NCBI GenBank assembly: GCA_963654645.1 | Contig: CAVKCU010000324.1 | Coordinates: 1 to 33,741 of the forward strand | DNA: 33,741 nt | Direction of reading: 5' to 3' | Source: Clostridiales bacterium | Lineage (GTDB): Bacteria; Bacillota; Clostridia; Oscillospirales; Ruminococcaceae | Shown: piece after piece, positions 1 to 33,741 of the stretch | Layout: every line of letters starts with the position of its first letter | Numbering within the stretch: position 1 is the first letter of the stretch | Position numbers and translations under genes: made by a program | The notes under the pieces: generated by a model | Seen by the model: the letters and a program-made list of their open reading frames with translations, nothing else | What the model was told of the DNA's origin: nothing | The model's database searches: none

Positions 1-56
1 GGACGATGTTCCTTCTGGCATGGCTGCTTTTACGCCGGGAGGATGTGCGGGCATAG
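1..56 (+). CDS. 3' end of a convergent gene, probably a membrane protein (possibly an ABC permease)
   Basis: Frame from 3 reads TMFLLAWLLLRREDVRA-TAG(54-56): a hydrophobic stretch with a basic RRED tail, followed at once by a terminator hairpin. Only 17 codons are visible. Confidence 0.5.
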   Translation, partial: TMFLLAWLLLRREDVRA

Positions 57-59
57 CAC

Positions 60-99
60 AAAGGGGAGAGCACCTTCACGGTTGCTCTCCCCCTTTTTT
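60..99. terminator. Bidirectional intrinsic terminator closing the phage-like cluster
   Basis: aaaggggagagca-ccttcacggt-tgctctcccc followed by a T run; lies between two convergent stop codons. Confidence 0.85.
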
Positions 100-1364
100 C
101 AGCTGTTCAGCTGCTGCATGATCTTCCTGACCTCGCTGCTGGAGTATCCCTCCTTGAGCAGCTGGGTGCGGATGGCCGTATCACTGCGGCCCTGACTGCG
201 CATCCTCGCCGCGCTGTACGGCACGGTGCCGCCGCTGGAAACGCCGCTTTTGCCCACCTTCAGGCCGGTGTCACCCGTCAGGCTGCCGCGCTTCGCCGCT
301 GCATCGGCGCTGGCTTTTTCGGCAGTCCGGCTGGCCTTTTCCTGCTTGGCTGCCCACTGGCTCTTGCTCAGGTCCAGCCGCTCTGCCGCAAGGGCATTGC
401 TGACCTGCTGCTGGCGGAGTTTGTCCTGATATTCCTGCTGCGCCTGCTCGTTTTTGTACTGCTGCTGTGCCAGCTCATCCTGCCGCAGCTGCTCCTGCAT
501 TTTCTGCTTCCACGCCGTGTCGGCCCGTTCGGCTTCATAGGCGCGGTTGCCTGCATAGATGTTGTATCCGGTGTTCAGCAGGCTGCCTGCCATGCTGCCC
601 AGACCCGTGGTGCCGGTAATGGCCAGCTGGGCCGCATCGCCCAGAAGGCCCAGCACGGTCATCACATTGTTGAATCCCTGCTGGCGGCGAGCCGCCTCCT
701 GCTGTTCCTGTGCCGCGTAGTAACCGTACAGGCTGTCCAACTGGCCCAGATAATCCTGATAGCGCCCGTAATCCTGGGTGTAAGCCGTGTTGTAGGCATT
801 GCCCTTTTGTTCCAGCTGGGTGTAGTAATCCGCCAGCTCCCGCTCATACTTTTGCTGGGCATTCTGCTCCTGCCCGTTCAGCTGGTCGATCTGCTCCACC
901 AAGGCATCGCCGCCGCTCTGGTAGGTATCCAGCGCCAGCCGGTACAGCGTGGGGATGGCCTCGCTCAGTGCACCGATCTGCTGCTGGTATGCCTGCCGGG
1001 CCGCACTGGCCGCGTAGCTGGAACCATAGCCGCCGGTCAGGGCAGCGGCCTGCGCCGCCGCGTCGGCACTGGCGTTCTGGGCATTCTGGGTGTACAACTG
1101 GGCGTACTGGCGGTACAGTGGGTCGGCACCATAGCTGTAACTGAATTCCTTCCGGTCCAGCAGATCCTCCATCAGGCCGTCAATGCGGCCCTGATAGGCG
1201 CTCTCGTAATCGCCGGGGCGGTTGGCCTGCCACTGCTTCAGGTCGCTGGCCGCGTCCGTCACCTCCTGCGAGGGCCGGTACTCTGCCGAAGCCAGCGCTT
1301 TTTCCACATCCTGCCGGTTTTTCAGCCCGCCCGTGGTGTACTCCTGCTTCTTTTTCTCGCTCAT
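99..1364 (-). CDS. Putative virion internal/DNA-ejection protein, 421 aa
   Basis: Q/A/Y-rich predicted helical protein with a Gly-rich hydrophobic segment (VMTVLGLLGDAAQLAITGTTGLGSMAG). Last gene after the nozzle-like gene. RBS AAGGAGGAG; ATGA overlap with the upstream ORF. Function inferred from position and composition. Confidence 0.55.
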   Translation of the reverse strand: MSEKKKQEYTTGGLKNRQDVEKALASAEYRPSQEVTDAASDLKQWQANRPGDYESAYQGRIDGLMEDLLDRKEFSYSYGADPLYRQYAQLYTQNAQNASADAAAQAAALTGGYGSSYAASAARQAYQQQIGALSEAIPTLYRLALDTYQSGGDALVEQIDQLNGQEQNAQQKYERELADYYTQLEQKGNAYNTAYTQDYGRYQDYLGQLDSLYGYYAAQEQQEAARRQQGFNNVMTVLGLLGDAAQLAITGTTGLGSMAGSLLNTGYNIYAGNRAYEAERADTAWKQKMQEQLRQDELAQQQYKNEQAQQEYQDKLRQQQVSNALAAERLDLSKSQWAAKQEKASRTAEKASADAAAKRGSLTGDTGLKVGKSGVSSGGTVPYSAARMRSQGRSDTAIRTQLLKEGYSSSEVRKIMQQLNS

Positions 1365-1564
1365 GTCTCCTCCTTTCCCAAACTGCCGGAAAGCCTGCCC
1401 CGCAGCTCCTCCGAGAAATTCTCGGTGTCCAGATTGCAGAGCACATATTGCAATTGCTCCTGCATCTGGTACAGATAATTCCGCAGGGCCCGGGCATCCT
1501 CCGGGTCCATATTCTCACTCAGCCTGGGCAGGCCGATCTTGCCCAGGCCCGCAATGCTTGCCAT
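1361..1564 (-). CDS. Small phage-like hypothetical protein, 67 aa
   Basis: Tightly packed between neighbours (3 nt gap upstream, ATGA overlap downstream), GGAGGG RBS. Confidence 0.75.
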   Translation of the reverse strand: MASIAGLGKIGLPRLSENMDPEDARALRNYLYQMQEQLQYVLCNLDTENFSEELRGRLSGSLGKEET

Positions 1565-1567
1565 AGT

Positions 1568-3439
1568 TCATCCCTCCAGTTCCATCCAGTTTCCCTTTGC
1601 CCCGCTGAAGGTCTTGGCCAGGCTCCGCAGGGTGATCTGCCCATAGCCCCACAGCCGCAGCCGGAGCGAGGCGCACCGCCGGGGCACAAGGTGCAGATCA
1701 CAATTGCGGCGCGGGCCCTCCACCGTCAGGGCGGCAGCGGTCTCCCAGGGGCCGCCGTCATAGCTCACTTCCACAGTCACCCGGCTCCTGCAGGCGGCAT
1801 CCAGCCGCAGCGTCAGCCGGGAGAGGTACCGCTCCTCGGGGCTGTCCAGCCCCAGATCTCCGGTGGTCAGGGCAAACTCCACGCCCTGTTCCGTTCCCTC
1901 GCTTCTCTGCCCTGCCGTTTCCCGGCTGGGGTCAGCGGCCCAGAGCGCCCGGCCATCCCAGAGATAGAGCTGCCCGCCGGTGCTGGCCATCTCAAAGGAG
2001 CAGACATCCTCCTCGTGCCAGAGGCCCCGCTCGGTATCATAGACCAGCAGCCGCACCTCGTTTTCCCGGCTGACATGCAGATAATACCGGCCATCCAGCG
2101 CGCCGCCCACGGCCTGCTTCACATTGGCAAGCCGCCCGGCATCCAGCGCCGCCGACACCTTGGCCGGGATGCTGCCGTCCCACGCCATCACGCCGTCGGG
2201 CGAGAGATAGTACAGCGTCTCGTTCAGCACGCAGAGACTGCGGGCCGCGTTTCTGGCCACACCCCGGCAGCGCAGGGAGCTGAGCTGGAAATCCGAGGGC
2301 TTGGAGCCGTAGAGCTTGTGCAGGGTGTTTTCCTTGAAGAACAGCGCATAGCCCATGCAGGTGGCTGCGCCGGTAAAGGGGCCGTCGCTGCCCACGGTCA
2401 CGGCATAGCTGTCTGCCGCGATGCCCCGGTAGGAGAACCAGTTGGTGGGGTCGCCCAGCTTGCAGGCGTAGATGACATTCTCGCTGCTGGAACAGCCCCA
2501 CACCCGGTTGTCGCACTCGGTCAGGTACTCAAGGTCGGGCACCCGGCGCTCCACCTTCACACCCTCCGCCGGGAAATACTCTTCCCGCTGTGTGCCGTCC
2601 ATGCTCACCCAGACAGCACTGCTGCCATTGTGGACAAGCCTGCCGTAAAAGTGTTCGCCGCCCGGGTCAGCCCGCAGGCGCAGGGTGGTCTCGGTCACAC
2701 CGTACACGATGCGGTCGCCGTCCAGCCCGGCCCACTGGCCTGCCTGTTCAGCCCCCGTACCGGTCAGGGTCACGGTATCCCACACCCGGAACTCCGCCCC
2801 GATGCCCTCAGCGGTCACAAGGCAGTAGTCCAGGGGGATCACCGTCCAGTTGCCCGAAGCCTCGCTGTACACCTCCAGCGTGTTCTCTGCGGAATAGGGC
2901 TTGTCCGGCTCGTTCAGCTTCAGAAACAGCTGGCCGTCCTGCGGGTGTTCCGGCTCCTTCGTGCCCTTGTCCTTCACCTCGTAGGTATTCCCCGAAGCAT
3001 CACAGGGCGCAAAGCTCACGCTCAGGCTTCCCGCCTCCCAGGCAGCACCCAGCGGGGCCGCGCTGCCGTCGGCCGTATCGAACGCCACCTTGTCCGGGAA
3101 GATCAGGATCTTTGTTCCGATGCCCACCATCGTCTTGCGGCTGTCGGCCACAGCATTTTTCACGGTGACGGGCTGGGCCGGGGCATCGTCCGGGGTATAA
3201 ACCAGATCCCGCCCGCAGACGGTCAGCAGACCGTTCAGGTGGTACATCCCGTTCAGCCCGGCCAGCTCCTGCAGCCTGCGGCGGGGCAGCCGGGTGCTCA
3301 GGGCCGGGAAATCCCGGGCCGAGAAATTCATCCCCGCGCTGTACTCAGCCTCGGTGCAGCCGTAGGTCTCGTTCAGACCGCCAAAGGCCCGCAGCAGATC
3401 CCGGGTGTTCTTCACACCGGTCCGATTTGTCAGAAGCAT
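1568..3439 (-). CDS. Putative podovirus tail nozzle / packaged-DNA stabilisation protein (P22 gp10/T7 gp12-like role), 623 aa
   Basis: N-terminal FGGLN motif, beta-rich repeats (NRVWG, GDPTNW, LYYLSPDGV, LLVYD...W), position after the adaptor, RBS AAGGGAGG. Family assigned by pattern and synteny only. Confidence 0.65.
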   Translation of the reverse strand: MLLTNRTGVKNTRDLLRAFGGLNETYGCTEAEYSAGMNFSARDFPALSTRLPRRRLQELAGLNGMYHLNGLLTVCGRDLVYTPDDAPAQPVTVKNAVADSRKTMVGIGTKILIFPDKVAFDTADGSAAPLGAAWEAGSLSVSFAPCDASGNTYEVKDKGTKEPEHPQDGQLFLKLNEPDKPYSAENTLEVYSEASGNWTVIPLDYCLVTAEGIGAEFRVWDTVTLTGTGAEQAGQWAGLDGDRIVYGVTETTLRLRADPGGEHFYGRLVHNGSSAVWVSMDGTQREEYFPAEGVKVERRVPDLEYLTECDNRVWGCSSSENVIYACKLGDPTNWFSYRGIAADSYAVTVGSDGPFTGAATCMGYALFFKENTLHKLYGSKPSDFQLSSLRCRGVARNAARSLCVLNETLYYLSPDGVMAWDGSIPAKVSAALDAGRLANVKQAVGGALDGRYYLHVSRENEVRLLVYDTERGLWHEEDVCSFEMASTGGQLYLWDGRALWAADPSRETAGQRSEGTEQGVEFALTTGDLGLDSPEERYLSRLTLRLDAACRSRVTVEVSYDGGPWETAAALTVEGPRRNCDLHLVPRRCASLRLRLWGYGQITLRSLAKTFSGAKGNWMELEG

Positions 3440-3454
3440 CCACTTTCCTCCCTT

Positions 3455-3838
3455 TCACCACCGCCACTGCGCACCGCGCTTCGGCTTTGCACGCCGCCGC
3501 AGCCAGGCGCTCAGCTCGGCCAGAATGCTGTTATACCGGGCCTGCTCCCCGGCGTAACGTTCCGTCTCGCCCAGGGCAGCATCCAGCTTTGCGCAGAGGT
3601 AATGCGGGTAGAGCGCATCAAAAGGCACGGGGACCAGCAGCTCTACAGCATCGTCCAGACCTCCCTCCGCAGGCCAGGCAAGGTCTGCCCCCACCCCGGC
3701 CCGCAGCCCGCAGGCGGCAAACAGCAGGGCCCGCAGCATTCCGTCCTCCTCACAGAGCCAGCGCTGCCGGGTGCGGCTGTCCACCTTGCAGCCCGGCCGC
3801 AGTTCCTCGGCCCGTTCCAGAGCCTGTCCCACTGTCAT
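3455..3838 (-). CDS. Putative head-tail adaptor protein, 127 aa
   Basis: Start reassigned to MTVGQAL (ATG 3838, RBS GAGGGG). Helical protein with LLVPVPFDALYPHYL, located between capsid and nozzle genes. Confidence 0.6.
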   Translation of the reverse strand: MTVGQALERAEELRPGCKVDSRTRQRWLCEEDGMLRALLFAACGLRAGVGADLAWPAEGGLDDAVELLVPVPFDALYPHYLCAKLDAALGETERYAGEQARYNSILAELSAWLRRRAKPKRGAQWRW

Positions 3839-3842
3839 GCTC

Positions 3843-4055
3843 TCACCCCTCGATCCTCTCGGCGGCGGCAATGCGGGCAGCGGTGCGCTCATCCTGCACC
3901 TGGCTGTGCTCCAGCACCTCTGCCACCTCGGGCGGCACTTCCACCTCCACGCCCCGGCGGATCTTATAGCTCACGCCGTTCACGCTCACAAACAGGTCAC
4001 CTTTGTACCGGCTGTTGTCCTTGAACAGCCGGATGCGTACGTTTTTCTTGTCCAT
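3843..4055 (-). CDS. Small phage protein following the major capsid gene, 70 aa
   Basis: RBS GAAAGGA; FVSVNG...IRRGVEVEVPPEVAEVL pattern resembles small capsid-adjacent proteins. Confidence 0.7.
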   Translation of the reverse strand: MDKKNVRIRLFKDNSRYKGDLFVSVNGVSYKIRRGVEVEVPPEVAEVLEHSQVQDERTAARIAAAERIEG

Positions 4056-4144
4056 TTTTCATCCTTTCTGCCCTCTGTCGCAGGGGCACTGCCTTTTCCG
4101 CCTCGCCTGGTTTCGTTCATCCAGCAGGGCTTGCCCGGTTTGCC

Positions 4145-4190
4145 AAGGGCTCCCCTACTAGGGGAGCTGGCGCGAAGCGCCTGAGAGGTT
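4145..4190 (+). repeat. REP-like palindromic unit (single copy)
   Basis: ggctcccc-tacta-ggggagctg-gcgcgaagcgc-ctgagagg; ends at the capsid stop codon. Confidence 0.85.
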
Positions 4191-5188
4191 TAATTCGCAC
4201 TCGCATTCTCTGAGTAGCTGGATACACTCTCAATGCGCACCATGTACTGCTCCACCAGACGCTCGGCGGCGCGCATTCCCTTCCAGCCCACGGAAGCGCG
4301 CTGGTTCAGCGGGTCGTCGCCATAGCCCAGCTGCTTGACGATGTGTTCCAGGCCGCCGCCCTCCAGCTCGGTCACACCGTAGGCATGGGCACCCAGCACC
4401 AGCGTGCCGAACACGGCCAGACCGCTGGGGCAGGTGGTGTCCTTCCAGATCTTGGCCTCGCTGGTCTCCACAAAGCGGATATTGCCCAGCTTGCCGATCT
4501 CGCCGCGGTACATGGTCTCAGGGTCGGCATACTTGTGCGCCTCAATGAATTCCCTGCAGGTCTTCAGGTCATAGGCGGCATAGGGGTGGATGATGGCAAT
4601 GTAGCTGTCACCGATGGGGTCCGCGTTCATGGCACCCAGCTGCGCCGCCGCCCGGAAGAACAGCTTCGGGGTCAGGGTGCAGGTCTTGTCCAGCTCCTTG
4701 CGGCTCTTCACCTCCGTTTCGGTGCCGTCTGCATTCTGCTTGGGGGCATACAGCACATTGGTGCCGCCCGCCAGCACATCACGGGTGATGCTGTCCATGG
4801 TGCGGCCCGCCTGGCTTGCCAGCACACGGGTGGCCTGCACCACGTTGTTGTCGATGGCGGTCATCTGCAGCACGTCAGTCAGCGGGGTCCAGCCGCCATA
4901 CTGGTGCAGGTCGCTGGTGATGGTGGTCACGTTCAGGGTCTGGCCGTTGGGGGTCACACCCTCGGTCAGCGGGGTGGTGGCCTTGGGCAGGCTGTCGTAC
5001 TTGCGGAACTCGATGGTCTTGCCGCCGTTCTGGGGCACAGGATAGTAATCCGCAAACTGGTCATGCACCAGCCGGGGCTCTGCCTGGTCGATGAGGCGCT
5101 TCTCGTAGAAGGTCTTCATCTCCGGGGTCATGGTGGTGGTGGAGTTCAGGGGAGTTTCGGCAAACAGCTGAATGTTGAAGTTGTTCAT
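4190..5188 (-). CDS. Major capsid protein, N4-gp56 family, ~332 aa
   Basis: Motifs LTEGVTP, QYG, GEIG..GNIRFVET, DPLNQRASVGWK. Start reassigned to MNNFNIQLFAE (ATG 5188, AAAGGA RBS at 8 nt). The N-terminus carries a Prp-type IQLF/A motif. Confidence 0.9.
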   Translation of the reverse strand: MNNFNIQLFAETPLNSTTTMTPEMKTFYEKRLIDQAEPRLVHDQFADYYPVPQNGGKTIEFRKYDSLPKATTPLTEGVTPNGQTLNVTTITSDLHQYGGWTPLTDVLQMTAIDNNVVQATRVLASQAGRTMDSITRDVLAGGTNVLYAPKQNADGTETEVKSRKELDKTCTLTPKLFFRAAAQLGAMNADPIGDSYIAIIHPYAAYDLKTCREFIEAHKYADPETMYRGEIGKLGNIRFVETSEAKIWKDTTCPSGLAVFGTLVLGAHAYGVTELEGGGLEHIVKQLGYGDDPLNQRASVGWKGMRAAERLVEQYMVRIESVSSYSENASAN

Positions 5189-5216
5189 AGTCATTATCCT
5201 TTCTTTCATTGATTTC

Positions 5217-5280
5217 AAGCTCCCCCTTCGGGGGAGCTCCGCAAGGCGCTGGCAAAGCCAGACCGAAGCGGTGAGAGGGT
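5217..5280 (+). repeat. REP-like palindromic unit (single copy)
   Basis: agctcccc-cttcg-ggggagctc...ctggcaaagccag...gtgagaggg. Confidence 0.8.
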
Positions 5281-5286
5281 TTTCCC

Positions 5287-6234
5287 TCAAAAACTGATCT
5301 TTGCACCATGGAGCGCCTGACGCTCCAGCGCTTCCCGCTGGCTGCGGGTCATCCGGTTCACGTCCGCACCGGTCACGGCGGCGCTGCCGGGGTGGGTGCC
5401 GTTTTCAGCAGGGCGTGCCCCGCGCTGGCGGATGCGCTCCACCACGCCCTGCTCCACGGTGCGGGCAGTCTGGCGCATGGCATCCCCGTAGTGGGCCAGC
5501 CGGTAGGCATCCAGCATCCGCATCCCGGGCAGCTGCATCAGGCGGCGCATCTCGGGGTCTGCCAGCTCCTTTTGCAGGGAAAACTCCGGCACTGCCCGGC
5601 GCATCATGGCCTCCTCGGCAGCCCAGCGCCGGTGCAGGGCATCCACAGCCTGGCTTCCCGGGAAACGTTTTGGAAGCGCAGGGCGGGGCGGTTCCTGCCC
5701 TTCTTCCGCCTTGACCGGTTCGGTCTCTTTCACCTCCTTCTCCCCCTCCGGGGCGGTCGTCTCCTGCTTTGCGTCCGCTTTCTCACCGGGCTTCAGGGTA
5801 CCCGATGCCACAGCCTGCTGCTCCTGGGCCGCGCTCAGGGCAGGGGCAGCCGCTTCGCCGCCGTCAGCAAACAGCTGCAGATCCATCATCTCCTGCTTGC
5901 CCCGGGCACTCCGGTCAGCAAAGTGGACATTGTCCGGGTAGCGCTCGGCCAGCAGGGCAAAGCCCGCCTTGGCCAGCTCAAAGGCCCCCTCGACCCATGC
6001 GGTACAGGGCCGGGCGGCAGTCACCGTCAGGCGGGGGCCATCGGGCTCGTCAAAAGCATCGCTGTGGGCGTTTTCCTCGCCCGCCAGCAGGCTGACCAGT
6101 GCCTGCATCAGGGTGCTGACACCGGCACACACGATATCCTGCCCTGCCGGGGCATAGCCTGCATGGCCCGCCGCCTCCAGACGCATGGCCGGGCCGTAAG
6201 GGCCGTCCAATTCCGTATAATTCACTTTGATCAT
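5287..6234 (-). CDS. Prp-family cysteine protease fused to a putative capsid scaffold protein, 315 aa
   Basis: Start MIKVNY (ATG 6234, RBS AAGGAGG). Prp signature GHAGYAPAGQDIVCAGVSTL and LAERYPDNV, then MMDLQLFADG (5866-5889) and an acidic low-complexity/helical scaffold-like domain directly upstream of the MCP. Confidence 0.85.
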   Translation of the reverse strand: MIKVNYTELDGPYGPAMRLEAAGHAGYAPAGQDIVCAGVSTLMQALVSLLAGEENAHSDAFDEPDGPRLTVTAARPCTAWVEGAFELAKAGFALLAERYPDNVHFADRSARGKQEMMDLQLFADGGEAAAPALSAAQEQQAVASGTLKPGEKADAKQETTAPEGEKEVKETEPVKAEEGQEPPRPALPKRFPGSQAVDALHRRWAAEEAMMRRAVPEFSLQKELADPEMRRLMQLPGMRMLDAYRLAHYGDAMRQTARTVEQGVVERIRQRGARPAENGTHPGSAAVTGADVNRMTRSQREALERQALHGAKISF

Positions 6235-6255
6235 TTCTGCCTCCTTCTCATGTAA

Positions 6256-6365
6256 AACCTCTCCGTCACCTGCGGTGCCGCCTCCCCTCATAGGGGAGGC
6301 AAGCCAGCAGCAGCGTGAACTTGGCTCTCCTGTTAGGAGAGCTGGCGCAAAGTGCCGGAGAGGTT
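6256..6365. repeat. Inverted pair of REP-like units overlapping the portal 3' end
   Basis: aacctctccgtc...cctcccctcataggggagg (6256-6300) and ggctctcctgttaggagagctg...ggagaggtt (6323-6365). Confidence 0.85.
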
Positions 6366-8069
6366 CTTCGCCAATGCTCTTGTGCTCAGATTTTCCTCCG
6401 CGCCGCTCAATTTCTCGTTGAACCGCGCGATCTGCATCTGGGCCGCCGTCAGCTTCTGTGCCAGCGTGCCGTTCTGCCGCACCCTCTGGCGCACTTTTTC
6501 GATGCCCTCAAAGTCCATCATCTCCAGTGCCGCCAGGGCCGCGTCGGCATTCTGGGGTGCAAAGAAACCCAGCTGGTAGCACTCCTTCGCCGTTTCATTC
6601 TGGGAAAGCCGGCTGAAGGTGGATTTTTTCTCAGCGCTCACCACGATATCAAACACCGGTTCCCGGCTTCCCAGCTCCACGCCGCCCATCAACCCCATGG
6701 GGCGGGCACGCAGCGCTGTCCCGGAAAAGGGCACGAACTCTCTGCCTCCGGCAGGCCCGATGACACGGAACACCCGCTCCTCATCGTAAAACTGCCGCAT
6801 CAGGTCAATGATGAGGTAGCACTCCCTTGCAAAGGCCCGGTAGGCACTTTTGAGCATATCGCGGGAGAGCTTGCTGCCCGCCTCCTGCAGGGCCGCAATG
6901 GCACTTGCCGCCGTCACACCGCCTGCGGTGCCGCCCTGGGTCATATCCCGGTTTCCGCTGATCTCCTTCAGCTCCTCAATGCGGCTGTTGCGGTAGCTCA
7001 GGCTGTTCCCCTGCAAACCGGCGGTCTGCAACGGGCGGAAACTCTCGTCTCCCAGCCGCCCGGCCACATGGACGATGTCCCGGCTGAGATCCGCCAGTTC
7101 CTCCTCGTTCACGCCCGCCGTGTCGCTGAGCACATACCGCTGCTTGGATGCCAGCAGGACATTTTCATCCATGGCATGGTTCATCCGGTCGATGGCGGTC
7201 TGGCATTCCTTCATCACATCGATATAGCCAAAGCCCGCCGGGCTGTCCTCTTCCATAAACAGCGGGTCAAACACGAAGGGATATTTCCCGTGGTCGTAAA
7301 AGCCCCGCCCGGCAAGTGCCGGGTCGTTCTCGCTGGCGTAGAGCACCACACCGTTGCAGAACTTGCAGTAGTGGAGCAGGGTGCGTCCGGCCTCGTCCGG
7401 CTTTTTGTAGTACCAGTCCACCACCACGCTTTTTTCGGTGGTGTCCAGCCCGCCGTCGTGGAGAAAACGAGGCACATCCAGCACACTGGCGCTGTGGCCC
7501 TTCAGCTGGGGCCAGCGGTTTTCCAGCTGTTTTGTGTTCTCCATGCTCAGGGAGAAAAAGTGGGGCGAGGCCTGGATATCCGCCACGCCCGGCTCCCAGT
7601 AGAGCATGAGCAGATTCATGGGCCGGATGGCGATCTCTCCCACGCCGCCCCGGGCCTCCGGGTCCCAGAACACGCCCTTGACCCCGGTGCCCTGCTTGAG
7701 CTTGCGCCACCAGGTGTCGCTGTACACCTGTTCATAGTCTGCCTGCTCCAGCACCACCGGCAGGATGCTGGAAAGCACCTGTGCGGTCTGCGCATCGTCT
7801 GCCGCCCGGGGCAGAACATTGGGGGCTGGGTAATTGTCCATGGCATCGGCGTGCTTGTTGGCAATGCTGTTGAACAGCCACCCACTGGCAGGCTGGGGCT
7901 TGCCCTCCATCATGGGGTTCTGGTAGTTCTTCCAGTGTCCCATCCGGAACCACAGCTCGTTGTCCACAATGCGTTTGTCCAGCGCGGCCTTTCCGGCCTT
8001 GTATTTCTGTAAAATGGCCGTGGCTTCGGCCACCTGCTCTGTACCGATCATGTCCGTAATATTTTCCAA
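6333..8069 (-). CDS. Portal protein (podovirus/P22-like), ~578 aa
   Basis: Lies between TerL and the protease/scaffold gene, size ~580 aa, YPFV...GFGY and TAASAIAALQEAG segments. Probable TTG start at 8069 behind AAGGAGG. Confidence 0.85.
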   Translation of the reverse strand: MENITDMIGTEQVAEATAILQKYKAGKAALDKRIVDNELWFRMGHWKNYQNPMMEGKPQPASGWLFNSIANKHADAMDNYPAPNVLPRAADDAQTAQVLSSILPVVLEQADYEQVYSDTWWRKLKQGTGVKGVFWDPEARGGVGEIAIRPMNLLMLYWEPGVADIQASPHFFSLSMENTKQLENRWPQLKGHSASVLDVPRFLHDGGLDTTEKSVVVDWYYKKPDEAGRTLLHYCKFCNGVVLYASENDPALAGRGFYDHGKYPFVFDPLFMEEDSPAGFGYIDVMKECQTAIDRMNHAMDENVLLASKQRYVLSDTAGVNEEELADLSRDIVHVAGRLGDESFRPLQTAGLQGNSLSYRNSRIEELKEISGNRDMTQGGTAGGVTAASAIAALQEAGSKLSRDMLKSAYRAFARECYLIIDLMRQFYDEERVFRVIGPAGGREFVPFSGTALRARPMGLMGGVELGSREPVFDIVVSAEKKSTFSRLSQNETAKECYQLGFFAPQNADAALAALEMMDFEGIEKVRQRVRQNGTLAQKLTAAQMQIARFNEKLSGAEENLSTRALAKNLSGTLRQLS

Positions 8070-8112
8070 GTTTTCCTCCTTGCTGCCTCTCAGGCAGGTT
8101 TCGTTTTTGTCC

Positions 8113-8245
8113 AACCTCTCCGTCTTTGCTTCGCAAATCCACCTCCCCTAGTAGGGGAGGCCTTGGCAGTCCCCGCAAAGTTCCCGGTTTCGCCAGAGGC
8201 TCCCCTACTAGGGGAGCTGTCGAGCGTATGCGAGACTGAGAGGTT
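8113..8245. repeat. Inverted pair of REP-like units between terL and portal
   Basis: aacctctccgtc...ccacctcccctagtaggggagg and ggctcccctactaggggagctg...ctgagaggtt. Confidence 0.9.
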
Positions 8246-8269
8246 GTACAGAGCAGAGCCTTTCCATAG

Positions 8270-9703
8270 CTACACCCTGTAAAATCTCGCCCTCCGGTGC
8301 AGTTCCAGCGGGTCGTCCCCCACCGGAGGCTGCACAGTATGCCGGGGCGGGGAAATGGGATTTTCCATCAGCACATAGCGGCACTCGTCATAGATATGGT
8401 CCTCCTGCCGGGTGTCGATGTCCTCTACATTGCTCTCGTCATAGACCAGGTTCGGGAGGGTGCGGATGAAGTGCCTGCAGGTGCTGAACACCTGAAACAT
8501 GGGCCGCCCCTCCCCATCGAACGCCAGCCGGTAGTGGAACTGCATCTTCCCCGCCAGGCGGGTGTGGTCACCGGGGACCCAGTGGAGAAAATGGGGGCCC
8601 CGCTCCATCATGGCGGCAATGCTCTCGCCCCGGCTCTCATCAAAGATGGCAGGGTCAGCCACCCCCAGAATGGTGCGGCCCTTGAGCATCGGGTCGTTCT
8701 GCTCTGCCTCCCGGATCCGCTTTGCCTGCTCCACCGGATCGATGCGCAGGCCCTCGTTGGGGCGGCCCGTGCAGCCGTACAGCTCCTTGATGCGGTAAAG
8801 CCTGCCCTCCTCATCCGCCGCGTACCACCCCACCGAGAACGGCTTCGAGAAACCGAAATCGTACCCCCGGTAGATCTTCCAGTGTCTGGGGATGGCAAAG
8901 GGCGCAATGACATGGGTCCAGCGCTGGTCCTGATAATGCCCCGGGTCGTTCCGCCACTCGGTGAACACCTGCCCCGAAAAGCTGTCCCAGCTGCCATAGA
9001 GCAGGGCCTGCTTTTCCGCTTCGGGCAGGCTTGCCAGACTGGCAAGGTAGTCCGGGTCATTTTCCAGCAGGGCGGGGTTGTCGAACACGCTGGACGGGAT
9101 AAACACCCTTGCCCGCTCCAGCACCTTCTCGGTTCCGTCCGGCATCCGCACTGGGAACTGCTCCACAATGGGGGTGCCGGGCGGGGCAGGCGTGATGAAC
9201 CGTGCTTTCACCCAGCCGTGCCCCACACCGCCGGGATTGGTAGTGGCCCGCAGGTAGACCCGGGTGCCCGGGCCGGTAGGGCGGTTGCGGCTCATCATAT
9301 AGCTGTACTCTTCCCACTCGAAATGGGTCAGCTCATCGAACCCGATGAAGTCGAAGGCCTTGCCCTGATAATTTGTGCGATCCTTGGTGTACTGCATGGA
9401 ACCAAAGTAGATCTTGGCCCCGCTGGGGAACACCCACACATGGCTGGTGGCGTTGTACTGCGCCGTAGGAAAAGCCCGCTTGTAGTAGGCCATGCTCTTG
9501 TCCACCAGATCACTGAGCTGGGGGTAGGTCTTGCGCAGGATGAGCCCCCGATAGTGGGGGATGTGCACCTGCCGCAGGGCCTCGATCACCAGCGCGTCAC
9601 TCTTGCCGCCGCCTGCCGCGCCCCCGTACAGGGCTTCCGGTTCCGGGCGGCGCATGAACTCCGCCTGCCGGGGCTGGGGCCGCCATACGATCTCTGCATT
9701 CAT
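8270..9703 (-). CDS. terL: Terminase large subunit, 477 aa
   Basis: Walker A YGGAAGGGKS, Walker B FIGFDE, motif ATTNPGGVGHGW, nuclease motifs GYDFG and DHIYDECRY. Start MNAEIVW (ATG 9703, GGAGG RBS, ATGA overlap). Confidence 0.95.
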   Translation of the reverse strand: MNAEIVWRPQPRQAEFMRRPEPEALYGGAAGGGKSDALVIEALRQVHIPHYRGLILRKTYPQLSDLVDKSMAYYKRAFPTAQYNATSHVWVFPSGAKIYFGSMQYTKDRTNYQGKAFDFIGFDELTHFEWEEYSYMMSRNRPTGPGTRVYLRATTNPGGVGHGWVKARFITPAPPGTPIVEQFPVRMPDGTEKVLERARVFIPSSVFDNPALLENDPDYLASLASLPEAEKQALLYGSWDSFSGQVFTEWRNDPGHYQDQRWTHVIAPFAIPRHWKIYRGYDFGFSKPFSVGWYAADEEGRLYRIKELYGCTGRPNEGLRIDPVEQAKRIREAEQNDPMLKGRTILGVADPAIFDESRGESIAAMMERGPHFLHWVPGDHTRLAGKMQFHYRLAFDGEGRPMFQVFSTCRHFIRTLPNLVYDESNVEDIDTRQEDHIYDECRYVLMENPISPPRHTVQPPVGDDPLELHRRARFYRV

Positions 9704-9984
9704 ACGTCCTCCACGGCTGGCAGAAGCACCACGCCGCACGCCCGGGCCTCGGCATCCGCGCCCTGATCGTTCAGGGTCTTGGCCACCGCGGCCAGATCCT
9801 TCAGCACCGCCGTAGCCTCCTTGAGCCCCTTCATCAGGGCGGGGTCAGAGCCATCGCCACGCTGGACCTTCTGCCGGACGTTCAGTTCCTTGACCTCCTG
9901 CGCCAGCATAGTGCTCAAGGTGTCGGTGGCCTTGTGCAGGCTGACAAGGCTCTTGTCCCTGCCCGGCTGTTTTGCTTGCGCCAT
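9700..9984 (-). CDS. Putative terminase small subunit, 94 aa
   Basis: First gene of the cluster, ATGA-coupled to terL. Two predicted helices plus a C-terminal GVVLLPAV strand. Confidence 0.65.
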   Translation of the reverse strand: MAQAKQPGRDKSLVSLHKATDTLSTMLAQEVKELNVRQKVQRGDGSDPALMKGLKEATAVLKDLAAVAKTLNDQGADAEARACGVVLLPAVEDV

Positions 9985-10021
9985 CCTGTGTTCTCACATC
10001 CTTTCTGTTTGGCTTGGCACA

Positions 10022-10030
10022 AGGATACCA
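10022..10030 (-). promoter_or_regulatory. Possible extended -10 promoter of the phage-like cluster
   Basis: TGgTATCCT about 40 nt upstream of the terS ATG; no well-spaced -35. Confidence 0.3.
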
Positions 10031-10216
10031 GCTTTTCGTCTCCTGCAACAGCGCGCACTTTCACAGGGCCGTTTTGTACTTTTCGTATCACAGAATCCAA
10101 TCCGTATAAAATAATCTTTCATTTTTTATCGCTGTATCGCACCGTGCAGAAATCTCCGTTTTTCTCCCGGATTTTCCATGCGCAAGTACATCAGGATCGT
10201 GAAGCGCCTTTTGCGC

Positions 10217-10271
10217 AAAAAAGCAGGCACTCCGCCCGCCCCGTCCGGGGCAAAGGCAGAGTGCCTGCTTT
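10217..10271 (-). terminator. Intrinsic terminator of the M16 peptidase gene, insulating the cluster
   Basis: aaagcaggcactc...gagtgcctgcttt stem with a 6-T tail on the minus strand. Confidence 0.85.
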
Positions 10272-10297
10272 CGTTACAGATTCAGTTTCGGTTCTGC

Positions 10298-13051
10298 TTA
10301 CAGGGTCTCGATGCGGTCAAACAGCTGCTTGCCTGCTTCCACAGCGTCCTTGCTGCCAAAGGCTACACGGGTGGCGTTTGCCATCCGGTCTGCAAGGTCT
10401 GCGGCCTGTGCCCGGACCGTTTCAGCTGTCACGCTGCACATGGCCTTGCGGTCTGCGGCCAGCATGGCATCGGTGATGCCGCAGAAGTACCGGCGGTCCA
10501 GCTCCTTGGCCTCAGCGTTGGGCTTTTTGGGCGAATCCATCTCGGACACCGCGCCCACGATAAACTCGGTCAGGTCTTTTTCGGTGTACTCCCGGCCTGC
10601 CAGCACCTCGGGGGCCTTGGCAAAGGTCTCGTAGCTCTCAGTCAGGTGGGGGTCACGGTAGGTGTACAGTCCCTCGGTCTGGGCACGGGTCAGCATTCCG
10701 GTGCCGTAAGCGCCGCCCACCTCACGGATGTTGTGCCACAGGTATTCGTAGCTCATAATGCGGGCCAGCACCCGGCGGTCGGCCTGCCGCTCCATGGGCC
10801 AGGTCAGGATATCATAGTTCACGCCGCCGTCAATGATAAAGGCCTCGTTCACGGGGGCCGTCAGCACCTCTGTGTAGGGCTTGGCAGCGGTGCGGCCCTG
10901 GGCTGCAAAGGCACTGCCGGGCAGCAGGGCACGCAGCTTTGCCAGCGCTTCCTCGCTGCCATGCAGGCTGACGGTCAGGGCTGCATGGTTCAGCACTTTT
11001 TCCCGCACCGCCTCCAGCTTTTTGCCCATGGCGGCCCAGTCGGCCTGTTCCAGCAGGCCGCACAGGAAGTGGTACCCGGTCACGCCGCTGCACCGCTCAC
11101 TCAGGGCATACTCCACTGAGTAGTGGGCGGCGGCACGCACGGCAGCGTACTGGTTGCCCTGCCGGATGAACTGCTGCTCCATGTTCAGCTTCTGCTGGCT
11201 CAGCACCCGGGCAAAGGCTTCCTCGGCCTTGGGGCCGGTCAGGCAGGTCTTGTAGAGGTACTCACTGCCCAGCGCAATGGCCTTGTCCAGATTCCGCTCC
11301 AACAGGCTCATGTTCCAGGTGAGCTTTGCGTGGCAGGGGCTGCCCTCCTGCCGCCCGGTCCAGAAGCTGATGCAGGCCATGCTGTTGCCCAGCCAGGTGG
11401 CGCGCTGGGTCTGCAGCTCCCGGGCAGTGTGCTCCGGGGTATCCAGCTCGTCCAGAATATCGGTCAGCAGGTCAAGATACTGCACCTCTTCCGGGGTGCA
11501 CTCGCCCAGGTCGTAGTAGAAATTCAGATACAGGCTGCCCTTGGAGGGGTGGTGCAGCAGCTCCGCACCGGCCAGCGGTTCCACCGTACCGGCAGCGCTC
11601 CTGTCACCATCGCCCAGGTCGGCCACCGTCAGCGGATGGTCCAGCACCAGCTTGCCGTCGCTGCGGGCGGGGGCAGCATCCTCTTCGTCCTTCTTGGGCA
11701 GGGTCGGGGTCTGGATGACCTGCACCGGCTCGGCCAGCAGCAGATCCTTCAGCAGGTCATTGAACCAGCCGGTGGAGAGCTTCTCCCGCAGGGAAGCAAA
11801 CAGTTTGTCGGTGTGGAGCAGCAGGGCCGGGTCGCCGGTGTGGAGCCAGCCGGTGGCGGCATAGATGGCATCCAGCACACCGTCGGGCAGGCTGCCCGGG
11901 CGCTCCAGGGAGGCAAACTCCATGGCGTTCAGGCTGGCCAGCAGCAGCTCCTCGGGGATGCCCCCTGCCAGCAGGTCGGTCACAGCCTGTTTCACGCCAG
12001 CTGCAAATTTGGGGGCAGTCTCTGCGGTGGCCCCCCGCAGCACCAGCTCCAGCGTGGGCTGCAGGGTGCTGTCGTCAAAGCCAATGTCGATATCCGCACC
12101 CAGCTTCTGCTCCAGCAAAGCTGCCTTCAGCGGGGACTGGTTTGTGCCCAGCAGGGCATCCAGCAGGATCTCCACGCCCAGCTGGCGCTCCCGGTCAGCA
12201 AACGCGCCGGTGTACCAGGCCAGTGCACACTGTACCTGATCCGGCTCGGGATTCTCGGTGTAGTACGGGATGTGCACACGCACACCGTTCTGCTGGTCCT
12301 GCACCGTCAGCCGGGGGCGGCTGGTGCCCTTGGGCATCCTGCTCAGGTAGTGCTCATCCAGAAACGCCAGCTTCTCGGCCATATCCATCTTGCCGTACAG
12401 GGTGATGCAGCAGTTGTCGGCACTGTAATGACGGCGGTACACCCGCTGGTATTTTTCATAGGTCAGGGCCGGGATGGAGGCCGGGTCGCCGCCGGACACA
12501 AAGCCGTAGGCCGTATCCGGGAACATGGCCCGTTCCAGCGCGTTCTGCAGCTGCGCGTCCGGGGAGGCCAGCGCACCCTGCATCTCATTGTAGACCACAC
12601 CGCTCACCGTGCCGTCCGCGTCCCGGTGCCAGCCCTCCTGCTCGAACACGGCCTTGTCCACCATGGCCAGCGGGCAGAACACGGCGTTCAGGTACACATC
12701 CATCAGGTTCCTGAAGTCGGTCTCGTTGGGGGTGGCAAAGGGATACACCGTCTTGTCCGGGAAGGTCATGGCGTTCAGGAAGGAAGCCATGCTGCTCTTG
12801 AGCAGCTGCAAAAAAGGCGAGGTCACAGGGTACTTCTCGCTGCCCGCCAGCACCGAGTGCTCCAGAATGTGGAACACACCGGTGTCATCGGAGGGGAAGG
12901 TGCCGAAGCCGATGCCGAACGCCTTGTTGTTGTCCTCGTTCTCCACCAGCAGGACAGCGGCCCCGCTCACATCGTGGTTCAGAATCGTCAGCACACCGTG
13001 CTGCTCCGGGCAGTCCTCGCGGCGCACCAGCGTATAACCGGGATAGTTCAT
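10298..13051 (-). CDS. Insulinase-family (M16C, PreP/Cym1-like) Zn metallopeptidase, 917 aa
   Basis: HILEHSVLAGS (HxxEH), FLNAMTFPDKTVYP, GVVYNEMQG, IREVGGAYG, YRDP; RBS AAAGGAG. Confidence 0.95.
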   Translation of the reverse strand: MNYPGYTLVRREDCPEQHGVLTILNHDVSGAAVLLVENEDNNKAFGIGFGTFPSDDTGVFHILEHSVLAGSEKYPVTSPFLQLLKSSMASFLNAMTFPDKTVYPFATPNETDFRNLMDVYLNAVFCPLAMVDKAVFEQEGWHRDADGTVSGVVYNEMQGALASPDAQLQNALERAMFPDTAYGFVSGGDPASIPALTYEKYQRVYRRHYSADNCCITLYGKMDMAEKLAFLDEHYLSRMPKGTSRPRLTVQDQQNGVRVHIPYYTENPEPDQVQCALAWYTGAFADRERQLGVEILLDALLGTNQSPLKAALLEQKLGADIDIGFDDSTLQPTLELVLRGATAETAPKFAAGVKQAVTDLLAGGIPEELLLASLNAMEFASLERPGSLPDGVLDAIYAATGWLHTGDPALLLHTDKLFASLREKLSTGWFNDLLKDLLLAEPVQVIQTPTLPKKDEEDAAPARSDGKLVLDHPLTVADLGDGDRSAAGTVEPLAGAELLHHPSKGSLYLNFYYDLGECTPEEVQYLDLLTDILDELDTPEHTARELQTQRATWLGNSMACISFWTGRQEGSPCHAKLTWNMSLLERNLDKAIALGSEYLYKTCLTGPKAEEAFARVLSQQKLNMEQQFIRQGNQYAAVRAAAHYSVEYALSERCSGVTGYHFLCGLLEQADWAAMGKKLEAVREKVLNHAALTVSLHGSEEALAKLRALLPGSAFAAQGRTAAKPYTEVLTAPVNEAFIIDGGVNYDILTWPMERQADRRVLARIMSYEYLWHNIREVGGAYGTGMLTRAQTEGLYTYRDPHLTESYETFAKAPEVLAGREYTEKDLTEFIVGAVSEMDSPKKPNAEAKELDRRYFCGITDAMLAADRKAMCSVTAETVRAQAADLADRMANATRVAFGSKDAVEAGKQLFDRIETL

Positions 13052-13095
13052 GTTGTTTCTCCTTTGGGTCATATTTTTTCAAAGTGTTTGGCCCT

Positions 13096-13124
13096 ATTGT
13101 ACCACGCCTTCCGGTAAGACGCAA
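13096..13124 (-). promoter_or_regulatory. Sigma-A promoter of the peptidase gene
   Basis: TTGCGT-17-TACAAT with a TG extension. Confidence 0.7.
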
Positions 13125-13138
13125 CGAACAAAAAAAGG

Positions 13139-13266
13139 CCCTCTCCGTCATTGCTGCGCAATGCCACCTCTCCCAAAGGGAGAGGCTATGCTGCCTTTAT
13201 CCAAGGCCCACAATAGGCTCCCCCTTCGGGGGAGCTGGCAAAGCCGAAGGCTTTGACTGAGAGGGT
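13139..13266. repeat. Inverted pair of REP-like units
   Basis: ccctctccgtca...ccacctctcccaaagggagagg and ggctcccccttcgggggagctg...ctgagaggg. Confidence 0.9.
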
Positions 13267-13271
13267 TGTTT

Positions 13272-14516
13272 TTACTTTTGATCCGACACCCGGAACAGCA
13301 CGAATCCAATGACAAACAGCACGATCAGGCTGCCCACGCCCACATTGGCGCTGCCGGTCAGCTGGCTGCCCACACTGACGATCATGGTCCCCAGAAAGGA
13401 TGCGCCCTTGCCGCAGATATCGAACAGTCCGAAGTACTCGCCCGATTTTTCCGGCGGGATGATCTTGGCAAAATGGCTCCGGCTCAGCGCCTGGATGCCG
13501 CCCTGGAACATGCCCACCACAACGGCCAGCACCCAGAACTGCCACTGGTGCTTCAGGAAAAAGGCAAACAGGGCAATGCCCGCGTAGGCTGCGATGCAGA
13601 CCGGAATGAGGGTGCCCGAGGGATACTGCCCGCTCAGCCGCCCGAACACCAGTGCCGAGGGGAAGGCCACGATCTGGGTGACCAGCAGCGCCAGCAGCAG
13701 GCCGGTGGTGTCCAGCCCCAGGGCCGTGCCGTAGGCCGTGGCCATATCGATGATGGTGTACACACCATCGATGTAGCAGAAAAAGGCCAGCAGGAACCAG
13801 AACACCTGCCTGTCCTCTTTCAGGTGGCGGAGGGTATGGCCGATGCGGGCAAAGCTCTGCCGGATGGCATGTTCCTGCACCTCCACAAAGTGCACCTGCT
13901 TATACTGGCGCAGCAGGGGCAGGGTGGTCACCAGCCACCAGACGGCGGTGATAAAGAGGGCAAGGTTCAGCGCCGTCATCTGGGAGATGCCGATGCTCCC
14001 GGCCCCCAGCACCAGCGCCAGACAGACCACAAAGGGCACACAGCTGCCAATGTAACCCCAGGCATAGCCTTTGGAGGAAACCTCATCCATCCGGTCCGGC
14101 ACCGTCACATCGCTGAGCATGGAGTCATAGAACACCAGACTGCCCGAAAAGCCCACCTTGGCAAAGATGAAGATGAGCAGGAACGGCAGCCAGGTGCTTG
14201 CCATCCCCATGGCGCAGCAGCCGATCACGCCCACTGCCACACAGAAGGTGAAGATGGGCTTTTTGAAGTTGCGGGTATCGGCCAGTGTGCCAAGGATCGG
14301 GCTGAGCACCGCCGTGATGACCGTGACCGCCGAGGCCGCATAGCCCCAGTAGGCCAGATATTCCACCGAGCTCAGGCCGCCCTCCTCAGCCAGTGCGTTG
14401 AAGAAGATGGGGATCAGCGTTGCCACCAGCAGCACAAACGCCGAGTTGCCCACATCGTATAAGATCCACGCCCGTTCCAGACCGGTCAGGCGAAATTTTT
14501 GCTTTGCTTCGTTCAT
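13272..14516 (-). CDS. MFS transporter, UMF1/Atg22-like family
   Basis: W.LYDVGNSAF, LGTLAD, VFYDSML, GYAWGYIG, QALSRS, GEYFG motifs; about 12 hydrophobic segments. Confidence 0.9.
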   Translation of the reverse strand: MNEAKQKFRLTGLERAWILYDVGNSAFVLLVATLIPIFFNALAEEGGLSSVEYLAYWGYAASAVTVITAVLSPILGTLADTRNFKKPIFTFCVAVGVIGCCAMGMASTWLPFLLIFIFAKVGFSGSLVFYDSMLSDVTVPDRMDEVSSKGYAWGYIGSCVPFVVCLALVLGAGSIGISQMTALNLALFITAVWWLVTTLPLLRQYKQVHFVEVQEHAIRQSFARIGHTLRHLKEDRQVFWFLLAFFCYIDGVYTIIDMATAYGTALGLDTTGLLLALLVTQIVAFPSALVFGRLSGQYPSGTLIPVCIAAYAGIALFAFFLKHQWQFWVLAVVVGMFQGGIQALSRSHFAKIIPPEKSGEYFGLFDICGKGASFLGTMIVSVGSQLTGSANVGVGSLIVLFVIGFVLFRVSDQK

Positions 14517-14527
14517 TTGCATTCCTC

Positions 14528-15325
14528 TCAAAATTCTCCGAAGGTGTGGTCATAGGCCTTGTCCAGCGGTGCGCCGTTGGAGAGCCCTTCCACATATTCC
14601 GTGATGAGCCGCACTGCCAGCGGGAGAGCCTGCTGATACAGCGCTTCCAGCTCTTTGTCGCTGGCCTCGCACCGGGGATTGGGCTGGAGGTTCGCCACCA
14701 GCCCGTGCATGACATCATAGGTACCTGCCGCTTTCAGGGCCGTCAACACCACCCAACGCTTGACCGGGCTGGTAGCCTGCAGCAGATGGTGCACCCGCAC
14801 CATGCCCCGCATGGCTCCGTAGGTCTCGTCTGCCGTGACATTTTCGTAGAACGGCGCAATGATCTTTGCAAACTCCCGGTTGGGGCGGATATGCCCCGCC
14901 GTGAAAAAGTGCATCGGGTCAAGCCCGTCCTCCCGCATCAGCTGGTTGTCAAACTCCGTCTCGATCTCGCAGTGGCTCACACCGCTTTCCCGGGTGTAGC
15001 GCTCCACATAGGGGTGGCAGGTGCTGTCCAGTGCAAAGTGGCAGACGAACCCCAGCGCATAGGCCAACGCAGCATTCTTGTTGCGGGCCGTGTTCACCAC
15101 ACCCCGGGCCCGGGTAAAGAACACTCGGCCCGGCTGCTCATGCATGGCGTTGCCCAGCCGGTTCACGGGGTTGGACTGCAATGCCCGGTAGTAGAACATC
15201 AGGTCAGGCCCGTGCAGGCCCATATCATACAGCGGCCGGTACGGGGTGATCTTTTCCCGCAGCTCCCTGGGCAGCTGCACCAGAACATCCGCACCAAAGC
15301 GGCGGTGTGCATACGTAGATGGCAT
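14528..15325 (-). CDS. Zinc-dependent phospholipase C family protein, 265 aa
   Basis: MPSTYAH N-terminus, GLHGPD, H.ALD..CHPYV, H...E..FD; start 15325 behind AAGGAGGAGAG. Confidence 0.85.
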   Translation of the reverse strand: MPSTYAHRRFGADVLVQLPRELREKITPYRPLYDMGLHGPDLMFYYRALQSNPVNRLGNAMHEQPGRVFFTRARGVVNTARNKNAALAYALGFVCHFALDSTCHPYVERYTRESGVSHCEIETEFDNQLMREDGLDPMHFFTAGHIRPNREFAKIIAPFYENVTADETYGAMRGMVRVHHLLQATSPVKRWVVLTALKAAGTYDVMHGLVANLQPNPRCEASDKELEALYQQALPLAVRLITEYVEGLSNGAPLDKAYDHTFGEF

Positions 15326-15527
15326 ATCCTCTCTCCTCCTTTTCGTACCAGAATCAGTATAGCAGAATCCCATCCCCGCCGCCACCCTTCCGGGTCTGAT
15401 TTGCGTAAAATTTTTGAGATATTTTTCATCACGCCCATCCCATAGCGCAAAAACGCCCCGCCGGTCTCCCGGCAGGGCGCTTTCGCAGGGTGGTATGCAG
15501 ACCGGTTCGGTCTGTGAAACACCCGGC

Positions 15528-15545
15528 AGCCAAAAGCCGCCGGGC
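15528..15545 (+). repeat. 18-bp direct repeat, left copy
   Basis: agccaaaagccgccgggc, identical to 16028-16045. Confidence 0.9.
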
Positions 15546-15549
15546 AGCC

Positions 15550-15578
15550 TTGACAAGCCGCTGAAAATTGACTATACT
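15550..15578 (+). promoter_or_regulatory. Sigma-A promoter of putative antitoxin RNA 1
   Basis: TTGACA-17-TATACT; the same promoter/leader recurs on the minus strand at 26814-26842 and 27827-27855. Confidence 0.85.
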
Positions 15579-15584
15579 ACAAAT

Positions 15585-15684
15585 AGAAAAGGTGCTGACC
15601 TCTATCGGTCAGCTTCCCTTCCCGCGAATCAGATCAAAAGAGATTGACTGTCAGGTTTCGGAGCTGAGGCAGTCAATCTTTTTT
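15585..15684 (+). ncRNA. Putative type I antitoxin RNA 1 (~100 nt, ends approximate)
   Basis: Runs from a consensus promoter to the terminator agattgactgtc...ggcagtcaatct-ttttt; convergent with and overlapping the 3' end of the small ORF. Confidence 0.7.
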
Positions 15685-15810
15685 GTTATCATCGTTTTTC
15701 CTCTGAGAGATCTTATCCATGACCTCAAAGGTCAATCGGACTACATCAACCATCAAACTCAGCAAGCCAAGAATGAAGGTAAGCAGGGCCAGAGTCTCTA
15801 ACAGATTCAT
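15673..15810 (-). CDS. Putative type I toxin peptide, 45 aa (not in the ORF track)
   Basis: MNLLETLALLTFILGLLSLMVDVVRLTFEVMDKISQRKNDDNKKD; RBS AAGGGAGG; hydrophobic N-terminus and charged tail. Confidence 0.8.
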   Translation of the reverse strand: MNLLETLALLTFILGLLSLMVDVVRLTFEVMDKISQRKNDDNKKD

Positions 15811-15976
15811 TCGACATCCCTCCCTTCGCCCGCAGGCTCCGGGAAGTTTCCTTCAAAAAAGTTCCGTTCCCGGAATCCCGCTTCATTCCATGTAATAGAA
15901 TTCGGCGTTCCGGGCAGGAAAGCATGACCACCAATGATACAGGCAGCACCTTTACCGCCGTTCTGGCGGTATTTTT

Positions 15977-16005
15977 ATTATATCAGGGAATCTTTCAAAG
16001 TACAA
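15977..16005 (-). promoter_or_regulatory. Sigma-A promoter of toxin 1 mRNA
   Basis: TTGTAC-17-TATAAT, giving a ~160-nt 5' UTR. Confidence 0.8.
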
Positions 16006-16027
16006 TCTTTTTCTTTCTTACAAGATA

Positions 16028-16065
16028 AGCCAAAAGCCGCCGGGCGTTTTTGACCCGGCGGCTTT
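16028..16065 (-). terminator. murC terminator; its left arm is the right copy of the 18-bp direct repeat
   Basis: aaaagccgccggg-cgtttttga-cccggcggcttt. Confidence 0.85.
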
Positions 16066-16081
16066 CAGCTATTCCAAACGA

Positions 16082-17461
16082 TCAGTCTTTTTTCACCATC
16101 ATCTTGCTGGCCTTATAGATATCGCCGCAGCCCAGAGTGATGACCAGATCGCCCTCCCGGGCGTTCTGTTTGACCCAGTCAGCGGCAGCCTCCAGGCTGT
16201 CCACCAGCACAGAGTTGGGGATCTGCGCCGCCAGCTTTGCGCTGGTAATGGTGGGGTCGTTGGGCTCGCGGCTGCCCATGATGGGGGTGATCACCGTGAT
16301 ATCAGGGATCTTGAACACATCCACAAAGTCGTTGAACAGCATCTTGGTCCGGCTGTATGTAAACGGCTGATGGACTGCGATGACACGATTGTAGCCCAGC
16401 TCCTTGGCGGTGTTCAGGGTCGCGCGGATCTCGGTGGGATGGTGGGCGTAGTCGTCCACGACCACCGCGCCGTTGCACTCGCCGTAGACCTCAAAACGGC
16501 GGCCTGCCCCCTTGAAGTTCAGGGCAGCGTTGGCGCACTCCTCCACGGTCAGGCCCACAGAGCGGCAGACAGCACACATGGCCAGTGCATTGTAAATGTT
16601 GTGGCGGCCCGGCACTGCCAGACGGATGTGGCCCAGCTCCTTGGTATCCCACTCCTTCAGATCAAATTCAAAGAAGCCGGGCTTGTACTCCTTCACGTTG
16701 ACAGCACGATAGTCGGCCGCATTGTCGATGGCAAAGGTGCGCACGCGGCGGTCCAGGGTGTACATGACATCCATGGTGTTCTTGTCGTCCGCATTGGCAA
16801 AGATCATAAAATGGGTCATCAGGGCAAAGCGCTTGAAGGCAAACTTCAGCTCGCCCATGCTGCCGTAATAGTCCAGATGGTCGTTATCGATGTTCAGCAC
16901 CACGGACATATAGGGGGTCAGCTTGAGGAAGGTCTCGGAGAACTCGCAGGCCTCGATGACGATATCATCACCCTTGCCGGCCTTGCCGTAGCCGCCGATG
17001 AGGGGCAGCTTGCCGCCGATGACTGCAGAGGGATCACGGCCTGCCAGCTCCAGTGCGGTGGTGATCATGGAAGTCGTGGTGGTCTTGCCGTGGGTGCCGG
17101 AAACGCAGATGCTGTCCTTGTACAGGCGGCTCACATAGCCCAGCAGAACACTGCGCTCCACAGTGGGGATGCCATAGGAAGCGGCGGCGTTCAGCTCCAC
17201 GTTGTCCTTGGCAATGGCGGCAGAGTAGACCACCAGGTCAGCGCCGATCACGTTGTCCGCAGCATGACTCAGGCTGACCTTCACGCCCATCTCCCGCTCC
17301 GAGCGGATGATGCTGCCGTCCAGCACATCGCTGCCGGAGATATCATATCCCTTGGCAGTGAGGATCTGGATCAGCGGATACATACCGCTGCCGCCGCAGC
17401 CGATGAAGTGGATCTTTTTTACATTATCCAGCAGATGCATGGTATAATCAGTAACGAACAT
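16082..17461 (-). CDS. murC: UDP-N-acetylmuramate--L-alanine ligase
   Basis: IHFIGCGGSGM, GTHGKTTTT, EACE, NIDNDHLDYY, DDYAHHPTEI; start probably 17461 (GGAGG RBS). Confidence 0.95.
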   Translation of the reverse strand: MFVTDYTMHLLDNVKKIHFIGCGGSGMYPLIQILTAKGYDISGSDVLDGSIIRSEREMGVKVSLSHAADNVIGADLVVYSAAIAKDNVELNAAASYGIPTVERSVLLGYVSRLYKDSICVSGTHGKTTTTSMITTALELAGRDPSAVIGGKLPLIGGYGKAGKGDDIVIEACEFSETFLKLTPYMSVVLNIDNDHLDYYGSMGELKFAFKRFALMTHFMIFANADDKNTMDVMYTLDRRVRTFAIDNAADYRAVNVKEYKPGFFEFDLKEWDTKELGHIRLAVPGRHNIYNALAMCAVCRSVGLTVEECANAALNFKGAGRRFEVYGECNGAVVVDDYAHHPTEIRATLNTAKELGYNRVIAVHQPFTYSRTKMLFNDFVDVFKIPDITVITPIMGSREPNDPTITSAKLAAQIPNSVLVDSLEAAADWVKQNAREGDLVITLGCGDIYKASKMMVKKD

Positions 17462-17787
17462 AAGCAGGCAAACCTCCAATAAACAAACGGCCGCAAGGCA
17501 GACCGAATCCATCTTAATTCTTGGGTACTACTTATTATATAATTTTTGGCCGACAAAATAAACAGTTCCGAGCGAATTTTCGGAAAGAACCAGAAACTCC
17601 GGCACATTTTTGTGACAACTGTACAGATAGCCCATGGATTTTCGCCCCTTTTGCACACTTCATAAAAGATTTACATTTTTTATCGGCTTGATAGCTAACA
17701 ATTTTGAAGTATTCGTGGTATGATAGTTGTAAATTTTGAGCTATCACACTGCCGCCGGACGCGCGGCTGGAAAAGAGGAATCTCATT

Positions 17788-18633
17788 TTGAACATCAAGA
17801 TCACTGCGGACAGCACCTGCGATCTGTCCGAAGCGCTGCTCCGGCGGTGGAACATCAGCCTGATCCCCATGCATATCCTCATGGGGGAGGAAAGCTATCT
17901 GGACGGCGTTACCATCCACCCCACCGATGTATTCGCCCATGCCCAGAACGGCGGCAAAATGCCCAAATCCGCCGCCCCCAATCTGGTGGAGTACACCGAC
18001 TTCCTCGCCCCCTTTGCCAGAGACTACGATGCCGTCATCCACATCAATGTCGGCTCCAAATTCTCCTCCTGCTTCCAGAACGCCCGGCTGGCGGCGCAGG
18101 AGTTCGGCAACGTCTATGTTGTGGACAGCGAGAATATTTGCACCGGGCAGGGCTATCTCGTCCTGCAGGCCGCCAAGTGGGCCGCTGACGGCCTGCCGCC
18201 CAAGAACATTTCCATGCGCTTACAAGGCCTTGCCAAGCGGGTCGAGTTGAGCTTTGTGCTCAACCAGCTGGACTACATGGCCAAAAGCGGCCGCTGCTCC
18301 GGCGTGCTGGCCTTCGGGGCCAACATTCTGGGCATCAAGCCCAGCCTGGCCGTCATCGATGGTGAACTGAAAGTCGTGCGGAAGTACCGGGGCAGTCTGC
18401 CCATCTGCGTGGGCAAGTACATCACCGACCAGCTGGCGAACCGGGAGGACATCGACCGCAGCATGGTGTTCATCTCTTCCACCCAGGCGAAGCCCGGCTG
18501 CATGGAGGCCATCAAGGCCGGACTGCGGCAGTACGGCAATTTTGAGAATGTCTACGAGACCGACATCGGCACCACCATCGGCGGCTATTCCGGCCCCGGT
18601 ACCATCGGCATCGTGTTTGCACGCAAGCAGTAA
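17788..18633 (+). CDS. DegV family fatty-acid-binding protein
   Basis: ITADSTCDL, SKFSSCFQNA, VVDS, SGR, LGIKP, GPGTIG; TTG start behind AAGAGG. Confidence 0.92.
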   Translation: MNIKITADSTCDLSEALLRRWNISLIPMHILMGEESYLDGVTIHPTDVFAHAQNGGKMPKSAAPNLVEYTDFLAPFARDYDAVIHINVGSKFSSCFQNARLAAQEFGNVYVVDSENICTGQGYLVLQAAKWAADGLPPKNISMRLQGLAKRVELSFVLNQLDYMAKSGRCSGVLAFGANILGIKPSLAVIDGELKVVRKYRGSLPICVGKYITDQLANREDIDRSMVFISSTQAKPGCMEAIKAGLRQYGNFENVYETDIGTTIGGYSGPGTIGIVFARKQ

Positions 18634-18649
18634 ATTTCTCCCTGTACAC

Positions 18650-18685
18650 AAAAAAGACGCGCTCATCACAGAGCGCGTCTTTTTT
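18650..18685. terminator. Bidirectional terminator
   Basis: aaaaaagacgcgctc-atcaca-gagcgcgtctttttt between convergent genes. Confidence 0.9.
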
Positions 18686-18703
18686 GCATGATATCCGGTT
18701 TTC

Positions 18704-20374
18704 TCAGCTCAGCCGTCCGCTCTCTACCGAGAAGCTCAGGTCGGCCACAGCCATGGTGGATCTGCGGTGGGAGACCAGCAGGACAGTCTTTTCCCTGCAC
18801 TCATCCCGCACGGCCTTGAGGATGATCCCCTCGTTCAGGCTGTCCAGATTGGAGGTAGGCTCGTCCAGCAGGAGAAAGGGTGCATCGTGCAGGAAGGCAC
18901 GGGCCACACCGATGCGCTGGCGCTCACCGCCGGAGAGTGCACCGCCCAGCTCGCCCACAGGGGTATCATATCCCTTGGGCAGGCTGTTGATAAAGCCATC
19001 CAGCGCGGCCTTTCTGCAGGCAGCCTCCACCTCGGCACGGGTGGCATCGCGCCGGGCGATCCGGATGTTGTTTTCTATGGTATCGTCAAACAGCTCCGTT
19101 TCCTGGGTCACAAGGCTTTCCTGGGCGCGCAGAACGGCAGTGTTCACGGTGCGGATGTCACGTTCACCAAACCAGATGGTGCCGCTGCTCACATCCCAGA
19201 AGCGCATCAGCAGCCGCAGGAAGGTGGATTTGCCGCTGCCAGAGCGGCCCGTAATGCCCACGATCTTCTTTTCCGGGATGGTCAGGCTCAGGTCGTGGAG
19301 CACCTCTTCCCTGGCGTAGGCAAAGCTGACATGATCAGCCTGTGCACCGGTAAAGGTGGTATCCGCGCCGTCGGTCACATCGGCAGTCACGGGGTCCTCG
19401 TCCAGCAGGTCAAGGACACGGTCGGCACTGGCGAACACCTGAGTCAGGCTGGCACCGAGGTTGGCCAGCGCCACCACCGGGCCAAAGGAGCTCAGGGCCG
19501 ACAGGGTGCAGATCAGCACCCCTTCCGCGCCCAGCTGGTCGTTCTGATACAGCCGGATGCTTACCCCCAGCACAGCCAGCGCCGTCAGCACGATGAGGGT
19601 GTTGGCTGCACCCACGGTCACGCCCTCACGGTACTTCATGGCCTTCTGCTTCTCCCCCAGCGTCTCGCTGTGGGCCGTGATGCCCTCGGCACGCGCGGCG
19701 GTGTTCTGGTACTGCAGAATATCCCGCAGGCCGCGCAGGCTTTCCAGCAGATAGCTGTTGGTGTCGGCCAGAGCCTGCCGGTACTCGCGGGCGGCTTTGT
19801 CGCCCCGTCTGGCAGACCACACCGGCAGAGCAATGCCCACCAGCAGATAGCCTGCCAGCAGCACCAGTGCGGGCAGAATATGATAACTGGCCGTAAAGCA
19901 GGTCATGCCGGTCACACAGAGGATCGCGATACAGACCGGCGAAATGGTGTGGGCATAGAACACCTCCAGCTGCTCGATGTCGGCAGTGATCAGAGAGATC
20001 AGGTCGCCCCGGTCACGGCCCTCCAGCTTGGCGGGGGTCAGGCGGCGGAGTGCGCCGAACACCTTATCCCGGATGAGGGCCAGCAGCTTGAAGGCGATAT
20101 AGTGGTTGGAGGCCTGCTCTGCGTAGCGCAGCACGCCGCGCAGCAGGGCAAAGACAAGGATGCAGGCAAAGGCGGTGCCCACGCCTGCCAGCGGGCTGGG
20201 CAGGCCTGCCGCCGTGAGCAGGGCAAAGCCGCCGAAGATCGTGATAAAGGTGGCGCAGAAATGGCCGATGACACCCATGACAATGGCTGCCAGCATAATG
20301 GGCAGCATGGGCCGGACCAGCACGATCAGCCGTGCGGCAATGGCAAACGGACTGCGGTGTTTTGTGTTGTTCAT
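18704..20374 (-). CDS. ABC transporter permease/ATPase, CydC-like half
   Basis: N-terminal TMD; GRSGSGKST, LSGGERQR, LLLDEPT; ATGA-coupled to the upstream half. Confidence 0.9.
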   Translation of the reverse strand: MNNTKHRSPFAIAARLIVLVRPMLPIMLAAIVMGVIGHFCATFITIFGGFALLTAAGLPSPLAGVGTAFACILVFALLRGVLRYAEQASNHYIAFKLLALIRDKVFGALRRLTPAKLEGRDRGDLISLITADIEQLEVFYAHTISPVCIAILCVTGMTCFTASYHILPALVLLAGYLLVGIALPVWSARRGDKAAREYRQALADTNSYLLESLRGLRDILQYQNTAARAEGITAHSETLGEKQKAMKYREGVTVGAANTLIVLTALAVLGVSIRLYQNDQLGAEGVLICTLSALSSFGPVVALANLGASLTQVFASADRVLDLLDEDPVTADVTDGADTTFTGAQADHVSFAYAREEVLHDLSLTIPEKKIVGITGRSGSGKSTFLRLLMRFWDVSSGTIWFGERDIRTVNTAVLRAQESLVTQETELFDDTIENNIRIARRDATRAEVEAACRKAALDGFINSLPKGYDTPVGELGGALSGGERQRIGVARAFLHDAPFLLLDEPTSNLDSLNEGIILKAVRDECREKTVLLVSHRRSTMAVADLSFSVESGRLS

Positions 20375-22104
20375 GCGCTCACCTCCCCAAGGTCTTCCAG
20401 CTGTTTCTGGGCGTTGTACAGGCGGCTGTACACCCCCTGTGCCGCCAGCAGGTCGTTGTGCGTTCCCTGCTCGGCGATGCGGCCTGCCTCCAGCACATAG
20501 ATGCAGTCGCTGTCCACCACATTGGCCAGACGGTGGGAGATCAGGATCACTGTTTTCTTTCCCGCCAGGCTGTGGATGGCTTTCATTATATCGTTCTCGC
20601 TCTCGGCATCCACATTGGAGGTCGCCTCGTCGAACACATAGATGGGCGAATCATGCAGCAGGGCACGGGCCATGGCAAGGCGCTGGCGCTGCCCGCCGGA
20701 CAGGTTGGAGCCGCCTTCGTGGAGCGCCGTTGCAAGGCCGCTCTGGCTGCGGCAGAAATCTGCAAGGTTCACCTGCTCCAGGGCCGCCCAGAGCTCGGCT
20801 TCGGCTGCATCGGGCCGGGCCATCCGGAGGTTGGCTTCCACCGTGCCCTTGAAGATGGCCGCATTGTGGGGCACCAGTGTCAGCAGGCGCAGGCGGTCGG
20901 CCTGCTTCCATTCGCTGACCGGGATGCCGCCCAGCGTGACCTCTCCCTCCGTCACGGTGCGGGCACCGGACAGGATGGCCGCAATGGTGCTCTTGCCGCA
21001 GCCGGATTCTCCCACCAGCGAGACAAAGCTGCCCTGCGGGATGGTCAGGGACACATCGTGCAGGATGGTGCGCTCCTTCTCGTAGCCAAAGGTGACATGC
21101 TCCAGCGCAAGGGTGCTGTCGGCCGGGTCGGCGGTCTTTTCGCCATCTTCAGGCTCCTGGGCAGAGAGCAGCCTGAAGATCTTCTCAGCCGAAGCCGCGC
21201 CATTCATGGCAATGTGGAAGTAGCTGCCCAGCAGGCGCAGGGGCAGGAAGAAATCCGCCGCCAGCAGGAGGATGGTCAGGGCACTGGTCAGGCTGAGCTG
21301 GCCCTTGGCAAAGGCCGATGCCGCGCTGATGATGCCCAGACCGGCACCGCCGTAGGCCATCAGATCCATCAGGGTCACGCTGTTCAGCTGCATGGTCAGC
21401 ACCTTCATCGTGATCTTGCGGAACCGCTCAGCCTGAGCATTCATCTCCTCGTGCTTCCAGCCGTCCGCCTGATAGATCTTCAGGGTGGTCAGACCCTGGA
21501 TATTCTCCAGAAAGCTGTCGCCCAGGGTGGTGTACTCGCCCCAGTAGTTCGCCAGCAGCTTCTTTGCAAACTTCTGCACCGCCACAATGGACATGGGGAT
21601 CAGCGGCACACAGCACAGCAGGAGGATGGCCGAGCGCGCGTGCACGCCCACCAGCAGCACAAACAGGGTCACAGGGGCCAGCAGGCTGTAAAACAGCTGG
21701 GGCAGATACTTTGCAAAGTAGGTGTCGATCTGCTCCACACCCTCGCTGGCCAGCATCACGGCTTCACTGGTGGCCACCGTCTCGCTGTAACCGGCCCCCA
21801 GCCGGGTGAGCTTTGCATAGATGCTGCTGCGCAGGGTGCGCTTGACATCCTTGGAAGCCCGATCGCTCATATCGGAGGCGCAGAGGGTAAGGCCATAGCG
21901 CACCGGCACCGTCAGCAGGCAGAGCAGCATCCCCTGCCAGAGGGCATTGCCGGTCAGGCTGCCCGCAAACACGCCGCCGATGAGGCGGGATACCGTCATC
22001 ACCAGCACCACATTGCACAGCATCCCCAGCCACTGGAACAGCACGTTCAGCCCCACATAGCGCAGGGCCTTCCGATCGAAGGAAAGCAGTTTTTTGTTGA
22101 TCAC
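20371..22104 (-). CDS. ABC transporter permease/ATPase, CydD-like half
   Basis: YLPQ, PLIP, FFLPLRLLGSYFH CydD-like segments; GESGCGKST, LSGGQRQR, FDEAT; GTG start overlaps the regulator stop. Confidence 0.9.
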   Translation of the reverse strand: MINKKLLSFDRKALRYVGLNVLFQWLGMLCNVVLVMTVSRLIGGVFAGSLTGNALWQGMLLCLLTVPVRYGLTLCASDMSDRASKDVKRTLRSSIYAKLTRLGAGYSETVATSEAVMLASEGVEQIDTYFAKYLPQLFYSLLAPVTLFVLLVGVHARSAILLLCCVPLIPMSIVAVQKFAKKLLANYWGEYTTLGDSFLENIQGLTTLKIYQADGWKHEEMNAQAERFRKITMKVLTMQLNSVTLMDLMAYGGAGLGIISAASAFAKGQLSLTSALTILLLAADFFLPLRLLGSYFHIAMNGAASAEKIFRLLSAQEPEDGEKTADPADSTLALEHVTFGYEKERTILHDVSLTIPQGSFVSLVGESGCGKSTIAAILSGARTVTEGEVTLGGIPVSEWKQADRLRLLTLVPHNAAIFKGTVEANLRMARPDAAEAELWAALEQVNLADFCRSQSGLATALHEGGSNLSGGQRQRLAMARALLHDSPIYVFDEATSNVDAESENDIMKAIHSLAGKKTVILISHRLANVVDSDCIYVLEAGRIAEQGTHNDLLAAQGVYSRLYNAQKQLEDLGEVSA

Positions 22105-22499
22105 GAAGCGTTCTCCTTTTCAGATTCATCCGGGCCGAACAGGCGGTCATATTCGCCGGTAAAAGCCCGTTCGGGCAGGGCCGAAGTCAGAGCCAAAGCG
22201 GCATTATAGCGTTCCTCCTCGGTCATGTCGATGCGCACAGGCGGAAAATGCGTCAGCACCGTTTCCAATTGAGCCCTGACCGCCTTTGCCACAAAGATGC
22301 CCCGATCGGTCAGATAGATCTTGCCATAGTGTTCCTTCACGATCATGCCCCGATCCATCAGCAGGTTCATAATGCGCACCACGCTGGGCTTGGTCACGTT
22401 CAGCTTCTCGGCAATGCTGCGGGAGCAGATATCCAGATGCGTCTGGGAGACCTCATAGATGGCCAGCAGATACCGCAGATGGGCTGCTGTCAGTTCCAT
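22101..22499 (-). CDS. DtxR/MntR-family transcriptional regulator (degenerate metal site)
   Basis: YLLAIY...IAEKLNVTKPSV...YGKIYLTDRG winged HTH. Confidence 0.85.
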   Translation of the reverse strand: MELTAAHLRYLLAIYEVSQTHLDICSRSIAEKLNVTKPSVVRIMNLLMDRGMIVKEHYGKIYLTDRGIFVAKAVRAQLETVLTHFPPVRIDMTEEERYNAALALTSALPERAFTGEYDRLFGPDESEKENAS

Positions 22500-22540
22500 A
22501 GTATCACTCTCTTCTATAATAATGTAAGCCGCTTTCCAGT

Positions 22541-22556
22541 GTTATCCAAAGCTAAC
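22541..22556. promoter_or_regulatory. Candidate operator GTTA-N8-TAAC (16 bp)
   Basis: gttatccaaagctaac; similar to the boxes at 26547 and 26617. Confidence 0.5.
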
Positions 22557-22568
22557 TTTTTTCATTCT

Positions 22569-22608
22569 AAAAAAGGGCGCGGGCCGATTGGATGTTCGAC
22601 CCGCGCCC
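22569..22608 (-). terminator. feo operon terminator
   Basis: gggcgcggg...cccgcgccc with a 6-T tail on the minus strand. Confidence 0.85.
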
Positions 22609-22623
22609 AGCGGTTTTTACTGA

Positions 22624-22794
22624 TCAGTGGCAGCCGCTGCAGCCGCCGCAATTGCCATTGCAGCCACCTTCGCCGCAGCCCCCACAGCCGCCATGCTTGT
22701 GGGAGTGCCATGTGGCCCAGCCCACACCGCCAAACACGATAGCACCTACAATGATGGTAGGCAGATTAAAGTTCGTGGTCAGGAATTCCATCAT
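22624..22794 (-). CDS. FeoB-associated Cys-rich membrane protein, 56 aa (not in the ORF track)
   Basis: MMEFLTTNFNLPTIIVGAIVFGGVGWATWHSHKHGGCGGCGEGGCNGNCGGCSGCH, directly after feoB. Confidence 0.88.
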   Translation of the reverse strand: MMEFLTTNFNLPTIIVGAIVFGGVGWATWHSHKHGGCGGCGEGGCNGNCGGCSGCH

Positions 22795-22828
22795 ACAGAA
22801 CACACCCTTTCAAACTGGACAGATGATT

Positions 22829-25018
22829 TTACTTGATCTTGGAAACGTCGATCTTGACTTCGTTATCGCCAACATACTTGTTGGGACGAACCATCAGGTA
22901 GATGAAAGCAGCCAGAACAACCACAGCCACGATGGTAAAGACATTGAAGCCGATCTCACCGGTGATCAGACCGCCGATCTGGTACACGACCAGAGATGCG
23001 CAGTAAGCCAGAGCGCACATATAGCCGATGGCGATGGCAGTCCACCTGCCGTTGTTCATCTCACGCTTGATCGCACCCATAGCAGCAAAGCAGGGAGCGC
23101 ACAGCAGGTTGAAGATCATGAAGGCGTAAGCAGAGAGCGCGGTGTAATCCTGCGCAACGGCTGCCCAGATCTCGTCGCCGTTCTCAGACAGCTCGCCGCC
23201 GAAGTGATACAGAACACCGAAGGTGCCAACTACGTTCTCCTTTGCGATCAGGCCGGAGACGGAAGCGACAGTTGCACGCCAGTTGCCGAAGCCCAGAGGT
23301 GCGAAGATCCAAGCGATCTTGGTAGCGATAGCAGCCAGCACGGAGTTGTCCTGATCCTCGACCATGCCGAAGGCACCATTCTCGAAGCCGAAGCCCTGCA
23401 GGAACCACAGCACAACGGTAGCGGCCAGAATGACGGAGCCTGCGCGCTTGATGAAGGACCAGCCGCGCTCCCAAGTAGCACGGAAGACGTTGCCCCAAGC
23501 GGGCACATGGTATGCGGGCAGCTCCATCACGAAGGGAGCGGGATCACCTGCGAAGAGCTTGGTCTTCTTCAGGATCACGCCGGAGCAGATGATGGCAGCC
23601 ATGCCAATGAAGTAAGCAGAGACAGCCACCAGAGAAGAACCGCCGAACATCGCACCTGCGATGAGGCCGATGATGGGCATCTTTGCGCCACAGGGGATGA
23701 AGCAGGTGGTCATGATGGTCATACGGCGGTCGCGCTCGTTCTCGATGGTACGAGAAGCCATAACGCCCGGAACGCCGCAGCCGGTGCCCACCAGAACGGG
23801 GATGAAGCTCTTACCGGACAGGCCGAACTTACGGAAGATACGGTCCATGATGAAGGCCACACGGGACATGTAGCCGACGTCCTCCAGAATGGACAGCAGG
23901 AAGAACAGGACGAGCATCTGGGGAACGAAGCCCAGAACCGCGCCGACACCGGCGACGATACCGTCCATGATCAGGCCGTACAGCCAGCCCGCCACGCCGA
24001 TGCTCTCTAGGAAGCCACCCAGCGCATTGGGAACGATCTCACCGAACAGGACATCGTTGGTCCAGTCGGTGGCAAAGGTACCGATGGCCCAGCCGCCGTC
24101 TGCGATGGAAGTGCCCATGGACAGGGAGTACATCAGGAACATGACCAGTGCGAAGATGGGCAGAGCCAGCACACGGTTGGTCACGATCTGGTCGATCTTA
24201 TCGGAAACGGTCAGGTGCTCCACGCGGGCCTTCTTCTTGACGGCCTTGGAGACGACATCGTTGATGTAAGCGTAGCGCTGGTTGGTGATGATGCTCTCGG
24301 CGTCATCGTCCATCTCAGCCTCGCAGTCCTTGATGTGCTGGTCGATGTGATCCAGCAGGGTCTTGTCGAGATTCAGCTCAGCCTGGACCTTGTCGTCACG
24401 CTCGAACAGCTTGACGGCATACCAGCGCAGGAAGCGGTCATCGACCTTGCCCTGAATGGACTCCTCGATGTGAGCGATGGCATGCTCGACGCTGCCGGTG
24501 AAGACGTGGGGCAGCTCAACAGCCTTGCCGGCCTTGGCAGCAGCCTCAGCCATCTGAGCAGCCTTTTCGCTGCCCTCGTTCTTCAGTGCGCTGATCTCAA
24601 CTGCCTGACAGCCCAGCTCTGCGCTCAGCTTCTTCAGGTCGATCTTATCGCCGTTCTTGCGGACGAGGTCGATCATGTTGACGGCCATGACAACGGGGAT
24701 GCCCAGCTCGATCAGCTGGGTGGTCAGGTACAGGTTCCGCTCGATGTTGGTGCCATCGATGATGTTCAGGATGGCGTCGGGCTTCTCGTTGACCAGATAG
24801 CTGCGGGCCACGACCTCTTCCAAGGTGTAGGGGGACAGCGAGTAGATACCGGGCAGGTCCTGAATGATGACGTCTTTCCCGCCCTTCAGCTTGCCTTCCT
24901 TCTTCTCGACGGTAACGCCGGGCCAGTTGCCGACGTACTGGTTAGAGCCGGTCAGTGCATTGAACAGGGTGGTTTTACCGCAGTTCGGGTTGCCGGCCAG
25001 TGCGATCTTAATGCTCAT
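22829..25018 (-). CDS. feoB: Ferrous iron transport protein B
   Basis: GNPNCGKT, NWPGVTVE, DLPG, NMID GTPase motifs plus a membrane domain (GCGVP, PF.MELP.Y). Confidence 0.97.
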   Translation of the reverse strand: MSIKIALAGNPNCGKTTLFNALTGSNQYVGNWPGVTVEKKEGKLKGGKDVIIQDLPGIYSLSPYTLEEVVARSYLVNEKPDAILNIIDGTNIERNLYLTTQLIELGIPVVMAVNMIDLVRKNGDKIDLKKLSAELGCQAVEISALKNEGSEKAAQMAEAAAKAGKAVELPHVFTGSVEHAIAHIEESIQGKVDDRFLRWYAVKLFERDDKVQAELNLDKTLLDHIDQHIKDCEAEMDDDAESIITNQRYAYINDVVSKAVKKKARVEHLTVSDKIDQIVTNRVLALPIFALVMFLMYSLSMGTSIADGGWAIGTFATDWTNDVLFGEIVPNALGGFLESIGVAGWLYGLIMDGIVAGVGAVLGFVPQMLVLFFLLSILEDVGYMSRVAFIMDRIFRKFGLSGKSFIPVLVGTGCGVPGVMASRTIENERDRRMTIMTTCFIPCGAKMPIIGLIAGAMFGGSSLVAVSAYFIGMAAIICSGVILKKTKLFAGDPAPFVMELPAYHVPAWGNVFRATWERGWSFIKRAGSVILAATVVLWFLQGFGFENGAFGMVEDQDNSVLAAIATKIAWIFAPLGFGNWRATVASVSGLIAKENVVGTFGVLYHFGGELSENGDEIWAAVAQDYTALSAYAFMIFNLLCAPCFAAMGAIKREMNNGRWTAIAIGYMCALAYCASLVVYQIGGLITGEIGFNVFTIVAVVVLAAFIYLMVRPNKYVGDNEVKIDVSKIK

Positions 25019-25043
25019 TGTGTTCCTTTCCTCTCTATTCGGA

Positions 25044-25265
25044 TCAAACCACTTCGATCATTTCAGCGTCGGCCTTACGCACACTCAGCTCGTAGTTGCG
25101 CACGGTCAGTTCCATGGGGTCGCCCAGCGGGGCCACCTTGCGGACATAGATCTCAACACCCTTGGTGATGCCCATGTCCATGATACGGCGCTTGACAGGG
25201 CCCTCGCCATGCAGACGAGCGACGGTGCATGTTTCGCCGACCTTGACATCTTTCAAAGTCTTCAT
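25044..25265 (-). CDS. feoA: Ferrous iron transport protein A
   Basis: RRIMDMG, APLGDP, LSVRK. Confidence 0.95.
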   Translation of the reverse strand: MKTLKDVKVGETCTVARLHGEGPVKRRIMDMGITKGVEIYVRKVAPLGDPMELTVRNYELSVRKADAEMIEVV

Positions 25266-25342
25266 ATAGTTCCTCCTCTACTTGTCTTTATTTCAGCGAC
25301 CATTCCAGTTTCGGAGCAGGTCCCAAACAGCGTTTCCGCTGT

Positions 25343-25558
25343 TTAGCCGATCATAATGCGGTTCGCCATGGTCTTGTCCAGTGCGATGCGGCTCTCCTTG
25401 ACCTGTAAGATCAGGTTGCCCGCGATCTCGTTGACCACAGTGACCTCGCTTTCCACCACGAAGCCGAGCTCTGCCAGATGCTGACGGATCTCGTCCTTAC
25501 CGGTGATCTTTTTGATGGTAACGGTCTCGCCCGCTTTTGCCATCGTCAAAGGCATCAT
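25343..25558 (-). CDS. feoA: FeoA family protein
   Basis: MMPL...HLAELGF...RIALDKTMA; upstream paralog in the feo operon. Confidence 0.9.
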   Translation of the reverse strand: MMPLTMAKAGETVTIKKITGKDEIRQHLAELGFVVESEVTVVNEIAGNLILQVKESRIALDKTMANRIMIG

Positions 25559-25612
25559 ACTTCATTCACCCTTTCTTCTCCCACGCATTTGGAAGCAGGT
25601 TTTCCAAATCGA

Positions 25613-25710
25613 GTTAGTCAGTTGTGACTATCAACACAGATAGTTTATACTTACTAACCTTTTTTGTCAATAATTTTTTCATAATTAAAAGTTAGTTTGT
25701 AGGAACAAAC
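25613..25710 (-). promoter_or_regulatory. feo promoter with three imperfect 20-bp palindromes
   Basis: TTGACA(25665-70)-17-TAAACT(25642-47); palindromes at 25613-32, 25639-58 and 25691-710. Confidence 0.7.
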
Positions 25711-25890
25711 AGATTTTTTGCCCCTGTTTTGTTCAGAATTCATTACTTTCAACAACGACACAGCCGCCCGATGCAGGGGTCAACTGCACCGGGCGGCCGC
25801 GTGTCAAAAGGAGGATCTCTTCCCGTCAGGGCGTGGTGTCTCTGACGGGCGCCAAGGATAAAAAGAGAGTATTGGTAGGAAATGTCAAAT

Positions 25891-26466
25891 TCAGGCCGCC
25901 ACGGCAAGGCGGAAGATCGGCGTGCCGCTGTGGAACAGGCGCAGATACACTTTGGTGCACTTGTTCAATTGGGCAAACAGGCGCTCGGCGGCATCGCGGT
26001 CGCCGTAGGCCTTCCAGCAGCCGCAGCAGGTGAAGTTGCGGCCCTGATTTTCGATGAAGCCCACCACATCGGTGAGCGGATAGCCCAGAAATACGCCGAT
26101 CTCATGGGGAAACTCTGCTTCGCAGCACAACCGCCGCGCCATCTGCCGCAGCAGCGGTTCGCAGTCGCCATCTTCCGAGAGGGTATATCCCTCCTGTGCC
26201 AGAAACGCACGGACATTTTCGTCCGTCAGCACTTCGCGTAGACGGCTCTCGCGGTACACATAGACCAGATACCAGTGGCTGCGGACGCAGCCCTTCAGCA
26301 CCCGGACCCGGAGGCCCTTCTCACCCAGCCGCACATTCCAGCCGCGCACCCGCTCCGCGAGGTCTTTGCAGTCGCTCGTCTCGTAGCGAAACAGACCGGC
26401 GGCTTTCAGCCCGGCCAACACAGGCGAGCATTGTTCGATCATTACCGTCTCAAAATTACGCTCCAT
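25891..26466 (-). CDS. DUF3793 family protein
   Basis: CSPVLAGLK, FPHEIGVFLGYP..DV.GFI, WKAY; start MERNF behind GGAGG. Confidence 0.88.
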   Translation of the reverse strand: MERNFETVMIEQCSPVLAGLKAAGLFRYETSDCKDLAERVRGWNVRLGEKGLRVRVLKGCVRSHWYLVYVYRESRLREVLTDENVRAFLAQEGYTLSEDGDCEPLLRQMARRLCCEAEFPHEIGVFLGYPLTDVVGFIENQGRNFTCCGCWKAYGDRDAAERLFAQLNKCTKVYLRLFHSGTPIFRLAVAA

Positions 26467-26545
26467 GGCCGGTTTCCTCCGTTGCTTTGCTTTCCGATAG
26501 GGTGCCCGCATCGGGTCTTTCTATGCAGACGATGCAGAGTTTCAC

Positions 26546-26670
26546 GGTTAGAATATTCTAACCAAAAATTCAAAAAGAACGCGGCTCGTCATTCTGCCGC
26601 TTCGTTCCGTGTTTTGGTTAGTCATTTCTAACGTGGCATTATCTTACCACAGCTTCGGGGGTGGTGTCAA
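26546..26670 (-). promoter_or_regulatory. DUF3793 promoter with two GTTAG-N6-CTAAC operators
   Basis: TTGACA-18-TAAGAT (26641-26670) with a TG extension; ggttagaatattctaacc (26546-63, perfect palindrome) and gttagtcatttctaac (26617-32). Confidence 0.7.
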
Positions 26671-26682
26671 GGGGAAATATTC

Positions 26683-26717
26683 ATTTCGTTGAAAAGCGTC
26701 AAATTTCATGTTATAGT
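26683..26717 (+). repeat. 35-bp direct repeat containing a sigma-A promoter, copy 1
   Basis: atttcgTTGAAAagcgtcaaatttcatgtTATAGT, identical to 27403-27437. Confidence 0.92.
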
Positions 26718-26722
26718 ATAGC

Positions 26723-26807
26723 AAAACCGCCACCTCGGCCAAGGTGACGGTTTTCAGAAACCCAATTCCTTAAAAGAGGTCAACCGCTTGTCGTAGCGCC
26801 TTTTTCT
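26723..26807 (-). ncRNA. Putative orphan antitoxin-like sRNA (~85 nt, ends approximate)
   Basis: TTGACA-17-TATTCT promoter (26814-26842) and leader like the other two antitoxins; terminator at 26723-26754; no toxin ORF opposite. Confidence 0.6.
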
Positions 26808-26867
26808 GTTTGTAGAATAGTCAATTTTTCGTCTTTTGTCAAGGACCGAACCCGTAAGGAGGCACCG

Positions 26868-27389
26868 ATGTATTTTACACCGTTCGAAACTGCCCGGCTT
26901 CGTCTTCGCCCGCAGGAAGCAAAAGACGCCGGATTTGCTCTTTGTATGTGGGGCGACCCCATCACTGGAAAATATCTGACAGACCCTGCCCTCGACGATA
27001 TCGACGACCTGAATAAATATATGGAGATGCTGCGGCGTCTGAGTGACAGCACCGGTTGCTACTATTTTATTGCCGAAGACAAAAGTACTCACCAGCCAAT
27101 CGGCACTTGCTGCGCCGTCATCAAGGACAACGGCCACTGCTGGGATATCGGCTATTGCATCCATCCGACCTGTTGGCGGAAAGGGTACGCAAAGGAAATG
27201 GTTGGTGCCGTCCTTGAATTCGGCGCTCGCAACGGGGTCAAAACCTTCTTGGCCGATGTTGCCGCCGTCAACGAAGGCTCCCGCGGTGTTATGCGCTCAC
27301 TTGGGTTCACTCCCACTGAAAATGGCACATTCCGCCGCAGTGGAATCAAAACCGAATATAAAAATCTGACCTTCAAAAAAGTGCTGTAA
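26868..27389 (+). CDS. GNAT N-acetyltransferase, RimJ/RimL type
   Basis: ETARLRLRP, DIGYCIHPTCWRKGYAKE, N.GSRGVMRSLGF; RBS AAGGAGG. Confidence 0.92.
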   Translation: MYFTPFETARLRLRPQEAKDAGFALCMWGDPITGKYLTDPALDDIDDLNKYMEMLRRLSDSTGCYYFIAEDKSTHQPIGTCCAVIKDNGHCWDIGYCIHPTCWRKGYAKEMVGAVLEFGARNGVKTFLADVAAVNEGSRGVMRSLGFTPTENGTFRRSGIKTEYKNLTFKKVL

Positions 27390-27402
27390 ATCGCTTTTTC
27401 AA

Positions 27403-27437
27403 ATTTCGTTGAAAAGCGTCAAATTTCATGTTATAGT
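27403..27437 (+). repeat. 35-bp direct repeat copy 2, the promoter of toxin 2 mRNA
   Basis: Identical to 26683-26717; TTGAAA-17-TATAGT with a TG extension. Confidence 0.92.
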
Positions 27438-27584
27438 GTAGTTATCCACCCGAAATGGTGGTGCGCTGTCTGCATTGCAGGGTGGTCGGGCTTCTTTCCG
27501 GCATCGAATCCGGAGGAGGTCTGCTTTTTATCTCCTCCGGAGCGTTCGAATATCAACTCGTCGAATCAAACGGAGGAGTCCAGC

Positions 27585-27728
27585 ATGGATGTTTTGAATA
27601 CTGTTGTGAACATACTGCATTTACTTGCAGAAGTTGTCATCGGCGTGCTCCAAGTAACGTGGATGATCTCAAAGGATGTCTTTCGGGACAAGCCAAAAGC
27701 AAAACATTATTCTCGCAATAAAAAGTAA
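27585..27728 (+). CDS. Putative type I toxin peptide, 47 aa (not in the ORF track)
   Basis: MDVLNTVVNILHLLAEVVIGVLQVTWMISKDVFRDKPKAKHYSRNKK; RBS GGAGGAG; hydrophobic N-terminus and Lys-rich tail. Confidence 0.78.
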   Translation: MDVLNTVVNILHLLAEVVIGVLQVTWMISKDVFRDKPKAKHYSRNKK

Positions 27729-27820
27729 CGACCGCCTTCCAGTTTCCCCAAACCGAGCGGTCGTTACTTTCATCGATTGCCGGATAAGGAGCTGACCACA
27801 TTGCAGACAGCGCCTTTTCT
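27720..27820 (-). ncRNA. Putative type I antitoxin RNA 2 (~100 nt, ends approximate)
   Basis: Promoter TTGACA-17-TATACT (27827-27855); terminator aaagtaacgaccgc...gcggtcgttacttt (27722-27770) overlaps the toxin stop. Confidence 0.7.
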
Positions 27821-27876
27821 GTTTGTAGTATAGTCAATTTTTCGCCTTTTGTCAAGAACCATCACAAGGAGAAGCC

Positions 27877-28467
27877 ATGTCTTCCATTGATTTTTCCACG
27901 CTCACCCAAAAAATCGCCGCGCTGCTGGCGGCGCACCCGGAACAGCCCGTTCTCATCGCTCTGGACGGCCGCTGCGGCAGCGGTAAGACCACACTGGCCG
28001 GGCAGCTGGCGGAGCAGTTCCCGGCAAGCATCGTCTTCCACACCGACGACTACTATCTGCCGCCCGCCCAGCGCATCCCGGATTGGGAAAAGACTCCCTG
28101 CGCCAACATGGACCTTGCCCGGCTGCGGGAGGAGCTGCTCCGCCCCGCCCGCGCCGGGGAGCCGGTCTTCTACCGCGCCTACTCCTGCCGGGAGGGCGCT
28201 TATCGCCCCGGACAGTGCATTCCGGCCCAGCCGCTTTCTATCGTAGAGGGCAGCTACAGCCACCATCCCCTCCTCGCCGGCTGCTATGACCTCAAGGTAT
28301 TCGTCACCTGCTCGCCCGCCGAGCAGACCCGCCGCCTCCAAGCGCGGGAGGGCGAGCGCTACCCCGGCTTCGCCGCACGGTGGGTCCCGCTGGAAGAGAG
28401 GTATTTTAAGGAATACAGCATCGAAGAAAAAGCGGATCTGGTGCTCGATACGACCGGGCATTGTTAA
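27877..28467 (+). CDS. Uridine-kinase-like P-loop kinase
   Basis: IALDGRCGSGKTTLA, HTDDYY, IVEGSY; RBS AAGGAG. Confidence 0.85.
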   Translation: MSSIDFSTLTQKIAALLAAHPEQPVLIALDGRCGSGKTTLAGQLAEQFPASIVFHTDDYYLPPAQRIPDWEKTPCANMDLARLREELLRPARAGEPVFYRAYSCREGAYRPGQCIPAQPLSIVEGSYSHHPLLAGCYDLKVFVTCSPAEQTRRLQAREGERYPGFAARWVPLEERYFKEYSIEEKADLVLDTTGHC

Positions 28468-28565
28468 GTTTTTGCAAATTTGTTCCCTGCTCCCCTGCAA
28501 CCCGTGTCAATTTATGGTATAGTTAAATTGGAATAAAATTGACATCCAAGGCAAGGAGAGCAGCT

Positions 28566-29270
28566 ATGGAGCACTTCGTTGAGTTTGAAAATGTTTCCAA
28601 ATACTATCAGACTGGATCGGTCCGCATCGCGGCAGCCGACCACCTGAATTTTTACGTAGACAAGGGCGAGTTCTGCATCATCGTCGGCCCGTCCGGCGCG
28701 GGCAAAACCACCCTGCTGAACATTTTAGGCGGCATGGACACCTGCGACGAGGGCCATGTCTGGCTGGACGGGCAGGACGTGAGCCACTTTACCGAGCGGG
28801 AGCTGACCACTTACCGCCGGTACGATGTGGGCTTCGTGTTCCAGTTCTATAACCTCGTGCAGAACCTGACCGCGCTGGAAAACGTGGAGCTGGCCAGCGA
28901 GATCTGCCGCGACCCGCTGGATCCTGCCGCCACGCTGGAAAGCGTGGGCCTCGGCGAACGGCTGAACAACTTCCCGGCCCAGCTCTCCGGCGGTGAGCAG
29001 CAGCGCGTCTCCATTGCACGCGCCCTCGCAAAAAATCCGAAGCTTCTGCTCTGCGACGAGCCCACCGGCGCGCTGGACTATAAGACCGGCAAGCAGGTGC
29101 TGGCCCTGCTCCAGCGCACCTGCCGCGAGACGGGCCGCACCGTCATCGTCATCACCCACAACACGGCCCTGACCGCCATGGCCGACCGGGTCATTCAGGT
29201 CAAGAGCGGACAGATCTTGTCCAATAAGGTCAACGAACACCCCGTGCCCGTGGAACAAATCGAGTGGTGA
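28566..29270 (+). CDS. ABC transporter ATP-binding protein (LolD/MacB type)
   Basis: [34 protein letters not shown]; start MEHF behind AAGGAG. Confidence 0.95.
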
Positions 29271-29275
29271 GCGCC

Positions 29276-32200
29276 ATGCAGAAAAGTTATCGCAAAAACA
29301 TCCTGCGGGATTTCAAAGGCAATCTGAGCCGCTTTCTCTCCCTGTTCGGCATCGTGGCGCTGGGCGTCATGATCCTGACGGGTCTGGTCAGCTTTGCACC
29401 CAGTATGCGGATCGCGGGGCAGAAATATTACGTGGAGCAGAATGTTTTCGACCTCCGCATCCTTTCCACCCTCGGCCTGTCGGAGGACGACATCGCTGCC
29501 ATTTCGGCCACCGGCGGCGTCACCGCCGTGGAGGCGGTAACGTATCTGGACGTGGAGGGGCACTGGTCCGGCACCGATGAGCCCGCCGTGCTGCGGGTAC
29601 AGCAGCTCCCCGCTGACCCCGATGCCGACACCGCCGAAAACATGAACCGCTTGGTCTTACAGGCCGGCCGGATGCCCGAAGCTGCCGACGAGTGCGTCGT
29701 GCACGTAATGGGCCACGGCGAAGAAGTGCCCCTCGGCACCACGCTGACCCTGCCGGACGATACCGACGGCCTGACCCGCACGACTTACACCGTAGTCGGG
29801 CAGGTGCAGGACCCGCAGTATTTCTCCGCCAACCAAGAGACCTCCACCGCCGGGGACGGCGTGCTGGATGCCCTCGTCTTTGTGCCGGACAGAAGTCTGG
29901 ATCTGGATTATTACACAGCCTGTTATGTCAAGGCCAAAAATGCCGATCAGTATGACAACTATTCCGACGAGTATCAGGCTGCCGTGGACGCCGTGGCCGA
30001 CCGGCTGACCTCCATCAGCGACGCCCAATGCGTCGCCCGCCGGGAAGCCCTGATCCATGACGCCAACGCCAAGCTGGCCGACGCCAAGCAGACTTACAGC
30101 CAGCAAAAAGCCGAGGCCGAACGCCAGTTCGCCGAGGCGGAGCAAAAATTGGCCGACGCCGAAGCGCAGCTTGTCTCCGCCAAGGCTCAGCTGGAACAGG
30201 GCGAAGCGGAGTACACCTCCGGTAAGGAACAGCTTGCCCAGCAGCAAGCCGCCCTGCCCGACACGATGCAGAGCGGCGCGGACGAGGTGCTGAGCGGCGA
30301 AGAGCAGGTCTTGGAATTCGAGGACCAGCTCCAGCAGATCGAGCTGCTGGTCAACCTGAAACAGGTAGCCGACCCGCTGCTGGGCTATGCTGAGACGGCC
30401 CTGAACAACGCCCAAAAGGCACTGGACGAAGCCGAACCCGCCGACGAGGAGTACACCGAACTGCGGGACGCCCTCGCCAAGGCACAGGCTGCCTACGACA
30501 ACATTTCAGGTCAGCTCAACGGCTATCAGCAGCAGCTCGACGCCGGAAAGCAGCAGATGTATGCGCAGGGGCTCATCTCCTCGCCGAGCCTGTCCAACAC
30601 CGAACTGGTCACCGAGGCGAAAGCCGCCCTGCGGAAGATGAAGCTTCAGCTCCTGCAGGGGCAGCTCCAGCTTTCCACCGGAACGGCCGCAGCGACCTCC
30701 GCCTTTGCGGCGGCGCAGCAGCAGCTTGCCGATGCCCGCACCCATCTGGATGACGGCTGGGCCGAATACGATTCCGGTAAAGAGCAGTTGGAGGCTTCCC
30801 GCACCGAATACGAGACCCAGAAGGCCGAAGCCCAGCAAAAGCTCGCCGACGGCCAGAAGCAGATCGACGATGCCGAGGAGCAGATCAGCGACATCCAGAG
30901 CGGCACATGGTATGTGCTCGACCGGGGCAGCACCATGAGCTTTGCCAGCTTCGAGCAGTACGCCGACCGGATGGACGCCATCGCGCGGGTCTTCCCGGTG
31001 TTCTTCTTTCTTGTGGCGGCGCTGGTGGCTTCCACCACCATGACCCGCATGGTGGACGAGAACCGGCTGCAGATGGGCACCCTCAAGGCTCTGGGCTACT
31101 CCAACGCCATGATTGCGGGCAAATATCTGCTCTACGGCCTTGCAGCCAGCGTTTCGGGCAGCATCCTCGGCATGGTGGTGGGCTTCATCGTCTTCCCCAC
31201 GATCATCTGGCAAGCTTACCAGACCATGATGTTCCAGATACCCACCTTTTCGCTCCAATTCTACCCCGGCATGGCGGCGGGCAGCGTGCTGCTCAGTGCT
31301 GCGGTCATCGGCATCGCCACATGGGAGTCGTGCCGCGCCAGCCTGAAAGAAAAGACCGCCGCCCTCCTGCTGCCCCGCGCCCCCGTGGCGGGCAAGCGGA
31401 TCTTCCTTGAGTACATCACTCCGCTGTGGAAGCACATGAGCTTCTCCCAGAAGACGACCGCCCGCAACCTGTTCCGGTACAAAAAACGCTTCTTCATGAC
31501 GGTGCTGGGCGTAGCGGGCTGCACAGCCCTGCTCCTCATCGGCTTCGGCATTCAGGACTCCATCCTGCCCATGCTGACCAAGCAGACCACCGAGCTGAAC
31601 CACAGCGACCTGACCATCTCGCTCAGCGACGAAAAGGCCTTCACTGTGGAAAACGGCGTGATCGACGTGCTGGACGCCAGCGCCGATGTCACCAGCTTCG
31701 GCCGCTTTTACACCAAGAGCGTCACCCTCTACAACGCCGACGGCGACCAGCAGACCATCAGCCTCGTTGCCGCCGAGGATGAGAGCCAGATGACCGATTA
31801 CTTCACCTTCCGCACCCGGCAGGGGCACAAGGCCATCTCCTTTGATGACAGCAGCGTCATCCTGACGGAGAAGACCGCCGAGCTCCTCGGCCTTGCGGTG
31901 GGCGATCCCTTCGAAGTGGAGCTGAGCGACGGCAGCCGCCAGACCCTGACGCTGACCGGCATCACCGAGAACTACGTCTTCACCCGGCTTTACCTCTCCC
32001 AGACCCAGCTCAAGCGCCTGACCGGCGGCACCCTGCCCGCGTGGAACACCCTCTACGCCCAGACGAGCTGCCCCGACACCGACGCCCGCAACGCCTTGCG
32101 CACCGACCTGCTGGCGTGCAACTACGTCGGCAGCGTCAGCTTCATGGAGGATACGACCGAAATGTTCGACAACCTCATCGGCTGCCTGAACTACGTGGTC

Positions 32201-32587
32201 ATTCTGGTCATCGTCTGCGCCGCCGCGCTGGCGGCTGTGGTGCTCTACAACCTCATCAGCGTCAACCTCGGCGAACGCAAAAAGGAGCTGGCCACCATCA
32301 AGGTGCTGGGCTTCTACGACAAAGAGGTCTACCGCTACATCTTCCGCGAGATCGACCTGCTGGCTCTCATCGGCTCCCTCGTGGGCCTTGCGCTGGGCGT
32401 GCCGCTGCACCAGTTCATCATCCGCACCGTCGAGATGGACCAGATGATGTTCATCCGCGCTGCGGCCCCCCGCAGCTACCTTTTCAGCGTTGCCCTCACC
32501 CTCTTCTTCACCGTCGTCGTCTGCCGCCTCATGCGCCGCCACATCAAGAAGATCAGTATGGTGGAAAGCATGAAGGCACCGGAATAA
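29276..32587 (+). CDS. FtsX-like ABC permease with a long coiled-coil insert
   Basis: Two FtsX domains (MGTLKALGYS; ERKKELATIKVLGF) and a central Q/E/A-rich coil; start could instead be GTG 29267. Confidence 0.92.
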   Translation: MQKSYRKNILRDFKGNLSRFLSLFGIVALGVMILTGLVSFAPSMRIAGQKYYVEQNVFDLRILSTLGLSEDDIAAISATGGVTAVEAVTYLDVEGHWSGTDEPAVLRVQQLPADPDADTAENMNRLVLQAGRMPEAADECVVHVMGHGEEVPLGTTLTLPDDTDGLTRTTYTVVGQVQDPQYFSANQETSTAGDGVLDALVFVPDRSLDLDYYTACYVKAKNADQYDNYSDEYQAAVDAVADRLTSISDAQCVARREALIHDANAKLADAKQTYSQQKAEAERQFAEAEQKLADAEAQLVSAKAQLEQGEAEYTSGKEQLAQQQAALPDTMQSGADEVLSGEEQVLEFEDQLQQIELLVNLKQVADPLLGYAETALNNAQKALDEAEPADEEYTELRDALAKAQAAYDNISGQLNGYQQQLDAGKQQMYAQGLISSPSLSNTELVTEAKAALRKMKLQLLQGQLQLSTGTAAATSAFAAAQQQLADARTHLDDGWAEYDSGKEQLEASRTEYETQKAEAQQKLADGQKQIDDAEEQISDIQSGTWYVLDRGSTMSFASFEQYADRMDAIARVFPVFFFLVAALVASTTMTRMVDENRLQMGTLKALGYSNAMIAGKYLLYGLAASVSGSILGMVVGFIVFPTIIWQAYQTMMFQIPTFSLQFYPGMAAGSVLLSAAVIGIATWESCRASLKEKTAALLLPRAPVAGKRIFLEYITPLWKHMSFSQKTTARNLFRYKKRFFMTVLGVAGCTALLLIGFGIQDSILPMLTKQTTELNHSDLTISLSDEKAFTVENGVIDVLDASADVTSFGRFYTKSVTLYNADGDQQTISLVAAEDESQMTDYFTFRTRQGHKAISFDDSSVILTEKTAELLGLAVGDPFEVELSDGSRQTLTLTGITENYVFTRLYLSQTQLKRLTGGTLPAWNTLYAQTSCPDTDARNALRTDLLACNYVGSVSFMEDTTEMFDNLIGCLNYVVILVIVCAAALAAVVLYNLISVNLGERKKELATIKVLGFYDKEVYRYIFREIDLLALIGSLVGLALGVPLHQFIIRTVEMDQMMFIRAAAPRSYLFSVALTLFFTVVVCRLMRRHIKKISMVESMKAPE

Positions 32588-32596
32588 TAAACAAAA

Positions 32597-32747
32597 AAGG
32601 CTGTTGCCAACTCCTTCCGTCATCGCTTACGCGATGCCACCTCCCTCAATGAGGGAGGCTTTCACAGCGAATCGTTACGCCAAGGCTCCCTCCGAGAGGG
32701 AGCTGGCACGGCGAAGCCGTGAATGAGGGAGTATAGGCAACAGCCTT
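32597..32747. repeat. Inverted REP-like pair nested within a 12-bp inverted repeat between convergent genes
   Basis: Outer aaggctgttgcc/ggcaacagcctt; inner ccacctccctcaatgagggagg and ggctccctccgagagggagctg. Confidence 0.88.
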
Positions 32748-32754
32748 GTTCTTT

Positions 32755-33501
32755 TTAATTCTGTGCCAACACCGGCAGGGCGGTGATCTCGTCCTGCAGC
32801 TCCATGGCCTGAATCTTCGTCAGCTTTTTGGCGGAGACCATCCGATCCAGCACCACCTGCGACCGCTTGAGGGCCAGCGCGGGGCTGGAATTGGGCGAGT
32901 AGGCCGATGGCGCATTGGGCAGCCCCGCCAGCAGCACACACTCGGCACTGGTCAGCTCGGCGGGCGTTTTGCCGAAGTAGCCTTGCGCCGCCTCGGCGAT
33001 GCCGTAATAGCCGCTGCCGAAATAGATCGTGTTGACGTACATCTCGAAGATCTGCTGCTTCCCGTAGTGTTTCTCGATGTCCACCGCCGCGAACAACTCT
33101 GCCGCCTTGCGGGCAAAATGCTTTTCCTGCGTGAAGTAGACATTTTTGGCGAGCTGCTGGGTCAGCGTGCTGCCGCCCTCGGCCAGCGATTTGGTTTTCA
33201 GGTCGGTCCAGAGCGCCCGGACGATGGCCAGCGGGTCCACGCCGTGATGGCGCTCGAAGCGGCTGTCCTCCACCGCGATCACGGCATCGATGTAGGTCTG
33301 CGGGATGGCATCACAGGTGGTGAAGGAGGGGCGGGCGGAGATGGTCTCATACAACTGCGCGGCCGGCAGGTCCTGCTGGGTGGTACGGTACAGCCGCCAG
33401 CCCTGCAGCCCCAGCACGCCCCCCACGGCAGCCAGCGCCGCCAGCAGCAGCACCAGCAGCCAACACAGCAGCCGTTTGAAAAAGTTTCCCAGTGTCCGCA
33501 T
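32755..33501 (-). CDS. Monofunctional peptidoglycan transglycosylase (GT51)
   Basis: N-terminal TM anchor; EDSRFERHHGVD, GGSTLTQQLAKN, RKAAE, YVNTIYFG, LAGLPNAP. Confidence 0.93.
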   Translation of the reverse strand: MRTLGNFFKRLLCWLLVLLLAALAAVGGVLGLQGWRLYRTTQQDLPAAQLYETISARPSFTTCDAIPQTYIDAVIAVEDSRFERHHGVDPLAIVRALWTDLKTKSLAEGGSTLTQQLAKNVYFTQEKHFARKAAELFAAVDIEKHYGKQQIFEMYVNTIYFGSGYYGIAEAAQGYFGKTPAELTSAECVLLAGLPNAPSAYSPNSSPALALKRSQVVLDRMVSAKKLTKIQAMELQDEITALPVLAQN

Positions 33502-33534
33502 GGCATACGCCCCTTTCGCATTCTGAATGCTCTT

Positions 33535-33563
33535 ATCCTACCCGATTTCACCCCGATTTTCAA
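33535..33563 (-). promoter_or_regulatory. Sigma-A promoter of the transglycosylase gene
   Basis: TTGAAA-17-TAGGAT. Confidence 0.6.
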
Positions 33564-33686
33564 GCAGATTTTATGAACTTTATGCCTTTACGTCCCGGCG
33601 GCGCAGCAGAAACATCAGCAACCGGACTGGCGGCAGACCGGGCAGGTGAGCAAAGGCCTTGCCGCACAGCAGATACAGGCCGAATC

Positions 33687-33727
33687 AAAAAGACCCCGCA
33701 GCGTATGATTTGACGCCGCGGGGTTTC
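33687..33727 (-). terminator. Intrinsic terminator of an upstream minus-strand gene
   Basis: accccgcagcgt...acgccgcggggt stem; A run on the plus strand gives a U tail on the minus strand. Confidence 0.7.
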
Positions 33728-33741
33728 TCAATTGTTCGGTT

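Follow-up and report, generated by a model that had tools for sequence, protein, structure and literature searches.

The ten-gene phage-like block at positions 99-9984 of the window (the whole 33,741-nucleotide stretch analysed here) is, judged by sequence, the orthologue of the published FpGTA operon I of Faecalibacterium (Borodovich et al., Nat Commun 2026, PMC12946183), so the operon itself has already been described. We consider it very probable that the block is a head, packaging and nozzle module from a domesticated podovirus, with the mechanism laid out below as the best explanation of it. For FpGTA as a whole, the reading that we somewhat favour is that it comprises three loci split from one still-circulating temperate podovirus family: the head/packaging operon, a fibre/lysis locus beside glycogen genes, and, as a master switch, an intact lambda-like cI/cro pair beside trmO with a 17-bp operator and a direct link to an orphan late activator. 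This activator would recognise a single box shared by terS, locus II and, in certain lineages, recruited single genes (endolysin, helicase-like, DnaD-like, gyrB), and DNA damage would lead to packaging.

The assignment to FpGTA is based on orthology to copies in strains named as carriers in PMC12946183 and on gene order in its proteomics table. All ten genes match the ATCC 27768 (L062) copy in identical order at 57-91% identity; across L062, L051 and L060, all named carriers, the ten are present in the same order at 57-95%, and that order agrees with accessions RCH50852-50844 in the proteomics table. The published operon (PMC12946183; bioRxiv 10.1101/2024.11.15.623857) shares with our block, which is known here from its genes, ten ORFs in ~10 kb, a TerS without a DNA-binding domain, TerL, portal, Prp, N4-gp56 capsid, adaptor, nozzle, a TolA-annotated protein and, judged by the related genome G003, a separate fibre/lysis locus. 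The original prediction of a domesticated, short-tailed, N4-gp56-capsid GTA-like element of a gut Bacillota thus finds a gene-for-gene match, and its expectation that fibre, lysis and regulator genes would lie elsewhere is in line with published FpGTA and its locus II. The window differs from ATCC 27768 in belonging to another species-level lineage and in its flanks, and locus II is reduced in G003, a complete genome 97.6% like the window. The published particles, from ATCC 27766 only, are ~40 nm in size, hold ~8.4-9 kb of host DNA and are released by late lysis (PMC12946183).

The features of the window are as follows.

1-56, plus strand: 3′ end of a convergent host ABC-2 permease gene, the left boundary, with an open frame to the stop at 56 (the full gene in G003 is ABC2_membrane_4).
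60-98, unstranded: GC-rich hairpin between A and T runs, identified by eye, likely a shared terminator.
99-9984, minus strand: the whole block, ten intact co-oriented ORFs, 9,886 bp.
99-1364, minus strand: 421-aa internal/ejection-like virion protein, 61% identical to the ATCC 27768 copy; positional orthologue of RCH50844.
1361-1564, minus strand: 67-aa conserved protein, 75% identical to the ATCC 27768 copy.
1568-3439, minus strand: podovirus-type tail nozzle, 623 aa, from a predicted model and Foldseek.
3455-3838, minus strand: putative head-tail adaptor, 127 aa (phrog_12105), at the position of RCH50847, "adaptor" in PMC12946183.
3843-4055, minus strand: 70-aa conserved protein (phrog_15239), 90% identical to the ATCC 27768 copy.
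4190-5209, minus strand: N4-gp56 capsid (TIGR04387, 4.1e-95) with a conserved L27-like motif.
5287-6234, minus strand: Prp cysteine protease (His24, Cys36; PF04327, 1.4e-12) fused to a scaffold (C-terminus phrog_13908).
6333-8069, minus strand: P22-like portal (PF16510, 6.7e-26; phrog_156).
8270-9703, minus strand: large terminase, TerL (PF03237; Terminase_6N, 5.7e-16; phrog_979).
9700-9984, minus strand: putative small terminase, TerS, 94 aa, without a helix-turn-helix; homology weak.
4131-4190, 5213-5253, 6280-6365 and 8115-8240, unstranded: palindromic host repeats.
10022-10030, minus strand: extended -10-like element of the operon promoter, kept in 55 of 60 upstream regions.
10049-10062, minus strand: conserved box in place of a -35, the predicted activator site, with an invariant 18-nt spacer.
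10070-10110, minus strand: two additional phased TAC repeats upstream of the box, with peaks at -21 and -49 in 38 of 54 unique regions.
10220-10271, unstranded: inverted repeat or terminator-like site after the M16 gene, the right boundary.
10298-13072, minus strand: host M16 peptidase, a flank outside the element.

The adaptor, the 70-, 67- and 421-aa proteins and TerS have no informative family, and their labels come from position and the PMC12946183 table. The 421-aa protein may act in ejection; its atlas neighbours are auto-named TolA-like, as is RCH50844, the third most abundant protein in FpGTA particles, in which RCH50848, at the position of the 70-aa protein, was also detected (PMC12946183). 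The 623-aa model (pLDDT 89) matches the Pa223, T7 and P22 8eap tails in Foldseek (E 2e-15 to 1e-11), and RCH50846 is listed in PMC12946183 as a nozzle, with PDB 8eap. The Prp-scaffold protein has an internal L27-like cleavage motif at 5866-5883, and both the catalytic dyad and this motif are conserved; the portal is read from a TTG at 8069 after a ribosome-binding site, the first ATG being at 8051. Least certain is TerS: its 94-aa sequence has no Pfam or PHROG match, and the 59 copies of the protein at this position measure 88-117 aa, whereas the closest prophages have one of 234-312 aa that bears an HTH. A profile of this position, run against 10 targets, matched a prophage TerS-position protein (E 7e-5) and a Terminase_2 protein (E 0.0017), with no match to the closest prophages' TerS, for which the profile-profile comparison was not significant either (probability 0.4%).

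The ten intact, co-oriented packaging and virion genes of the original prediction are all seen as minus-strand ORFs. Tight coupling holds at five of nine junctions (-4 to 15 bp), the other four measuring 77-218 bp, and the wider gaps do contain the palindromic host repeats claimed (two of these gave 25 and 36 blast matches on 20 and 23 contigs). GC3 is 0.75-0.84 vs 0.78-0.84 for five host genes, and overall GC is 63% vs 59% in the rest of the window. Only 56 bp of the convergent left gene lie within the window, but G003 shows the convergent ABC-2 permease. The terminator scan did not list the hairpin at 60-98. An M16 peptidase, RCH50858, lies near operon I in ATCC 27766 too, judged by accession number (PMC12946183). 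Integrase, repressor, replication, lysis and fibre families were absent among the 28 window proteins scanned and none of the 20 largest of at least 60 repeat families brackets the block, which bears out the claimed lack of phage lifestyle genes and evident att repeats; no tRNA was found in the window. The host is Faecalibacterium, the operon contains no replication genes, and the contig is a minority contig of a mixed bin. The nearest matches in a phage collection, 6-12 kb long, were faecal contigs lacking annotation; named phages reached only ~33%. RNA contigs from 3 of 5 runs (2 studies) span most of the block at a depth below that of flanking host genes, and such contigs cannot show transcription.

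Neither patchiness nor decay, either of which the original prediction would have counted against itself, was seen: the capsid gene is present in 83 of 91 genomes of the genus and in 41/41 at ≥90% completeness, and there is one partial gene among 54-59 copies per gene. All ten genes are under purifying selection, with dN/dS well below 1 (medians 0.08-0.14 for seven genes and 0.25-0.40 for three; host controls 0.15-0.20), and between the window and G003 dS is 0.05-0.13, host genes giving 0.07-0.09. Two further expectations failed. Fixed flanking genes do not extend across the genus, the M16 gene being directly upstream in only 13 of 80 loci, and the capsid gene follows the host gene poorly: distance correlations (Spearman) with one flanking host gene over 18 loci were 0.90 for portal, 0.64 for TerL and 0.20 for MCP (host control 0.64). 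In the TerL tree, the window clusters with L062, L051 and L060, separate from the prophage clade. GTA-like copies do not form one clade in the TerL and MCP trees (2 and 3 label changes), both of which are unrooted; the MCP tree was made by a quick method, and L072, a contig ending early, is mislabelled as prophage in these counts. A divergent operon type also exists in the genus.

Two element classes were tried and rejected. A temperate prophage would have, in cis, genes for integrase, immunity, replication and lysis, none of which was found among the 28 window proteins scanned. Capsid-forming satellites have their own integrase and primase/replication gene and a patchy presence; here there is no integrase or primase/replication gene, and presence is not patchy. 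That the operon is a prophage remnant in decay, or a capsid-forming satellite that depends on a helper, is highly improbable and already largely refuted: close prophage relatives exist (capsid 63-73% vs the operon), and bin L071 is a hybrid of operon and prophage halves, but intact retention in 41/41 good genomes under purifying selection with host-like dS, and the lack of any integrase, primase or att sign among the proteins scanned and the largest repeat families, argue against it, as does the finding that the particles of ATCC 27766 were not accounted for by proteins of any other prophage (PMC12946183).

Full temperate prophages of the same family do occur, beside yqfD in Faecalibacterium genomes G032, G016 and G012; such temperate podovirus relatives of FpGTA in the genus we did not find in print. 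They carry integrase, repressor, HTH-bearing TerS, the same module, a giant LPD3/PBECR5 protein, fibre, lysin and holin. They resemble the operon in TerL-to-nozzle order, capsid (68-73%) and a Prp-scaffold fusion with the same motifs, and locus II of ATCC 27768 in fibre (33-36%), M15 (58-60%) and holin (65-70%). Unlike the operon, they have kept an integrase, repressor, replication initiator and the HTH of TerS, and they have a longer portal and scaffold, two ejection-type genes and a polyvalent protein of 2,200-2,800+ aa. A late-activator gene precedes their terS.

The locus II homologue adjoins glycogen genes in 5/5 contexts read, including G003, where it is reduced to a short fibre, GH25 instead of M15, and holin; an M15 family search missed G003, and a BppU_N search for locus II gave no match in five genomes. 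The publication shows no transfer and leaves the purpose of the particles open (PMC12946183), and the same particles could, like PBSX, package host DNA and act as killers, decoys or lysis/eDNA devices rather than donors. We regard this as unlikely, with some points in its favour: several genomes have a trimmed locus II or none that was found (8/41 lack a fibre match), and the operon lacks the giant ejection-type protein seen in the prophages. Against this reading, a podovirus nozzle differs from a contractile killing tail, and purifying selection has retained the terminase, the portal and the nozzle as well as the 421-aa internal protein.

The third locus is a separate cI-cro-late-activator cassette beside trmO, which we did not find in print as the FpGTA switch. 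The gene for its 97-aa activator, an orphan, is homologous to the one that precedes terS in the prophages; it is single-copy in 36/41 genomes and intact in 24/24. The model (pLDDT 93) suggests a sigma4-like C-terminal DNA-binding fold (sigmaE region 4, Z 8.4; phage Q, Z 8.2 over 91/97 residues), Z~8 being near the tool's ambiguous level; Foldseek gave no significant match (E>1), and family matches are weak (phrog_248, E 1.5e-4 to 1e-2). CI is adjacent in 31 of the 36 activator-bearing genomes, with dN/dS 0.14, an intact S24 self-cleavage domain and catalytic motifs invariant in 19/19; activator and Cro are at ~0.45. A 17-bp palindromic operator occurs in 18/19 cI-bearing and 0/5 cI-less loci. 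Five genomes retain cro and activator without CI, which is therefore not the sole brake. The five activator-less genomes are of the divergent operon type, and 3/3 testable ones lack the box; they are probably one lineage, so that this co-absence counts as about one event. The regulatory reading draws on descent and co-occurrence, and from it we infer that particle production is under a RecA-inducible switch. In A2-165, neither Lagaffe nor Mushu responded to mitomycin, in an assay that covered those phages' genomes only (PMC5883640).

The text and supplements of PMC12946183 give no promoter, repressor or activator for operon I, and the conserved terS box with its echo at locus II was likewise not found in print. 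With a matrix from operon I only, the top match within 20 kb lies at the fibre promoter in 3/5 locus II regions and at terS in 2/8 prophage regions. With the strict two-box matrix, neither locus II nor the prophages yielded a site; sites there came from the relaxed matrix alone, which did not find the box in 6/8 prophage regions. The L094 fibre promoter box falls below the cut-off and that of L128 ranks third. Genome-wide, at scores ≥9, there were 4 matches at the right spacing vs 1-7 at wrong spacings. A degenerate pattern gave 45 matches vs 7 for its reversed control, the on-target ones being circular because the pattern was built from those promoters; 15 were off target, of which 14 were examined. 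Neither the helicase-like nor the DnaD-like gene belongs to the core, with close copies in 3/41 and 4/41 genomes, and the box is at 2/4 DnaD-like copies. Regulation of terS by LexA (GAAC-N4-GTTC) was rejected, with no site in the window and six scattered one-mismatch sites across 59 loci.

The cassette could instead be a separate domesticated remnant with other targets, the terS box being read by a host factor. We find this doubtful. The box does occur before gyrB in one clade and at lone replication-type genes, with five scattered copies in G073, box scores are weak at several prophage and locus II promoters, and the activator evolves fast and shares about one co-absence event with the box; but its nearest relatives sit directly upstream of terS in prophages of the FpGTA family. 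In Gram-positive phages, genes of this kind are controlled by cI and activate the terS promoter (PMC3753634). Moreover, 0/620 sampled genes of G000 (gyrB being outside the sample) have a box scoring ≥5, and G348, from the one other genus with an activator match, also has a capsid gene and a neighbouring CI-like gene.

In the three-locus reading, CI would quite likely bind the 17-bp palindrome, which overlies the -35 of a strong promoter for cro and the activator, and its RecA-dependent or stochastic loss would probably let the activator switch on, via the conserved box, the terS promoter and the fibre/lysin/holin genes of locus II. Prp quite likely trims scaffold and capsid at the L27-like motifs. 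TerS without its DNA-binding head may leave TerL to fill heads non-specifically with host DNA, each piece being shorter than the 9.9-kb operon, and holin and endolysin would release the particles. By description, the arrangement is like CcGTA and RcGTA (GafA) in having a repressor, a dedicated activator, a structural cluster with scattered accessory promoters and a degenerate -35; in CcGTA, RogA represses gafYZ, and GafY/GafZ activate and antiterminate (PMC11150451). Those systems are siphovirus-derived and alphaproteobacterial, whereas in Faecalibacterium the switch resembles an intact cI/cro pair of a phage, tied straight to one small activator. The Ltr late activators RinA/ArpU/LtrA-C (PMC3753634) are likewise small proteins with a sigma4-like C-terminal fold, encoded before terS in prophages, with repeats upstream of the terS promoter; unlike them, the Faecalibacterium copy is an orphan far from terS. 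Prp (MEROPS C108) of phage 80alpha (PMC9405229) has the same His-x11-Cys dyad spacing, and scaffold and capsid both carry L27-like LQLF/A motifs there too, but in our block the element itself encodes the protease, as a fusion with the scaffold.

Being the published FpGTA I, the operon brings little that is new; what is of value is the candidate switch. PMC12946183 leaves DNA delivery by the particles open and gives no means of turning them on, and a named repressor, operator, activator and target box are direct handles for making particles at will and testing transfer. The living prophage relatives, if our reading is right, offer a rare opportunity to compare the stages of GTA domestication directly. 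If it is true, DNA damage would trigger chromosome packaging in a dominant human gut commensal, and DNA-damaging antibiotics or inflammation could drive lysis and gene exchange in Faecalibacterium.

Ten intact open reading frames occupy positions 99-9984 of the window, all on the minus strand, in line with the original prediction of an intact, co-oriented set of packaging and virion genes, and the ends that it proposed are also visible:

left neighbour: convergent ABC-2 permease gene
99-9984, minus strand: ten-gene packaging and virion block
right neighbour: M16 peptidase gene

Clear family matches were found for TerL, the portal, the cysteine protease Prp and the N4-gp56 capsid, and a structural model of the 623-aa product, built with 42 homologues, corresponds to the tail nozzle of podoviruses. 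As had been claimed, integrase, repressor, replication, lysis and fibre families are absent from the 28 window proteins scanned. The block had also been described as tightly coupled with host-type repeats between its genes: palindromic repeats that recur across the bin are indeed present, but the four of nine junctions that span 77-218 bp and contain them are not tight.

The window operon is real and is already known, being very probably an orthologue of FpGTA operon I (Borodovich et al., PMC12946183), because its gene order is that of the paper's proteomics table (RCH50852 down to RCH50844: TerL, portal, Prp, N4-gp56 capsid, unknown, adaptor, nozzle (8eap) and a TolA-annotated protein) and because all ten genes recur in the same order in carrier strains that the paper names. 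Three of these (L062, which is ATCC 27768, L051 and L060) were recovered among the best 80 of 126 capsid-search loci, with 57-91% identity in L062. The prediction of a GTA-like, short-tailed, N4-gp56-capsid element therefore describes a published one: its ten ORFs extend over 10.5 kb and were present in 12 of 12 Faecalibacterium genomes, and ATCC 27766 yielded particles of ~40 nm that contain ~9-kb DNA (PMC12946183). The particles may serve gene transfer, or instead killing or a decoy function. Four faecal 'Bacteriophage sp.' records of 6-12 kb (MT836159, MT836324, MT837852 and MT837972; 90-99% in capsid) are probably this chromosomal operon filed as phage.

The source bin, G000, holds two Faecalibacterium genomes, two copies of operon I and duplicated host genes; the window's contig is C324, and contigs C137, C41 and C56, which carry the second copy and flanking host genes, are 93-97% like ATCC 27768. 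Since searches of this mixed bin cannot assign other loci to the window's organism, and since the window's first 17.6 kb are 97.6% identical to the complete genome G003, we took G003 as a stand-in. Over 25747-32588 identity to G003 drops from 94-99% to about 79%; an insert at 15548-15967 has its match elsewhere in inverted orientation. The pattern reflects either a recombined segment or a chimeric contig. In G003 an IS110 transposase lies immediately left of the operon (L081:15580-16863).

The capsid gene is not patchily distributed: it occurs in 83 of 91 genus genomes, including all 41 of at least 90% completeness; of 300 genomes sampled from the family, just 25 carry it. The comparison covered 59 operon copies (57 loci, the window and G003), some of them near-duplicates. 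Each gene was found in 54-59 of these, contig ends having cut off the rest, and a single gene was partial. For seven genes the median dN/dS, from non-independent pairs with dS of 0.05-0.6, lies at 0.08-0.14; TerS and the 67-aa and 421-aa genes have values of 0.25-0.40. Synteny with the same flanking genes, as originally envisaged, did not hold, the flanks differing between copies. Portal distances follow those of the M16 gene well (correlation 0.90) and capsid distances poorly (0.20), so the capsid gene may have been exchanged between species or be saturated. The window's capsid gene (4190-5209) has a dS to ATCC 27768 of 0.35, versus 0.65-1.07 for its neighbours, reflecting either interspecies exchange or codon constraint. 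Nearly all copies displayed keep the His-Cys dyad of Prp together with LQLF/A-type motifs, one at the protease-scaffold boundary and one at the N-terminus of the capsid; motif and dyad agree with the L27 motif and Prp dyad spacing of PMC9405229, and scaffold and capsid are predicted to be cleaved at these motifs.

Second capsid copies (63-73%) sit in full prophages. The three read in context (G032, G016 and G012) have an integrase beside yqfD, a replication initiator, the common module, fibre, lysin and holin, an HTH-bearing protein of 236-282 aa in the TerS position, a giant LPD3/PBECR5 protein and, in two cases, HTH repressors. Missing from the operon are the early genes, the giant protein and, in TerS, the HTH portion. 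The G032 prophage additionally carries a SLATT/DUF4231 gene. Loci L084-L091, L074, L079 and L063 are full temperate podovirus prophages beside yqfD with the common module, their LPD3/PBECR5 proteins reaching 2,200-2,800+ aa. At the M16 site, L071:5600-16100 joins operon-type TerS to Prp with prophage-type capsid to ejection genes, and is either a recombinant or a misassembled bin. The ATCC 27768 genes of locus II, the separate fibre and lysis cluster, match those of the prophages (fibre 33-36%, M15 58-60%, holin 65-70%); in G003 this locus comprises a short fibre, GH25 and holin. Of 41 genomes, 33 have a fibre homologue (prophage-borne in G016, weak in G026), which adjoins glycogen genes in all five contexts read; in the published survey, locus II came up in only five strains, and its authors thought divergent forms likely (PMC12946183).

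In 55 of 60 regions upstream of terS, a 14-nt box is conserved together with an extended -10-like element, the two spaced by 18 nt in 50 of 50 unique cases; two phased TAC repeats lie upstream of the box. Of five genomes tested, four contain the box as a single exact site and one contains it with one mismatch. By eye, a like layout is seen before both the fibre gene of locus II and the terS of prophages; the operon-I matrix gave its top match at three of five locus II and two of eight prophage regions, and weak or absent matches elsewhere. Off-target boxes precede an M15 endolysin, gyrB (in one clade) and lone helicase-like and DnaD-like genes. The latter (AAA_25 helicase-like in L214, L215 and L218; DnaD-like in L216 and L217) stand among host genes, each downstream of a high-scoring box, and are possibly recruited replication aids. 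The particle proteome includes GyrA and GyrB, amid many contaminants (PMC12946183). In G073, five further sites, each in front of an unrelated gene, carry a copy of the promoter plus ~70 bp upstream (L177-L181).

The prophage gene preceding terS, a position occupied by Ltr activators (PMC3753634), encodes a 93-110-aa protein that weakly matches phage transcription activators. With its profile, a single copy outside prophages was detected in each of 36 of the 41 good genomes; this copy is located after a Cro-like gene beside trmO in six of six contexts read, with a CI-like HTH/S24 gene in opposite orientation in five. CI, whose cleavage and catalytic motifs are invariant, adjoins the activator in 31 of the 36. 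A consensus sigmaA promoter precedes cro in 24 of 24 loci, and its -35 lies within a GTTGA-N7-TCAAC palindrome in 18 of the 19 loci that have CI and in none of the five that do not. In its modelled fold the activator is similar to sigma region 4 and phage Q; its Foldseek matches are not significant. Judged from sequence, this cassette is a candidate FpGTA master switch:

G003:C1:2671827-2673154 (L165:7822-9158): cI-cro-late activator cassette beside trmO, with a 17-bp operator; orthologues in L141-L170

G008, G015, G019, G033 and G073 keep cro, the activator and the consensus promoter and lack the adjacent CI and the operator; three of them also lack the fibre match. The five genomes without the activator, probably one event, have a divergent operon with Prp and scaffold split and the box missing in three of three testable cases. 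This type (L064, L066, L068, L069, L070, L133, L134 and L219-L221) has additional genes ahead of the final one, among them a DUF859, and because GTAAC/GTTAC words repeat upstream of its terS, the sequence suggests another regulator. In another genus, which also has the capsid gene, L222 (G348:C15:30614-32430) places an activator homologue and a divergent CI-like gene among host genes.

A literature search mainly of journals outside subscription found the term 'FpGTA' only in PMC12946183, where repressor, activator and promoter have no word matches in the running main text and no link to GTA in a word search of eight supplements. The main-text passages of bioRxiv 10.64898/2026.07.08.737213 make no mention of Faecalibacterium. 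As far as the searchable literature shows, the three-locus, CI-controlled FpGTA model is new; judged from comparison it is rather likely to hold, and the logic of its candidate switch parallels that of RogA-GafYZ in CcGTA (PMC11150451).

Follow-up and report, generated by a model that had tools for sequence, protein, structure and literature searches.

Why should a head operon of a gut bacterium encode a protease whose database name ties it to the ribosome, and encode it in one reading frame with a scaffold-like protein, immediately before the capsid gene? We addressed this question in the window, which comprises the whole of contig C324 (33,741 nucleotides) and belongs to an assembly of 1.98 Mb that is 79% complete.

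A probable protease-scaffold gene in a gene transfer agent operon

Ten ORFs at positions 99-9984 encode a putative small terminase (terS), the large terminase (terL), a P22-like portal, the fusion protein, the capsid and a further five virion proteins; neither an integrase nor a replication gene was found within this block. A host M16 peptidase lies directly upstream, and the 3′ side of the block is the end of the contig. The same block is present in named Faecalibacterium genomes, often adjoining the same peptidase. The element fits FpGTA I, a gene transfer agent operon already described in Faecalibacterium (10.5 kb, ten ORFs; Borodovich et al., Nat Commun 2026, PMC12946183), and its gene order matches that of RCH50852-RCH50844. 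It is also syntenic with F. hattorii APC922/41-1, a genome of that study, with 90% identity for terL, 88% for the portal and 90% for the capsid. A prophage reading of the element was rejected in favour of this operon. The published particles, as shown for strain ATCC 27766, are ~40 nm in size and carry ~9 kb of random host DNA (PMC12946183). The features discussed below are as follows.

9700..9984, minus strand: putative small terminase, assigned by position and conservation only, without a family match
8270..9739, minus strand: large terminase, by family match
6333..8114, minus strand: P22-like portal, by family match
5287..6234, minus strand: Prp protease-scaffold fusion gene, 315 aa, ORF 4 of FpGTA operon I, with AAGGAGG as a strong ribosome-binding site upstream
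5914..6234, minus strand: Prp domain (C108, PF04327), residues 1-107, from profile, alignment and AlphaFold model
6163-6165, 6136-6138 and 6127-6129, minus strand: codons of the catalytic and helper residues H24, D33 and C36 of the Prp domain
5869..5913, minus strand: 15-residue linker, RSARGKQEMMDLQLF, in which Met116 (5887-5889) is a candidate internal start
5866..5883, minus strand: Prp-type site DLQLF/A in the linker, predicted cut F122/A123
5290..5868, minus strand: scaffold-like domain, 193 aa after the predicted cut
4190..5188, minus strand: major capsid protein, 332 aa (PHROG 1357, E = 5e-85; Pfam Phage_capsid_4)
5159..5188, minus strand: nine-residue capsid leader, MNNFNIQLF/A, predicted Prp site F9/A10
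99..4055, minus strand: five downstream FpGTA I virion genes of 70, 145, 623, 67 and 421 aa, the 623-aa product being the tail nozzle in a table of PMC12946183

The fusion ORF runs through 315 codons with no internal stop, and neither a promoter nor a terminator was found above chance within the gene. Pfam Peptidase_Prp matches residues 1-103 (48.3 bits against a cut-off of 27), and the order along the protein is the Peptidase_Prp domain, GHAGYAPAGQDIVCAGVS, then ...KQEMMDLQLF/ADGG and then the scaffold-like region. The first-pass annotation had read a Prp domain, MMDLQLF/ADG and a scaffold-like domain in a single ORF, and this is what the uninterrupted frame contains; the next gene, which it had noted to start MNNFNIQLF/AE, encodes the major capsid protein according to PHROG 1357 and Phage_capsid_4.

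An ortholog of the fusion protein is made and co-purifies with FpGTA particles. This protein, RCH50850.1, is tied to the window gene by gene order and name and lies between portal RCH50851 and capsid RCH50849 in the particle table of PMC12946183 (supplement 4). There it is labelled 'ribosomal-processing cysteine protease Prp' with the function 'Unknown', and its recovery amounts to 103 spectra, with 14 unique peptides that cover 52.6% of the sequence, compared with 1226 spectra for the capsid. The scaffold part makes up ~60% of the fusion length, and in six orthologs a coverage of 52.6% fits the scaffold alone but not Prp alone. As this coverage is obtainable from the scaffold part and the published proteomics does not list the individual peptides, it shows neither a cut nor the Prp half in particles, and its use as proof that both halves are present was rejected. 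The words 'protease' and 'Prp' do not occur in the main text of that paper, and the fusion, its two sites and the loss of the host Prp and L27 extension are not described there.

No Pfam scaffold family matched the fusion protein, and PHROG 13908, which has no known function in that collection, matches residues 195-315. We infer that the C-terminal part is scaffold-like from gene position, composition, low-confidence helices and the paper's label. The gene precedes that of the capsid, the particle spectra are those given above, and the region is predicted to begin with an Ala/Glu/Pro-rich arm (low confidence) followed by helices that fit a scaffold, their rough positions taken from a low-confidence single-sequence fold of the whole protein (pLDDT of 50) that was used for this purpose only.

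Predicted cleavage sites and the Prp domain

Prp cuts at LQxF/A, and sites of this type are present and invariant in both the linker and the capsid leader; cleavage at them is predicted. A six-frame search of the assembly (3.96 million codon positions) found the pattern [DN][LI]Q[LMFR]FA four times: in the linker and the capsid leader of this module, and at the same two places in a second copy on contig C137. A looser five-residue form occurs 24 times in the same search. The closed genome G013 has five matches to the DNA pattern, two of which are these sites; the other three fall within other genes, on the strand opposite to the coding one. Across 32 distinct linker contexts, L, Q, F and A at P4, P3, P1 and P1′ are invariant and P8-P10 are variable, and Q, F and A are likewise invariant in 30 of 30 capsid leader contexts. 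The linker motif is doubled in four loci. Both sites fit the known L27 and 80alpha sites (PMC9405229, Tables 1-2).

The Prp domain retains what the enzyme family needs for catalysis. An alignment of 50 Prp domains from elements and hosts shows G23, H24, D33 and C36 without exception, and G23, H24, A25, G31, D33, C36 and S40 of the fusion correspond to G21, H22, A23, G29, D31, C34 and S38 of SaPrp, in which loss of G21, H22, D31, C34 or S38 inactivates the enzyme (PMC9405229). The His-Cys dyad and its Gly, Asp and Ser helpers are therefore intact in the fusion. An AlphaFold model of residues 1-133 (mean pLDDT of 87.9) has the Prp topology, with the elements E,E,H,E,E,H,E, and its best Foldseek matches are the SaPrp-peptide complexes 7JVS (E = 3e-7) and 7KLD (E = 5e-7). 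The protein is a member of the Prp family (C108), not the host ribosomal Prp: its gene lies in a head operon, and 33 of 34 genus loci have a short L27 and no gene between rplU and rpmA.

How the enzyme would reach its sites can be judged from models and relatives. In the AlphaFold monomer, the linker is an undocked helix (pLDDT of about 57-61), and no cis cleavage pose was found in that model. The SaPrp peptide sits at the dimer interface (PMC9405229), and in the fused relative P0224 just 12 residues separate P1 from the last Prp strand motif, from which cleavage in trans appears most likely. A predicted complex of a Prp dimer with capsid residues 1-35 scored 0.60, compared with 0.01 for the best of three controls. 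Of 157 solved pairs, 116 reach the mark set for this score, as do 2 of 215 mismatched pairs; among the pairs that reach it, only 18 solved ones and both mismatched ones score at or below 0.60. The runs had at least 60% of contacts in common and a partner pLDDT of at least 44. The prediction may be a memory of the solved structures 7JVS and 7KLD, and it lends weak support to recognition of the capsid leader by Prp.

Together, the motifs and the domain point to a self-releasing maturation protease that is probably dedicated to the scaffold and capsid. A single polyprotein would serve as both the head-maturation protease and the scaffold of FpGTA. Its Prp domains would dimerise and cut the linker of another chain at F122/A123, which would free a 193-aa scaffold with the new N terminus ADGGEAA. 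Prp would also trim the nine-residue capsid leader during or after procapsid assembly, leaving the new N terminus AETPLNS. Fusion would deliver the protease to the procapsid and tie its amount to that of the scaffold. The first-pass annotation had proposed a protease-scaffold polyprotein that cuts itself and the capsid; the conserved fusion, the Prp residues and the invariant sites all favour this proposal, and its cleavage step stays a predicted one. Some fused relatives (for example, P0224, P0235, P0328 and P0331) have no Met anywhere near the site, which leaves proteolysis as the only way to free the scaffold in them.

Where such a Met is present, free scaffold might have a second source, namely, a nested gene in which a start at Met116 makes most of the scaffold separately and Prp trims the leader MMDLQLF. 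This idea, which we hold tentatively, is compatible with a self-releasing protease and would alter only the origin of the free scaffold. Met occupies P7 in 30 of 32 linker contexts compared with 3 of 30 capsid leaders, and anti-Shine-Dalgarno pairing reaches -5.0 kcal/mol or lower in 35 of 39 DNA contexts compared with 16% of 1490 internal ATGs of neighbouring genes, although both counts overstate the case because the contexts share ancestry. The Gly codon at P11 is GGA in 14 of 39 contexts (background of about 9%), and herpesviruses make both a fusion and a stand-alone scaffold (PMC11565193). Against a nested start, 17 of 44 long motif-bearing representatives lack Met at P7, with none nearby in several fused prophage lineages, and the choice of Arg codon at P12 is near background (CGG in 23 of 33), so that Arg codon bias was rejected as proof of an internal ribosome-binding site. 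The site in the window is itself middling, with a spacing of ~10 nt; the computed pairing is -5.0 kcal/mol for the internal ATG and -4.7 kcal/mol for the capsid's own start. As the first-pass annotation had pointed out, an AGGAG abuts the first internal ATG (0 nt, and 3 nt to the second). Its suggestion that this sequence is a relic of two ancestral genes stands in outline for the ancestry, given the split relatives described below, but not for the AGGAG, which is not conserved (Glu/GAG at that place in 2 of 32 contexts); what is conserved instead is the first Met and a purine-rich Arg-Gly codon pair ~10 nt upstream.

Less probable still is that the motif acts mainly as a binding handle, with the fusion uncut or dispensably cut and Prp chaperoning or dimerising the scaffold and the capsid protein. 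The precedent is phage 80alpha, for which the N-terminal sequence of the scaffold is required but its cleavage is not, and for which uncleavable scaffold and capsid mutants are viable (PMC5744158); cleavage may thus be dispensable in FpGTA too. However, the catalytic Cys and His and the P1 and P1′ residues are invariant, which points to selection for cutting, and we consider a pure handle unlikely.

Host L27, split relatives and the history of the fusion

The first-pass annotation had also raised possible cross-talk with host L27 processing. In Faecalibacterium such cross-talk has no substrate, as 33 of the 34 genus loci read, out of about 50 matches, encode an L27 that begins MAHKKG, with no extension and no adjacent prp. 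The rplU stop lies 17-20 nt upstream of L27 in 32 of the 33 short loci, and the 34th locus is an in-frame rplU-rpmA misjoin that was set aside. Outside the genus, 25 loci were read: prp lies between the flanking genes in the 19 with a long L27 and is missing from the 6 with a short one. L27 was not found in the window's own assembly (79% complete), and the statement on the host therefore rests on congeners. In all five closed genus genomes examined, Prp occurs only in long fused frames, and the GTA-borne copy is the only Prp apart from one prophage copy. All Firmicutes have been stated to have prp and the L27 extension (PMC12324487); judged from these genomes, Faecalibacterium is an exception.

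These losses bear on what the fused enzyme does. With chromosomal prp absent, a host enzyme of the kind that 80alpha uses is not available to the element, and with the L27 extension also lost, the host cannot do the scaffold and capsid cutting. The fusion Prp would be the cell's only Prp, with the linker and capsid leader sites as its only evident substrates, and because the host has lost the family's usual ribosomal job, the enzyme most likely serves particle assembly alone. Its being the sole Prp of the closed genomes, the one prophage copy aside, might suggest that it also processes host L27, possibly replacing the host enzyme, but this is highly improbable: there is no extension to cut in 33 of 34 loci, and the element Prps group together, away from those of hosts (support of 99/98), in a tree that is otherwise poorly resolved.

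The fusion is conserved among close relatives. A search with the fusion protein as the query, which favours such relatives, found 60 loci. The gene is fused in 38 of 42 loci from viral collections, the other 4 ending at a contig edge, and in 18 of 18 loci from genomes. Although the assembly is a fragmented metagenome-assembled genome and split relatives are known, an assembly or frameshift artefact joining two genes can be dismissed, as 56 of the 60 loci are fused and none is split, contigs from three other runs span the junction in frame, and 90% clusters hold hundreds to thousands of proteins of 308-317 aa. The comparison covered four public RNA runs, as assembled contigs rather than raw reads. 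The junction is crossed without a frameshift by single contigs of X1 (5235-6500), X3 (5249-6277) and X18 (4110-6201), in which the sole indel within the fusion ORF is an in-frame 6-nt insertion at 5690, and the contigs of X20 do not reach the junction. Conservation in orthologs and support from reads, two of the checks that the first-pass annotation had named, both speak for a real fusion, the second at the level of contigs from independent runs.

Deeper relatives have prp and scaffold as two genes. In a family search of 24 genus genomes, Prp was found in 21, of which 18 have it in long frames and 3 only in short frames. In these three genomes (L068-L070), prp and scaffold are separate genes of the same head module, and the motif lies at the start of the scaffold or close to it. 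The three split elements adjoin the same host genes and, for this reason, may represent an earlier state of the domesticated element, before the two genes were joined. Split modules were also found at L080 and L183-L186. Longer fusions of 460-480 aa occur in prophages with integrases and MuF-type genes of 3,200-3,600 aa, the flanks having been read for four of six such forms. A capsid search of 200 family genomes identified 14 relatives, of which 4 are split, 1 is fused (L187) and 9 have no Prp match; the capsid leader is present in 5 of 5 relatives with Prp and 0 of 9 without a match, which represent two or three clades only. The host of L187 has its own prp and a long L27. A balanced profile was searched as well: among its 150 best representatives, the length is that of a stand-alone Prp in 96 and greater in 54, and 44 of these 54 have the motif after the domain. 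Many of the long representatives are truncated or misassembled copies. The full fusion was not found in annotated phage genomes and was carried only by unannotated faecal contigs.

The scaffold differs in length between the two fused groups. The predicted mature form is 186-203 aa in most GTA copies, 235-242 aa in those with a doubled motif and 330-378 aa in the prophages, and the GTA scaffold lacks a central block of about 140 residues relative to prophage scaffolds. Scaffold trees give the GTA and prophage forms one origin (support of 94/89, and of 78/73 with more rows), and the capsid tree places the split elements of the three genus genomes as sister to the GTA, between the GTA and prophage forms. 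A single fusion event for GTA and prophage fusions is allowed by the scaffold trees, with moderate to weak support, and either recombination or repeated fusion could account for the conflict with the capsid tree. The L187 fusion looks separate from the others. That Faecalibacterium temperate prophages have the fusion with a longer scaffold is best explained if the fusion predates the GTA.

These strands can be joined, speculatively, in one account, which we think possible but doubtful as a whole. FpGTA might be a tamed member of a still-living family of temperate short-tailed phages of Faecalibacterium. In a host that had dropped L27 processing, a Prp joined to its own substrate would have become the sole enzyme of its kind, and maturation might then be self-releasing and private to the element, perhaps with a nested start for the scaffold. 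In the same account, the ~140-residue scaffold deletion would set the small 40-nm, 9-kb head, and the GTA and resident prophages, bearing the same tag, could process or redirect each other's heads.

Relation to known systems and significance

The ingredients of this system are known separately: Prp acting on scaffold and capsid, a phage-encoded clan CR enzyme, protease-scaffold fusions and a GTA. Nesting or fusion of protease and scaffold is familiar from lambda C/Nu3, Mu I/Z and P2 O, and the protease-scaffolds of herpesviruses and of lambda, Mu and P2 are serine proteases of other clans. In lambda, C is the protease and Nu3 is the scaffold (PMC3224144). Herpesvirus UL26/UL26.5 (PMC11565193) likewise combines an N-terminal protease, a C-terminal scaffold, self-cleavage and, in some cases, a nested start. 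In contrast to all of these, FpGTA has a Prp cysteine protease of 107 aa, and the tag that would be released copies the L27 leader.

The closest enzyme is host Prp (MEROPS C108, clan CR; S. aureus 4PEO/7JVS/7KLD), which has the same fold, catalytic residues and F/A site and cuts L27 as well as the 80alpha scaffold gp46 and capsid gp47 (PMC9405229 and PMC5744158). The FpGTA enzyme differs from it in being encoded by the element and joined to its substrate, in a host whose L27 has no extension; its scaffold site is internal, whereas that of 80alpha is N-terminal. Phage Cp-1 has a capsid-processing cysteine protease of clan CR that is phage-encoded (PMC9405229, section 3.1). Like other stand-alone phage Prps, it trims the capsid N terminus, but from a separate gene. 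By analogy, the fusion would work like the 80alpha Prp system and a herpes-type protease-scaffold in one. Targeted literature searches found no report of a Prp-scaffold fusion and no paper on Prp or L27 in Faecalibacterium (Wall 2015 may list L27 exceptions), and they turned up no published case of a Prp joined to its own substrate in a host that lacks the L27 system.

The analysis proposes a function, with exact predicted cut sites, for a particle protein listed as 'Unknown' in the first GTA to be reported from the human gut. With it, the Prp clan joins the known scaffold-fused proteases. The database name 'ribosomal-processing' is wrong for this FpGTA protein, as Faecalibacterium has neither the L27 extension nor a chromosomal prp. 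The pair of short and long scaffolds offers a route into how the head size of a GTA is set. For Faecalibacterium itself, a common gut bacterium, the lack of Prp-dependent L27 processing suggests that Prp-directed antibiotics would spare the ribosome of this commensal.

Hairpin repeats and a second operon copy

Dispersed hairpin repeats lie between genes of the Faecalibacterium gene transfer agent (GTA) operon, at the following window positions:

6270-6400, dispersed hairpin repeat, 3' of the portal gene
5215-5280, dispersed hairpin repeat, 3' of the Prp-scaffold fusion gene
4073-4192, dispersed hairpin repeat, 3' of the capsid gene

Each of these intergenic repeats has 12-24 BLAST matches in the window's assembly, and they reach very high depth in RNA runs. 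The repeats may tune the expression of scaffold relative to that of capsid. The same assembly holds another operon copy on a short contig (G000:C137:1-4900), with a fusion 64% identical to that of the window, a capsid 91% identical and 71-89% identity at the DNA level. This copy probably belongs to a co-binned congener rather than representing a duplication.

Exchange and variation among GTA-related loci

One GTA-type locus, adjoining the host M16 peptidase gene (L047:10890-17109), combines a terminase, portal and fusion of GTA type with a capsid and genes 3' of the capsid of prophage type. Its capsid (77%) is placed with the prophages in the capsid tree, and the mosaic likely arose by recombination between a GTA and a prophage. 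Two GTA-related prophages (L087:9416-19132 and L089:7928-18757) encode proteins of 3,239 and 3,610 aa that contain MuF-C (and PBECR5) domains, which the GTA operon lacks. At four loci (L040, L041, L058 and L085), the linker has gained a second LQxFA site through a roughly 47-aa insertion.

A non-Faecalibacterium genus carries a compact GTA-like module (G109:C3; L187, L199 and L200) with host genes on either side, together with a holin and an M15 peptidase. Its Prp-scaffold fusion is nested among relatives without Prp, and the host retains prp and a long L27.

L27 loci and split modules

Short L27, without prp between rplU and rpmA, was found in six genomes from other genera of the family (L158, L159, L162, L168, L169 and L171). 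Loss of the L27 extension system seems either to have occurred repeatedly or to span a wider clade. At L067 (G001:C33), an in-frame rplU-rpmA join in which the L27 N-terminus is missing is most likely an assembly misjoin.

Prp and scaffold are separate genes in modules of three genomes: G017 (L068/L094), G002 (L069/L095) and G188 (L183/L197). All three share their neighbouring host genes (a 4Fe-4S protein and an oligopeptide-binding protein), and the G017 module still has a holin and endolysin attached. These split modules possibly represent an older, single-locus form of the GTA.
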